Origin: Macrostomum lignano
Lineage: Eukaryota
Length of the DNA stretch: 64,000 nucleotides
Direction of reading: 5' to 3'
NCBI GenBank assembly: GCA_002269645.1
Contig: NIVC01000037.1
Span: forward strand, 620,001 to 684,000
In this document: positions 1 through 64,000 of the stretch, piece by piece
How the letters are laid out: each line of letters begins with the position of its first letter
Numbering within the stretch: the first letter of the stretch is position 1
Translations under genes and position numbers: made by a program
The notes under the pieces: generated by a model
Seen by the model: the letters and a program-made list of their open reading frames with translations, nothing else
What the model was told of the DNA's origin: nothing
Databases searched by the model: none

Positions 1-300
1 GCTACTCATGTAAGTAGTAAGTGTGGATGTCGTAAAAATGGTGTCTGACCATAAATTATCTTGCGTATGTCCTTTCTTTCTCTCTCTCTGTCTCTTGTCT
101 CTCTCTATTTTCTCTCTGCCCTTTTCCATTGCTTCCAATGCATATTGCATTTGTTCGCCATGAGGCAGGAGTCGTACTCCAAGACAAATTTATAGCGACT
201 TAATCTAAATTAATTTTGCTGTACTTTTACTGTGTCAACGCTTTTGGGATAGAGGGTCCGTCGCCTCCTCCTTCTCCCTCACTCTTTTTTCTCTTCTCTC

Positions 301-634
301 TAAAGCTGGCATGTACATTTTAGTGGCGCTGGCTAATGTACATTGCTTATCGATCGCCATTCGTCCCTCAAGTCAGCCATGCTGGACCTTATTTACAAGC
401 CAACCCCCTCAAACTTTCTACCCAGATCTATTTGATCACTGTAAGTTTTTTTGGTAGAAGTGTTTATTTGTATTTTAGACATTCTTACCCCATTAGCTGA
501 ACCCCTCCGATCGCGACTCTCTGCACCAGATCTCTATCCCCCCCACCCCAGCCGCCCAAACTATTGCATTCCCCTCTGTGTTCCAATCTAAAGCTGGCAT
601 GTACATTTTAGTGGCGCTGACTAATGTACATTGC
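301..634. repeat. Dispersed repeat with about 45-bp hairpin motif (two direct copies here, third inverted at about 33995-34090)
   Basis: TAAAGCTGGCATGTACATTTTAGTGGCGCTG(G/A)CTAATGTACATTGC at 301-346 and 589-634; reverse-complement homolog at 33995-34043 with similar G/C-rich flank. Confidence 0.6.
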
Positions 635-723
635 GTCTTCACCAATAGCAAGTTGTTTACGTCTGCAAGTGAAGGCGGCGATGGCGATGCGCTTTCATAA
701 TCAAAATTTCACAATGCCGAAAC

Positions 724-1202
724 TAGGGATTGCAATCCCGGGATCCCGGGGTCCCGAATTCCGGGACAAATTTTTGTTATTATTTTACAAAAAGTGTGGT
801 AATATGAACATAATTGGGCTTACAACTAGTTCATTATACTGCGCTAATTTCCGTTAATTGCCCCACGTCGCGTGGCGCCTTTTTAAACCCCGCATCATCA
901 CAGATTTATATGTGAAATTTATTCCAATGTAAATTTTGATATTTGATTTGCTTCTTTACTACTAATTAGTACTTTTATACTACTTACTTAAATACGTCAC
1001 AAGATAATGCTGTTTTTTATCTTCAAATAGATCATTAGCTCTAAAACAATCAAAAAAGGAAGCAAAAAACGTTTAGCGCATATTTTGCCTTAAAATTTCA
1101 ACCCAGAAGCTTAAAAATCAGTATTTTTCTGAGATTGGCCAAATTCCGGGATTAAATCCCGGGATCCCGGGATCGCAAAAAACCGGGATTTTGCAATCCC
1201 TG
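724..1202. mobile_element. Non-autonomous DNA transposon (MITE), hAT-like
   Basis: Terminal inverted repeats TAGGGATTGCAA..TCCCGG / CCGGGATTTTGCAATCCCTG with subterminal CCCGGGA repeats; flanks gccgaaac / gtcaaaac (6/8 match, possible decayed 8-bp TSD). Related CCCGGGAT-rich fragment at about 48654-48780. Confidence 0.6.
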
Positions 1203-1615
1203 GTCAAAACTTCACAACCTCAAAATTCATAAACCCGAAATTTCTTATCATCGAAAATCTATGCAGCACATTTTCTAATGCCTAAATTTTACAAAACCGA
1301 AATTTCACAAAGTTAAATAGTCGAACTCCACAATGCAGTATGTATCTCTTATCTCTCCAGTGTATTTCGACATTGTGAATTTTCGAGCTTAGGAAAGACA
1401 GTGTCCTTCAACATTGTGAAAATTCGGGTTTCTGAAACGACCCCTTGCAAGTCACTCCAAGTACCTCTTTCTATAAAATAGCTTACGCATTCTTCCTTGC
1501 TACTGAACTGAAACTGTAAAGAAACTGTTATACAAAAGCAACAGTGCCTTAGCGGTTCATCTATTTTTATTATATTATCTGTGGCTATAACCGACTCCTA
1601 AACCCCAATTCAAAG

Positions 1616-1917
1616 GCCCGGTTCGCCGCTTCAAACGGGTTTGCGAGCAGATCCAGCAGTCGCTGCTGGCCTCGCGGCCGTGTCCAGCCGGGCAGAATTC
1701 GTCTCCGCAGAAGTCAGTCGCCGGCACGACAGCATCGGCGGTGACTGTGTCCGTGCTGCAGACCCGCCAGGTGCATCCGCAGCCGCCTTGCGAGCGGACG
1801 GCCGCTGTTGGAAGCTGCGGCGGCGTCGGCGGCGGAAACGGGGGTGACTCAGACGAGACAAAGGTGAACATCCTGATATATCTTGGTGCTTCTGTTTCTA
1901 TCCACGTAAATATATGA
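1616..1917 (+). CDS. BRSK: C-terminal exon of a BRSK/SAD-1-type (AMPK-related) kinase; upstream exons not identified
   Basis: Not in the ORF track (no ATG). AG acceptor at 1614-1615, then phase-1 reading (G)PVRRFKRVCEQIQQSLL, which resembles the KA1-like C-terminal motif GPSRRFKRVVETIQAQLL of BRSK1/2. Frame stays open to TGA at 1915-1917; a possible donor AAG|GTGAAC at 1864 could end it earlier. Confidence 0.7.
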
Positions 1918-2142
1918 ATAGTATGTCTGGTTTCGCTTGTAAAAAAGTAAATCCAACTCAAATCCGCGCCCAAACGGCCCTGAAACATTGTTTGACAATC
2001 CTTAAACGTCCTAAAAATTATTTTACTTATAAGCAACCAAAAATGACATCTTATATATAAAGCTGAGTGGACCTACGGACCGGGTTTAACGCGTATCTCC
2101 TCCTAGACGGCTGGCAACTCAAATGCGGAACTTATATATATA

Positions 2143-2440
2143 GAAGAGAGGAGAGAAGAGGGGAGAGAGGAGAGGAGAGAAAGGGGGAGATGAGATAGGA
2201 GAGGAGAGGGAAGAGAGTAGAGAGATGAGGGCGCAGAGAGGAGAGATGAGAGATGAGAGATTAGAGATTAGAGATGAAAGAGGAGAGAGGAGAGATGAGA
2301 GATGAGAGCAGAGAGGAGAGAGGAGAGATTAAAGATGAGAGACCAAAGAGGAGAGAGGAGACAGGAGAGAGTCTCAGTCTGAAAGATGGCAGTAGAGAGA
2401 TGGTATTTGAGAGGTTTTATAGAGGAGTTGGAGAGGATAT
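2143..2440. repeat. GA-rich low-complexity tract
   Basis: Degenerate (GAGA/GGAGA)n; explains spurious ORFs 2274-2577. Confidence 0.85.
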
Positions 2441-3607
2441 GGAAGATGGGATTCGGTCATGCGATTCAGCTAATGGATTTCAGGGAATGGAATTCTGGCG
2501 ATAGGAGTTCCATCCCCTTTCTCCTCCAACGGAGGAGTTGGCCTCGTTTAATCATAAAGATACAAAGAATAAAATAAATACCTACCCTTAAGCTTTACCT
2601 GTTAGTTAAACGATTGTTTGACAATGCCATTTTTGGCGCGAATTCAAATTTGAATACAAAATAAATATATACATACATTCACGCCGGTACAAGTTTTAAT
2701 TTGGCACTAACCTTAATCCGCGTGCTCCATTTCAGTTGGCTCCAAAAGTTGACTTAAACAGCGCTCTATAGCGAATAGCCAATATTGCGGTAATGGCACT
2801 GGATTCCGTTGAACTATTTCTTGACTTAGAGATCTTGACGTGATCTGCCCGATTGGCTGACCGAGCGGAAAGGCACCATAAGGTTTTGTTGTACTTTTAG
2901 ATGTAACTCTTAAGCGATTTTTTAAAACTATATTTGTTTGTATTAGCCTCGAAGCTTTTTGTTGCCCATTAAACGCGTTTGCAACTGGGACAGCGTGGCC
3001 TAACACTCTGCTTTGATCTGCTATTTTTCCGATGCGCGGTTTTTTGTTTCCGATATAACTAATTTGATAAAATTCTAGTCTGTAAATGTGAATTTGCCGT
3101 GACTAAGTACTGCACAGTTGTAGCCTCTAGTCTCTGATTATCGATGCACTTTTGACTTGTTCTGGTCTCAGTTGCAACTGTTTTATTTTCTCACATGCCG
3201 ACGTTTTGTGTGTTTCCTCAACACTCTAGCATTATTCCCTTTAGCGATTCGAGTTGGGGAGTTTTTCCCCCCGAATACAATCTAGTCAACAATCGTTTGT
3301 GATGAGCTCGGAACAGTTTCTGCGATATATAAATATATACCTTGTATGCGGCTTTTCTCTCTGTTTTCTATGCTGGTTCGCGCAGCTGTCAACAAAAGAT
3401 TTTCCATCCGTATTTGTAACCCTAATAAAACTTAGATAGCGATAAAAAAGTGAAAATTGTCATACATACATGCACTGTAGTACTGCGTTATATACCATCG
3501 ATAACATTCTGTGCTTCATCTGCGCCCATTTCTGCTTGTCTACCTTTAATGAATACTAACTCATTGCTTCCGCACTACTAGTGATACCATATGTGGACTC
3601 AATAATA

Positions 3608-3855
3608 AAGCTGATTGGCTGGCTAAGTAAGGATAAGAAAGCGGCACTGAAGCTGATTGGCTGGCTGGGTTAGGTGACAAAGCGACGCTAAAGCTGATTG
3701 GCTGGCCGGGTAAGGGTGAGAAAGCGACACTGAAGCTGATTGGCTGGCCGGGTAAGGGTGAGAAAGCGACACTGAAGCTGATTGGCTGGCTGGGTTAGGT
3801 GAGAAAGCAACACTGAAGCTGATTGGCTGGCTGGGTAAGATTAGAAGCGACATAA
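3608..3855. repeat. 42-bp minisatellite, about 6 copies
   Basis: AAGCTGATTGGCTGGCTGGGTTAGGTGAGAAAGCGACACTG-type unit. Confidence 0.9.
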
Positions 3856-5180
3856 AAACTGAAATACGATCGTAGTAGATAAGAGCAACGTTTCCACACA
3901 ATCCACACAATTTAACAGATTTATTTTCTGCATGATCCAAGTCATGATGCCTCTGTTCATTCCTGACGCACTAATCCTCTAAAATACTAGCACGTAATGC
4001 CCTTCGAAAGTTTTGACAGTGCAAGAGGTCCCATCGACAGTTTTACTCGCAATTAAGTTTCGAAAGTCTCTCGTTCGTCACCTACCTCTGCCACTTTCTT
4101 TGTAGGACACTTCTGTATTAGAGTTTTGAACACTAACGCTTGGTGTATTTTCTATAAATTGTAGTCTTTGTACCAGTAGCTCGCGTCCTAACAGAACCTT
4201 GTTAATTAGCGAACATCACATTGAGTTGATAAAACAATCTGTCTTTTTTCTCGTTCTAACAGCTTTATTTTTGTCTGCCGCGTCCAATGTACCACTTGTA
4301 GAAGCATACTGGGCAATGAGTTCACAATGAGGTTTGGGAACAGACTGGCCCACTGTGAGTGGTGATTTGTCTCATAACAATACAGTACGAGCGTAGAGCA
4401 TCCTGGGCAGGAAATTACATGTAAAATCTGAGCTGTTTTCCCTGTTTTGTCTTCCTTTTTAATGATTTAATGAATTTAGCTTACTATTTGATACAGTCAA
4501 ATTTCTCTATAGAAGAGAATAATGGTCTTGAAAGCAGGGTTTCTTGTTCGAAATCCAGGTGCTCAAATAGCAAAATTTCACGGAGTCAATTTCAATACTG
4601 AAGTACGTGAATGGACACAACGGCAATAAGCTGTAAACTTCCAGACGAAAACAACACAGCAAAAACTAAATTTATGCCTAAAATAAAACTGAGGTGCCAA
4701 CTGGGGCGACATTGGAGAGATTTCCAGGTAGCCCTTCAAAAAAATGGTGTCATTAACACATCTTGCGCTAGAAATACTTCCATAGGATTAATATTCATAG
4801 GAAAGGATTTAGTAAATGTCAAAAGTAGCAACCGCAGTAACTAAAGTTGCGGATTGAAGAAAGCGCGATTGCTGAATCGAATAGCAATATAATTTCAGTT
4901 AATTAGGGCTAAAGCTTTCATAGAAATGGGGATGGGAATCATGGAGAATCGGTCATATTAGCGACTTGTAATTGTTTTGAAAAAGTGGGCTATAAAAAGT
5001 ATGCTAATTTCAAGGAACGACTAAGCTACTGGTATAGCCAGCTATTTAAAATTCTAAGAAATCAAGAGCTGAGGAAAAGAGGAAAACCAGTTCTGTCAAA
5101 TGAATTTCCCTAGAAGCTGGGGCAGTTTCGTCATCTTCGTTGCATGATTGTTCCTGGTTGCTCATCTTCATCCTGCAGTC

Positions 5181-6437
5181 TCAAGCGCTTTCGTTTGTTC
5201 CATTGTCGGCGCTCGACTCTACTGCGTCTGGGCCACTTGCAGAGCCACCGCCGCCGCCGTTGCGGCCGTCCTCCTCACTATTGACTGCGTTGCGATGCTC
5301 AGAGTCAGAATTTCCCGACTTGGCCTTGATACATTTGTTCAGGTAAAGTTTAGCTCTGATGTGCTACGAGTGTACTTTAAGTTCCACAACCAGCGCTGAC
5401 GGCAAAACTGTAAGCAGGCAAGCACTCGTACACGCGCTCACACAGGGTGTACTACAGCAGTTCTGACTTTCTAATCGTCAGGCACGTACACCAAATAGCA
5501 CTGCGTAGCACGGAATCGAACCAGGGGTCGTGGCACGAGAGTCAGACGCGTTCACAGCTGAGCTGCTCTGCATACTGGCTTTACGTGTAAAAATTCTCCA
5601 AATACTCAAAGTACAAACAGTACGTCACATCGAGTGAATAAAGCTATTTAATCAATACTTAATCAGCCGCATCTTTCCACTTTGTATTTCCAACACAGCC
5701 CAGAGCTGCTACCCGTCACATCTGGAGCTCAACTGAATTTTCAAGTCTATGGAAGTGCAAAGAAATCCTACCGACGACAGTGCAGATAATTTAAAGCCCT
5801 TAGCTGTTACCTGGGGCGGCTGCTGCTGTGGCCGAATTTTCCGCCGGTTCTGCGGCGGCTCCGGTGAATCTAAAATGGCGCAACAAAAATTATTCTAAAA
5901 TTAAATAACATTGGACTGCAGTTTTGAGATTTTTCTAAATGAGATCTTCATCTCATTCAATTCAGGAGGCTGGCGGCCCGTCTCGCGGGAAATCAGAGCC
6001 GCTGAAGGCGCGCGGCTGTCACTCACCAGTGGCCGCCAGTTTAGCCGCCTCCGCTGCCGTCTTCGCGCCCTGCATGCCAATGGCGCGTCGGTCTGGAGAA
6101 GAGGCGGTCGGCTAGGTTAGTAATAAACTCACTCGCTTTTAGTGGGAAGTTTTCTAAAATCCATCGCATTGCTAGCCTCCTACACAGACAGACAACTCAT
6201 TTTTTTTATTTAGGATTTTTCCGGAACAGAATGGTGCTCTGCTGTTTTTCACTTAATTCACCAATGTGTTTCACATTGAATCAACACATTCAAGTAGATT
6301 TTTCAAGTTAAGGAACATTTTCAGTCTCTATCTACCTGTACATCCTATCGAATCAACTTGGAATCAAAGGGCAGTATTAAAAAATCAACCAGAAAAGATT
6401 ATTACGCTCGTATGCACAAGTTTCTGATGACCCGCTT
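5181..6437 (-). CDS. Tentative downstream small exons (low-complexity tail) of the doublecortin-family gene
   Basis: Phase-consistent GT-AG chain found by hand: 6437-6406 (EAGHQKLVHTS), 6111-6027 (PTASSPDRRAIGMQGAK..., branch-like ACTAAC upstream), 5869-5811 (DSPEPPQNRRKIRPQQQPPQ), 5363-5181 (HIRAKLYLNKC...ESA*). No homology support; model is inference. Confidence 0.35.
5405..5571 (-). mobile_element. Putative tRNA-derived SINE copy
   Basis: Minus strand has an A-box-like AGCTCAGCTGTG, a B-box GGTTCGATTCC, then a body GTGTACGTGCCTGACGATTAGAA...CCTGTGTGAGCGCGTGTA shared with 8700-8790, 49320-49350 and 62725-62850. Confidence 0.55.
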
Positions 6438-7137
6438 CTACATTTGGCCAGCTGAAGTAGACGGACGTAGGCAGGTAAGGAACGTACAGGAAGTCTTTTT
6501 ATTATTTTTTAACGTTTTCTCAAGTGACAGACCAATTTAACATGAAAAATCGATTAATGCATCGTTAGAGCAGCATGTGAGGCACAAAATAGTGTGATTA
6601 GAACTTTCTCTGACACTGTTAAGAGACCCAATCACTGTTTTAGTGTTGAAAATCGTGAAGTTTCCTATCTCCGTAGTGTATTTTTCCGGTTAAACCTGCC
6701 TTTAAAACTATTTCTGAACGAAAAGCTTTATGAATATCGATAGAGCACTAAAAAAGGCACAATATATCAAAAGATGAACACTGGATCTGCCTCCTATCAA
6801 AAGCAATAACAATTTTTGTGCTGAAAAAATTAAAACCTCCTATCTCTGTAGTGTATTTTTCGGCGAAAAGTTGCCTTCAAAACATTTACTATAGATTTCG
6901 AGTGTAGCATCCTAATATATATGTTACTGGAGTAGTCCTTGCAAGTATATTTTCGTATTACTCACTCCTTACGGCCGGATCTCCTGCTTATTACTAAGAA
7001 AACGGAGTGTTGCGTTCATAAGCATCCATGCTACTACGTTTGGCAACGTTTGGCAATAGTAACATAGTCAAATGTTTCTATACCTACAAGCCACTGTCCT
7101 GTCAATCACCCACACAAAAGCGTCCCCAATGCCTCAC

Positions 7138-8530
7138 CATTCTCGTTCAGTACGAAGTCCGAATTGTTGACCTTCTCCGTTCCGTACGCGATGAACACGC
7201 CACTGTTGCCGAGCAGATCCTCTAGACACGTGACCTGACCAATGGGGTTTGGTTGCGCTAAGATTGAGATTGTGCTGCTAAAATTTGGACAACCTAGAGC
7301 CTCGGAAATTTAAACTGCAACGCATTAGGAGCCTGGCTAAGCTTAGTGCAAAGCTTGACGATGTTGGCTCAGCTGTAGACTGACGCAAACGAATGCCATC
7401 ATAGCAAACTATTACACCCGAAAGGATCATAGTTCAGTCCAGGCCACGGATCGGATCTCAGCAGCTGAGAAACCACTCGTTTTAAGAAAGAGTAAGTTTC
7501 TAGTTATTACGCACGAGTAAATAGTTCAAAGGCTTTTTATTACCTATGGTTTGTCAAGAAAGTTGTGATTAATCCTCGGAAAGAGCGATGCATTTTTGTT
7601 AATGAATTTTGGAGCGAAACTCGGCACGGTTTGCCACTACAGCCTCCTTCTGTATAGTTGTCCATGTTAGAGAGAATAACAATTGTCACCTGGAACCTTT
7701 CTATGCAAAGCCATCAAATATACGGGACATTAAATGTCAAATGTTTCTGTAAAACGTACCAGCCGCCCGTCCGTATTGAACAGCCGTCGCACTGGCCCGG
7801 TAGGTAGCCGCACCGCTTCGCTGATGTCGGCCAGTACGCGGTCAAAGGAGCGCGCGGTGCGGCTGTTGAGCAGGACGCGGGCCGCCCGCCTCGGCCGCGA
7901 GCCTCCGCCAGGCAGCACAGCGATGATGCGCGGTCGCACTGACCCGGAAGCCGCTCGGGCGGCGTCAGAGGCGGACGATGGTGGCGCCGACCTCGGCCGT
8001 CTCAAGTACCAATCTGGCGTCGGCGGCGGCGCGGGCGTCTGGTGCAGCGGCCGGGCGGCCTTCAAAGCCGGGAACCAGCCGCTGCCGCTGCCGCCGCCTC
8101 CGCATGCTCCACCGTCGCCGCTACCTCCGGTGGTTTCGTACTCGACTCGCTTCAACTGGTCAAAGGAGGCGCACACGTAGCTGCCGCCGTCGGCCAAATC
8201 GTCCAGAGTGCGCACCCGCTGGCCGTTGAGGGAGAACAGGTAGCGAACGCCCTGCGGTAGGATGTTGCGGTCGCACACGGGGCTGTTAGTGAGGTCGCTC
8301 AGCAGCGAGTCGAATGTGCGGTGCCGTTCGACGGAGATGGCGAACTGGTAGCCGCGGAAGTAGCGGTCGCCGTTCCGAAAGAAGCGAACCTTTTTAGCGC
8401 GGCGAGTGTGCAGGCGCGGATCGGGGAGCAGCATCCTGGAAGTCTGCTTGAGCCGAGCTGAACTTACTTGCTGGATAGCTGAAGTACCAGCCAAGTCAAT
8501 TTGCGGCTCTTCTTTTATCAGTTCAACCAT
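7138..8530 (-). CDS. Doublecortin-family protein with tandem DCX domains (first two coding exons)
   Basis: Exon 8530-7760 encodes RAKKVRFFRNGDRYFRG...LPQGVRYLFSLNG..V..LDDL.DG.SYVCAS (DCX1) and RVLLNSRTARSFDRVLADISEAVRL.TGPVRRLF..DG (DCX2), with donor CTG|GTACGT. Exon 7234-7138 (cag|...|gtgagg) encodes VTCLEDLLGNSGVFIAYGTEK..SDFVLNEN, matching the DCX/DCLK segment [24 protein letters not shown].LDENE. Confidence 0.92.
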
Positions 8531-8609
8531 GGAGTTTTAGAGAGAGCATCTGGTGGGAAGGCTCACCGAGCCAACCCCCCACGAGTTTTAACCAATAAAA
8601 AACTCGCCA

Positions 8610-8790
8610 TTGCAACTCGACCTGGATTCGGATCGACTTAAACAGCAACAATTTCCGGGGTTGTCGCGCGATTCACACCCTGCATTAGGGCCAACCCACA
8701 AGGCACAGAGAGTGTACGTGCCTGACGATTAGAAGAAATGCCTCTGTACATCCTGTGTGAGCGTGTGTATGAGTGCGTGCCTGAGTACAA
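8610..8790 (+). mobile_element. Putative SINE copy (same body as 5405-5571 and 62725-62965)
   Basis: GGGCCAACCC..CAAGGCACAG..GTGTACGTGCCTGACGATTAGAA...TGTACATCCTGTGTGAGCGTGTG aligns by eye to the reverse complement of 62740-62850. Confidence 0.5.
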
Positions 8791-8804
8791 TATTGGCAAG
8801 CTTG

Positions 8805-9989
8805 TACGAGGGATCTTTAAAAAGTTCAAGTGTCTTTACATAAAGCTACGAGTATAGCCTTAAAAATGTTACACAATGTCAAGAGCATAATGCTGTTCCT
8901 ATTTCGCCGAGGCTCTAGCGCCAGCGAAGCTGCTGCTGAGATAAAAAATGCGGTACCGCAGAGGATGAAGCTTCATCTCTCCGCACTGTGCACAAGTGGT
9001 TTGGTCGCTTCAAGTCCAGCCATTTCGATTTGGCTGACGAGCCAAGAAAAGGTTGTCCAAGAACCCTCGACGGACTCCTTGAATGTGGCTGCTGTGTGCA
9101 GTCTGCTCTGAACGAAGACACAAGAATGACAATTGAGAGGATGGAGGGAAGCCTGGGCATTGATGCCACATCGATTTGGAGGATATTGCACGAAGATCCT
9201 CGTGTCACCAAGAAATTAAGCTGCTAAATGGGTGCCGCTAATCCTATCACCAGAGCACAAGCGGCAGACGATCGAATTCTGCAGGAATCATTACTGCAGG
9301 TGTCATTTCCTGAAAAATTTCAAAGCTGGCACCTCTGCGAACTTTCTCAGAACATCGTCACTGGTGACGAAGCCTAGTTTCATCAGTACGACAAACAAAC
9401 TAAATCACAGTTCAATGGTTCGGTCACCTCCTTTAAAGGCGAAACGGATGAGATCAGCTGGAAAAATCGTGTTCGCGATTTTTTCACGCCCAGAGGGCCA
9501 TTGCGGTCAATCGGTACTAGTTGAGCAAGGTTGAACAGTGATCTCTGATTCTTACGTGACCATCTGCTTGCCCGTCGTGTTCAACTCAATTGCAGCTGGC
9601 CGCGAAAAGGCAAAGTTACCGTCGCTACTTCCTGCACTACGACAACGCGCCTGCTCACACAGTGCAACACATTGAGGCTTCATGGCATCCAGCTGGTGAG
9701 CGCTCCGTCTTATTCGCCGGACCTGGCGCCGTGCGTTTTCTGCTTATTTCCGAAAAGCAATCAGCCGGTGTAGGAGCAAAGCTGTTTGAAACTCGTGATG
9801 AGCTCATCTCCGCTGTAAACCGCTTATTAATATCTAGCTGCTTGCTTTCCATCCCTTTCTACGAACTTTTGAGACCGGACTAAGCAAAATCGTTTTTTGC
9901 CAAGCTATCTCTGCAACCCTTCGGCAAATATTATTTCTACGAGTACTTAACGTCAAACTTCATTTGAATGTGAAAATGGATTGCTCGTA
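8805..9989 (+). mobile_element. Degenerate mariner-family (Tc1/mariner) transposon
   Basis: Left end TACGAGGGATCTTTAAAAAGTTC. Frameshifted transposase fragments: HTH region (KWFGRFKS..FDLADEPR.G.P), WVP motif, IVTGDE, HYDNAPAH, YSPDLAPC. Multiple stops and frameshifts; right end uncertain (CTCGTA at 9984-9989). Confidence 0.85.
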
Positions 9990-10476
9990 TTGTTTTCAAC
10001 AAAAAAATTTAGTAGCAAAAAAGACAGCATGCAGCTTCAGTTTCTACTTTATCAGCCAAGCTCGTACGATTACCTGCATCAGTGATCTCTCAAATGAAAG
10101 TCCAGGCGTCTTTGGTCTATTTAGGTAGGAGTACTTCAAAGTTGCTGCAGCACTCAGCTGTTTCTGATACTGGCTACTCTATGGAGCTCAGGCGAGAGGT
10201 AGGCCTCGATAAAATGTCATCACCCAGTAGAAGTGCATTCGGTGGGTGAACCATATTCTTAAACTTACGTCAAAAGGTGTCTTGAGCGGGTAGACATCTT
10301 TGAGTGCGAGTACATGTAGCTCGTATGCCGTGTCTTGTACACTGAGACGCTTCTAAAGACATTTGCTAGTGACCGTCAGGCCATCCACCTCACCCCGATT
10401 GAGGCTGCACGTCCTGCCCATCTGAACTTTTTCGCAACCATGTGAACGCTAAGGGTCTTTGGCTCTTCAGCGTCTT

Positions 10477-11461
<985 letters not shown>

Positions 11462-11840
11462 ATACATGTATCTACATGTATGCTGTGTAAATTGCTGATC
11501 CATTTCTGACTTGATTATAAATAAAAAAATTTCTAGGTCTCAAACCAAGCTGCAGTTTTCGGAGATCATAGTCGATGGCTCAAGCTGGGGTCATAATTGG
11601 GCAAAGATAGGCAAGAGTTTCCTTGAGCAAAATTGATTGCAGTTTTGGCAAACTTGATCACAAAAAAGGTATAATAAGAGTTAGTTATTAAACGGAGATG
11701 GGGACTGGAAGTAGCTAAAAATCGTGCATAAATATTACTTTTATTGAAACTAACATAAAACAGACGGTCGTACTGCCTTTTCTGAACTGATCCAGAATCT
11801 GTAATCGCATCGCACGAGAGACTTCGCGCCTGCCTTAGCT

Positions 11841-11985
11841 CAGGTGGTTGGCAGGGTTTTTTACCTAGAGGGCCAGACAAAAAATCTAATTCTTTATTTA
11901 GAAAGAGGAGAGGGAATAGAGGAGACAAGAAAGGAAAGAGATGAGAGATGATAGATAAGATGAGAGGAGAGAAGAGTGAGAGAGA

Positions 11986-12072
<87 letters not shown>

Positions 12073-12182
12073 GAGAAGAGAAGAGACACAAACCTTGAGC
12101 GGGTCGAATTGCTATTGTGAAGTTCCAAAGGACCTGAGGGCCGGATAGAGAGGCTTGGCGGGCCAAAGTTTGCCGACCCCTG
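11841..12182. mobile_element. hAT/Charlie-like MITE containing a (GA)n tract
   Basis: Right end reverse-complements to CAGGGGTCGGCAAACT (Charlie-type terminus); left end CAGGTGGTTGGCA is a degenerate partner. Internal segment GAGAAGAGA..CAAACCTT..GCTATTGTGAAGTT..GGACC.GA.GGCCG recurs at about 50220-50310. Confidence 0.5.
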
Positions 12183-13426
12183 CCTAAAATTGCTAATGAA
12201 AAGGAGCCCTTAATTAACTTTTGAAGCTGTCAAATTATTCACGCTGAAAGTGAACAATACTCGATACACCTGAAAAAAGCACATTAAACCAATATAGTTA
12301 GGCTCTCTGTGTGATCGGTGTATTTTGCCAACAAAATAGCTAAGTTTGATAAGAGGGCAATGCAATGCAGGACAGGCATTATTACGGATTTGCAGTCAAT
12401 AAAAAGATTCATTTTCAAGGAGTTCGGGACAGCAGTTGCTGACGATCTGCGGCGGTGGGCACACAACGCCAAGAGTGGTTTTTAAAACAGACTGGCTAGG
12501 AAGTTGCGGCGCAAGACAGCGGGGCCCGCCAGCGCAACGGCCAGACAAGTTTTGACCTTTGTGTGTAAAATCGGGTCGACAAGGGCCAATTTTCGACAAA
12601 AATCATCGAGAAAAAAGTATGCAAGCGGAGAAAAAGAAGAGAAAAAAACTGAATGGAGAAAACATAATTTGGGTATTGCGTTTGGTAAGTAGTGAGTGAG
12701 TCTCGTGCGGACTTGTAGCACAGCTATGCACTCAGGTCGCTGGGTATGATTCGATTAGTGGAAGTGCCAGGTGCTGTTGGCTATGAAAAAAAGAGAGAAT
12801 TCAACTCAACATAGTTTTGGAACGGGTTCGGGAGAAAAATCGATTCGAAAAATGTACAACAGGAAAGCATCGGCGCCCAAAAAATCAGCAACCGGAGGGC
12901 AACAAAGACCAGCAAAGTGCGTCTGGAATTTACAAAGAATTCACCCAGTGCAAGCCATTCGCCATCTGAGCTCTCTTTGTCTAGGGCACATACCGGTATT
13001 GTATTCGGGCAATACAAAGCGTTGGGGACCGAGTTTCATCTGCTGGATGCTGCAGGCTAAAAAGTGTCACTGCCATTGTCTATTACTATAGCCGAATGAA
13101 GACCACGAAGACAAGAAGGATACTAATGAGGAGACTAATAGCGGGATTCCCAAACTTAACAGCCTAAGTCCTTTGAGCATCAGGTGTTTCTTGATTTTGA
13201 AAATAAACAGATAGACACCTGAGAATACATGCAGCACAACAACTAAATTATGCTGATTCGGGGGGGGGCTACGAAATGCCCCAATAGAAGTAAGAATAGT
13301 AGGGGAAATTAATCTTATCGGCCTCATAAGATCCTTTCTGGGGCATCTCACAAGCATCTCGGTAACTTGAGAATCTTTTATTGGACTTCAATCCCCTCAA
13401 AATTCCCTGCCCGCAAGTCCCCCCCC

Positions 13427-16400
13427 CTACTCCCCTCGGCTCGTCAGCCGCCGCCGCAGTTCGCGGGTCAGAAGTTGCTTCTCCTTTCGCACCTTGTCCA
13501 GCAGGCCCCGGTTCTCGCAGGCGCGCCGGCCCAGATAAGGCAGGACCTCGCTCACGGCGCCGTACGGCACGTACTTGTACACCGAGTACCCCTTCTGGCC
13601 TATCGAGTTGTTCGCGGGTAAATTTGTTTTTACATTGTCGCTAAGCAATATTCAAGGCAAATAAATTTATGTATTAAAAGTTTCGCAGACTCACCAAGCG
13701 GAAAGCTCATGTGGTCGCACATGCCGAGCAGCTGGCCAAAGCAGATTAGCTTGTCAGATGGGTACACATCGTACTCCTTCATCCTGAAAGTATAGGTTAA
13801 AGAAAGCGCTAGTGCTAGTCATCTTGTAAATATCAGACACTCTTCTGGCGAGAAAAATTCCTCAAAAATATCAATCAGGAAGGGTAGCAAATTTTTAATT
13901 ATTCTGCATCCTTCCTTGCTACTGAACTGAAATAAGACTGCTTTACAAAGCATATATCCTGATGTAAATTCTACTTAGGTCTATAAACGACCCAGACCCT
14001 AGGTAAATTAGGAAAGAAGCGACTCTGAAACGACTCTGGGGAGCTTCTATAATGACTCTACGGCCGCAGAGTTGTGTCTGAGGCGTGCTAGAATCGCTGA
14101 GTTGCGTTTAAAAAGCATCTGCGTCACTTCATGAATTAGAATCGCATTTCGCATTTATAACGATTTTATTTAGTCTACTTAAGTGAGTGAAAAGTTCACC
14201 GCTAACAAAATAGCTCTTGGACGACTTCTTTACGAATCTTACGGTTCAACAACTCAAGTGATGCGCTCGTGACTCAACAGTCGCCTCTCCGCGTTGCAGT
14301 GCAGTGGTTTGAGTCGTCAAAAAGTCACAAGAGTAGCCCAAGAGTCACTAGTGAGTTTTTTGTAGTGACTTTTTAGCGATTCTTGTCCCGGTAACATTTT
14401 CTTCGGGCTTGCCTAAGTGGCCCATCTAGTTATTTTAGTACGAGCTACCTGTGGTCGCCAGTAATACTTTTCTCCAGAATTCTAAAAACTTGTCAAGCCA
14501 CCTCAGACCAAACACTAGAGAGAAGGTGTGAAATCGAAAATTTTGAGCTAAAAAAACAAAAAATTCCAATCTCGCTAACGCATTCTGAACCGTTATTATG
14601 ACTTTAAAAAATATTTTCTCAAATTTCGAAACATCTTGTTCTCTTAAATACAGCGGTCCTTATGCCTTTACCCCGATCGTCTCACTCACTTCTTGACGGT
14701 AAATCGCACCGTGTCCTCATTGTGTGTGGCCACCATAACAGCGATTTTGCCTTTCTCACGTCGGCTGATGGACTGGAACACTTCGTCAAGTACATTGTGA
14801 TACATCTGGTTGGTCGCCTCGTAGGTGGGGTTGATAGGGTCCTCGTATTTAAGACTACTCGCTCGCTCTCTCTCCTGGTTCATGTAGGCGCCTCGGACAA
14901 GTTTGGCGCCGAAGTAGAAGTCCTCTTTCTCTGCCAGGTTCAAGTCTGTCCGGGCCATGTCTAGGGCCGACTAGAGGTTTTGGTTAAAAGAAGAATGGGG
15001 GGAATGATTTATATGTAAACAGGCAGACTGCGGCAACTAAAGAACACTTAAAGAGTTCATTAGCTACTTCATACGTAATTTGAAAGTGAAATTTACTGTA
15101 GGCAGTTTGCCTCTTAGCAGCTGGTAGAGGAGCTCAGGCAGGACGGGCCGCAGCGCTGCAGGTTGCGCAACGTCGGCTTTGGCAAGTCTCTAGTCGGCTC
15201 CCGTCGCCTAAAGCAAAGCGACACTGCGATGATGCCGAGATAGAGACCAGGTGAATATGGTATTGCGTCCCTCCTCACCTTGAGGTAGCACTGGTAGGTG
15301 TTGAACACGACATTCCTTTGCTTGTTGTACTTCCGCATCAACTCCATGGTGATGCGCCGGATGGCGGGCTGGAAGTAGCTCTGCTCGGCGTCTATCATCA
15401 CCCGGACTTCACGGTCGATTGCGTGCTGGAAAAAAGAAGCACTTTCAATTCAACTCAAAACTAGAACGACAAGCCAGTCATAGCGTCGATAGTATGTTTC
15501 AGAAACAGCTGTCAGATTGTGAACGAGAATAGCAAAAGTTATTAGTGTGATAGCATGTACTTGTTCACGCGTAAAAACCATTCCAGTGAAACGATGAGAC
15601 AGCCCACCGCCCACCTTACCTTCACAATAGTGTCAGTTCGATGCAGCATCTGCCTCAGCTCTTCCTGACCTTCCTCGGAAAGAACCGGCACAATTTGTTC
15701 CACATTTCCTGTCTGAAAGGCCGTATTGTTGAGTCGAAAAATTATCAGATTGACTCTGCCAAATCTGACATAGGTTTCACATCGCAGTATGAAAATCGAT
15801 GTATTTTCATATAGAGATAGTTTGAGATTATGAACAGTTGTGGCAAAACCAGGGATCGAAATGTGTTTTAAACAGTTCGATAAGTTACAAGCCAGAGCAA
15901 GCACGCTTACCACAAGACTTTTAACTTTGAAGATCTTGGCCAGATCCTGCCTTGCCTCCACGAGATTCTCCCAAGCCAACAGGTCCGCGGAGCTGAATCA
16001 ATTAGGAGGTTTGGATTTGTATTAACGAGACAGCTTACTCACAAGTAGAGAGCGGAGAGGGTATTTTGGTACAATAATAAATACACGCAGAAAACCTACC
16101 CTTCCTCTTTCTTCTGCAGAATGCTGAGCCACTGCACATCGTCGTCGTAGGCAAAGTCCACGCCGAGGTTTTTCAACCGCTGACGGAAAAATTCCTTGTC
16201 AACTTTTCCAGCGAGAGAGGGCACCTCGCTTGGGTTGTGCATGAAGTCGAAGAACCGCTGCGCTTGGACCAGAATGTTGGAGATTTGCAGCTGCGGAGAA
16301 GTTACCGATGAGGGTGCTTGGCAGTCAAGTTAAGTCAAGCTTTCAGTGCTGGCTGGTTTAACACACCGCTAACTAAACTGTCACTCCTCCCCGCTAACTA

Positions 16401-19400
16401 AACTGTCACTCCTCACCGCTAACTAAACTGTCACTCCTCACCGCTAACTAAACTGTCACTCCTCCCCGCTAACTAAACTGTCACTCCTCACCGCTAACTA
16501 AACTGTCACTCCTCCCCGCTAACTAAACTGTCACTCCTCACCGCTAACTAAACTGTCACTCCTCACCGTCAACTAAACTGTCACTCCTCACCGCTAACTA
16601 AACTGTCACTCCTCACCGCTAACTAAACTGTCACTCCTCACCGCTAACTAAACTGTCACTCTTCACCGCTAACTAAACTGTCACTCCTCACCGCTAACTA
16701 AACTGTCACTCCTCACCGCTAACTAAACTGTCACTCCTCACCGCTAACTAAACTGTCACTCCTCCCCGCTAACTAAACTGTCACTCCTCACCGCTAACTA
16801 AACTGTCACTCCTCACCGCTAACTAAACTGTCACTCCTCACCGCTAACTAAACTGTCACTCCTCCCCGCTAACTAAACTGTCACTCCTCACCGCTAACTA
16901 AACTGTCACTCCTCACCGCTAACTAAACTGTCACTCCTCACCGCTAACTAAACTGTCACTCCTCACTGCTAACTAAACTGTCACTCCTCCCCGCTAACTA
17001 AACTGTCACTCCTCACCGCTAACTAAACTGTCACTCCTCCCCGCTAACAAAACTGTCACTGATCATAGGAGATTATTACGTTATTAATTTTAATCAAAGA
17101 TAAGTTTAAAAAGTTGCTCAAATCAAAACTTAAGTGAAAACACGGCTCACCAAAAGCTGCGGTCGACCCAGGGCAGTCAACTTGATTGCTGCCATGCCTT
17201 CCTTTCTGGTGCTGTCAGACACTGAGTCGATGCACTTGAGAAAGATATCCATGTGGTTGTCGCACTGCCGCTCGCTCTCATAGTAGTAGGTCTTGGCCGA
17301 GATGACATTGCTAGACCGGTTGGCAAATTCCAAGTGCGGCTGGAACTTTGGAACAGCAGCCGCTGCCAGCTTGCCGTCTCGAGTGGTGACGTTCTCGGCG
17401 AACACAACCTCGCTCTCTCTGCAGGGAGTTTCAGCCAGTTAGAGATGCTGTAATGCTTCATCATACGGTAGGGACTTGTTAAAAAATAGGGCTCCGAGAC
17501 CTTTAGTCCGAAAATTTCAAAGATGGCGTTCAAAATGATTGAAACTTTCCCGAAATTTGCTTTTACAAAATATTGGAATTCAGGCGGCAAGTAAAATTTT
17601 AGTATTTAATAAGAAGTCTAGTTTATAAGTGTAGAAATTGATCTGTGCTTTCAGTGTCACAAGAGCTAAATATGTCAATCAATTTCTAATTTTAAATGCT
17701 TCCAATTTTCGGAAGAGGCGTCCATCGGACAAAATGTCCATCCAATATAATGCCAATGTCTGTCGGACGAAATTTCATAGAACAAAACAAACAAGACTGA
17801 GAATATTCGAAGCCCTTACTCAACGACTTTCTCCTTGGCCTCTTCCTCGGAGAGGTCCTGCTCAGCCGAGTAGTCCAGTATGGCCTTGACTCCAAATGCT
17901 CGGTTGCGCTCAATCAACGGTTTGATGGCGGCCTGATTCTCGCCGCCAACGAACTGTCCGTAGAAAGTCATCTTCATCAGCTTCTCAAACAGGCGCTTGC
18001 CGAGCAGCTTCCGCGACAGGTGCATCACCTGCGTGCGACAGGCAGTGGGCGTTGCAGACAGTATGGAGAGAACGGAAATAGAGATACTCCTGCATCAGCT
18101 CCCACTACGAGTAAACTGTCACTCTTCACTGCCAACTAAACTGTCACTCCTCACCGCTAACTAAACTGTCACTCTTCACTGCCAACTAAACTGTCACTCT
18201 TCACTGTCAACTAAACTGTCACTCTTCACTGTCAACTAAACTGTCACTCCTCACCGCTAACTAAACTGTCACTCTTCACTGCCAACTAAACTGTCACTCC
18301 TCACCGCTAACTAAACTGTCACTCTTCACTGCCAACTAAACTGTCACTCTTCACTGTCAACTAAACTGTCACTCTTCACTGTCAACTAAACTGTCACTCC
18401 TCACCGCTAACTAAACTGTCACTCTTCACTGTCAACTAAACTGTCACTCCTCACCGCTAACTAAACTGTCACTCTTCACTGCCAACTAAACTGTCACTCT
18501 TCACTGTCAACTAAACTGTCACTCCTCACTGCCAACTAAATTGTCACTCCTCACCGCTAACTAAACTGTCACTCTTCACTGCCAACTAAACTGTCACTCC
18601 TCACTGCCAACTAAACTGTCACTCCTCACTGCTAACTAAACTGTCACTCCTCACCGCTAACTAAACTGTCACTCTTCACCGCTAACTAAACTGTCACTCC
18701 TCACCGCTAACTAAACTGTCACTCTTCACTGCCAACTAAACTGTCACTCTTCACTGCCAACTAAACTGTCACTCCTCACTGCTAACTAAACTGTCACTCT
18801 TCACTGCCAACTAAACTGTCACTCCTCACCGCTAACTAAACTGTCACTCTTCACTGCCAACTAAACTGTCACTCTTCACTGCCAACTAAACTGTCACTCT
18901 TCACTGCCAACTAAACTGTCACTCTTCACCGCTAACTAAACTGTCACTCCTCACCGCTAACTAAACTGTCACTCTTCACTGCCAACTAAACTGTCACTCT
19001 TGACTGCCAACTAAACTGTCACTCCTCACTGCCAACTAAACTGTCACTCCTCACTGCCAACTAAACTGTCACCCTCACCGCTAACTAAACTGTCACTCTT
19101 CACTGCCAACTAAACTGTCACTCCTCACTGCTAACTAAACTGTCACTCCTCACCGCTAACTAAACTGACACTCCTCACTGCTAACTAAACTGTCACTCTT
19201 CACTGCCAACTAAACTGTCACTCCTCACTGCCAACTAAACTGTCACTCCTCACCGCTAACTAAACTGTCACTCCTCACCGCTAACTAAACTGTCACTCCT
19301 CACCGCTAACTAAACTGTCACTCCTCACCGCTAACTAAACTGTCACTCTTCACTGCCAACTAAACTGTCACTCTTGACTGCCAACTAAACTGTCACTCCT

Positions 19401-21697
19401 CACTGCCAACTAAACTGTCACTCCTCACTGCCAACTAAACTGTCACCCTCACCGCTAACTAAACTGTCACTCTTCACTGCCAACTAAACTGTCACTCCTC
19501 ACTGCTAACTAAACTGTCACTCCTCACCGCTAACTAAACTGACACTCCTCACTGCTAACTAAACTGTCACTCTTCACTGCCAACTAAACTGTCACTCCTC
19601 ACTGCCAACTAAACTGTCACTCCTCACCGCTAACTAAACTGTCACTCCTCACCGCTAACTAAACTGTCACTCCTCACCGCTAACTAAACTGTCACTCCTC
19701 ACTGCCAACTAAACTGTCACTCCTCACCGCTAACTAAACTGTCACTCCTCACCGCTAACTAAACTGTCACTCCTCACCGCTAACTAAACTGTCACTCCTC
19801 ACCGCTAACTAAACTGTCACTCCTCACCGCTAACTAAACTGTCACTCCTCACTGCTAACTAAACTGTCACTCTTCACTGCCAACTAAACTGTCACTCCTC
19901 ACCGCTAACTAAACTGTCACTCCTCACCGCTAACTAAACTGTCACTCCTCACCGCTAACTAAACTGTCACTCCTCACCGCTAACTAAACTGTCACTCTTC
20001 ACCGCAGCAACTGTCACGGGAGAATGGAAAAAATGGTCAAAGATTAAAAATTTGTTAGGAAACTCGGTATAAATAGATAATCTGCAGTGACCTTCTCGTG
20101 TACGAATTCTAAGATTCTGAGGAGTAGTTGGTCCTCCACATCATGGAGCATGATCTCCTTGACAACAGGGTGAGGGAAGGAGAGGGGCAGAAGTCATAGC
20201 AAAGCTTGTGAGAGTTGCTGACTCACAAAAATAATGGTTTGGATTCTCCTGTCCCCCAGCTGGTCATGCATCAGCAGATTCCATTAGGGGCCACTAGGAC
20301 TATAATGATTACATGTAATAGGTGGATTATATATAGCTAGCAGCAAATTGTGTTAAATGTATAATATGGGAGTATCATTTTAATCCAAGGAGACTAGTAA
20401 TCTCAAGTGGCTTTCTAATCTTTGAAGCATCTACCTTACGTGTAATCCATCTCCCGTATCTCCCTAACCTGTCCGGAGTTTACCTCATCTGTCTAATCTC
20501 TCCAGTATTTCCTTAACCTTTCCGGAGTCTACCTCATCTGTCTAATCTCTCCCGCATCTCCCTAACATGTCCGGAGTCTACCTCATCTGTTGAATCTCTC
20601 CCGCATCTCCCTAACATGTCCGGAGTCTACCTCATCTGTTGAATCTCTCCCGCATCTCCCTAACATGTCCGGAGTCTACCTCATCTGTCTAATCTCTCCA
20701 GTATCTCCCTAACCTGTCCGGAGTCTACCTCATCTGTCTAATCTCTCCCATATCTCCCTAACCTGTCCGGAGTCTACCTCATCAGTCTAATCTCTCCCGT
20801 ATCTCCCTAACCTGTCCGGAGTTTACCTCATCTGTCTAATCTCTCCAGTATCTCCTTAACCTTTCCGGAGTCTACCTCATCTGTCTAAATCTCTCCCGTA
20901 TCTCCCTAACCTGTCCGGAGTCTACCTCATCTGTCTAATCTCTCCAGTATCTCCCTAACCTGTCCGGAGTCTACCTCATCTGTCTAATCTCTCCCGTATC
21001 TCCCTAACCTGTCCGGAGTCTACCTCATCTGTCTAATCTCTCCAGTATCTCCCTAACCTGTCCGGAGTCTACCTCATCTGTCTAAATCTCTCCCGTATCT
21101 CCCTAACCTGTCCGGAGTCTACCTCATCTGTCTAATCTCTCCCGTATCTCCCTAACCTGTCCGGAGTCTACCTCATCTGTCTAATCTCTCCAGTATCCAG
21201 CATTGTGGTAACTTAATGACAAATTTTGCCAGAAAATTCGAAGCTATGAGCTTAGAAAGAAAGTTTAAACAACTTGAACTTAAAAAGAGCCACTCTTGGC
21301 GACCGGAAATGGGCTGTGGGACCCAAATCACCCACTTCTCTAAACTCGGTCTCAGTGCTAAATTCTTTTCTTGTCTAGAGTTAAAAAAGGCTCTCACCTG
21401 CTTGTTTTTATCAACAAGCATACTGATGGAGCACATGTTGAACACGAAGACGGCTCGCATCAGCTCGGACATGCTCTTGCTCCGGAATGCCTCCTTGTAG
21501 TCGGAGAAGCTCAAGTCCAGTTCCGGATGGCTGTTCAAAGGCGCGGTTGGCACCTGCTCAGTGGCGGTCAAAGTTGTGGCGCTCTTCTCCGACGAAGCTG
21601 ACGTCGATACGGGCGACATCAGCAGCCGGTGGCAGCGGGGCCGCGCGAGAAGCCGAGCCACTCTGGGCAAATGCTGGGCCATCATTGAAGACGTCAT
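13427..21697 (-). CDS. PRODH: Mitochondrial proline dehydrogenase (proline oxidase), 10 exons, about 610 aa
   Basis: Exons 21697-21398, 18028-17820, 17418-17151, 16290-16100, 15992-15911, 15712-15620, 15425-15279, 14970-14690, 13783-13695, 13599-13427; all GT-AG, phases join into one frame (1833 nt). Motifs: [100 protein letters not shown]. Arg/Leu/Ser-rich N-terminus resembles a mitochondrial transit peptide. Start could be ATG 21697, 21685 or 21682. Confidence 0.96.
16364..17060. repeat. 25-bp minisatellite, about 28 copies, in PRODH intron 3
   Basis: Unit CCGCTAACTAAACTGTCACTCCTCA. Confidence 0.98.
18112..20017. repeat. 25-bp minisatellite, about 75 copies, in PRODH intron 1
   Basis: Same unit as 16364-17060 with variants (CTGCCAAC, CTCTTCAC); internal 374-bp higher-order duplication. 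Confidence 0.98.
20446..21197. repeat. 49-bp minisatellite, about 15 copies, in PRODH intron 1
   Basis: Unit TCTCCCTAACCTGTCCGGAGTCTACCTCATCTGTCTAATCTCTCCCGTA. Confidence 0.97.
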
Positions 21698-24600
21698 GCT
21701 GCTGCTGGTAACAGGTGGAAAAGGGCGGACTGAGGGACATTGCAAGCCGTACTTATTGCATGTAAAATGTGACGAAATAACACTTACATTCAAATAGTAA
21801 AAAATGCAGAAACACAGCGCATTGTTCAGGCAAAAATAAATCACTGTTTCTCTTTTCTTATAATAATGTTTCTAACCTTAGCGCTGTATCTTGAATTTAG
21901 AACAGTAAAAACTGGCGATGAAACGTCATCGCGGCGCTCTCTGTTTTCATTGCCTCCTCGAATAAAATTAGATACTGATCCAGTCGCCAAAGTCTGAGGC
22001 AAGGCCTTAAATAAGGTCTTAAGAAATGTTTATAGACTGGAGAGGCAGTTATAGGCTGGCTGTTCAGCCGTCTAGTTAGGGTAGTCACCCTTCCCTACAA
22101 GTGCAAGGCCTTTGGCTACTTCAATTCCATCCATCTCACCCGACTGAAAGTGCCTACATGTACATATGGATGTACAGAGTGCACCTCTACTATGCATTTG
22201 GCAGGGGGTTTGGCCATCTTTGGCATTGGTGGCGCAATAAAATGGAGCTTAGCAGCCCCCCCCCCCCCTAAGTGAAGTCCAGAGCCCACAATGATAAAAA
22301 ACAGCCTGTAGTGAATGTGAATGATTTCTCCTGTTTATATAGAACAAAAAACTTCCTAATGTGTACACTTACTTGGATTTTAATTTTGCTTCTTAGCGGA
22401 AAAACGAATGAACTGGCAAAGCACGGAGAAAAGTGAATAGGAGTCGATGGCAGTTTGAGTCTGCCAGCTGTGTCTGCAGAACAAGAGAATTCTCCTATAC
22501 TCAGAGAGCCAAACTATTGACTACAGTGTGTAACAGTCTTCTAAATCTAAATGCGAAAAGTCAGCCAACAAAGAGAGACGTGTGTACAAGAAGAGAGCGG
22601 ACAGGGGGCCAGAGAGAGGTGGGGTAGCAAATGCAATGTAGATCTACAGAGCGAATTAGCATTCTTCAATTCGAGAACATCGCGGCACAAAGTATTAAGC
22701 CCGCGGGGCGTTGTTGCATACTGAAACCCGTGAAATTCCAGTCTAAAATAGCGGCCTCTGCGCAGAGGTCGAAACTCCCACGCCGCTCTGAGCAGGCAAC
22801 CTAAACCCTGTGCAAGCGGCCCCAACCCCTGGCACGGGGCTATGCATTTGTTTAGCGCCAACCTCGAACCTCAACACGCTACAACAAGCATTGCCAAACA
22901 TACCGCAGACAGAAGCGAGTGCAGATGGGGCTTATAGGTGAGCCATTTTCTGTTAAACAGCAGGTGTACGGTATGGTGGAGAGAGACAATAACTGAACAC
23001 AATGCTGACTTCAAAGCAGAGAGCACAGAGCTGTATGATGCTAATAAATATGCTCTCATATGGTCAATAAAGCACTCACCGTTCGATGTAGATTTTATTA
23101 ATAAGAGCCAATTCAGCGAATCGCATAGTAACATAGTAATAGGAATACAATACAAAAGTTTTTATGCCCCGAAAGGTTATTTATTGAAATTAGGTTAAAA
23201 ATTAGGTTGATACTTGAATGCTTAGGCGGGCTAATTTTGGCTTTTTTACCATAGATATCAATTATGGGAAACACATTACAATTGCGTTTCTATCTGTGTG
23301 TTGGACGCTTTATAGTAACCCAAAGTTCTTTATACACATACTTTTAATCATTTTTTACACACGATAGTTTCAAACTTTGCATGTTTCTTGTATTTTCATT
23401 TGTCACATCATTTTAAGACCAATAATTTGGGACAATGACTGCCAGATGTTCATCATAGGACAGTCAAACTACAGAAAGGATATCTAAAAATGGCAATTTG
23501 CAGTTAGTGCAGCGGGAAAGTTTAGGTTTACGCACTTTAGTAAACCCGTTATTTAAGGATTCTGCTCTACAGGCTAAATGCCTCAACCAATTTTGATCGT
23601 GCTTGCTTTACGAGTAAACAATGCCAATCAGATCCTACATGTATTCCACTTATTTTTAGACATTTAATGCTTAAAACTCAACTTTTATAGCCGAGCAAAA
23701 ATGAACTGAGAATTCGTGACAATCAGGCCCGTTTTGAAACTGTTAGTCCGTGTGGGCGGCCTGAAATATTGGGCTTAGGTTTCTGCTTGCCAGTCCACTG
23801 CGAGTGCAAAGAAGCGGCGGTAGCTATGGGGCTCAAAGAAGAGTGGAAAGCAAGAAAAACAAGGCTAATATGTTATTTACTTCATAACGTATTGTTCCGA
23901 CAGCACTGGTGTACACAAGGCCCACCTCAACAAAAAAGCAACAGTGCCACAATGCAAGCGGGTGCAGAGATAGCCTTTGGTATCTTGTCTTGGGGCGGTG
24001 GGCCCAATTTTGAACTGCTCTAATTTTGAAATTCAGGTTAGCGTTTTTTAAACGCAAAAATGATAGTTTTGTTCCTATAGCATAGTCAGTCTGGAAGCCT
24101 AGAGCCTCGTTGGCGTTGAAGACTATTCCCATTGACAGCTATTTGCATTTACGTAATTTTCGTATTAGATTCGATTATTGCTTTTTGGCTTTGGAACTGG
24201 CGCTAAAAAAAACTATTTAGCAGAAAAACGTGTCATCCTAACTAGGCCCCAGTACAGATCGATAAAAATGAGTATTGCAAAATCGGTTTACAGGGGGATT
24301 TGCCTGTGGGTGGGGTCGTATCCAGACTAAAAACATGCTCGGTTCTCATGCCTCACGCCGACAACACAATTCAAGCCTTCACTTACGCAGTTTGTTTGTC
24401 CCTGCTTGCTGCTGCTGCTACTGTGGTTGCTGCTGCTGCCGCTGCTATCGGCCCTTTCCGGGGTATTGGGTTAGACGGAGGGTGCCAGGCTTAGCTGCTC
24501 TGGCAGAGCCTGCAAAGCTTTCTATATGCGTCTAGAGCGGCGCCACGGTACACGACCGGGTTTCTTCCGCTCCACCCCTCCCCTCCCTCCCCTGCCGCTC

Positions 24601-25395
24601 CGCTAGGCCTTGTCCTTCACGCCTCCTCTCTCTCCCCTCTGCAGATGGACAAGATAGGGAGAGGGAGGGGCGCGAGGGGCAGGGGGAGAGAAGGAAGGAG
24701 CAGGAGAGGGAAAGAGAGGGAGAGTCTTGTGCCCCGCCTCATCTTTTCATCTTTCTCGAAACCCCCCCCCCCGCTAGCAGTGTACAGGCCCAGACTGTAC
24801 GCTGTGTCTGCGTACGCCCCCTGTCAGAAAGCATTTTTCACTCCATCTCTCTATTCTTTCCTGCGTTCTGCGAGCAACACTGACCCAGTTTCACTCGTAT
24901 AGTGTGTGCTGCGGGTTCCTTTGCGCGAGCACGCGGGCATCCACTGTTTTTTTGCCTTTGACCACACCTCCAAACACACGGCAAGGCCATCGCGAAGTTT
25001 ACGATGCATTGCATTTACGCTGACGTAGCTAGTGGGGAATAAAACAATAGAGAAATTGAGACTCTAATTTTTCTGTTCAGTCCGAGCAAATCTGTTTGTT
25101 AGTATTGCTTTTGGCAACTCTTATCGAGTTTTCGTTGACCTTCGGGGGAAGACTTGAGACTGGAAGCATGGTAGCTACAGTATGTTTTTAAAACTGTATG
25201 CCAGCCATAGTAACGGATCCAGGCTTTTTCTCAAGAAAAATATCTATAGATTTCAAGAAACACGATGAAGGGCTAACGGTTTGGGTCAAGATTAATATCG
25301 ACCCAATCAAATATGTATATTAAAAAGATAAATGATAGATTTTCATTTTGCTTAGGTGAAGTCGTGACGTGATGCTGTGATTCTTTGTATCACTA

Positions 25396-26378
25396 TACAA
25401 GAAACAATCAAAAAGTTCAGTCACTTTCCAAACTAAAATGCAACTGTTAATCATCCTGCACTTTCTCAACAAAGTTCCCACGCAGTGATATGCACTTGGC
25501 CCAGCGCTCTGGTAGCTTCTGAATGTCCGCACCTCTTCTCTTTGAACCTCTTTCTCCTCCTTCAGCTGGTGCAGTGTGACAGGAGTCTCGCGTGACCGTC
25601 CGCTTCTCAGGCAGCTCACTCAGCAGTACTCTTTTCCGATCCCAGAAGATGGTGCCCATCCGCTTCTTCATCGATGGCACTGTCTTGGCCTCCAGCGGTG
25701 GGGGGCTCATCGGGGCGATTCCACTGCTTGCTTTGAACTTTGGTCTCCGGCTCGTACATCGATTCGACTCGACATCGACTCGTCTCCCGTCAAGACAGAG
25801 TCGAGAAACTCCTCTTGGCGGTATTTGATCAGGTGGAGCAGGTGCTGAAAAGTCTGCATCTGGAGCCAGGAGTTTCGGCACGCATATGGCACAAACCTTC
25901 AACATTCCCAGTTGGGCTGGACAGCACGCTGCCATAACTGATGCCACAGGCCTCTGCTATCTCAGCAATAGTCACTCGCCTGTCCTCGTCAAAAAGGCTC
26001 TGGACATTGGCGACGACACTCTGGCTGGTGGAGGTCCTGGGTCTGCCACTGCGAGGTTCATATTCGAAGTCACCTTCGCCTTCTTCGAAACTGTGAATCC
26101 AGCGGATCATGGTGCGATATGAAGGCGCAGACTTGAGTTCCTTTGTTGCTGTGCTCAGCCTGGCACGTATGGCTTGGCTTGAAACTGATATAGACACTCA
26201 TTGGTAGTGAAGAAAAATGTAGTAGATTCTCGAGCTAAGCAAGACTGGCTTCAAAAATCTGTTTAAGTAGGAGACATACTCGTAATTAGTCTATAGTAAC
26301 AACTACAATAAATTTAAGGAAAAGCCCTATGTGTAGAAATAATTAAGCAGTAACAGAACTTTTTGATCATCCCTCATA
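25396..26378 (-). mobile_element. Internally deleted, decayed mariner transposon
   Basis: TA-bounded TIRs TACAAGAAACAATCAAAAAGTTCAGTCAC (25396) and reverse complement TATGAGGGATGATCAAAAAGTTCTGTTAC (26378). Transposase pieces RW..SFEEG..D.EYEPRSGRP, DRRVTIAEIAE, CVPKLL, VLTGDES, KRMGTIFWD, LPERWAKCISLRGNFVEK; the HDNA and YSPDL regions are missing. Confidence 0.88.
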
Positions 26379-27409
26379 ATCAACCTGAGCATGACTATGA
26401 ATACTCACCACAAAGCATGCTGAATACGAAACAAAAAAGTGAGTGAATTTCAGCGACAAGTGGTTTTCCCATTTCATACAGTTTCTGTTCAACTGCTAAC
26501 AAGTTGGGAGGTCAAGCGCAAACTCTAGCCATGAAATAACCATTTAGAAAGTAGCTAAGCAGGCACCAAGAACTAGCATTCACACAAAGCACAAAAAGCT
26601 GCGTAGGATGACGAAAGCGGCTTGTGCAACTTTTAACTCAGTGCATGGCCGATTCCATGCACGCAACTGGCCACTCCGCGCGAGTGGGGTAATTTGTTGC
26701 ACAACCAACTCAATCCAGAAGATTCGAACCCCTATATTTGACACCAATTTCGACTCCAGGACAAAGGCACCAAAATTGTCTAATTTTCTCTAGAACAAGG
26801 TCAATTTTACCAAAGAGAAAAAGAGAGAAAAATCTTCTTCGAAAAAGCAAATTTGACAAATGATCCTCACCGTCTGGACTTGCGAACGGCAAAAGGCAGT
26901 GTGTGCTGGATGCAGACTAATTCACTAGCACCAGCGGATTTAATTGACTTTTGTTAAGTTAAGTTAAGAGCCTACACAGCAAAGAGAGGTTGGGCCATAG
27001 ACAACAACTAAACCTGCCGTTTATAGCCACAGAGTTTTGTCAGAGACGGGAGCTGAGCCAGTGAAGTTCACTTCCTGTTTTCCTGTTTAAGTGTAGACTT
27101 ACAGAATTGTTGCACAATCAAAATCAGCCTTACGAGCAATCTATCTCAGGCACAAACACACATGCTCTGTGTCCTTTCTTTAAGGGTTTGTCAATAAATT
27201 ATTTGGCTTGTCATGTACACTCAGAACTGCATAATAGGGTGACTTCAAGTCCGTGGCATTGAAATACATGTAAACCTTTTGGATGAGTTCCAGAATCCTC
27301 TGAATTAACAGATTAAAAAATAAATCCTTATAAATATGAGTAGACAAAAATGTCTATGGCCAAAATTATCAGTACTTATTAATTGTTTCTGTGAGATTGC
27401 TGTTCGTTT

Positions 27410-27856
27410 CGTGACCGGACATTTCGTCAACCGGCATTTCGTCAGCCGGCATTTCGTCAACCAGACATTACGGCAACTCGGAAAATTGTAGCTGATTATT
27501 ATAGCTGCACCAGCCAGAGAATGTGAGAAGTGGTAATGCGATTTCAAATTTGTTTAAAACATGTACACTTCTTGGAAGTAAATTTTCGTAGAAACGTTCG
27601 GTCCTCAATGGTGTCGTAATACTCGTACCATGGTACCTGAATACCATGCACATGGTTTCAATATTTTCTAAAAGAAAACTTAAAACTTAAATTTAAATAT
27701 GTTAACGTTAACGGCTAACATGACGGACGAATAATTTTAGCTTGAACCAAATGTCCGGTTGCCGTAATGTCTGGTTGACAAAATACCAGTTGACGAAATG
27801 CTGGTTGACGAAATGCTGGTTGACGAAATGCCGGTTGACGAAATGTCCTGGAACCG
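27410..27856. mobile_element. MITE with about 80-bp TIRs built from 15-bp subrepeats
   Basis: GGACATTTCGTCAACCGGCATTTCGTCA.. at left, reverse complement at 27760-27850; flanked by direct repeat (G)TTCGTTT on both sides (7-8-bp TSD). Confidence 0.75.
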
Positions 27857-28839
27857 TTCGTTTAAATGCTGTTCAAACGAATTTGCTGTTCAGAAACATG
27901 CTCTAGTGTACTAATGACAAATTTTCATTTCTGTTATAACTGGAGTTAATTCTATTGAGCAAGGCTGCAAAAGCAAGCGGAAAAATCAATCCAATATCTA
28001 AAAAGTAGGGGGGCAAAGATAAATATCAACGAAGCACTACTTATAGTACAACGGGATCGTTTTGCATAATAATTTTGTAGTCAGTTTTTCAATTAGTTTA
28101 ATTAGTTTCGCTTTGTTAAAGGATAAAGTGAAAAAAAATCAATAGACGAAGTGATAAATTTTTATTGTCAGCCGATAAACAATTTTACATTTGCTTGTGC
28201 GAGCAATGAGCTCAAAAAAACTAAGATTTGTTTTCTAAGGGCTGATGACTACGAAGGGTTAGTGCAACTGGTGCTGCTAAAATTGCATTACATTCCTTCG
28301 TCTTTCATTCGCATGGAAGGAAGGAATGTAATGTTCCTCCATGAATGTTCGCCTCTACGCAACTAAAAAACACATTTTTTATTCATTTTGTGCGTCTTAA
28401 AATTTGACATCAACTACGCTCGTAATGCGTTAAAACAACAATAAGAAAAATGAGAAAGATTGGCCCTAAGTCGATTAACTCAAATCATTTGAGGAATAAA
28501 CGGGAAAGGTTTAGCGAGGACCATTAGTGAGCTTAAGAACAAGGAATATCCGAAATCACTCAGTCTTCTATAGACGAATCTTCCTACGATACTTGATGCC
28601 ATTGAGACTTAATCTGCCTCGTAGCTCATAAGCAAGTGCTAAAGTGGATTAGAACCCGATTTTGCTGACCGGATAAAACCTAGGATTGAAGGGGACAAAG
28701 AATAATAATCGGCTTATTGGATTTGCCAGTCCATTAGCGAAATATTAGCTCAAAATCTGTCATCTGACGAGAGCCTCGTTTATCAAAGGTCCCTAATTCG
28801 CGTCCCAAAGATTAACCGATGGGACTGCGAGAGCTGAAG

Positions 28840-31800
28840 TCATCCTGCATTGTTGCCTGCCCTTCCAGCCGCTCCCTGTACCGTGAAGGTGTTCATAGCG
28901 TTGGCGAGGTCGTCAACTCTACCTGGTCCGTGCTGGGCCAGCAGAATCATCTGAAAACGGAGAGGTTGGTGATGAACAGATAATGAAGTTCGTCAGTTCA
29001 CTGTCCTATTTAGCCTCAAACTAAAGAAACTCCTTAGGAACTCAAGAATAAATCAATAGTAAATATGAAGCCCATGCAAAACAACGGCCACCTTGCTGCC
29101 GAACACGAACAGCAGAGTGGTAGTCGAGCAGATGATGATGCAAGCTGCCACCAGCACGAATCGAAGCGTGGCCTGGCTGTTGGGCAGGACGTAGCTCAGC
29201 GACACTCCGATGGCGGCCATGATGAGCGTGTTGTACACGCAGATGCCGATCTGCCTGCTGTCGTTCAGCGCCTCCACCTTTATTTTGCGAGTCTCCCAGG
29301 CAAAGAAGATGCCGAAGATAAGGATGAGACCTGGTAATTAGGAGCGGAAAATTTCCACCAGACTGACTCTAATTTTGATTTGAGGACAAGCTTCATGAGC
29401 ACATGCCGGATGCTCACTTGTATGTGTATATGATTATTAACAATATTATAGGCGGCAAAATTAACTGTGATGATGTATTAGTCTCTTCTTTAGTCTAATT
29501 GTCTATCTCTGTACCCTACTATTCGAGAAATATTTTTCCAGAGTAAATTACCCTTAATTGGCCCTATTTCCCGTGCGCATGATGTGTCAGAAAGTGCTAG
29601 GATCACTGCCAGAAGCTCCTACCTTTAATGCCTACAAGAACTCCGTTCCAAACTCCCGAATTGTCCGAGCGACAGAACTCAAGTCGCTGCCTGTAGATCA
29701 CCCCGCGCTCTGGGTCCTCCTAAATTGGTTTTTAAAAACAAATGCGTACAGTGCTACACACTTGTAAATTTTCCGCTACTATTGTCAAAATTTTCTCTTC
29801 TATGCCTAAACAATATTCACGCTCGTACCACTGAAGGAAGCTGGAATGCACCCAGTTCCATTGGGTCCAGGCCAAGCCACAGGAGGAGAAGCGCGGCGTC
29901 CAGCAGCAAGAGAACCGCAACAACCGAGAAAAGATGCCAATCTTTAATAGCCTGGATGAAAGTGCGATTTATATTTTAGAAGGCAATAATAGAAAAAGAA
30001 ATAAAATGATTGCTTGTAATAAGAAAAGCCACTCACCACTCGCTTGAGGCGCTTGTTGGTGAAGATGACGTGCACCCGCCACGTCTTGGCGAACATGGCC
30101 CCAAACGCACACGAGTATCCAGCAGCCAGACAGCAGGTCTGAGTCCAGCACAGAGACACCCCCGTGAAGCTGCCGCCATTCAGAGCCATCGCGATGCAGC
30201 TGCAGTAGCCGAGCACACAGCCGAGAGCGATCACGAGATTCACGTTCGGAGAGCTCATCTTGATCAGCTTCAGATTTCGGTACCACAGGTTGACGCACAC
30301 CGACACGACAGCGAAGCCGATTCCCACTGCGCACAGGACGAGACAGGTGGTGCTGGCAGACTGGCTGACCATGATTCTCTCGTTCAGCACCACCGGAGAG
30401 TCGATCGGAGGCTTGTCGCCAGCGAACTGCAGACTCTGCTTCCACACCGTGACGTTTGTAGCGGGGTCGAAGTTCGCGACAGGGACGGCTACATTGTCTG
30501 AGGGTTGAGGGACAGTTTTAAGTGAGCCTTGCTGGGCTTGCAGCGAGCTTTCTTTGGCATGGCAATGCGTCACAATTCGACTGATACCTCGGATTTGAAA
30601 GACCACGACCTGTCCGATGCGGTCTCCGTTCTTGTCGAACTGGACGGGGCCCTGAAAAACAATGTGGCAAAGAAAAAGTGCTTTGAGTTAAATGGTACTA
30701 CGATATTTTCTTATTTTTATCCAAAACTCATTTTGAATAACCAGTAGCTGCATTCAGGGAAAAAATGTTTTGATATGAGTAGTAACTGAGAAATCTATCT
30801 TTTAGCGCTTTTAAAGCATTTTTTTATATTTTTAACATACTTCCAGACCATGGAAGTTCTGACTGCGAATGTGTTCCAGAAGGCTTGTTTTGAAAGAGCT
30901 GTTTCCGAGGTCTAGGCTGGAACTATAGTCATGCAGCTGGAGGGTGTCGTTGATGGCCAGGGCCGCAGTGGTGAGGGTGTCGAACACGCGAGCCACCGAG
31001 TTGTTGCTAGATGTCCATTGGCCAAACTCTGCCTTATAGTCAGCGAACAATTCGTCCATTGTCTGAAGTTTATTTACGCTCATATGTGATTTAATAATTA
31101 GTCATTATTATACTAAAGTGACCAGTCATGATTCCATTGTCTTACAAGCCCCGTGTTAGTTGGTGGCGCCTTGAAGTTTGGATTGGCCATGGCTGTATCA
31201 AAGATGATCGCATTTTGCACAGCTTTGCTCTTCATTTCCAGGGTACAGTCCCCCGTTGGGGCTGTAGCTGGCAGGCCATGCCATCCGCTGAAAATCCACT
31301 GGTACTTTGGACCAAACAAGTTGTACTGAAAAATCTAGTTTTTTCAAAGTTTGGGATTGTTAAACTAGATATCAGTGAAGTGGCAGCCTAAGTATTAAAT
31401 AAGCAGTTTTTCATTGTCACAGCAGACTGTAACTTCTGACTAGGAAAAAATCCTTCAAAGAGCTGCATGGTTTAAAAGTTGATAACCGCGGATTGAGAGT
31501 CGCGGGGTGAGGCAAAGTTACACTGGATCGTACATGATACGGTCACAAAGAAGCTGAATTTCATTGAGGCTACCCGTTTTGACACGACACGAAGCACTTT
31601 GGATGCACTTACGAGGCATTCCATTGGCTCCGCTTCTATCGATGAATAGCGAAAAGCAACAAATATTCGGACGTCATCGACCTGAAAATTGATGCAAAAA
31701 ATGGAAGCATTCTGAGGAACAATGATTTTGAAACAGTTTCCTGAAAATGTGCAAACCTTCATTCTCTCAATAATGTCGCGTAGGGTGCTAGTGAAAAGAC

Positions 31801-32687
31801 CCTTGTAGACAATGGTGATGTTGCTGGCTGCGATGACAGTCTCGAAACTGATTCCAACCTGTATTTATCAAATAAATGTTTCGTCATGAGTTGCGAAATT
31901 GTGGATTAAATATTCTGCAAGCAGAGACTGACAAACCGGATAAATCTGATCGGCCTCCGTAATTAACAGACCAATTTTGCGCCACTTGTGTTTGATTAAA
32001 ATTTGTTTGATTTGCTCATTGTACATCGCATGCGTCATGAAGAGCCGTGTGTAGGTAGTGTACATCGATTTGTCTGACAGAAGTGGCGACGCGTTCGCAT
32101 AGGACAACTGTCAAGTTTATAGACGAAGGAAGTAAGTAGTGCTGGTATGAGAGTAGTCATTTTGACTGCTTTGTAATGAATAAAACTAAATGCACCGGCA
32201 GTCCTGCACTCACAATCGGAACATGGTAGAGCCTGCAGACATCGGCCACGACCTGAGACTGTTGTGAAAATAGTATGCCCAGAATAAGAGCCTTGTTCGG
32301 CTCTTTGAAGTAGCCTTCAATGAACGCCTTGGTGGCGCTGCCGGTGTCTTCCTGGAATGAATCGTAAACTGTTTGATGCGTGTTAATTCATCGGCATTAA
32401 TCGGTTATACAAAAACTTACGTCTAGTGCGCACTGGTAATGTATTTTAAGTCGAAACGTTGGAAATAAGTCGGTTCGATTGTTGATGTAGGGCAGGTAAA
32501 ACCTAAGCGCAGTCTCCTGCACTCTGCGCTCACCACTGGGCATCACGGTGCAGATATTGAGCAGCGCAATTTCAGTTCTGTTGTCGTCAGAAGCAACCGG
32601 ATCTGACGCAACATCACAAGTCACGACTGTCCAAGCAAGGCTGGACAGAAGCCAGACAGTCAGGTTGCGAGTTTCGCCGCACAGCAT
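28840..32687 (-). CDS. GABA-B-receptor-like class C GPCR, copy A (13 exons, about 750 aa)
   Basis: Exons 32687-32421, 32351-32214, 32107-31937, 31858-31757, 31681-31613, 31334-31146, 31062-30841, 30651-30588, 30497-30037, 29951-29829, 29719-29623, 29330-29092, 28950-28840; continuous frame. Signal peptide, Venus-flytrap region (LSYANASPLLSD, GPKYQWIF.GW), no cysteine-rich domain, 7TM motifs typical of GABBR (IKMSSPNVN, GAMFAKTWRVH.IF, IKG|LILIFGIFFAWETR, ALNDS.QIG..VYN). Confidence 0.9.
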
Positions 32688-34773
32688 CCAAGAATAGTGT
32701 TACTCAAATTTGCTCTTAATCGAGCCGGTATAATGAGAAAAGGAACAAAAACTCAGTCTCATCAGCTGATGAATAGTTGCCAATCTAGCAAGTTGAACCC
32801 CCTATTCCATCACTGATTGGTTAGTACTGAGCAATGCAAAGTAGCCAATCAGATCTGTAGTTTTAGCAGCAAAAATCAGCAATTTTTCGATAGCAGAGAT
32901 TCAGAGCTCAACCACAGAGTTCCCGTTCAAAATTTTAACCATCGTTATGCATCGTATGGTGGCGCAGGCTGATCAGCTGAGCACTGTTGTGAGACAGATT
33001 GAAGCCTTCAGGGTTCAACAGTCAACCGAATTCCGACTGACTACCTTGCAAGAGATGCAGAAAATTGCAGAAAATTCCTGCATGTAATATTTTAACCACA
33101 TCACTGGTGGGGATAGCTCGCTCTCAGCCGTCAGATCTGCTTGACGCGCTTGGAACAGAATCAGTGCGACAGCATCTAAAGCCTGCATGACCTTACATGA
33201 CCAACACGAGCCTTTTGAAGAGCTACTAAAACTATGGCTAGAATACCAGCTACTCCTGTGACTCAATTTTGGGATCTAGAAATTGAGATCCAAGGAGAGA
33301 GAAGAATACTCGTAGTTTACTGTATAGTTTTAAACTAGTGAAAGATCTGCAGATGAACAAAACCTACTTAGACTTGCCGTGTAAATGTTTTGGTTAAAGT
33401 TGGCGAATTTTCTTTCTAAATAATCAGACCCATTAAAGAGAATATCAAGGTCGTTGACTTCATTTTCTGTACGCAGGTTTTTTATAGAGTTAAAGGCTTA
33501 CAAAAGCAAATAAAATCAGCATGTAGAAGGCCTACAAAAATTGAGTACAATTGTAGAACTATTGTTCCCGCAAAAAATCCTTTTTAAAGCTTTTTATTTG
33601 CATATCATTTGAATTATCGGTACAAGCGTTGGTTTGGATCCCAGCAGCGTACTTCATGACAAAAATTGACGAATAAAACAAGAGATGCAATGTAATACTT
33701 TTTTATTTTCGGTTAGGGAACGTAAATAGTCAGTTTTAGACAAAAAACGCTAATGTAGGGGGTCATTAGTTGTCTCGGTTTTCATTACCTGCTCCTCTGC
33801 TTGGAAATCAATCGCCTCGATCACAGATACTAAAATGACTAGATGGGCCACGCCGGCATATATTTAGTAAAACAGCTTTCTTCAGTAGCAAAGAAGAATA
33901 CATAAGCTATTTTATAAAAATAAAGTCAGCTGAAAGGACTTTAAGAGGTTTAGAAGCCCAAGCTTGCAGGCGTAAACAACTTGCTAATTGGTTCAGCAAT
34001 AATGTACATTAGCCAGTCCACTGAAATGTACATCGCAGCTTTAGGCTGGAATTCCGAGAAAGGCAATAAAATTTGGGGCGGGGCGGGGGGTAGTGTGGAA
34101 AGGCGCGGTTGGGGTTTAAGCTCGGGGGTACGGGCTAAGAGCTAATAAATGAGCCTTGTCTCAGGGACTACTAATATAAGATAGTGAAAAAACGGATTTC
34201 TATGTTCAATAATAAATTCTAGGGAGCACTAGAAAAAACCAGCGTCCAACTTTTTCTGCATGATTTGGCCAGTTTCCCGTCCCGTGTTTTAGTAGTCCCT
34301 GGCTTGGCTTTAAAATTCATAAAAATTACTTTTGTTTAACGTACTACTGAACTGAAAGTAGCTTACACGCGAATGTATTGAGTGGCCCATCTTAGTTATT
34401 CTAGTATCTGCGGTCTCGATAAGCGTGCCGGACCAACTCTTAATTTACATTGCAAGGTATTGACAAGTCTCAGCAATTCACAACATTGAAACCTAATCGG
34501 AGAGCCATTGAAAACCATTGCAAAATTTTAGTATCATTCGATACGGCTTTTAAAAGCGAACTTCAAGAGACGAACTTCGAGAGAGAGCACTGAGCAATCA
34601 ATGCAAAACTGAATGGAAAATTATGAAATTGAATGTCAGCTCGCCGAAATAGAGTGCGAGTTATGTTCAAATTAAACTGAAGAAGGTGTACACAGATCTT
34701 TTCACTCCTACCAAATTTCTGATACTGCTTACTGATGCTTCAATTTCGATTGTTGGACAGCACTATGGTACAA

Positions 34774-34855
34774 GAGTGTCTCTTGTTAGACAGGGGTGTC
34801 TCTTGTTAGACAAAGGTGTCTCTTGTTAGATAAGGGTGTCTCTTGTTAGACAGGG
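34774..34855. repeat. 20-bp tandem repeat x4
   Basis: GGTGTCTCTTGTTAGACAGG-type unit. Confidence 0.9.
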
Positions 34856-35026
34856 AGGGAAAGCGAGTGAACTAATTGATCTGGCAGAATTTTCCAGCTT
34901 CGTCTTTACTGATATGGAACAATCAATGCGAAAAAGAAGCTAGGAGGCTGGCGATAAAAATAGACTCGGGAGGCTGACGGTTTTACTTTTAGCGCGTTAC
35001 TATGTTAAAAGACCTTGAGGTCTGGA

Positions 35027-35260
35027 GCCAGGAGCGTCGCCACCGGGGGACAGGGGGTCACGTCTCCCCCAGTAAAAGCTATGGGGGGGCATAATAGTTT
35101 GAACCCATCGCCCACATTGGAAATCAATAATTTTGCTTCAGAGCGCCAAAATAGAGAGCCTTAAGCGCCAAAAACGAGTGTCTGTGGCGCCAAAGTGAGT
35201 GCTTGGTTGCGGCACCAAAATAAGTGCCTGCGGCGTCACAGCGAGTGCTAGCAACCCCGA
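35027..35260. mobile_element. Fragment of a non-autonomous element related to 41032-41337
   Basis: Begins CCAGGAGCGTCGCCACCGGGGGG, which matches the reverse complement of the end at 41310-41337, and carries degenerate GGCGCCAAAA.GAGTGC repeats complementary to the 21-bp repeats at 41119-41290. Confidence 0.45.
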
Positions 35261-36038
35261 TTCCCCAAATAATGTAGGAATTAGTCATGTAAGTACTCGT
35301 AGAATTCTTGGCTTTCAGCCTCCTCCCCTTCTACTATAAAATCCATGCCGAGGACCCTGCCTGGAACTTTAAAATTCAACTCTTTGAAAGCAGACAGAAG
35401 TGACGCTAAAGCGTTACAATCGAACGTACTCAATCCCAGTGAGGAGAGCTGTGGTTTATGATGGAGGAAAATCTTTCAATTTTTTTAAATTCACTGACAA
35501 TTTGCAGCTGCATACGTGTAGTCTAAATGACAATATTTAGTTAACTTCTCGTTGCTCACTTTTTACGTTTTTTCACAAAAGAATAGTTTAACAATACATT
35601 GTTTCTCAGTTTTTTGTGACAAAAGCTACATTTCTGGTGAGAGTTCTAAGTTTTCTATTTGTGCATTAAATTTAGTTACTACGAGTAATTTAGGTACACA
35701 GTAATCCAAAAGCCTCTAAAAGAATCGCATGAATTCTATAATCATCTACGACAAATCTAAGGCGCTCAACGCGTTTCTAGCGAACCTACTTCCTACAATA
35801 CTCGTGAGCCTTGCACACAAAAATATTCTGAATAACTAAAAACCAAACCTATGACTAAAACTACGCTTAATTATGCTCAATTCTAGAAATCTATCTGCTA
35901 GCTAAATTTTCGAGAACAACGGAAATTGAGTCTTTTCATTGTTATAATTTTTTGCAAGCAACTGGACGTTGCATGGATTCCAAACTTCAGACTGTTATTT
36001 CAAAAAGCCCCTCGTCCAATTCGATCTCGAGTCTTGAC

Positions 36039-39000
36039 TCAGCCACTGGTCTCCGCAGCATTAGCCGTGACGCCTTGGGTGGTGCCCGGCATCGCAAACG
36101 TGTTCATGGCGTTGGTGATGTCGTCAACTTTTGTGGGCCCGTGTTGAATCAAAAGAATCATCTGAAAAAATATCGAGTTGTAAAGTATAATTGAAGGACG
36201 ATGGACACCTCGAGTACAAGGACCGCTACACTCGTACATCATACAGATTTCGAAAAGATTTGCTCTTTGCATAGCGCTGAATGCGGCTTCAAAATAGAAA
36301 AATTCAGCCAAGAAAAATCCATCTAAAACGATGCATCTCAACTACAGCATTTCTATGACAGAGTATGGTTCTTTATAGAGCTCGCAGCTGACTACCACCA
36401 GCTACACTAAAGGCTTCAACGGCACCACCTTGCTGCCGAACACGAGCAGCAGAGTGGTAGTCGAGCAGATGATGATGCACACGACAACCAGCACGAATCG
36501 AAGCGTGGCCTGGCTGTTGGGCAGGACGTAGCTCAGCGACACTCCGATGGCGGCCATGATGAGCGTGTTGTACACGCAGATGCCGATCTGCTTGCTGTCG
36601 TTCAGCGCCTCCAGCTGGACTTTGCGAGTCTCCCAGGCAAAGAAGATGCCGAAGATGAGGATGAGCCCTGCAATGCGAGCGAATACAATGGAATGTCGGG
36701 GTGACATGACAGTTATGATTATAATAATTTTTGGGGTCCCTTGACACGAAGGCTACCCTGCAATCAGGTCGAGAAAAGCATGATTGTCATTTTTCAAATC
36801 ATTCAGCTAAACTGATGTTTTGCGAACTCGATGTGTCCATTTTATTAACCGACTCAAACCAACTGGAAGCATGAAGACATCCTGCAATCACTCAGATAAT
36901 TAGATGGAAAATTGGACAGCTAAGTTTAAAGGTACCCATTTCTCGATGCTGTTTGCCTATTAAAATAATTGATTGCCCCGAAGCAGCCCATGATGGAAAG
37001 GTTTGCATAAGTGCTCGTTCTCTCAAGGCGATGAAATAGCATAATTATTTTGCATTTATATAAATAGCTTGCATGAAGCTAGAACAATGCAGAGATCTGT
37101 TGAAAAACACTAGTGTGCAAGATGTTCACCACCTTTGATCCCAAGAAGAATTCCATTCCACAACGTGGTCAATCCAGACTGGCAGATTTCCAGGAAAGGC
37201 TTGTATAGAACTCCGAGCTGCGAGTTCTCCTAGAATTGAGAAGGTCCTGAAAGTCACCTTTATGTACAGAGGAATGGCAGAAAAATGCTCGGCTAAAATG
37301 CTTTGAGACGCACCCTTTTTGGAAACAGATGCAGCTCCAGCTGCAGTGGATCCAGAATAGACCAGATGACGAAAACCACAGCATCGAGCAGTAAGAGAAT
37401 AGCAACCACAGACAGCAGGTGCCAGTCCTTAATAGCCTGAAAAAAACATTCCAACAAATTCAAGCGATGCATCAAATACTAAAAGGATGGCAAATGGTCG
37501 ACTTCAAAAAAAAATTGCAGTGAAGAACCTTTATGAAAAAGATCGAATTCCAATATTCTAATTATCAAGACGACATGTAAACTTAGCTGCTTATACTGAA
37601 GGATGACAACTCACCACTCGCTTGAGGCGCTTGTTGGTGAAGATGACGTGCACCCGCCACGTCTTGGCGAACATGGCCCCAAACGCACACGAGTATCCAG
37701 CAGCCAGACAGCAGGTCTGAGTCCAGCACAGAGACACCCCCGTGAAGCTGCCGCCATTCAGAGCCATCGCGATGCAGCTGCAGTAGCCGAGCACACAGCC
37801 GAGAGCGATCACGAGATTCACGTTCGGAGAGCTCATCTTGATCAGCTTCAGATTTCGGTACCACAGGTTGACGCACACCGACACGACAGCGAAGCCGATT
37901 CCCACTGCGCACAGGACGAGACAGGTGGTGCTGGCAGACTGGCTGACCATGATTCTCTCGTTCAGCACCACCGGAGAGTCGATCGGAGGCTTGTCGCCAG
38001 CGAACTGCAGACTCTGCTTCCACACCGTGACGTTTGTAGCGGGGTCGAAGTTCGCGACAGGGACGGCTACATTGTCTGAGGGTTGAGGGGTCAGTTTTAA
38101 GTGAGCCTTGCTAGGCTTGCAGCGAGCTTTCTTTGGCATGGCAATGCGCTACAATAAGACTGTTACCTCGGATTTGAAAGACCACGACCTGTCCGATGCG
38201 GTCTCCATTTTTATTGAACTGTACAGGACCCTGGAAGAAAAAGATATTTCAGTGTGTTTCAGCTTATATTACTCAAGTAAAGTACTTCACTGACAAAGTT
38301 CACCGACAAAGTTAAGATCACACGCTGTTTCCTCTCTTAGTATTCCTTCTATCAGAGTTTCTCAAATGCTCGATTCCCGATACTTTGAATCTGGTTATTT
38401 TGTACTTTTTTTCTGGCAGTCAATTAGCTCCTTACTATTGAGAACTGAAGTGAGTACGGTGTCCGTACAGTAGTTGTGATATGGTTCATCCTAGCTCGTA
38501 ATTAAATAATTAGAGATCAAGTAACGAATATGGCAGCGAAATGACGTGATGTGATGTACGAGCTACATAAGCGAGAATTGAAAGTCACCTCAACGCCATT
38601 AAAAGTTTGATGGCGAATATTTTTCAATAGGCTCGTCTTAAATGAGCTGTTTCCGAGTTCCACTACAGGACTGTACTCGTCACGCTTCAGCGTTTCGTTA
38701 ATGGCCAGGGCAGCAGTTGTTAATGTGTCGAACATGCGAGCTGCCGAGTTGTTGCGTGAAGTCCATTCACCGTACACTGATTTGTATGCGTTGTAGAGGT
38801 CATCGAGGCTCTGAAATCCGAACACGTGTAAGGTAGGCGTGCTAAAACAATTAAAATCACTGGTGCCTCAAGACTCTTCCCAACCGTCATCAAATGAAGC
38901 CGATTTCCATGTGATCACACTGCTTTTAGATAACTTTTTGACGTTTTGTACATCAGGCAAGTGATTTGATGTATGTGCAGTTGATAGCGGTGTGAACGAG

Positions 39001-40615
39001 GGCTCAGTGCTCAATTGTTTTTTCCTCTTACCAGGCCAGTTATGCTGGGTGGCGGCTTGTAGTTGGGTTCGGCCATCGAGGAGTCAAAAATGATTGCGTT
39101 GTGCACCGCAGCTTTCCTCATTTCCACTGTGCAATCACCAGCCGGTGTTGTAGCCGGTAAACCGTGCCATCCGCTGATTATCCATTGGTACTTTGGGCCG
39201 AAAAAGTTGAACTTATATATCTGAAAAAATGAATACCCTTGATTTATGATTTATAGTTAAGTTGTAATTGGAACTACGAGTATTCTGGATAGCCGTCGAA
39301 ACACTTACCAGACACTCCAACGGTTCGACCTCTAGAGAAACATAACGAAAGGCAACGAATATCCGGATATCATCTGCCTGGAAGTGAAGAAACCCCCCAC
39401 GGTTTTGTCTCCACCAAATATGCAAAGTTTTAAACTAATTTTTTGCAAATTCTATACACTTTAAATAGGAATAACTGCACAGTAAACGCGTATAGCTTAC
39501 TATAAGGCGCTGCATCATCTCTTGGCTTGTGGTTGTGTAGAGCACCTTGTACAAAACCGATATATTTCTCCTGGCAATCAGATTTTCAAATTCAATTCCA
39601 ACCTGAAAATTGGAACTTTAACAGCTGTACTTTTACTAGTTAAGTAGACCCTGAGCCCTAGATCTAGGCGAGATCTCTAGAGGCGATTGGCTGTTTTTCG
39701 TCACGAGCAATTTAACTCCCTGTTTATGTCGCTCATGGAAATTAACCAATTGAAACCCGGATGCAGGACGAATACTAACCGGGTAGATCTGGTCGGCCTC
39801 CGTGATCAACAGGCCAATCTTGTGCCACTTATGCTTTAGCAAGATCTGGACGATCTCCTCATTGTAGAGCCCGTGCGTCATAAACAGCCGACTGTAGGTT
39901 CGGTAGCGAGTCTTGTCCGACAGCAGCGGCGACGCGTTGGAGTAGGCCAGCTGAAAGACGAGGGACAGACGGTCTGTGAATAGGCAGCCAGATTTAAAGT
40001 AACAATACGATTTAATTTTCTTTTTATTCAAGACAAGAAGACAACAAAACAGCTCAAAGTATTTTGTATTTCGAGGATTGAAGCATTTTGTACTTCGAAA
40101 TCGCGAGCCGTCAAGCTTAAATTTAATCTGTCAAGACGCTTATAAGCTGTTTACCTCAACTCGAGAAAACTCACCATGGGGACATGGTAGAGCTTGCACA
40201 CGTCGGCCACTACCTGAGACTGTTGCGAGAAAAGAATCCCCAAAATCATAGCTTTGTTTGGCTCGCTGAAGTAGCCGTCGATAAACGCCTTCGAAGCGCT
40301 GCCTTTGTCTTCCTGCAGATGGATTTATTCATATTGTACGATCAAATATGCCAGTATATTTCAGTTTTAATAACTCACATCGATAGCGCACTGATAGTAA
40401 ATCTTGAGCTTGAATGTCGGGAACAAGTCAGTCAGGTTGTTGATCAGCGGCAGGAAGGCTCTGAGCGAGAGCTCCTGAAACCTTCGTTCTCCAGAAATCG
40501 GCCTTACGGTGCAGATGTTGAGCAGAGCAACCTCAGTTCGGTTGTCCTCAGCTTCGCACTGCTCAATCAGGCAGACCGCTGCACTGAACAGCAGCAGGTG
40601 GCGCCAGAGACACAT
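36039..40615 (-). CDS. GABA-B-receptor-like class C GPCR, copy B (13 exons, about 744 aa)
   Basis: Exons 40615-40379, 40312-40175, 39950-39780, 39602-39501, 39377-39309, 39220-39032, 38810-38589, 38230-38167, 38075-37615, 37436-37314, 37229-37133, 36667-36429, 36161-36039. Internal exon lengths (138,171,102,69,189,222,64,461,123,97,239) equal those of copies A and C; open frame throughout. Confidence 0.9.
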
Positions 40616-41031
40616 GCAATTTTGTCTTTGTATTAGGAATTTTTTTAATACTGAACTCGATTTGCTGAGATTTTTCGCGCGGCAGAATTACTGAGTCATT
40701 ATTATGCTCTTGGATTTACAAAGACTAATTGAGCCTGGATTTGTTCGGATCAGTAGTCACTTTTATGACTTTTATGCAACATGTGGCCTTCTTGAAAAAG
40801 TTCTCTGATTGGATCTGGACGTTACAGCCGGTTATTGGCCAAAATGGCGGATCAAAGAAACGTTTTGTTGGGGAAAAACTACGAGCATATTTCTCCAAAA
40901 GACTTCCCTGTACAGAAGTTGTAGCTCGTATGGTCCTACTCACGACTGGCTTAAGTAAGATGTCAAGACTTTTAATATGCGCAAATATGGTTGAAAGAGC
41001 TGAATAAATATCCATTCTTGGTATGTACTTC

Positions 41032-41337
41032 CTGGGGCGCCATGGATTTCATGGTGGGGGGACAAAGCCAAGAGTTCTACATGATTAAATTCCTACATTG
41101 TTTAAGGAATCGGTGTTGTTAGCACTCATTTTGTCGCCGCAGGCACTCATTTGGCGCCACAGGCACTCATTTTGTCACTGCAGGCACTCATTTTGTCACC
41201 GCAGGCACTCATTTTGGCGCCGCAAGCACTCATTTTGTCACCACAGGCACTCATTTTAGCGCCGCAGGCACTCATTTTGGCGCTGCAGGCACTATGCTTT
41301 GTCCTGCCCCCTTCCCCCCCCGGAGGCGACGCACCTG
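41032..41337. mobile_element. Non-autonomous element with internal 21-bp tandem repeats
   Basis: About 8 copies of GCAGGCACTCATTTTGGCGCC (41119-41290) between GC-rich ends; related copy in opposite orientation at 35027. Confidence 0.45.
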
Positions 41338-41376
41338 TGTACCACCACCTCCTGCGGATTCAAAGATGCAGTTCCA

Positions 41377-42249
41377 GGCGTTTCCCTTCCGGCGTTTCCC
41401 TTCCGGCGTTTCCCTTCCGGCGTTTCCCTTCCGGCGTTTCCCCTTGCTGTTTCTTCTCTGGTTGAGGTTCCACTGACTGGGATTCCACTGACTGGGATTC
41501 CACTGACTGGGATTCCACTGACTGGGATTCCACTGACTGGGATTCCACTGACTGGGATTCCACTGACTGGGATTCCACTGACTGGGATTCCACTGACTGG
41601 GATTCCACTGACTGGGATTCCACTGACTGAGATTCCACTTACTGGGATTCCACTGACTGAGATTCCACTGACTGGGATTCTACTGACTGGGATTCCACTG
41701 ACTGGGATTCCACTGACTGGGATTCCACTGACTGAGATTCCACTTACTGGGATTCCACTGACTGAGATTCCACTGACTGGGATTCTACTGACTGGGATTC
41801 CACTGACTGGGATTCCACTGACTGGGATTCTACTGACTGGGATTCCACTGACTGGGATTCTACTGACTGGGATTCCACTGACTGGGATTCCACTGACTGG
41901 GATTCTACTGACTGGGATTCCACTGACTGGGATTCTACTGACTGGGATTCCACTGACTGGGATTCCACTGACTGGGATTCTACTGACTGGGATTCCACTG
42001 ACTGGGATTCCACTGACTGGGATTCCACTGACTGGGATTCCACTGACTGGGATTCCACTGACTGGGATTCCACTGACTGGGATTCCACTGACTGGGATTC
42101 CACTGACTGGGATTCCACTGACTGGGATTCCACTGACTGGGATTCCACTGACTGGGATTCCACTGACTGGGATTCCACTGACTGGGATTCCACTGACTGG
42201 GATTCCACTGACTGGGATTCCACTGACCGGGATTCCACTGACTGGGATT
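41377..42249. repeat. 14-bp repeat (about 5 copies) followed by 15-bp minisatellite (about 52 copies)
   Basis: GGCGTTTCCCTTCC, then GGGATTCCACTGACT; source of the GIPLT and ESQSV ORFs. Confidence 0.98.
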
Positions 42250-42630
42250 TCTCTAAGCTACGTCAGCCTTATGTACACTGTTTATACCGGACTCAGAGCA
42301 GCTTCATACTCAATCACTGTACGACTCAACTCTTCTCCATTCATCATATAAACTGTCTACTCGCAGTATCTCAACCTAGATTAAAAAATCAATTGCTCAT
42401 CTGTTTTATTTATTTAAGCATGCTCTGTTCTGCCTCTTCGCATCCTACAATTACTACTTCGAAAGTAGAGTAAGCAAAAGACGATAGTTGTGCATTGCAG
42501 GTGCGTTTTAATGCTGCTAAATTCTCTAATAGTGGGCAAATAGAGCCCTTTGTGTATTTTGTGCCTGCGCATTTTTTAAATTGAAGCTAACAAAAATTCT
42601 CTAATTAACAGCAGCAACTCTGTCTCTCAG

Positions 42631-42946
42631 AAACTAAAGCTACTCTCGCTGTTAACTAAAGCTACTCTCGCTGTTAACTAAAGCTACTCTCGCTGTTAAC
42701 TAAAGCTACTCTCGCTGTCAACTAAAGCTACTCTCGCTGTTAACTAAAGCTACTCTCGCTGTTAACTAAAGCTACTCTCGCTGTTAACTAAAGCTACTCT
42801 CGCTGTCAACTAAAGCTACTCTCGCTGTTAACTAAAGCTACTCTCGCTGTTAACTAAAGCTACTCTCGCTGTTAACTAAAGCTACTCTCGCTGTTAACTA
42901 AAGCTACTCTCGCTGTAAACTAAAGCTACTCTCGCTGTTAACTAAA
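42631..42946. repeat. 22-bp minisatellite, about 14 copies
   Basis: AACTAAAGCTACTCTCGCTGTT. Confidence 0.97.
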
Positions 42947-43129
42947 ATCTACTAAAGTCTAAAATCTAAAGTCTAGAAGCTACCAATCGAAAGTATCACC
43001 AAAGAAAATCGTTAATTACCAAGCATTTGCTCTTCAACAGTTCAATAATTAAACTGAGTTTGTCTTCCGCTCCCTCAGTTTCAGGACTTCAATCGCTCCA
43101 GCGGCGCACGCGATTCGCTTTGAACCTGG

Positions 43130-46100
43130 CTAGTTGCCACTGGTTCTCTCGGCATTAGCGGGGGTGCCCGGCATCGCAAACGTGTTCATGGCGTTGGTGA
43201 CGTCATCAACTTTCGTGGGCCCGTGTTGGATTAAAAGAATCATCTGAAAAATGGAATTGAAACCTGCATGACATTCTGAAAGCTGAGAGCCCGATGATTC
43301 GTCCGTAAATGACTACATTGAGCTTCAATGGCACCACCTTGCTGCCGAACACGAACAGCAGAGTGGTAGTCGAGCAGATGATGATGCACACGACAACCAG
43401 CACGAATCGAAGCGTGGCCTGGCTGTTGGGCAGGACGTAGCTCAGCGACACTCCGATGGCGGCCATGATGAGCGTGTTGTACACGCAGATGCCGATCTGC
43501 TTGCTGTCGTTTAGCGCCTCCACCTTTATTTTGCGAGTCTCCCAGGCGAAGAAGATGCCGAAGATGAGGATGAGACCTGCAATGCAGTGAAAAAACGAAA
43601 AGTTGAACCTGAGATTTCTGGAACTCGGTAATTAGCCATTCTATCAGGACTGGTTAGGACTAATTTTGAGAGTCAACCTGATCATAGCTCTGCTATGAGG
43701 CCGATACATGTAGTTAAAACTGCTTCTAGTTGGTAATTTGCTCAACTAGTATCCCCATAGTGCAAAGCTTTGGTAGTCCGAAGGGTGACATAATGAGCGC
43801 CGTGATAAAGAAGAAAAATGACATAATGACATGCGGCTGCCTGGTGTAATAACCCGCTGAAAAACCACCTGGATAAGCAGGCGAAAGCCTTCATCGTTAG
43901 AAACGCAGTCTTACTGACGAGCCGGTACAATAGACTTCACCTTTAATGCCCAGAAGAATTCCATCCCATATGGCGGCCATTCTAGACCGGCAAGCTTCAA
44001 GGCGCGGCTTGTAGATTATTCCGAGTTCAGGGTTCTCCTTAAATTTGTTGCGTGCGTTGTTTCAGAAATTGCGGTGCTTTTCTTTTAACTAAATTTCTGA
44101 AGACTTTTAGGTACGTACCTCCGGTGGATACAAGTGCACTTGAATATGAATTGAATCCAAGACAGACCAAAGGATGAGAACAGCGGCGTCAAGCAGGAGA
44201 AGAATGCCAACAACGGAGAGTAAGTGCCAGTCTTTTATTGACTGCAAATTGAAAGCAAAAATCTTCTCCAGAAGTTAGCCATAAAAATTTTATGCTCGAA
44301 ACAATTGCTCAAGACTGGTCTGGGAAAGGTCAACCACTCACCACTCGCTTGAGGCGCTTGTTGGTGAAGATGACGTGCACCCGCCACGTCTTGGCGAACA
44401 TGGCCCCAAACGCACACGAGTATCCAGCAGCCAGACAGCAGGTCTGAGTCCAGCACAGAGACACCCCCGTGAAGCTGCCGCCATTCAGAGCCATCGCGAT
44501 GCAGCTGCAGTAGCCGAGCACACAGCCGAGAGCGATCACGAGGTTCACGTTCGGAGAGCTCATCTTGATCAGCTTCAGATTTCGGTACCACAGGTTGACG
44601 CACACCGACACGACAGCGAAGCCGATTCCCACTGCGCACAGGACGAGACAGGTGGTGCTGGCAGACTGGCTGACCATGATTCTCTCATTCAGCACCACCG
44701 GAGAGTCGATCGGAGGCTTGTCGCCAGCGAACTGCAGACTCTGCTTCCACACCGTGACGTTTGTAGCGGGGTCGAAGTTCGCGACAGGGACGGCTACATT
44801 GTCTGAGGGTTGAGGGGACAGTTTTAAGTGAGCCTTGCTAGGCTTGCATCGAGCTTTCTTTGGCATGGCAATGCGCTACAATAAGACTGTTACCTCGGAT
44901 TTGAAAGACCACGACCTGTCCGATGCGGTCTCCGTTCTTGTCGAACTGGACGGGGCCCTGAAAAAATATTTATTTTCACAGCTTCGACAGTTCTGAAACT
45001 TACATTCTTGTCGACTAGGATTCAGACCTTGGATTAGTGTATGAACTTAAGCGACAATTATAGCTCAATCTCTCTCCCGATTTCCATACATTGTTTTGCT
45101 CTTGTTTTCATTCCACATTGGTTTTTTATCACTATCATATTTCACGTACATGTAGCTCACTATACTATTGATCACTACAAAAAATCCATCCCAAGGGGTT
45201 TTTAGTCACCTCTACGCCATTGAATTTTTGTTTGCGAATATTCTGCAGTAGACTCGTTTTGAAGGAGTTGTTTCCAAGCTCCAGACGAGGGCTGTAGTTG
45301 TACAACTGCAGCGAATCGTTGATGGCGAGGGCAGCCGTTGTCAGTGTGTCGAACAGTCTAGCGGCCGTGTTGTTACCTGTGGTCCATTCCCCAAATGCCG
45401 CCTTGTAAGCTCCATAGATGTCATCCAGTGTCTAAAGCAAATCAAAGTTTCATTTGCAGGGTCAGACAGGCCAATATTTTTAATAACAGCTCCATTTTCC
45501 CGGATTTTCTGTCGATGAAACTAATTAAATATTCTAATATTTACTGTAAAAGGTAATGCTCATGCTGCCTTGGAGAAAAGACTCAATTGTTCCTTTGATA
45601 ATCTCACCACCGTCGTTTTGCTGGGTGGAGGCTTGTAGCTAGGGTCAGCCATTGCGGAGTCAAACAGTATGGCATTATGCACGGCAGTTTTCCTCATATC
45701 CAGTGTGCAGTCTCCCATCGCTGAGGTAGCTGGCAGGCCATGCCACCCACTGAAGATCCATTGGTACTTTGGTCCGTAGAGGCCGTGCTTGTAAATCTGT
45801 TGGTGACGAATATTTATCATCACCATCATAGATATCAACATCGAGAGTTTTGGAAAACGAATCGGAGTCTTCCAGCTGCGACTTACCTCGCATTCCAACG
45901 GCTGGGCTTCGATGGAACGGTACCGAAAAGCCACGATTATTCTCACATCCTCGTCCTGAAATCATTTCAGAAAATATATTGATGGAACTCAGTTTCAATT
46001 CATTGCAGAGGAAAATTTCCAGCCAACCATATTCGCCGTATGTCACTTATTCTTACTACCCTTAATACCTTTAAACGCTGGATAATCTCTTTCGTATCGC

Positions 46101-47416
46101 CAGTAAAAAGCGCCTTGTACAGGATCGAAATGTTTCGTTCGGCGATTAGAGTTTCAAAATTGACTCCAACCTGAAATATACAAAAAACTTTGCGTTTGTC
46201 GAGTAATTGCATGAATTTGATTCCCAGTTGACCTAGTCAGGCATATCTTGCTCAAACAAGCACGAAACAATAACTAGGCGCAACTGGACATCCACGACTG
46301 GCCAAGGAATAAAACAGTGTGGTGTCAAATCGCTTAAAGTTGAGGGTCCCTATAGTAAGTGCTTCAACCCAGCTTGGTCTGCAGTGGGTCAACGTAGCGA
46401 GCCACCCGTTCTGTCAGCATTAGGACGTCCCGCAGCGGCTCAGGGCAGTAAGGCTTGCTTATGGCCATGCTAAGTACACAACATTCAGCTGCGCCTCGTG
46501 CGCCTAACCAATATCACATCAGACACATCATCACGAACCGGGTAAATCTGGTCGGCCTCCGTGATCAACAGGCCAATCTTGTGCCACTTATGCTTCAGCA
46601 GGATCTGGACGATCTCCTCATTGTAGAGCCCGTGCGTCATAAACAGCCGACTGTAGGTTCGGTAGCGAGTCTTGTCCGACAGCAGCGGCGACGCGTTGGA
46701 GTAGGCCAGCTGAAATTAAACACTTGAAATGTTTCTTGAAAGCATACGATTCTCCCAGTGTCCGTGCATCCACCAGCTGCTTTTTGGAGGATGCGCAACC
46801 TTCATGGATTACAAAAGTTACTTTGTGAGCATATTATTCAACCCAAAGCTTATTATTTAAATTATGTATGTAGATGGGATTAATAAAATTCTTGAATTTG
46901 CACATAAAAAATATTTTTTGTTGAATTACAACAGCTCAGACAGTTTCAACTACTCACCATCGGCACATCGTAGAGCTTGCAAACGTCGGCCACGATCTGC
47001 GACTGCTGCGAATAAGTTATGCCAATAATGACAGCCTTGTTCGGCTCCTTGAAGTATCCATCTATGAACGCCTTGATGGCGCTGCCCGTGTCCTCCTAGA
47101 AAGTTTCGTGCTCATGAAATTTGAAAAAAGACAACGGAATTAAACAAAAAAATTCTGATCGATGATGCAACCATCTCACATCGATAGCGCACTGATGGTA
47201 AATCTTGAGCTTGAATGTCGGGAACATGTCGGTCAGGTTGTTGATCAGCGGTACGAAGGCCTTCAGCGCGAACTCAAAGAACTTGTGCTCACCAGTGACA
47301 GGGCTCACCGTGCAGATGTTAAGAAGAGCAACCTCGGTTCGATTATCTCTGGCGCAGCACAGAACTGTCAGATTGGCAGCTGCGCACACCTGGAGCAGGC
47401 AGCGCCAGAGTTGCAT
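43130..47416 (-). CDS. GABA-B-receptor-like class C GPCR, copy C (13 exons, about 741 aa)
   Basis: Exons 47416-47180, 47095-46958, 46709-46539, 46170-46069, 45955-45887, 45796-45608, 45431-45210, 44957-44894, 44802-44342, 44241-44119, 44037-43941, 43576-43338, 43243-43130. Same exon lengths and phases and same GABBR-type motifs as copies A and B. Confidence 0.9.
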
Positions 47417-47756
47417 GTCAACTGCAGACAGACACTTAATAAACAACTCTCGCTATGCTTGCAAATGAAGTAATTTAGTATCAATTCGCAGGATGGTCAG
47501 GCACCCAATGCTAAGACTTTTATAGGCAGTCCAGTGGAGAGAATTAATAGGATGGCTTGCATCACCACTATTGGATTAGGCAAGTACAGCCAGTCTAGAT
47601 AGGCCAGATATTTTTTAACCTGTCTAGTCAGGGAAAACATTAAGCACATGATTCCGACTATTGCGCATGCAAGGACCAACTAGAACTGCCGGACTATTGT
47701 CTGCACAAGATAGTAAACCTTCAAATAACAGTAGGAATACCAAGCCATTTTTCCAC

Positions 47757-48116
47757 CCGTCGAACTACCAAGAGGGGGGAATTCCCCCCCCCCCCGACAA
47801 TTGTTTTTGCTGCGCCGTATTGGAGCAACGCAGGTACACGAAATTCAAGAACACAGGCTAAATTTTTGTTGCGCACCTTCTCAAGCAAGAATCAAGTCGC
47901 CAGCCCTCCGGACTGAATACACTAGCGCTTATGGGAAAAATCCGACCTTCTGGCAGAATCGTCGAATATCTCGACGGTCCGGAGGGCTGGCGACTTGATT
48001 ATTGTTTAAGAAAGTGCGCAACAAAAATTTAGCCCGTGTTCTTAAATTTCGTGTATCTGCGTTGCTCCGTTCCGGCGCAGCAAAAAATTGTCAGGGGGCT
48101 CTTGGTAGTTCTACTG
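47757..48116. mobile_element. Foldback/MITE with about 150-bp inverted arms
   Basis: GAACTACCAAGAG...TTTTTGCTGCGCC...GGAGCAACGCAG.TACACGAAATT.AAGAACAC.GGCTAAATTTTTGTTGCGCAC...AATCAAGTCGCCAGCCCTCCGGAC is repeated in inverted orientation at about 47968-48114 around a spacer of about 60 bp. Confidence 0.8.
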
Positions 48117-51100
48117 TTACGTGTTAATTGAGAACCTACTAGATTATATTTTTCGAGCGTTTGTTTGAGCCTTCAAATACGAGCGTAGATTAGCCATAAA
48201 ACGCTAGTGCTGCATCCTTCCTCTTGTATTGGTCATTGTGTGCATAGTTCTAGTTACCATCGATATCCTGCCAAAGCAAAGGTTGTATAAAGTCATGCTT
48301 TCCCTGTGATTTCAACCAAATTATGATGGACCTATCTGATAATTATCATTAAACTTGTTTTAAGTTCAAAGCCGTCAAAGTATTCAATAAAGTGCAGTTC
48401 TTTATGCTCGCTGCCCTCTTTCATCTCACAGTCCCAGTTTCTGTGAATTTGTGCGGTACCAAACTGCCTGTGCATCCAGTCCGACAGACCTACATGTAGC
48501 AGTCCAAATCAAACAGAAAATATTCTCACATAAAAGTCTGACGGATAGAGTTTTTGAAACAAGCAATGAAAAGTCTGGCTTGAATAAATAAAGGAAAATC
48601 AAGTAAGTATTTCAATTATGTAAAAATGTCACATTCGGTAGTTTCATCGCAAATAGGGATTCCAAAATCCCGACAATTGACAATCCCGGGATTAAAAAAT
48701 CTCTCAAGTCCCAGGATTTTAAATCCCGAAAAAATCCCGGACTTGTGTAATCCTGGGATCCCGCTTAAAACCTTAGGGATCACATGATTGGAATCTCTTA
48801 GCGCAAATCAATATTTTTTCCGTGTTTGAGCTTCCAGGCTCAAAATAATATCAATAACAACGATATCCTTGGATCCTTGGAGCATAGTTGAGCCATGTTT
48901 AAGTCGCAACGATTGCTTCATCAAGTCTACGCATGTCTCAGCATCGGTCTCAGCATGTCTACGTTGACTGCTGAGACTGAGAGAGGGCCTCTTAGCCATT
49001 GCAGTGCCCGATTGAACTGTCCAATCGCAAAATGATGTTGCGGATGTGTCACCAAAAACCCTGGCGGGCAAAACGATGTCAAATCAGCAGCAGCAGCAGC
49101 CGAGTGCAGTTGTGGATGCTCCGGATTACAGTTTCAAAACCAACTTTTCAGATTTAAATGTACGAGGGGTGCGGAGCAGCTCAGTGGTACTCGTAATCGC
49201 GTCTACAACCGCTGGTTCGATTCGGTGCGCGGCCGCATTCATCTGGGGCTTGTGTGCACGAAAATTAGCCTTGGAGTTGACCGATTCACAGCTGTGAGGG
49301 TCAGCCACTAAGGCGCAGAGAGTGACATTGCCTGACGATTAGAAAGTCGGGGCAGAATTGCCGTCAACGCTGGTTGTGGGACGATGTCGCCGAAGACGTT
49401 TTGCCAGGGTGGCCGCAGCCCTCCTCCAATTATTATTGTCAGTATTATTCCACAATTACTGCTTATTAAACTGCAGTTCACATGTAAAATGATGGGGTAG
49501 GTTACTTAAAACTCCAGCTAGCTTGCACAGAGTATTCTTTGGCAAGCTCGCGCTGAAACTGAACGCAATAACCTGCAGCCTGTAGCTTGTATCCGAGATT
49601 GATACCGCAAGCGTGACATTTTTTTCGGGCAAAGAATCTCAAAGGTGGAGCTTGCAAAAAAGGGTGTCTTTTTTCATCAAATCAAAGGCGGTTCATTTTT
49701 TTCAAATAATGTTGCGTGCTTACTGACAACATCTTTGAGTTTAGTGAAGCGCATAGAAATTCGCCACACACGGTATATACGCTCGTAGTAGTGCCAGAGA
49801 CGACTCAAATATCAAATAGATTGTTGGAGGCTTTCGTGAGGCTTTTTTCTTTGCTTGATTTCACGGTCGGTTTATTGCAGAATTTCAGCGACATAGGACC
49901 TGATTAAAAATAGAATATCGGTTGTGCAGAACAAATTAAGATCTCCAATAAAATGTAAAGAGTTCTGAACGTTAGTCAGGCTGGTGATAAATCATTGATG
50001 GCAGGTTCCGTTGAAAATACAATCGCTACATGTCGATAGGTTGGTTTTCAGTGTTTTTAGTGCCCTTTCTGCGTGTTTCAAAGAAAAAAGGCAACGGAAG
50101 GCATTTAAATTATGTTTTAAGGCCACATCCGCATTGTCAATTCTTGCCTAACCATGCGCCTCGTGGCTGCCCTGTCACAAGCAGAATGAAAAATCAAAAC
50201 AATAGGAAAGAAGGGCCAGGTGAGAGAGAAGAGAGCTAAGAAGAGACGCAAACCTTAAGCTATTGTGAAGTTGCTATTGTGAAGTTTCAACAGGACCCGA
50301 AGGGCCGCGGATGGCTAAAGCTAAAGGAGAAGGATTCTGGTGCACTATACAGGCTTAAGTTGTTGATGTTACTAGGTCGGCATGATGAGGCCCGTTTGAA
50401 ACGGTGTGGGGGGGGGGCTACATTGCCCGATGCTCCCGCGTGCTGTACGCGTGCTAAAATCGATAAATGTACGGTTGCAGCCCTGCCCCACCACCCGCAA
50501 GGCCCAGTTGTTCGAATTTCACGGCTTGCGTTCACTAAGTGGGCAGTGGAGGTAGAGGCTCGGGTTGAGGGGCAGAGAGATAAGAGACAGGCTGCACAAT
50601 CTAGACCGCCAAACCCTTCCTACCACAAGCAGGCCAGCAATTCAGAGAGCATTGCTAATTATATCTTTACTTCTTTCTGCCCTTGCCTCTCTGACGTATC
50701 CAAGAGAAGGCTAGGGAAGGTTGTAAAAATATGAGAAGCTAAAAAAGCAACTCTAGCTGCAACAAGAATTGAAAGCATTGCAAAATTTGGTTGTTTTAGC
50801 TGCACTATGCTAGCAGCGATATTGACTTCACTTTGACTGCGTTCTTTGCCATTGCTTCTGACAGGTTTTCACGTGAGAACAGGTATTCATCTGACAGCTC
50901 TCGGTAAGTCTCTAAGCTCTCCCATGTTAGTCCATTTTTGTTCTCAATACGATGGGGATGTCAATACGCAAAGTCGGAGCTTATCATTACCCTTCACGGT
51001 TTCTCTTCCCATCTCACACTCTTTCTTCCTCGTTCTTCTTCGGCAGAGACCAAAGCGCTTATTCCTTTTGCCAAGCCTTAGGGACCAGGATCTGGTACTG

Positions 51101-51448
51101 GAAGTGTTTGGTTAATGCTTTTGAGCCGATGTACTCTTATGGCGCCTTACTTAAACGCTGTATCAACAAGCTCGCGCAGATGAAGCTTTAGTAGTTAAGC
51201 CCGACTGATAAGAGGCTGGGAAAAAAGATAAGACTAAGAGAGTATTGGCCCGACCGCGTCATACATGGCGGGCAGGGCAAACAGACTGGAGGAATAAATC
51301 CCCGTACCAATCGGCTCTTATTAAATCGGGGACCTACAATTCACTATCGTGCTCAGCTCACCTCAATATTAAGCAAAGTGACTAAACTCGACTCGACCAT
51401 CATACAGTACGAGCAACCTTTGCTGCAGTTGCATAACTCAAAGCAGCA

Positions 51449-54400
51449 ATGATGGCGGCTGGCCTTCCTAACGATGTGAGCGTCGTCGACTACCTGGGCT
51501 ACGACCCGGCGTTGCCGCTGCCACGCGACATCGAGGCCGTGGGCAACATCAATCTCGACGATTTAAACGGGCTGGTAGAAAACGTCGATCTGGAAGCGCA
51601 GCAGGTTTTCATTCTGCCGCAACAGCTGCAGGATTCGCCAGATCAGGTGTCTGTGATGCCGCCACCGCCGCCACCACCCCCGCCGCCGCCACCCCTTTGG
51701 CCTCCGCATGTCGCCGGGAGCCTTTCAATGACTCACCATCCAGCTCCTCCAGCTTCTCAGCAGCAGCGCGCGGAGATTCCCAAACAGCTGCGGGACCGAG
51801 TTGAGAAAACCTCCGAGGCCATACAGCTGCCTGTGCACACCATCAGCTGTGAGTGCCTGGCTCCCATGTTGCTTAAACATGGATCAGGGATAGGGGGTTG
51901 AGCCGAATTGGCTGACCTTGAAAAGTTGGTTTTGTGACAAGTTGGGCAGTAAATACGCTCGTAACAACTATTCATTCACCAATGCCCCTCTCCGATTACT
52001 CTTTCTTATTCCTCTCTCCTGTACCCCCTCCCATTCCCCTCTGGCCTATCCCCTCTCCCATTCCCCTCTCCCATTCCCCTCTCCCATTCCCCTCTCCTAT
52101 TCCCCTCTCCCATTCCACTCACCCATTCCCCTCTCCGATCCCGCTCTCTCATTCCCCTCGCCCATACCCCTCTCTCACTCCCCTCTCCCATTCCCCTCTC
52201 TCATTCCCCCTTTCCATTCCCCTCTCTCATTCCCCCTCCTATTCCCTTCTCCCATTCCCCTCTGGCCTATCCCACTCTCCCATTCCCTCTCCTATTCCGC
52301 TCTCCCACCTCTCCCATTCCCCTCAACTTCCTCTGTCCATTCCTACTCAGTCTGTGTAACAACAACCCTGCAGCCTGGAGTTCTCACCAGAAGTTGAAGT
52401 GGATCAAGGCCATGGTGACGCGACACCTGCCCAACCCGTCAGGGCAGCAGCATCAGCGGCTGTTCAACCTCGGCAACGAGCTCAGCCAGTCCGACAGGCG
52501 CAGCCTCGAGGAGCTGATCCAGTTGGTAGAACAGGCTGCCCAGGATCCGAGCATCGGCAGGAAGCTCACCGCTGAGCTCAACGGCTGGCGAAGAGGTGAG
52601 CAGGGGTCTGGTGTCTGGCGCTGAACAGCAGCTATTTGTGTCGGAGGGCGTGGCATCTGCATCAATGGTGAGACAGAAATCTTCAGATTACGTAGCAACA
52701 GGAGAGCATGGGAAGCCGGTATTTGATTAAGTACGGATTACTGCAGAAGGGCTGTGTGCACCCTGACGCAACGCGTTTGGCGACATCGTCAAACCTCTGA
52801 CCCATTCCGCGGACTGCTGAGCACATACTGTACACAGGCACGCACTCAAACACACTGCACTCATACAGACCTCCGATCCCAGACCTCCGATCCCAAACCT
52901 CCGATCCCAGACCTCCGATCCCAGACCTCCGATCCCAGACCTCCGATCCCAGACCTCCGATCCCAGACCTCCGATCCCAGACCTCCGATCCCAGACCTCC
53001 GATCCCAGACCTCCGATCCCAGACCTCCGATCCCAGACCTCCGATCCCAGACCTCCGATCCCAGACCTCCGATCCCAGACCTCCGATCCCAGACCTTCGA
53101 TTCAAGTATCTCACGATCTCAAGTATCTCACGGTCCAAGTATCTCACGGTCCAAGTATCTCACGGTCCAAGTATCTCACGGTCCAAGTATCTCACGGTCC
53201 AAGTATCTCACGGTCCAAGTATCTCACGGTCCAAGTATCTCACGGTCCAAGTATCTCACGGTCCAAGTATCTCACGGTCCAAGTATCTCACGGTCCAAGT
53301 ATCTCACGGTCCAAGTATCTCACGGTCCAAGTATCTCACGGTCCAAGTATCTCACGGTCCAAGTATCTCACGGTCCAAGTATCTCACGGTCCAAGTATCT
53401 CACGGTCCAAGTATCTCACGGTCCAAGTATCTCACGGTCCAAGTATCTCACGGTCCAAGTATCTCACGGTCCAAGTATCTCACGGTCCAAGTATCTCACG
53501 GTCCAAGTATCTCACGGTCCAAGTATCTCACGATCCAAGTATCTCACGATCCCAAGTATCTCACGGTCCAAGTATCTCACGATCCCAAGTATATCACGGT
53601 CCAAGTATCTCACGATCCCAAGTATATCACGGTCCAAGTATCTCACGGTCCAAGTATATCATGGATGTGAAGATCGCACGAACAACCTGCCGGCCAATTT
53701 CCTTGCAGAAGCCCCAAATGAAAAAAAACTTACCATTGAAGACAGCGAGATTACGGCGAATTTATATCTTATGAATAAAGTCCCTTCAATACGTACTTTT
53801 AAAAACTATTTGTTCTCGAAATCCACCAATGGAATATTTACAAAGAAAACAAATAAAACAAATAATTGTTGTTGTTTATGACATCAAATTTCCTTTGCAG
53901 TTGATTTCCGTTGATATCTTTTTCTTCAAAATTAAGCCTACATTTCGCGAAATATTTTTTAAAACGCTATAACTCTACTATATAAGTAGACGATATAGCA
54001 TTTTAATTAACTACTCGTACTATCAGGGTAAACAATCCAGCCTAACTGCCAGAAACTATACTTAAAAAAACGTTGCCCTATAAACTTGGTCACCAAATTA
54101 ATTACTCAATCTGATTGCTTCCAGTCTGCGAGGTTCACCTGGTCGAGCTGAGGAGCATAAAGCCGGAGCCGAAGCCAGGAACCCACGGCAGGGGAACCGG
54201 TGAGTCGGCGGCTGTTCCAGGGTGTCAGATCCCAGACCCTCGATCCCAGAACTCCGATCCAAGCGTCTCACGATCCCAAGTATCTCACGATCTCAAGCAT
54301 CTCACGATTCAAAGTATCTCACGATCTCAAGTATCTCACGATCCAAGTATCTCACGATCCCAAGTATCTCACGATTCAAAGTATCTCACGATCAAAAGTA

Positions 54401-54946
54401 TCTCACGATCCCAAATACCCTAGGATCCCAAGTATCCTACGATCCTAAGTATCTCACGATCTCAAGTATCTCACGATCCCTAGTATCCCATTCTGGGATC
54501 CTGCAAAAGTGCAAATTAAACCTCATACAGTACTGATGGCATACTACAATGCTACCCCCCCCCAACGCTTAGGCGACTACCTGTGGGAGCACGTGCTCCG
54601 CCTGCTAATGGAAGGCAGCCCCACGGTGGCCTGGCTGAACAGGGAGGAGGGCCTGTTCGTCTTCAAGGACAGCAGCGGAGCGGCCAGGTCCTGGGGCTAC
54701 ACTAAGAACAATGTCAACATGAGCTTTGAGAAGATGAGCCGGTCCATCCGGCAGTACTACAGGCCAGACGGGACCGGCATCATTGAGAAGGCCCCCGAGC
54801 AGCCCAAGCTGCACTACAAGTTTAACATGTTCCACCCGGAGGTGGCCAGCTTTCTGGCCAAGAATTTCCGCGCCATCTGCGAGCGCGACGCCTTCCTGAG
54901 CCGCGTGGTGCACGGCGCCCCGGTTGGGTCAGAAAATCTCTGTTGA
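51449..54946 (+). CDS. ETS transcription factor with PNT/SAM-like domain, SPDEF(PDEF)-like; 3 coding exons, about 345 aa
   Basis: Exons 51449-51848 (donor T|GTGAGT), 52374-52595 (ctgcag|...G|GTGAGC) and 54531-54946 join in frame. The junction gives ISSWSSHQKLKWIKAMV...RLFNLGNELS (PNT-like, weaker call). The last exon has the ETS domain LWEHVLRLL...W...EEGLF.F.D....AR.WG..KNN.NMSFEKMSRSIRQYY; SRSIRQYY is the SPDEF-type recognition helix. Confidence 0.85.
52010..52320. repeat. Degenerate pyrimidine-rich 13-bp repeat in ETS gene intron 1
   Basis: (CCCATTCCCCTCT)n variants. Confidence 0.85.
52864..53660. repeat. Composite array: 14-bp unit (about 17 copies) then 16-bp unit (about 35 copies), in ETS gene intron 2
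   Basis: GATCCCAGACCTCC, then GTCCAAGTATCTCACG; degenerate second copy of the same composite at about 54225-54490. Confidence 0.97.
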
Positions 54947-55014
54947 CTTTTTCTGTAGGGTCACGGACTGACAGAGCAGATGGATGCTGTTCTCCTATGT
55001 GCTGACACTGCTTG

Positions 55015-55430
55015 ATCACTGCTTGATAATGTCACTGCCAGGCAGTGGCACTGCTTGACAATGTCACTGCCAGCAATGTCGCTGCCAGGCAATGTCACTG
55101 CCAGGCAATGTCACTGCTTGATAATGTCACTGCCAGACAATGTCGCTGCCAGGCAATGTCACTGCAAGACAATGTCACTGCTTGACAATATCACTGCTTG
55201 ATAATGTCTCTGCCAGGCAGTGGCACTGCTTGACAATGTCACTGCTTGACAATATCACTGCTTGATAATGTCTCTGCCAGGCAGTGGCACTGCTTGACAA
55301 TGTCACTGCTTGACAATATCACTGCTTGACAATGCCACTGCCAGGCAATGTCACTGCCAGACAATGTCGCTGCCAGGCAATGTCACTGCAAGACAATGGC
55401 ACTGCTTGACAATGTCACTAATGTCACTGC
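55015..55430. repeat. About 16-bp degenerate minisatellite between the convergent ETS genes
   Basis: AATGTCACTGCTTGAC / AATGTCACTGCCAGGC units. Confidence 0.92.
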
Positions 55431-56208
55431 CAGATAACAGCACAATTAAGAATCAACTAAACACATGTTAATAATCGACAATTGGTGGTACACTGACAGT
55501 TTGATTTGAATAAAAATTTGCGCAAGACGGCAGCAGCGCAGTGTCCATCTGTTTGACTAGTTGGTGACTTACTTTATGCTCATTGCTTTTGTCAGCCAAG
55601 TTGATATATTTAGATCTTTTTACTGTATGGAAGTCGATGCATTGTAAAAACCTGATTTCTATAAGAGAGGTTGCTGCTGACTTCCTTGTTTTGTGCTGAT
55701 GTCTATGGCCGAATCCACAAGCAGTACATGTAGTATTATAATCTGCACTCTATTCTGTATAGTTTCATGTTTGCTTTTTCCTTTACAATTCTGTTACCCC
55801 AGTAAACTGAAATAATGAGCGCTGGCTGATGCTTACTCTGTATAAGTAGTAAATTCGTGCGTTTCAAACATAATAAATAATACAGCCGAACATGGAGACG
55901 TCTGTCTTATTCAGAAATTTGTTTCGGTTCGTAAATTAAACAATTTGCAAAGTCAGTTTTTGTAGAATTCATATATTATCATAAAACTGAAGTGGCTGCG
56001 TTGGCACCGATTTGAAATTTAGATTACCTGAAATGAACGCTTGGAAGGAATTTCTTTCTAAGAAAGTTTAAATTATGGATTTCTAAGAAAAAATAAGGCG
56101 CCTGAAACGCATGCACAAAATGTTTGTTTACAAGCAAATTCAAAGGCTTCAAAATTCTACAAGAAGGGAGGACATGTAAGTTTTCATGGTGAGAATCTGT
56201 AAATTCGG

Positions 56209-56858
56209 TCAGACACCAATCTCTTCTTTGATAACTCCGTCTGCAACCAACTTCTCGTAGTGCCCACCAGGATGGTTCTTTATAAATTTCAACACCTGCG
56301 GATGCTGCAGGTTGAAGGCAAAGTGAAGCCTGCGACCCTTCATAGGATCTGGGATCATTGTGCGATAGTACTTGTTCTCATTCCGGATCCAGTAGTCCCG
56401 GATGCAGCGGCTCATCTTCTCGTAGCTCATGTTTTCATTCTCCTTGTACTGACCCCAGCGCCGGGCCGCCTGGTTGGCGTCGGTGAACGCAAAGACGCCC
56501 ACATCTTGGCGCAGTTCCTTCCAGCCGATGCAAGTGCGCCCGTCAAGCAGGTCCTTCAGCAGGAACTGCCACAGCAGCAGCTTGCCTTTGCGTCTCTTCT
56601 TGTACGGCACCGGCGGCTGGGCCGAGGCCCCTGAGGATGACGAGCAGCTGGGCAAGCTCACGGCCCGGTCCAGCTGCTCCTCCAGCTGCTCGGTATCTTC
56701 GAGCTCTCTTTTCCTTGGCTGCTCCGCCACTGCCGCGGGATGTCCCTGCCAGGATGGACTCGCCGTTGGCTCGCCCGTCTCGGCAGACTGTTGAGTCACG
56801 ATTCTGGAGGATACAGGTAACAGTATTGATGCAAGTTCAAGGACTTTGCAGCGTTTGT
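56209..56858 (-). CDS. Second, divergent ETS-domain transcription factor (main/last exon)
   Basis: KRRKGKLLLWQFLLKDLL...IGW.....GVFAFTD...AARRWGQYKENENMSYEKMSRCIRDYW...RRLHFAF is a clear ETS winged-helix domain; stop at 56209. Acceptor at 56859-56860 inferred. Confidence 0.88.
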
Positions 56859-56899
56859 CTGGGCTTACAAGGGACAAAACAGTATGAAACTGCTCGAAA

Positions 56900-57380
56900 T
56901 TTCTACAGAATCAGCAGACTAAATACTACAGAATCAGCAGACTAAATACTACAGAATCAGCAGACTAAATACTACAGAATCAGCAGACTAAATACTACAG
57001 AATCAGCAGACTAAATACTACAGAATCAGCAGACTAAATACTACAGAATCAGCAGACTAAATGCTACAGAATCAGCAGACTAAATGCTACAGAATCAGCA
57101 GACTAAATACTACAGAATCAGCAGACTAAATGCTACAGAATCAGCAGACTAAATACTACAGAATCAGCAGACTAAATGCTACAGAATCAGCAGACTAAAT
57201 ACTACAGAATCAGCAGACTAAATACTACAGAATCAGCAGACTAAATACTACAGAATCAGCAGACTAAATGCTACAGAATCAGCAGACTAAATGCTACAGA
57301 ATCAGCAGACTAAATACTACAGAATCAGCAGACTAAATACTACAGAATCAGCAGACTAAATACTACAGAATCAGCAGACT
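56900..57380. repeat. 23-bp minisatellite, about 21 copies
   Basis: CTACAGAATCAGCAGACTAAATA. Confidence 0.98.
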
Positions 57381-58209
57381 GTTTACTATCAGACTGACTC
57401 CTGAAAGAATTCTAAGAAACTATGGGGAATATTATCACCCAAAAATTGTAAGAATCGCGCAGCTTTCAGGCAGATCAGTACATAATCTACCTTAATAATG
57501 ATGACCGCTGCGATTGGCTCTCGTGGCTAGAAAAATGCGAAGTGTTGCTACGCGGAAACAATGTTATCTTAACTGGCGGTTGCTGAACAACATCAGTTGG
57601 AGCAGCTATGCTTGGCACTGGAGTCATTGGCAGCAGGTCATTCTCTGCGCACACTGAAATGAGATCACGGGAGGCAATTTATATTTTTTAGTCTTCGCAG
57701 GTTCTCGCAGCGCAATAATCAAAAATTGTAATAAAAAAGATTTATTACAATATAGCAGGGCTACGTTAGAAAAGCCTTCTAGAAAATGCCAACACCATTT
57801 TGCTGTCCAACTATTTTGAAAAAGAGACGGTAAGAGAGCAAAAATTGTTTACATACTGGCGAGGTTTACTGTTGCAGTTGCACAAAAAAGCGTTGAAAAG
57901 AGTTTTTATTTAAGTGTTGCAGCAGTTATAGATAGTTACGAGTACAATCCACAAAGTAATGGCACTCAAAAATAATAAATAAACAATTTTTTTCTGATAT
58001 TTACTTCTGCAGGTTATAGCAGCAAGCACTCCTGTTACACAGATAAATCGTAATACTATTTTACATGTATATACGTACATCCTGCACTCCAAAGCTGATG
58101 TTCCTGGCCTGGAAATAGAAAGTACTCTGAAAGTAAATAGCGAATACATGTCAATGGCGCGTTCTCCGGTCAATTTCGTGTGTAGAGTCATCTGAGGGTC
58201 TTGAGCTTG

Positions 58210-59615
58210 AGCCGCATGGGTCAGGCTACATTTTCGGTCAGATTACATTATGGACCCAGCTAATGTAAGCCAAGGATCAGGCTACAGGTACACCATGGGT
58301 CAGACTACAGGTACACCATGGGTCAGGCTACAGGTATGCCATGGGTCAGGCTACAGGTATACAAATGGGTCAGGCTACAGGTATACAAATGGGTCAGGTT
58401 ACAGGTATACAAATGGGTCAGGCTACAGGTATGCCATGGGTCAGGCTACAGGTATACAAATGGGTCAGGCTACAGGTATACAAATGGGTCAGGCTACAGG
58501 TATACAAATGGGTCAGGCTACAGTTATACAAATGGGTCAGGCTACAGGTATACAAATGGGTCAGGCTACAGGTATACAAATGGGTCAGGCTACAGGTATA
58601 CAAATGGGTCAGGCTACAGGTATACAAATGGGTCAGGCTACAGGTATACAAACGGGTCAGGCTACAGGTATACAAATGGGTCAGGCTGCAGGTATACAAA
58701 TGGGTCAGGCTACAGTTATACAAATGGGTCAGGCTACAGTTATACAAATGGGTCAGGCTACAGGTATACAAATGGGTCAGGCTACAGGTATATAAATGGG
58801 TCAGGCTACAGGTATATAAATGGGTCAGGCTACAGGTATGCCATGGGTCAGGCTACAGGTATACAAATGGGTCAGGCTACAGGTATACAAATGGGTCAGG
58901 CTACAGGTATACAAATGGGTCAGGCTACAGGTATATAAATGGGTCAGGCTACAGGTATACAAATGGGTCAGGCTACAGGTATACAAATGGGTCAGGCTAC
59001 AGGTATACAAATGGGTCAGGCTACTACAGGTATACAAATGGGTCAGGCTACAGGTATACAAATGGGTCAGGCTACAGGTATACAAATGGGTCAGGCTACA
59101 GGTATACAAATGGGTCAGGCTACAGGTATACAAATGGGTCAGGCTGCAGGTATACAAATGGGTCAGGCTACAGTTATACAAATGGGTCAGGCTACAGGTA
59201 TACAAATGGGTCAGGCTACAGGTATACAAATGGGTCAGGCTACAGGTATATAAATGGGTCAGGCTACAGGTATACAAATGGGTCAGGCTACAGGTATGCC
59301 ATGGGTCAGGCTACAGGTATACAAATGGGTCAGGCTACAGGTATACAAATGGGTCAGGCTACAGGTATACAAATGGGTCAGGCTACAGGTATACAAATGG
59401 GTCAGGCTACAGGTATACAAATGGGTCAGGCTACAGGTATACAAATGGGTCAGGCTACAGGTATACAAATGGGTCAGGCTACAGGTATACAAATGGGTCA
59501 GGCTACTACAGGTATACAAATGGGTCAGGCTACTACAGGTATACAAATGGGTCAGGCTACTACAGGTATACAAATGGGTCAGGCTACAGGTATACAAATG
59601 GGTCAGGCTACAAGT
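58210..59615. repeat. 24-bp minisatellite, about 56 copies
   Basis: ATGGGTCAGGCTACAGGTATACAA; open in all three plus frames, hence the MGQATGIQ, GSGYRYTN and WVRLQVYK ORFs. Confidence 0.98.
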
Positions 59616-59891
59616 ACCCAATGAGTCAGAAGGCCAATGCTGCAACAGAGTTCACGATTAAAGTGGAAAGCTAAAATTCTGTGTGACCATGGGATGTTTG
59701 TTCAATAGTTATCCATATAACAATGGATAAATCTTAAAGGAATGAGTTTTGAAAAATCGAAAGAGGAAGTAAAATTTTCGGGTTGCTTACAGCCTAGTTT
59801 GTCTATTGAAAGCTCGTTAATTGATAAAACTGTGAAATAATTGCTGCGAGGACTTTACAGGCTTATATGATAGATGCCCCAGTTAACTTAC

Positions 59892-60042
59892 TCGATTCAT
59901 GAAACATTTGATCGTCGCAGTCTCCACTAAAGCCAACGCACTGGTGCAGGTCTTGCAGATCCGTCTCAACAAACTCGCTGTTGTGCAGGTCCTCAGTGGG
60001 CTCCAAGCACTCCGCTTTCGTCTTCCACATTGACTGCTGCAT
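59892..60042 (-). CDS. Candidate first coding exon of the minus-strand ETS gene
   Basis: ATG at 60042 (in-frame stop upstream), MQQSMWKTKAECLEPTEDLHNSEFVETDLQ..., strong donor A|GTAAGT; phase 1 fits acceptor cccag|AC at 56858 (total 801 nt). No homology support. Confidence 0.45.
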
Positions 60043-60894
60043 CAGGGATATTGCCTACACGGAGCTCTTGCTCGACAAGATAAACAGGATCCGAATGATG
60101 CAAAAAATTGAGATGGATGGGCGAAAATAGAGAAATATAGGGTTATATTTCTCGCCGATTCTCAAGGACAATGAACCGTCTCAACAAACGGAATAAGGCC
60201 AATGAGAGATTGCCTGGAATTAGTTTTTTATTGTCCACGCAAGGTGTCTCTCTAGTCTCCGAGCTCACTTACGCGGATCGAGGCAGTCCTGAGCTGTTTT
60301 GTAAATCCTATCCAACTACAGCAGTGAGCACGAGAGAGAGAGAGAGAGTCTTGTGCAGAGACAGTGTGCTCAGCTCACACTGAGCACAGAGATACAAGTA
60401 GCCAGCATGGCCAGCTGGGGCACAGTTTTTGGTGCAGTCCGCGTGCAGACAGACAAGACGAGTAGAGAAAAAGTCTGCACTAGAAAAATAAATAAACAGA
60501 TCCTTGTTACTGGCATTGGGCTCAGGTGGGGCTCAGTTGGGGCTCAGGTGGGGCGCACTGGGACGCAAATATTACACACCCAGCAACTCATTTAGTCCTT
60601 GGCTAGCCTGGCGGATATGCGCTAAAATAAGAGGTTAAGAGGTTGTCGCAGCTCCAACAGTGTAGAGCAGCTATAGAGTGCGCAAGGAAAAGCAAAACGC
60701 GGATGTAAGAGCACTTTGAGCGTGAGCAGTTGTCAAATTTATGCGAGCGTTTCTTAACCATGCTCTCCGCTTGAATTTGCCGAGGGGTTTAAACTAATTG
60801 GCTCAGTCCTTTTAGAATAAGCGGCTCTTGTTGATAGCTTAATCTTACTCTCCTTATTAGACTCAAGCTGCACACGAGTATGGTCAATTATTCT

Positions 60895-62168
60895 ATGTTT
60901 TATAACTCTGTTTATCTGACTTTCTGTTATCTCACTCTCCGTTATCAGACTCTTCCTACTATCTATCTCTTTCTGCTATCTGACTCTCTGTTATCTCACT
61001 CTCCGTTATCAGACTCTTCCTACTATCTATCTCTTTCTGCTATCTGACTCTCTGTTATCTCACTCTCCGTTATCAGACTCTTCCTACTATCTATCTCTTT
61101 CTGCTATCTGACTCTCTGTTATCTCACTCTCCGTTATCAGACTCTTCCTACTATCTATCTCTTCCTACTATCTATCTCTTCCTACTATCTATCTCTTCCT
61201 ACTATCTATCTCTTCCTACTATCTATCTCTTCCTACTATCTATCTCTTCCTACTATCTATCTCTTCCTACTATCTATCTCTTCCTACTATCTATCTCTTC
61301 CTACTATCTATCTCTTTCTGCTATCTGACTCTCTGTTATCTCACTCTTTCTCTGATATCTGACTCTCTGTTATCTGACTCTGCTATCTGACTCTCTGCTA
61401 TCTGACTCTTTCTCTGATATCTGACTCTCTGTTATCTGACTCTGCTATCTGACTCTCTGCTATCTGACTCTTTCTCTGATATCTGACTCTCTGTTATCTG
61501 ACTCTGCTATCTGACTCTCTGCTATCTGACTCTTTCTCTGATATCTGACTCTCCGTTATCAGACTCTTCCTACTATCTATCTCTTTCTGCTATCTGACTC
61601 TCTGCTATCTGACTCTTTCTCTGATATCTGACTCTCTGTTATCTGACTATTTCTGCTTTCTGACTCTTTCTGCTATCTGACTCTTTCTGCTTTCTGACTC
61701 TTTCTGCTATCTGACTATTTCTGCTATCTGACTCTTTCTGCTATCTGACTCTTTCTGCTATCTGACTCTTTCTGCTATCTGACTCTTTCTGCTATCTGAC
61801 TCTCTGCTATCTGACTATTTCTGCTATCTGACTCGTTCTGCTAACTGACTCTCTGCTAACTGACTCTCTGCTATCTGACTCTTTCTCTGATATCTGACTC
61901 TGCTAACTGACTCTCTGCTAACTGACTCTCTGCTATCTGACTCTTTCTGCTATCTGACTCTGCTAACTGACTCTCTGCTAACTGACTCTCTGCTATCTGA
62001 CTCTTTCTCTGATATCTGACTCTGCTAACTGACTCTCTGCTAACTGACTCTCTGCTATCTGACTCTTTCTGCTATCTGACTCTGCTAACTGACTCTCTGC
62101 TATCTGACTCTTTCTGCTATCTGACTCTTTCTGCTATCTGACTCTGCTAACTGACTCTCTGCTATCTG
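60895..62168. repeat. Complex pyrimidine-rich satellite with nested units
   Basis: Mixtures of CTGACTCT(CT/TTCT)GCTAT, CTTCCTACTATCTATCT and a roughly 62-bp higher-order unit at the 5' end. Confidence 0.95.
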
Positions 62169-62724
62169 AGTCCTATCACGCCTCAACCAAAGTTTTGCAC
62201 ATAGGCAAAAGAACTAATAAGTCATTGATAATTAATCAAACTGAAAAAAAATTAAACACACTTTAAAATCCTAAATAATATTTTGCCAGGAAAGCCTAAA
62301 AATAAGGTGATCAAAAGCAGAAAAAATTATTTGATACAACTAGAAAAACAGTATAGCTTCGGTAATTGAAATCAATAAGATCAATAAATGATAGAAAATT
62401 ATATTATGCCAATAGCCAAAAACATCAGAAAGAACTCAATGAATGATGCTAGCTTCAACAGCCTCGGAATAGCGCTCTAGTCTATACTGCATAAGACGTA
62501 AATATGCACAGAAACACCTAGCTAAGCTACTTTTATCTACTTAGTAAGTAGTATAAATCGTGCAGTTTCAGTTATTACTGTGCAACAGTATTAAAGTTAA
62601 TAATCACACATTTCATAATTTATTCAACAAAAATTTTCAGGAAGACTAATCTAGCGCACTTTAAGCGACATTGTCACACAACCCGTGAGAGGCATTACTC
62701 TGCCGACTCAGCCGACTCCCCTGA

Positions 62725-62965
62725 GCAGGCACACAAGCGAGCGGATACGTACGCACAGGCACACACTCACACAGGAGTGTACAGCGGCCCTAACTTTATT
62801 TATCGTTAGGCATGTACACTTCACTGTGCCTTGGGGGGTTGGCCCTCAAAGGCGTTAATTGCACGAGCAGAGCCAAGCCGAGATTCCAGTTTAGCCCCAA
62901 ATTAATCTGACTGCACTTGGAATCGAGCCATAAGGGCGATGCGCTAGACCACTTGGCTACGGCCC
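62725..62965 (-). mobile_element. Putative tRNA-derived SINE copy with clear A and B boxes
   Basis: Minus strand GGGCCGTAGCCAAGTGGTCTAGCG (A box) ... GGCTCGATTCC (B box-like), followed by the shared body seen at 8690-8790 and 5405-5500. Confidence 0.6.
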
Positions 62966-63010
62966 TACTAAAAAGCTCCTTGTACTGAAATATCAGTGTT
63001 TAAACTGCTA

Positions 63011-64000
63011 CTAGAGGAGCAACTTGCCGCTTCTGCCGCTCTTCGACTTGCCGCTTCCGCCGGAGCCGAAATACTTCAGCAGCTTGATGCTGCGCCTCTT
63101 CCTACCCGTAGTCAATGACGCTGGCGGCGGTGACGAGGTTGCTATGGACGCGGTTGGGGTGGTAGACGTGACCGTGGACGGAGTTGACGCTGACGCTGCC
63201 TCTACGGACGCAGTTGCCATGGACGCACTGCTAGATGGTAACTCCGTTAGCTGTTGTTCTGCCGGTCCAACTGTCTGTTGTTCGATGGACACCGAAGTCG
63301 CTTCCTCGTCCGCTACAGCCTCCGCCGTGTGCGCCATCGGTAGATTCTCGTCCGATCCGCCCCTGGAGGTTAGGCAACAGAGTGCACCTAAACTGCACCA
63401 CGCTGAACGGCGTTCTCTAAAAATCTAGACTGGACTCACTCTGTAGGTACGTTGAAAACTACATCAGCACTGGCTGTTAGTGGAGACTGCTGCTGCTGTT
63501 GCGGCTGTTCATTCGCCTCCTGCTCACTCGACTGGAAAGTTGGCTGGCTGAGACGCCTCAGTTCCGTATTCTCAGCCTCTTGCAATGCCTGCTTGGAGTC
63601 CGCTTAGAATGCCAAACGAGTTTAGAGAGACGGCTAAGAACTTTAAGCCAACAAAAAGGATTAAAGTGCCTTAATAAATTAAACTAACCTAAGATTCTTC
63701 CCAAGCTGATAGAAGGAACACTGTTGCCTAAAAAGGTGCAGTTAATGCAAGTATTCATTGAATTATTGATAATACTATGAGACAGTTGAGTATAATAGAA
63801 ACTCACGCTTTGCAGGCACGACTTTCAGTTGGTTAACCAAGTCTTCCATCGCTTTTTCATCAAGCGAAGGGGAAGGTACAGACGATGTTGCTGCTGCTGC
63901 TGCTGGCGCAGCAACGGCCTCCGGGATAGCAGAAGCTGTCGCAGAGGTCCCGCTGGTTGTTGACAGCGAAGCTGCTGAACCCGGGGTCCTGACTAGAGAG
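63011..64000 (-). CDS. 3' exons of an unidentified Ser/Thr/Ala-rich protein, 5' part beyond the window
   Basis: Phase-consistent exons >64000-63807 (donor C|GTGAGT), 63602-63440 (GA|GTGAGT) and 63362-63011 (stop); encode ...SLDEKAMEDLVNQLKVVPAK, PDSKQALQEAENTELRRLS..., and a terminus with RKRRSIKLLKYFG...GKLLL*. Confidence 0.65.

What the first reader, a model, noticed from the sequence alone, without database searches (positions are those of the whole stretch)
30037..44957. Mosaic homogenisation (gene conversion) across the GPCR paralogs, including intronic DNA
Seen in sequence: the 461-bp exon 9 appears identical in A (30037-30497) and B (37615-38075) even at silent sites (the off-frame ORF translations in the track match), and C differs at about 2 positions. 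The small intron 8 is also nearly identical in all three, while neighbouring introns and exons 10/11 cannot be aligned or are very divergent. The pattern is patchwork. In intron 8, C matches B (GCGCTACAATAAGACTGTTACC). At the 5' end of exon 8, C matches A (CCGTTCTTGTCGAACTGGACGGGGCCCTG). Exon 3 is near-identical in B and C only (about 3 differences in 171 bp) and diverged in A. In exon 12, C has A's RKIKVE but B's VLVVVC. Conserved silent and intron sites cannot be explained by protein-level selection, so recurrent ectopic conversion or unequal crossover is inferred.
Basis: partly seen in the sequence, partly recalled or inferred. Interest (0 to 1): 0.7.

Follow-up and report, generated by a model that had tools for sequence, protein, structure and literature searches.

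The report
Gene conversion among three receptor paralogs
Three old, tandemly duplicated GABA-B-like receptor genes keep a few exons (and one tiny intron) almost letter-for-letter identical by copying DNA from one another, while the rest of each gene has diverged beyond recognition at silent sites; this is a very clean new example of a well-known process, not a new kind of biology.

Summary
The window holds three intact, same-strand (minus), 13-exon class-C GPCR genes: A 28840-32687, B 36039-40615, C 43130-47416. Each has a Venus-flytrap domain plus 7TM, and all are GABA-B-like. In most exons synonymous divergence is saturated (dS>1), and 11 of 12 introns are no more alike than shuffled sequence. 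In contrast, exon 8-intron 8-exon 9 (about 630 bp) and exon 12 (239 bp) are 95-100% identical in all three genes. B and C also share exon 3, the 3' end of exon 1 and the 5' part of exon 13. The tracts end within a few bases of exon edges. They have raised GC3 (0.82 vs 0.58) and a strong AT-to-GC asymmetry. Their few differences fall in tight clusters that pair A=C, B=C or A=B in turn. Between species, exon 9 is no better conserved than unconverted exon 10, so protein constraint cannot explain the pattern. An independent genome, Macrostomum lignano (the closest relative found), shows the same exon-limited 100% identity between tandem copies. Recurrent GC-biased interlocus gene conversion is the best explanation. 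Unequal crossover is not needed. This is a new member of a known kind, of moderate-to-low interest.

The parts
28840..32687 (-). Gene A: intact 13-exon GABA-B-like class C GPCR, 747 aa. Exons (high..low): E1 32687-32421, E2 32351-32214, E3 32107-31937, E4 31858-31757, E5 31681-31613, E6 31325-31146, E7 31062-30841, E8 30651-30588, E9 30497-30037, E10 29951-29829, E11 29719-29623, E12 29330-29092, E13 28950-28840.
   Evidence: Gene model with GT-AG at all 12 introns and an open frame. Pfam ANF_receptor 1e-32 and 7tm_3 6e-49.
36039..40615 (-). Gene B: intact 13-exon paralog, 741 aa. Exons (high..low): E1 40615-40379, E2 40312-40175, E3 39950-39780, E4 39602-39501, E5 39377-39309, E6 39211-39032, E7 38810-38589, E8 38230-38167, E9 38075-37615, E10 37436-37314, E11 37229-37133, E12 36667-36429, E13 36161-36039.
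   Evidence: Full-length match to solved GABA-B2 (2e-89) and GABA-B1 (5e-81) chains.
43130..47416 (-). Gene C: intact 13-exon paralog, 738 aa. Exons (high..low): E1 47416-47180, E2 47095-46958, E3 46709-46539, E4 46170-46069, E5 45955-45887, E6 45787-45608, E7 45431-45210, E8 44957-44894, E9 44802-44342, E10 44241-44119, E11 44037-43941, E12 43576-43338, E13 43243-43130.
30029..30659 (-). Tract 1, copy A: exon 8 + intron 8 + exon 9 (VFT-7TM linker and TM1-TM3). It starts at the exon 8 acceptor and ends about 6 nt past the exon 9 donor.
   Evidence: 98.4% identical to C and 97.5% to B. E9 dS is 0-0.02. Site map.
37606..38249 (-). Tract 1, copy B. Against A and C, full identity starts 24 nt inside exon 8. 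The first 24 nt carry 7 B-private differences, all A/T in B where A and C have G/C.
44333..44975 (-). Tract 1, copy C. It equals A in the exon 8 5' part and equals B in intron 8. It has 2 private synonymous changes in exon 9.
30498..30587 (-). Intron 8 of A (B: 38076-38166; C: 44803-44893). This is the only intron with detectable similarity between copies.
   Evidence: 92-98% identity with z>30 against shuffles; the other 11 introns have z<3. No RNA structure signal, z 0-0.5. No Rfam match.
29082..29333 (-). Tract 2, copy A: exon 12 (TM5-ICL3-TM6-TM7).
   Evidence: 94.1% identical to B and 96.3% to C. dS is 0.07-0.11. Clustered private differences: RKIKVE vs RKVQLE, VAAC vs VVVC.
36413..36676 (-). 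Tract 2, copy B: exon 12 plus the first ~17 nt of intron 12, which are shared with C only.
43322..43585 (-). Tract 2, copy C: exon 12.
39774..39956 (-). Tract 3, copy B: exon 3, homogenised with C only. The identity is bounded by the acceptor and the donor.
   Evidence: 97.8% to C over 183 nt. 3/171 differences, dS 0.08, against dS 2.5-3.4 to A. GC3 is 0.86 against 0.60 in A.
46533..46715 (-). Tract 3, copy C: exon 3.
36078..36169 (-). Tract 4, copy B: 5' part of exon 13 (proximal C-tail), shared with C only.
   Evidence: 93.5% to C 43160-43251, against 76-78% to A. Alignment.
43160..43251 (-). Tract 4, copy C: 5' part of exon 13.
40379..40450 (-). Tract 5, copy B: last ~72 nt of exon 1, shared with C (47180-47251).
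   Evidence: 74 aligned nt with 3 mismatches, 95.9%. Alignment.
47180..47251 (-). Tract 5, copy C: last ~72 nt of exon 1.
37133..37436 (-). Escaped island in B: exons 10-11 (TM4 + ECL2), lying between tracts 1 and 2. A: 29623-29951; C: 43941-44241. It is saturated at silent sites and fast at the protein level.
   Evidence: 59-72% nt identity, dS 0.85 to saturated, dN 0.25-0.40.

Best explanation
Three ancient tandem paralogs of a flatworm-type GABA-B-like class C GPCR undergo recurrent, GC-biased interlocus (non-allelic) gene conversion. Conversion now happens only in 'islands' where enough sequence homology survives.

The islands are:
- Exon 8 + the 90-nt intron 8 + exon 9, in all three genes.
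- Exon 12, in all three genes.
- Between B and C only: exon 3, the end of exon 1 and the start of exon 13.

Proposed mechanism. A break in one copy is repaired from the homologous exon of a neighbouring copy. The copied tract cannot run into the flanking introns, because those no longer align, so tracts stop at exon edges. The tiny intron 8 sits between two homogenised exons and is carried along. Mismatch repair favouring G/C has raised GC3 in the islands. Exons that drifted or were selected apart fell below the homology needed for conversion and escaped. These are most of the ligand-binding flytrap domain and TM4/ECL2. The result is a self-reinforcing mosaic. Several events with different partners and end points are needed: A=C in the exon 8 5' part, B=C in intron 8, A=B in exon 9.

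Shown: the identity pattern, silent-site and intron homogenisation, tract edges, GC bias, clustering of differences, and the parallel in M. lignano.

Inferred: the repair mechanism, recurrence over time, the homology-threshold escape, and any selective benefit.
For: 1. dS is 0-0.02 in E9, 0.07-0.11 in E12, 0.08 in E3 (B-C) and 0 in E8 (A-C). It is >1 or saturated in E2, E4-E7, E10 and E11.
2. Identical runs reach 509 nt and 169 third positions, against simulated maxima of 59 and 28.
3. Intron 8 has z>30; the other 11 introns have z<3.
4. The tracts are internal islands with unalignable DNA on both sides, and their edges lie within ~6 nt of splice sites.
5. GC3 is 0.82 in homogenised exon copies against 0.58 elsewhere (Fisher 6e-29; copy B alone 3e-13). 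The same exon 3 has GC3 0.86 in B and C but 0.60 in unconverted A. The AT-to-GC asymmetry is 33:5 in the tracts against 133:98 in control exons.
6. Private differences are clustered (P<1e-5) and change partner along the tract.
7. Constraint control. Between species, E9 is 50% aa / 52% third-position identical and E12 is 53-56% third-position identical. That is similar to unconverted E10, yet within the window E9 is 100% aa identical against 54-61% for E10.
8. Independent genome. M. lignano tandem copies g1 and g2 are 100% identical over 227 nt of the E12-equivalent. Their E10, E11 and E13 are 64-77% identical and their introns unalignable. GC3 is 0.76 against 0.45-0.66.
9. All three genes are intact, so this is not pseudogene decay.
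10. The same signature is the accepted diagnostic in fish protocadherins (PMC1852091) and TLR1/TLR6 (PMC2077338).
Against: - No reads were available, so perfect identity could be slightly inflated by polishing.
- No orthologous array from a close relative was available. The classical test (paralogs cluster within species in the tracts, orthologs across species elsewhere) could therefore not be done. Against M. lignano, all exons cluster by species.
- With three sequences and no usable outgroup (third positions ~53% identical to M. lignano), donor and recipient direction and true shared-derived conflicts cannot be established.
- A standard polymorphic-site GENECONV-type permutation is significant only for B-C (0/10000). 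A-C gives 243/10000 and A-B 1170/10000. The reason is that tracts homogenised in all three copies contain no polymorphic sites.
Confidence: 0.85

Rival explanations
1. Assembly or polishing artefact. Reads from the three copies were collapsed or cross-mapped, so a consensus was written into all copies.
For: Perfect 481-nt genomic identity between A and B is the sort of thing multi-mapping polishers can produce. No reads were available to check. No independent copy of the sequence exists in the metagenome collection or in the protein libraries.
Against: - Polishing can only erase a few differences between copies that are already near-identical. It cannot turn ~70% identity into 95-100%.
- Paralog-specific variants survive inside the tracts.
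- Tract edges coincide with exon edges, and the tracts carry an evolutionary GC3 and AT-to-GC signature.
- 1-2 kb minisatellite arrays are resolved in the window, which suggests a long-read assembly.
- The same pattern occurs in an independent M. lignano assembly.
Confidence: 0.04
2. Selection on the nucleotide sequence itself keeps the tracts identical without any copying. The constrained element could be an overlapping antisense ORF, a structured RNA or mirtron in intron 8, or a dense splicing or regulatory code.
For: Long antisense and off-frame ORFs span exon 9 in all three copies. Intron 8 is conserved.
Against: - Off-frame ORFs are expected in GC3-rich coding DNA.
- Intron 8 folds no better than shuffles, z 0-0.5.
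- No Rfam family matches at the gathering threshold, and the only matches below it (E 0.35 and 0.57) lie outside intron 8 and exon 9.
- The same exons are only 52-56% identical at third positions between species, so no such constraint acts on them.
- Exon 3 is homogenised in B and C but not in A.
Confidence: 0.03
3. Unequal crossing-over or recent partial segmental duplication replaced blocks of the genes, rather than short non-crossover conversion.
For: Tandem same-strand arrays are the classical substrate. B and C share more tracts than either does with A. B and C are somewhat closer overall, 82% aa against 76%.
Against: - Each tract is a 70-630 bp island with unalignable introns on both sides.
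- Spacers between the genes share no homology apart from small interspersed repeats.
- Exons 10-11, lying between tracts 1 and 2, are saturated.
- A crossover would homogenise everything distal to the breakpoint.
Confidence: 0.04
4. RNA/cDNA-templated conversion. Spliced transcripts of one paralog are reverse-transcribed and used as repair templates, which would naturally confine tracts to exons.
For: - Single-exon tracts (E3, E12) end at splice sites.
- In the spliced mRNA, the B-C E12 and E13 tracts are contiguous: 318 nt at 96%.
- In M. lignano, copy g2 has precisely lost intron 11 at the edge of the identical tract.
Against: - Intron 8 is homogenised together with its exons, so at least tract 1 was copied from genomic DNA (or from unspliced RNA).
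- All 12 introns are retained in all three window genes.
- The first ~17 nt of intron 12 are shared by B and C.
Confidence: 0.04

Closest known systems
Regional gene conversion in clustered protocadherin variable exons (fugu, zebrafish, human; PMC1852091 and Noonan et al. 2004 as cited there)
   Same: Tandem receptor paralogs have a divergent ligand/recognition part and a >99% identical membrane-proximal or cytoplasmic part. Identity holds at synonymous sites. GC3 is significantly higher in the homogenised region (41-45% to 54-69% there; 58% to 82% here). Homogenisation is lineage-specific.
   Different: Protocadherin variable regions are single large exons, so the tracts there are not exon-bounded and no intron is involved. 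Those clusters also share true constant exons by splicing. Here each gene is complete, and the 'constant' parts are kept alike only by copying. The protein family and the phylum are different.
TLR1/TLR6 gene conversion in mammals (PMC2077338)
   Same: Tandem paralogs in which the ligand-binding N-terminal part diverges. The transmembrane and signalling part is repeatedly and independently homogenised in different lineages at almost the same region. This resembles the recurrence of exon 12 homogenisation in this window and in M. lignano.
   Different: TLRs are essentially single-exon coding regions. There are two copies, not three. The independent recurrence there is shown in nine species with clear orthology; here it is shown in only two genomes without orthology.
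Mosaic divergence of tandem paralogs under interlocus gene conversion: theory and reviews (PMC3924837; HMA4 model, bioRxiv 10.1101/2025.10.29.685298; homology-dependent escape from conversion, Walsh 1987, from my own knowledge)
   Same: Predicts the bistable pattern seen here. Segments are either kept near-identical by ongoing conversion or, once diverged by drift or selection, escape permanently.
   Different: Those are general models or plant and human cases. The exon-by-exon partition with saturated introns seen here is an unusually sharp instance.
GABA-B receptor subunits GB1/GB2 (solved structures such as 7c7q, 6uo8, 4mqe)
   Same: Venus-flytrap domain, no cysteine-rich domain, a 7tm_3 core and full-length alignability (2e-89 and 5e-81).
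   Different: Only ~30-38% identical. The C-tail is short, without the long coiled-coil region. Positions that I recall as GABA contacts in GB1 (Ser153, Glu349) are Ala and Ser/Thr here. The closest relatives are a Macrostomum-type expansion.

Membership tests
Interlocus (non-allelic) gene conversion / concerted evolution | Paralog identity at synonymous and intronic sites far above the locus background | tested here: met
   dS is 0-0.11 in the tracts against >1 elsewhere. Intron 8 has z>30 against <3 for the other 11 introns.
Interlocus (non-allelic) gene conversion / concerted evolution | Short tracts with diverged sequence on both sides, which distinguishes conversion from crossover or recent duplication | tested here: met
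   Tracts are 70-630 bp and flanked by unalignable introns. Saturated exons 10-11 lie between tracts 1 and 2.
Interlocus (non-allelic) gene conversion / concerted evolution | Relationships among copies change along the sequence (mosaic) | tested here: met
   A=C in the exon 8 5' part, B=C in intron 8, A=B in exon 9, alternating patches in exon 12, and B-C-only tracts in E1, E3 and E13. The clustering has P<1e-5. Caveat: with three taxa and no outgroup these are clustered private differences, not proven conflicting synapomorphies.
Interlocus (non-allelic) gene conversion / concerted evolution | In the tracts, paralogs within a species are closer than orthologs between species, while orthology is recovered outside the tracts | tested here: inconclusive
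   Only M. lignano (49-64% aa) was available, and all exons group by species. A relative-rate control does support conversion: E9 and E10 are equally diverged between species but differ 100% against 54-61% within the window.
Interlocus (non-allelic) gene conversion / concerted evolution | GC-biased signature (typical, not strictly defining) | tested here: met
   GC3 is 0.82 against 0.58 (P 6e-29). E3 has GC3 0.86 in B and C against 0.60 in A. The AT-to-GC asymmetry is 33:5.
Interlocus (non-allelic) gene conversion / concerted evolution | Tract sequence verified in raw reads or in the population (not an assembly product) | not testable with these tools
   No reads were available. There is no second copy of the sequence in the searchable collections.
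GABA-B-type class C GPCR | Venus-flytrap (ANF_receptor/PBP-type) extracellular domain | tested here: met
   PF01094 at 6e-28 to 1e-32 in all three proteins. Aligns to the GB1 VFT at 8.5e-33.
GABA-B-type class C GPCR | 7tm_3 heptahelical domain directly after the VFT, with no cysteine-rich domain | tested here: met
   PF00003 at ~1e-48. No NCD3G or other domain was reported. The linker is ~45 aa.
GABA-B-type class C GPCR | Long C-terminal coiled-coil tail used for GB1/GB2 heterodimer trafficking | tested here: not met
   The gene models end ~30-40 aa after TM7. The M. lignano relative ends at the same place. A further unrecognised 3' exon cannot be excluded.
GABA-B-type class C GPCR | GB1-type GABA-contacting residues in the flytrap pocket | tested here: not met
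   Alignment to 4mqe_A: GB1 'CSS' Ser is kept. GB1 SYGSSSP is SYANASP or AYSNASP here. The Glu of GB1 QEAPLAYD is Ser or Thr here. Which residues contact GABA is recalled from Geng et al. 2013, not tested here.

The most novel reading that the evidence does not exclude
The homogenised exons act as a selected 'constant module'. Class C GPCRs work as dimers. The idea is that selection favours conversion keeping TM1-3 and TM5-7 (G-protein coupling and dimer contacts) interchangeable among array members, while the flytrap domain and TM4/ECL2 diversify. This would be a functional analogue of the shared constant exons of protocadherin and UGT1 clusters, achieved by DNA copying instead of splicing. 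It would have arisen in parallel in at least two flatworm lineages, possibly with occasional cDNA-templated events (intron 11 loss in M. lignano g2).
Probability: 0.2. Interest if true: 0.5.

Novelty: new member of a known kind. Interest (0 to 1): 0.3.

Why it matters
Practical consequences:
- Trees, orthology calls and dN/dS scans for this receptor family will be wrong if whole genes are used. The 7TM exons report the date of the last conversion, not the date of the duplication.
- Short-read assembly or mapping will mis-place reads in these tracts.

Biological interest:
- It is a very sharp natural example of homology-dependent 'escape' from conversion at exon resolution.
- It carries a clear GC-biased conversion signature in a lophotrochozoan-type genome, where such data are sparse.
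- The same receptor module is kept uniform in two flatworm genomes, which hints that array members share signalling or dimerisation partners while sensing different ligands.

Tried and rejected
- **Other copies in the window.** I looked for further copies or donor fragments with tblastn of A, B and C against all six frames. None lie outside the three loci.
- **GENECONV-style permutation on polymorphic sites.** It is significant only for B-C, because tracts shared by all three copies have no polymorphic sites. I replaced it with physical run-length and third-position run tests.
- **Structured RNA or mirtron in intron 8.** Folding z-scores are 0-0.5. Rfam has nothing at gathering threshold. At E<1 there are only two chance-level hits, both elsewhere. 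Rejected.
- **Search for the same or a sister species.** Three word-indexed protein searches and one exhaustive HMMER search found nothing closer than 49-64% (M. lignano). An exact 41-mer scan of the metagenome contigs found nothing. P0004 has no contig on record.
- **Long M. lignano models.** P0006 and P0007 were examined as possible fused tandem arrays. They are chimeras with transposon ORFs and hold one receptor each. They were used only for protein-level segment comparison.
- **Outgroup polarisation.** Polarising the exon 12 patches with M. lignano is too noisy (third positions 53-56% identical), so no direction of conversion is claimed.
- **Antisense and off-frame ORFs across exon 9.** Treated as a by-product of high GC3, not as genes.

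Full report
**What is there.** The window is eukaryotic DNA: 45% GC, short GT-AG introns and many minisatellites. Self-comparison shows three co-linear loci on the minus strand and no further copies or fragments. I built gene models by three-way alignment.
- Each locus is an intact 13-exon gene: A 28840-32687, B 36039-40615, C 43130-47416.
- All splice sites are canonical. Exon lengths are identical for E2-E12. The frames are open and encode 747, 741 and 738 aa.
- All three proteins have an ANF_receptor (Venus-flytrap) domain and a 7tm_3 domain.
- They align over their full length to solved GABA-B2 (2e-89) and GABA-B1 (5e-81) chains.
- The flytrap domain alone is closer to GB1.
- They lack a long coiled-coil tail. 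They do not keep two positions that I recall as GABA contacts in GB1. I therefore treat them as GABA-B-like orphan receptors.
- Nothing in 15 billion proteins is closer than 49-64%. The best hits are all from the flatworm Macrostomum lignano, so the window probably comes from an unsampled platyhelminth. This is an inference.

**Check of the observation.**
- Exon 9 is 461/461 identical between A and B. C has 2 synonymous differences.
- Exon 3 differs at 3 of 171 sites between B and C, but is 74% identical to A.
- In exon 12, C combines A's RKIKVE with B's VVVC.

Identity along the loci is sharply bimodal.
- Most exons are 57-82% identical, with dS from 0.67 to saturated.
- E9 has dS 0-0.02. E12 has dS 0.07-0.11. 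E3 (B-C) has dS 0.08. E8 (A-C) has dS 0.
- Intron 8 is 92-98% identical (z>30 against shuffles). The other 11 introns cannot be told from shuffled sequence (z<3).
- The longest identical A-B run in the spliced alignment is 509 nt, with 169 consecutive third positions. The simulated maxima are 59 and 28.

**Anatomy of the tracts.** Tract edges sit within a few bases of splice sites.
- Tract 1 begins at the exon 8 acceptor in A and C. In B it begins 24 nt inside exon 8. It ends ~6 nt past the exon 9 donor.
- The exon 3 and exon 12 tracts are bounded by their own acceptor and donor.
- On the protein, tract 1 covers the linker and TM1-TM3, and tract 2 covers TM5-TM7. The intervening exons 10-11 (TM4, ECL2) are saturated at silent sites, with dN 0.25-0.40.

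The few differences inside the tracts are not scattered.
- There are 7 B-private sites within 22 nt of exon 8.
- There are 8 A-private sites within 74 nt of intron 8.
- There are 4 B-private and 5 A-private sites within 7-nt windows of exon 12 (P<1e-5 to 5e-4).

So the nearest pair changes along the sequence: A=C, then B=C, then A=B. With only three sequences this is formally a set of clustered private differences. The clustering itself rules out simple point mutation after a single homogenisation. It requires several events with different partners or end points.

**Why copying and not constraint.**
1. Silent sites and an intron are homogenised.
2. The same protein segment behaves differently in different copies. 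Exon 3 is near-identical in B and C and saturated in A.
3. Between species, the homogenised exons are not unusually conserved. Against M. lignano, E9 is 50% aa and 52% third-position identical, and E12 is 53-56% third-position identical. That is comparable to unconverted E10 (32-54% aa). Yet within the window E9 is 100% aa identical against 54-61% for E10.
4. Intron 8 has no RNA-structure signal and no Rfam match.

**GC bias.**
- GC3 is 0.82 in homogenised exon copies against 0.58 in the rest (Fisher 6e-29; 3e-13 using copy B only).
- Exon 3 has GC3 0.86 in B and C against 0.60 in A. Exon 8 has 0.76 in A and C against 0.48 in B.
- Where a homogenised pair differs from the unconverted copy, the pair carries G/C and the odd copy A/T 33 times against 5. 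In control exons the ratio is 133:98.
- This is the accepted signature of repeated, GC-biased conversion. It is the criterion used for fish protocadherins (PMC1852091).

**Independent genome.** A 22.7-kb M. lignano locus (L001, NIVC01001840.1) carries three same-strand family members.
- Copies g1 and g2 have the same exon lengths as the window genes for the E10 (123 nt) and E12 (239 nt) equivalents.
- They are 100% identical over 227 nt of the E12-equivalent, ending 3 nt past the donor.
- Their E10, E11 and E13 equivalents are 64-77% identical and their introns are unalignable. GC3 is 0.76-0.77 in E12 against 0.45-0.66 in E10 and E11.
- g2 and a truncated g3 share a 93-100% identical E9-equivalent.
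- A different species and a different assembly therefore show the same exon-limited homogenisation in the same receptor module. This argues strongly against an assembly artefact. It parallels the independent recurrence described for TLR1/TLR6 (PMC2077338).

**Mechanism.** The best-supported account is recurrent non-crossover interlocus gene conversion between old tandem duplicates, confined to islands of retained homology.
- Flanking introns no longer align, so the copied tracts stop at exon edges.
- The 90-nt intron 8 lies between two homogenised exons and is carried along.
- Exons that diverged, by drift or by selection on ligand binding and TM4/ECL2, fell below the homology needed and escaped. 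This gives a self-reinforcing mosaic, as theory predicts (PMC3924837; bioRxiv 10.1101/2025.10.29.685298; Walsh 1987 from my own knowledge).
- Unequal crossover is not needed and does not fit islands flanked on both sides by unalignable DNA.
- cDNA-templated conversion cannot explain tract 1, because the intron was copied too. It remains a minor possibility for single-exon tracts. The precise loss of intron 11 in M. lignano g2, at the edge of the identical tract, is a hint in that direction.
- A polishing artefact cannot be excluded for the last few differences, but it cannot create the pattern.

**Verdict.** The interpretation as gene conversion is supported, with confidence about 0.85. The phenomenon is well known from protocadherins, TLR1/6, opsins, globins and others. 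This is therefore a new, unusually clean member of a known kind, in an unsampled lineage and in a receptor family where I found no earlier description. Interest is moderate-to-low (0.3). The main practical consequence is that whole-gene phylogenies, orthology calls and selection scans for this family will be misleading unless the tracts are masked.

**Limits.** No reads, no sister species, only three copies and no usable outgroup were available. The direction, number and age of the events, and any selective advantage of homogenising the 7TM core, remain inferences.

Noticed in passing
L001 (M. lignano NIVC01001840.1) 834-905 vs 12271-12272: Copy g2 has no intron between the E11- and E12-equivalents. 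Copy g1 and all three window genes keep intron 11. This is a precise intron loss exactly at the 5' edge of the 227-nt tract that is 100% identical between g1 and g2, which may be a trace of a cDNA-templated event.
   Followed up: partly
L001 21600-21953: A third M. lignano copy (g3) is only a fragment of the E9-equivalent. It includes ~75 nt of upstream intron, is 93-100% identical to g2, and is interrupted by a short CCGACTGA-type repeat. It is probably a truncated pseudogene that still takes part in, or derives from, conversion.
   Followed up: partly
window 30498-30587 (intron 8 of gene A): In A the intron is 90 nt, in frame and free of stop codons, so retention would insert 30 aa in the VFT-7TM linker. 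In B and C it is 91 nt with stops. No transcript data were available to test retention.
   Followed up: no
window 28840-47416 (proteins A, B, C): The flytrap domain scores better against GABA-B1 (117 bits) than GABA-B2 (84 bits), while the full-length proteins score better against GABA-B2. GB1 pocket positions that I recall as GABA contacts (Ser153, Glu349) are Ala and Ser/Thr here. The C-tail is only ~30-40 aa, with no coiled coil.
   Followed up: partly
window 10473-11461, 16364-17060, 18112-20002, 20450-21197, 41468-42249, 42632-42946, 51985-54487, 55016-55419, 56903-57380, 58277-59616, 60920-62169: The window has an unusually dense set of long minisatellite arrays (periods 4-64 nt, up to 1.9 kb, 79-98% matches). 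Two of them lie in the spacer between genes B and C. The 25-mer array at 18.1-20.0 kb causes a strong C-over-G skew (-0.6).
   Followed up: partly
window 7730-8530 (-): A long open exon encodes two doublecortin (DCX) domains (Pfam 9e-31). It belongs to an unrelated neighbouring gene.
   Followed up: partly
window 54509-54946 (+) and 56209-56877 (-): Two convergently oriented ORFs each encode an Ets DNA-binding domain (1e-17 and 4e-15). They may be a second pair of local paralogs. I did not examine them for conversion.
   Followed up: no
window 25447-26197 (-): A mariner/Tc1-like transposase remnant (HTH plus a partial DDE domain), split across two overlapping frames, so probably degenerate.
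   Followed up: partly
window 35142-35291 vs 41078-41284 (inverted); 539-669 vs 33963-34090 (inverted): Short interspersed repeat copies, 77-79% identical, lie in the spacers flanking the receptor genes. They are the only similarity between the intergenic spacers.
   Followed up: no

What the first reader, a model, noticed from the sequence alone, without database searches (positions are those of the whole stretch)
28840..47416. Tandem triplet of intact, non-canonical GABA-B-like class C GPCRs: candidate lineage-specific chemoreceptor family
Seen in sequence: three head-to-tail 13-exon genes with identical internal exon lengths and open frames (about 750/744/741 aa). The 7TM is GABBR-type and there is no cysteine-rich domain, but most Venus-flytrap exons differ strongly between the three copies while TM1-3 and TM6-7 are almost invariant. 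Established: canonical GABA-B is a small, conserved set (GB1, GB2, plus GB3 in insects), while tandem expansion with variable ligand-binding lobes is the hallmark of class C chemoreceptors such as vertebrate V2R/T1R, which belong to the mGluR/CaSR branch. Inference: this may be an independent sensory/nutrient receptor expansion from the GABA-B branch, diversifying the ligand pocket on a common signalling module.
Basis: partly seen in the sequence, partly recalled or inferred. Interest (0 to 1): 0.78.

Follow-up and report, generated by a model that had tools for sequence, protein, structure and literature searches.

The report
Three tandem GABA-B-like orphan receptor genes
Three intact neighbouring genes encode orphan receptors of the GABA-B type whose only close relatives are in the flatworm Macrostomum; their near-identical membrane segments come from gene conversion between the copies, and nothing here shows that they are smell or taste receptors.

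Summary
On the minus strand there are three head-to-tail genes: A 32687-28840, B 40615-36039 and C 47416-43130. Each has 13 GT-AG exons, identical internal exon lengths and an open frame of 750, 744 or 741 aa. Each encodes signal peptide, Venus flytrap and 7TM, with no cysteine-rich domain and a 36-40 aa tail. They are GABA-B-type: human GB2 scores 4.5e-91 and GB1 7e-86, against 1e-16 for mGluR. They are not GB1 or GB2 orthologues. Their only close relatives (40-47% identity) are uncharacterised Macrostomum lignano proteins, which are also tandemly arrayed.

Exon 9 and exon 12 have dS of 0-0.11, whereas other exons are saturated. Intron 8 is 92-98% identical, whereas all other introns are unalignable. 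The homogenised tracts alone have raised GC3 (0.76-0.89). This indicates GC-biased gene conversion on old duplicates.

The variable exons are under purifying selection (dN/dS 0.06-0.31). Positions matching the GB1 GABA pocket are non-canonical but nearly the same in all three copies. A chemoreceptor role is neither supported nor excluded. This is a new member of a known kind, of modest interest.

The parts
28840..32687 (-). Gene A, 750 aa, 13 exons: 32687-32421, 32351-32214, 32107-31937, 31858-31757, 31681-31613, 31334-31146, 31062-30841, 30651-30588, 30497-30037, 29951-29829, 29719-29623, 29330-29092, 28950-28840
   Evidence: Spliced model with all introns GT-AG and an open frame. Pfam ANF_receptor 9.5e-34 and 7tm_3 5.9e-49. 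PDB best hit GABBR2 at 4.5e-91.
36039..40615 (-). Gene B, 744 aa, 13 exons: 40615-40379, 40312-40175, 39950-39780, 39602-39501, 39377-39309, 39220-39032, 38810-38589, 38230-38167, 38075-37615, 37436-37314, 37229-37133, 36667-36429, 36161-36039
   Evidence: Spliced model. Pfam ANF_receptor 1.2e-30 and 7tm_3 6.9e-48.
43130..47416 (-). Gene C, 741 aa, 13 exons: 47416-47180, 47095-46958, 46709-46539, 46170-46069, 45955-45887, 45796-45608, 45431-45210, 44957-44894, 44802-44342, 44241-44119, 44037-43941, 43576-43338, 43243-43130
   Evidence: Spliced model. Pfam ANF_receptor 9.6e-35 and 7tm_3 1.1e-48.
30029..30659 (-). Gene-conversion tract in A: exon 8, intron 8 and exon 9 (end of the flytrap, linker, TM1-3, ICL1, most of ICL2)
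   Evidence: 97.6-98.4% DNA identity to B 37609-38233 and C 44334-44965. Exon 9 dS is 0-0.018. Intron 8 is 92-98% identical while other introns are at shuffle level. GC3 is 0.79 and intron 8 GC is 0.51, against 0.37 for the other introns.
37606..38241 (-). The same conversion tract in B
   Evidence: The longest identical A-B run in the CDS is 509 nt, against a maximum of 56 in 2000 permutations.
44333..44966 (-). The same conversion tract in C
29082..29333 (-). Older conversion tract: exon 12 of A (second half of TM5, ICL3, TM6, TM7). Counterparts are B 36413-36683 and C 43322-43591.
   Evidence: 94-96% DNA identity. dS is 0.07-0.11. GC3 is 0.84-0.89. The flanking introns are unalignable.
39774..39956 (-). 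Exon 3 of B, homogenised with exon 3 of C (46533-46715) but not with A
   Evidence: 97.8% DNA identity. Protein identical, dS 0.078, against saturation versus A. GC3 is 0.86 in B and C, against 0.60 in A.
40616..43129 (.). B-C intergenic spacer filled with minisatellites (21-bp x8, 14-bp x5, 15-bp x52, 22-bp x14)
   Evidence: Tandem Repeats Finder. The 400 nt upstream of the three ATGs are not alignable.

Best explanation
The window carries three intact, tandemly arranged paralogues of an orphan class C GPCR of the GABA-B type. Each protein has a signal peptide, a Venus flytrap, a direct linker with no cysteine-rich domain, a 7TM domain and a short tail. Together with uncharacterised Macrostomum lignano proteins they form a clade of their own. 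The clade lies outside canonical GB2 and does not join the GB1 flytrap. The source genome is therefore probably a macrostomid flatworm other than M. lignano.

Shown: the duplications are old, because synonymous sites are saturated and introns are unalignable. All copies are kept under purifying selection. Patches of the genes have been repeatedly homogenised by GC-biased gene conversion. These patches are exon 8, intron 8 and exon 9 in all three copies, exon 12 in all three, and exon 3 (and partly exon 13) between B and C. As a result the three receptors share an essentially identical TM1-3 and TM5b-7 core and identical intracellular loops 1 and 3. They differ in the flytrap, TM4 and ECL2.

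Inferred mechanism: like other class C receptors they act as dimers. Without a coiled coil or an ER-retention motif they probably form homodimers or mixed dimers among the paralogues. A small ligand would close the flytrap, and the signal would pass to a G protein through a GB2-like 7TM. The TM3 motif FAKTWRVH and the ICL3/TM6 motifs AWETR and LNDS are retained. The ligand is probably not GABA bound in the canonical way, because the residues matching GB1b Ser153, His170 and Glu349 are Ala, Phe and Ser/Thr. Ser130, Tyr250 and Trp278 are retained, so a small carboxylate-bearing or amino-acid-like ligand is plausible. Whether the receptors serve neurotransmission, nutrient sensing or external chemoreception cannot be decided from the sequence.
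For: - Gene models are intact.
- Domains were found by Pfam.
- Similarity is GABA-B-type: GB2 4.5e-91, GB1 7e-86, GPR156 1e-25, mGluR 1e-16. Alignment shows the TM3 and TM6 motifs conserved.
- An exhaustive HMMER search of 1.84 billion representatives with exon 9 found no relative above 49% identity, apart from a 64% fragment. The four best hits are all M. lignano.
- Full-length identity is 40-47% to M. lignano proteins and about 30% to everything else.
- In the NJ tree the window genes join M. lignano with 100% bootstrap. The GB2 clade (98%) excludes them. A flytrap-only tree does not join them to human GB1.
- An M. lignano contig holds at least three head-to-tail copies in 22.7 kb.
- A 209-nt repeat is shared with that contig at 85% identity.
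- Per-exon dN/dS and dS were computed, as were intron identities.
- GC3 and intron GC are raised only in the homogenised tracts.
- A permutation test was run on identical runs.
- Exon 9 is only 43-46% identical to M. lignano paralogues, so its 100% identity among A, B and C is not intrinsic constraint.
- Pocket positions were mapped, using the residue list from PMC6429233.
- The clade shares the TM7 variant F-G-S/G-K and the tail motif HGPxKVDD.
Against: - There is no expression or transcript evidence, so start codons and one acceptor choice are unconfirmed.
- The trees are neighbour-joining on long branches. Support above the flatworm clade is weak (13-71%). Full-length canonical GB1 and a named GB3 were not in the data set. 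A fast-evolving flatworm derivative of GB1 or GB2 therefore cannot be strictly excluded.
- Pocket mapping rests on a 25%-identity alignment. A His lies three residues after the position aligned to His170.
- Structure prediction of the spliced proteins was not possible with the tools allowed.
- The source organism is inferred, not identified.
Confidence: 0.72

Rival explanations
1. This is a lineage-specific chemosensory or nutrient receptor family that arose from the GABA-B branch. Selection diversifies the flytrap ligand pocket, while a common signalling module is kept constant.
For: The genes are in tandem here and in M. lignano, and the clade is lineage-restricted. The extracellular parts (flytrap and ECL2) differ, while the intracellular loops and the TM core are identical. 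Gene conversion confined to the signalling half is what one would see if selection tolerated homogenisation there but not in the flytrap. From my own knowledge, clustered protocadherins show a comparable pattern.
Against: dN/dS in all variable exons is 0.06-0.31. Positions matching the GB1 pocket are nearly invariant among the three copies. There are only three copies in 64 kb, and at least seven 90%-identity clusters in M. lignano. No expression data exist. Conversion confined to slowly evolving exons can also arise passively, because conversion needs high identity.
Confidence: 0.2
2. They are the flatworm's working metabotropic receptors for GABA or a related transmitter or metabolite. On this view they are fast-evolving descendants of GB1 or GB2 that lost the coiled coil and act as homodimers or mixed dimers in neurons.
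For: The flytrap is closer to GB1 (1.3e-35) than to GB2 (3.9e-24), while the 7TM is closest to GB2. Ser130, Tyr250 and Trp278 are retained. The Nematostella study argues that His170 is dispensable, and only three of its eight homologues have a predicted coiled coil (10.1101/621060).
Against: Ser153 is Ala and Glu349 is Ser/Thr in all copies. The clade does not group with GB2 or the GB1 flytrap. Flytrap identity to GB1 and GB2 is only 20-26%, lower than for the other invertebrate GB-like proteins. Work on parasitic flatworms found no GABA-B GPCRs and GABA-A-like pharmacology (PMC6114109).
Confidence: 0.2
3. The three copies are haplotype or assembly duplicates, or decaying pseudogenes.
For: The 461-nt exon 9 is identical between A and B. 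The region is rich in repeats.
Against: Most exons have saturated dS and 56-85% DNA identity. Introns differ in length and are unalignable, and the spacers differ. All 39 exons are open with GT-AG borders, and dN/dS is well below 1.
Confidence: 0.02
4. The invariance of the TM exons reflects very strong purifying selection on the protein alone, without gene conversion.
For: TM1-3 and TM6-7 are the best conserved parts of GABA-B receptors in general.
Against: Synonymous sites are also identical (dS 0-0.018, against values above 0.6 elsewhere). Non-coding intron 8 is 92-98% identical and tolerates a 1-nt indel. GC3 is raised only in these tracts. The same exon is only 43-46% identical to M. lignano paralogues.
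Confidence: 0.02

Closest known systems
Uncharacterised Macrostomum lignano class C proteins (PAA63463.1 / A0A267EPJ4; A0A1I8IYD3; the receptor part of A0A1I8GNL1; A0A1I8JGM2)
   Same: Same architecture and 40-47% identity. They share the TM7 variant F-G-S/G-K in place of F-x-P-K, and the short tail motif HGPxKVDD. They are also arranged head to tail.
   Different: Flytrap identity is only 31-35%. The three window genes are closer to each other than to any M. lignano member. The triplication is therefore specific to the source lineage, or the matching M. lignano subgroup was not sampled.
Canonical GABA-B subunits GB1 and GB2 (human; PDB 7c7q, 6uo8, 4mqe)
   Same: Flytrap joined directly to a 7TM without a cysteine-rich domain. 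The motifs FAKTWRVH (TM3), AWETR and LNDS are conserved. These are the best PDB matches.
   Different: Overall identity is about 30%, and 20-26% in the flytrap. There is no coiled-coil tail, no RSR-type retention signal and no sushi domains. Only 3 of the 7 mapped GABA-contact residues are kept. The genes lie outside the GB2 clade.
Non-canonical 'GABA-B subunit 1-like / 2-like' receptors of marine invertebrates (Asterias, Acanthaster, Branchiostoma, Ptychodera, Glandiceps, Lamellibrachia, Montipora; the eight Nematostella homologues)
   Same: Similar length (about 700-800 aa). They are multi-copy GABA-B-type receptors, often without a coiled coil. Only some keep the GABA-binding residues (10.1101/621060).
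   Different: Identity is only about 30%, and no supported sister relationship was found. Bootstrap is 71% with one Lamellibrachia protein in the full-length tree, and that grouping is lost in the flytrap-only tree.
Vertebrate V2R and T1R chemoreceptors
   Same: Class C receptors in tandem clusters with variable flytraps.
   Different: V2R and T1R belong to the mGluR/CaSR branch and have a cysteine-rich domain. From my own knowledge, V2Rs number tens to hundreds of genes with reported positive selection. Here there are three genes under purifying selection, and the pocket-homologous positions are conserved.

Membership tests
Class C (family 3) GPCR | A 7tm_3 transmembrane domain preceded by a periplasmic-binding-protein-type Venus flytrap (ANF_receptor) | tested here: met
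   Pfam PF00003 covers 4-251 of 251 positions with E about 1e-48. PF01094 has E 1e-30 to 1e-35. Both are far above the gathering scores in all three proteins.
GABA-B-type branch of class C | Closer to GB1, GB2 and GPR156 than to mGluR, CaSR or taste receptors, with no cysteine-rich domain between flytrap and TM1 | tested here: met
   GB2 4.5e-91, GB1 7e-86, GPR156 1e-25, mGluR4 1.7e-16. The 45-residue linker has no cysteine (sequence).
GABA-B-type branch of class C | Conserved 7TM motifs of GB1/GB2: the Lys of FAKTWRVH in TM3, the Asp of LNDS(K/R) at ICL3/TM6, AWETR in TM5/ICL3, and F-x-P-K in TM7 | tested here: inconclusive
   The first three are identical or conservative in the alignment to GB2. 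The TM7 motif is F-G-S-K, with Pro lost, in all three copies and F-G-S/G-K in M. lignano.
GB1 (GABA-binding subunit) | Orthosteric residues Ser130, Gly151, Ser153, His170, Tyr250, Trp278 and Glu349 in GB1b numbering (PMC6429233) | tested here: not met
   In order A/B/C the residues are S/S/S, A/S/S, A/A/A, F/F/F, Y/Y/Y, W/W/W and S/S/T. Trp65 fell outside the aligned region.
GB1 (GABA-binding subunit) | Groups with GB1 in a phylogeny | tested here: not met
   In the flytrap-only NJ tree the human GB1 flytrap sits among echinoderm and hemichordate GB-like proteins. The window clade is separate, with 23-26% identity. A full-length GB1 was not available.
GB1/GB2 heterodimer | Long C-terminal coiled coil, plus an RSR-type ER-retention signal in GB1 | tested here: not met
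   Only 36-40 residues follow TM7. The tail holds no RSR and is too short for a coiled coil of GB1/GB2 length (sequence). No coiled-coil predictor was run.
GB2 (G-protein-coupling subunit) | Groups with GB2 in a phylogeny | tested here: not met
   The GB2 clade holds human, insect, tick and nematode sequences, has 98% bootstrap and excludes the window genes.
GB3 (insect-type third subunit) | Groups with GABA-B-R3 | tested here: inconclusive
   No protein named GB3 was retrieved. One clade, containing a fly protein (Sarcophaga) that is neither GB1 nor GB2, is probably GB3. The window genes are not in it.
Class C chemoreceptor family (V2R/T1R-like in function) | Tandem multigene expansion | tested here: inconclusive
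   There are three copies in the window and none elsewhere in the 64 kb. One M. lignano locus has at least three copies, and there are at least seven 90%-identity clusters in that species. A genome-wide count in the source genome was not possible.
Class C chemoreceptor family (V2R/T1R-like in function) | Diversifying selection on the ligand pocket | tested here: not met
   dN/dS is 0.06-0.31 in every variable exon. Pocket-homologous positions are nearly invariant among the copies. Site models were not feasible with three sequences and saturated dS.
Class C chemoreceptor family (V2R/T1R-like in function) | Expression in sensory cells and response to external or nutrient cues | not testable with these tools
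   No transcript or expression resource for the source organism was available.

The most novel reading that the evidence does not exclude
Macrostomid flatworms evolved their own small family of sensory or nutrient receptors from the GABA-B branch. Parasitic flatworms (flukes) have been reported to lack GABA-B GPCRs. In this family, region-restricted gene conversion actively keeps one shared G-protein-coupling module, while the flytraps, TM4 and ECL2 are held apart by selection. That would be a receptor-cluster design analogous to clustered protocadherins. It would also be an origin of class C chemoreception independent of the mGluR/CaSR-derived V2R and T1R families.
Probability: 0.15. Interest if true: 0.65.

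Novelty: new member of a known kind. Interest (0 to 1): 0.33.

Why it matters
- GABA-B-type receptors were reported as undetectable in flukes (PMC6114109). This clade shows that the free-living macrostomid lineage has GABA-B-type receptors of its own and duplicates them in tandem.
- The locus is a clear small-scale case of patchy GC-biased gene conversion. Conversion makes one half of a receptor look 'invariant' while the rest of the gene is anciently diverged. This is a caution against reading domain-wise identity among paralogues as differential selection.
- If the copies prove to have different ligands but one signalling core, they would be a compact system for studying how class C flytraps retune specificity.
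- As it stands, this is an orphan receptor family of a familiar type with an ordinary evolutionary explanation.

Tried and rejected
- The plus-strand reading gives no receptor-like frames. The genes are on the minus strand.
I used the single-exon translation window:30037-30495:- instead. No model of the flytrap cleft was made.
- The word-indexed homologue search was nearly blind for these proteins. It returned 4 and 3 hits and missed proteins that were in the query alignment itself. It therefore could not give a family count.
- A proline dehydrogenase query to name the source organism was inconclusive. The best hit was an unnamed Logan contig from run SRR28338163 at 84% identity, and the best named hits were molluscs at 63-64%.
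- Rfam found nothing in the window, so the repeat shared with M. lignano is not a known RNA gene.
- Canonical GB1 was not among the 150 best representatives. GB1 entered only as the flytrap sequence recovered from a PDB alignment.
- Literature searches found no description of this flatworm clade.
- I considered and rejected haplotype or assembly duplication, pseudogenes, retention of intron 8 as coding (B and C would be frameshifted), and pure purifying selection as the cause of the invariant exons.

Full report
**1. What is there.** The finding's interval holds three genes on the minus strand. Self-comparison of the window shows three collinear copies. Two short blocks are 94-98% identical, and the remaining matching blocks are 72-84% identical. 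Plus-strand frames are meaningless. Minus-strand frames read as a class C receptor.

Using anchor peptides and a donor/acceptor enumeration I obtained complete models.
- A runs 32687-28840 (750 aa), B 40615-36039 (744 aa) and C 47416-43130 (741 aa).
- Each gene has 13 exons. All 36 introns are GT-AG and 66-465 nt long.
- Exons 2-12 have identical lengths in the three genes.
- tblastn with the three proteins finds no further copy or fragment in the 64 kb.

**2. What kind of protein.**
- Pfam gives ANF_receptor plus a full-length 7tm_3 in each protein.
- Against all PDB chains the best matches are human GB2 (4.5e-91) and GB1 (7e-86). Drosophila GB2 and GB1 come next, then GPR156 (1e-25), and only then mGluRs (1e-16).
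- The alignment to GB2 runs from the flytrap straight into TM1. The linker has no cysteine, so there is no cysteine-rich domain.
- The TM3 motif AFGAMFAKTWRVH is identical to GB2, and AWETR and LNDS are kept. The TM7 motif F-V-P-K is F-G-S-K.
- Only 36-40 residues follow TM7, so the GB1/GB2 coiled coil is absent.
- With the flytrap alone, GB1 (1.3e-35) scores better than GB2 (3.9e-24).

**3. Relatives.** The word-indexed search returned only four proteins at about 30% identity: two sea stars, Saccoglossus and Plasmodiophora.
- Among 1.84 billion representatives, 873 score below 1e-3 and only two below 1e-30. The best identity is 49%, or 64% for a 129-aa fragment.
- The top four hits are all from the free-living flatworm Macrostomum lignano and are uncharacterised.
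- Over the full length the window proteins are 40% identical to the receptor part of one chimeric M. lignano model and 44-47% identical to another. They are about 30% identical to everything else.
- A last profile search added three more M. lignano clusters and nothing from any other species.
- The clade shares F-G-S/G-K in TM7 and a tail motif HGPxKVDDxxxAM.

**4. Phylogenetic placement.** I built an NJ tree with 100 bootstraps from 80 near-full-length sequences.
- A, B and C join the M. lignano sequence with 100% support.
- The canonical GB2 clade (human, insects, tick, nematodes) has 98% support and excludes them.
- Deeper nodes are unsupported (13-71%).
- The neighbours are the many 'GB1-like' and 'GB2-like' proteins of an annelid, amphioxus, hemichordates, echinoderms, a brachiopod and cnidarians.
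- Canonical GB1 was not among the retrieved proteins. I recovered the human GB1b flytrap from the PDB alignment and made a flytrap-only tree. GB1 sits among deuterostome GB-like proteins, and the window clade does not join it. Flytrap identity is 23-26% to GB1 and 20-21% to GB2.
- A clade containing a fly protein that is neither GB1 nor GB2 is probably GB3. The window genes are not in it, but GB3 was not positively identified.

They are therefore not 1:1 orthologues of GB2, and very probably not of GB1 or GB3.

**5. Genomic context in the relative, and the source organism.**
- The M. lignano contig NIVC01001840.1 carries at least three head-to-tail copies within 22.7 kb. The tandem habit is therefore shared.
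- That locus has the same G+C content (0.449) as the window.
- It shares a 209-nt non-coding repeat at 85% identity with window 62651-62849. The repeat is not a known RNA family.
- A proline dehydrogenase gene in the window has no identical or near-identical protein in the database. The best hit is 84%, on an unnamed Logan contig.
- The source is therefore probably a macrostomid flatworm other than M. lignano. This is an inference.

**6. Why TM1-3 and TM5-7 look invariant.** Per-exon Nei-Gojobori estimates give the following.
- Exon 9 has dS of 0-0.018 and exon 12 has 0.07-0.11.
- Exon 8 is identical between A and C.
- Exon 3 has dS of 0.078 between B and C only, and exon 13 has 0.36 between B and C.
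- Every other comparison has pS of 0.45-0.9, which is saturated.

Further evidence points the same way.
- Intron 8 lies between exons 8 and 9. It is 92-98% identical and differs by a 1-nt indel, which proves it is non-coding in B and C. The other eleven introns and both flanks align no better than shuffled sequence.
- The longest identical run in the A-B coding alignment is 509 nt, against a maximum of 56 in 2000 permutations.
- GC3 is raised exactly where homogenisation occurred. It is 0.79 in exon 9 and 0.84-0.89 in exon 12. In exon 3 it is 0.86 for B and C, against 0.60 for A. In exon 8 it is 0.76 for A and C, against 0.48 for B.
- Intron 8 has GC of 0.48-0.51, against 0.37-0.40 for the introns as a whole.
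- The same exon 9 is only 43-46% identical to M. lignano paralogues. It is therefore not intrinsically frozen.

Together these are the marks of repeated, patchy, GC-biased gene conversion among old duplicates.

**7. Selection on the variable parts, and the pocket.** The variable exons have dN/dS of 0.06-0.31, which is purifying selection. I mapped the GB1b orthosteric residues (list from PMC6429233) through the HMMER alignment.

| GB1b residue | A | B | C |
|---|---|---|---|
| Ser130 | S | S | S |
| Gly151 | A | S | S |
| Ser153 | A | A | A |
| His170 | F | F | F |
| Tyr250 | Y | Y | Y |
| Trp278 | W | W | W |
| Glu349 | S | S | T |

The site is not a canonical GABA site, and it is almost the same in all three copies. 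This argues against the idea that the copies differ mainly in the ligand pocket. The test is coarse, because the alignment is at about 25% identity and there is no 3D model.

**8. Most likely working.** This section is inference. Class C receptors signal as dimers. These proteins have no coiled coil and no retention signal, and their TM cores and intracellular loops 1 and 3 are identical. The three proteins can therefore plausibly form homodimers or mixed dimers that couple to the same G protein. They would differ in the flytrap, TM4 and ECL2. The retained Ser130, Tyr250 and Trp278 suggest a small carboxylate-bearing ligand. Whether the cue is internal or external is unknown.

**9. Comparison with what is known.**
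- Multi-copy, non-canonical GABA-B-type receptors are common in invertebrate genomes. Nematostella has eight homologues. Only four keep the binding residues and only three have a coiled coil (10.1101/621060).
- Dictyostelium has a GABA-B-like Grl family (PMC1885808, listed).
- For flatworms, a fluke study found no GABA-B GPCRs and suggested that GABA signalling is purely ionotropic (PMC6114109).
- I found no paper describing the macrostomid clade.

**10. Verdict.** The genes are intact, non-canonical, lineage-restricted tandem GABA-B-like receptors. The 'invariant module' is a product of gene conversion, and pocket diversification is not seen. A chemosensory role is untested. This is a new member of a known kind, of modest interest.

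Noticed in passing
window 14689-21871 (-): A proline dehydrogenase (PRODH) gene is split into many short exons. The N-terminal exon, with a presequence-like start, lies at about 21176-21600. Catalytic-domain exons lie at 17819-18094, 17133-17438, 15117-15449 and 14689-14970. The best database match is 84%, to an unnamed Logan contig (SRR28338163). The best named matches are molluscs at 63-64%.
   Followed up: partly
window 16364-17060 and 18112-20017: Two arrays of one 25-bp minisatellite, 90-97% identical, lie inside the PRODH gene span. They produce the strongest GC skew in the window (-0.60 at 18-20 kb).
   Followed up: no
window 7733-8536 (-): A long open exon encodes a doublecortin-type domain (KKVRFFRNGDRYFRGYQFAIS...). 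I recognised it by eye and did not run it against Pfam.
   Followed up: no
window 8940-9880 (+) and 25832-26197 (-): Frameshifted remnants of mariner/Mos1-type transposases (HKWFGRFKSSHFDLADEPRKGCPRT..., FLHYDNAPAHT). One chimeric M. lignano gene model (P0007) also fuses a Mos1-type HTH to its receptor.
   Followed up: no
window 54449-54943 (+) and 56212-56910 (-): Two ETS-domain exons lie in opposite orientation about 1.5 kb apart (LWEHVLRLL...HYKF and LLLWQFLLKDLL...). They suggest a divergent pair of ETS transcription-factor genes.
   Followed up: no
window 62651-62849; related copy 8677-8805; L001 8097-8302: A roughly 200-nt non-coding repeat is shared at 85% identity with the M. lignano receptor locus. 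It has no Rfam match. It is probably a short interspersed element common to macrostomid genomes and is a useful clue to the source organism.
   Followed up: partly
window 10473-11474, 41468-42249, 42632-42946, 52866-53661, 58259-59629, 60905-62169: The window has an unusually high density of long minisatellite arrays. Periods include multiples of 4 bp, 15, 22, about 14-16, 24 and about 64 bp. Several create long spurious ORFs, for example 41299-42351 (+).
   Followed up: no
window 30498-30587 (A), 38076-38166 (B), 44803-44893 (C): Intron 8 is 90 nt, in frame and free of stops in copy A, so retention would insert 30 residues. It is 91 nt in B and C, where retention would shift the frame.
   Followed up: yes
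L001 908-1525 vs 12275-12893: In the M. lignano array, neighbouring copies about 11.4 kb apart match at 84% over the last TM exon and its 3' flank. Little else aligns at the threshold used (E<=1e-20, matches of at least 150 nt), although the first copy is cut off by the locus end. A mosaic like the one in the window may exist there too.
   Followed up: partly
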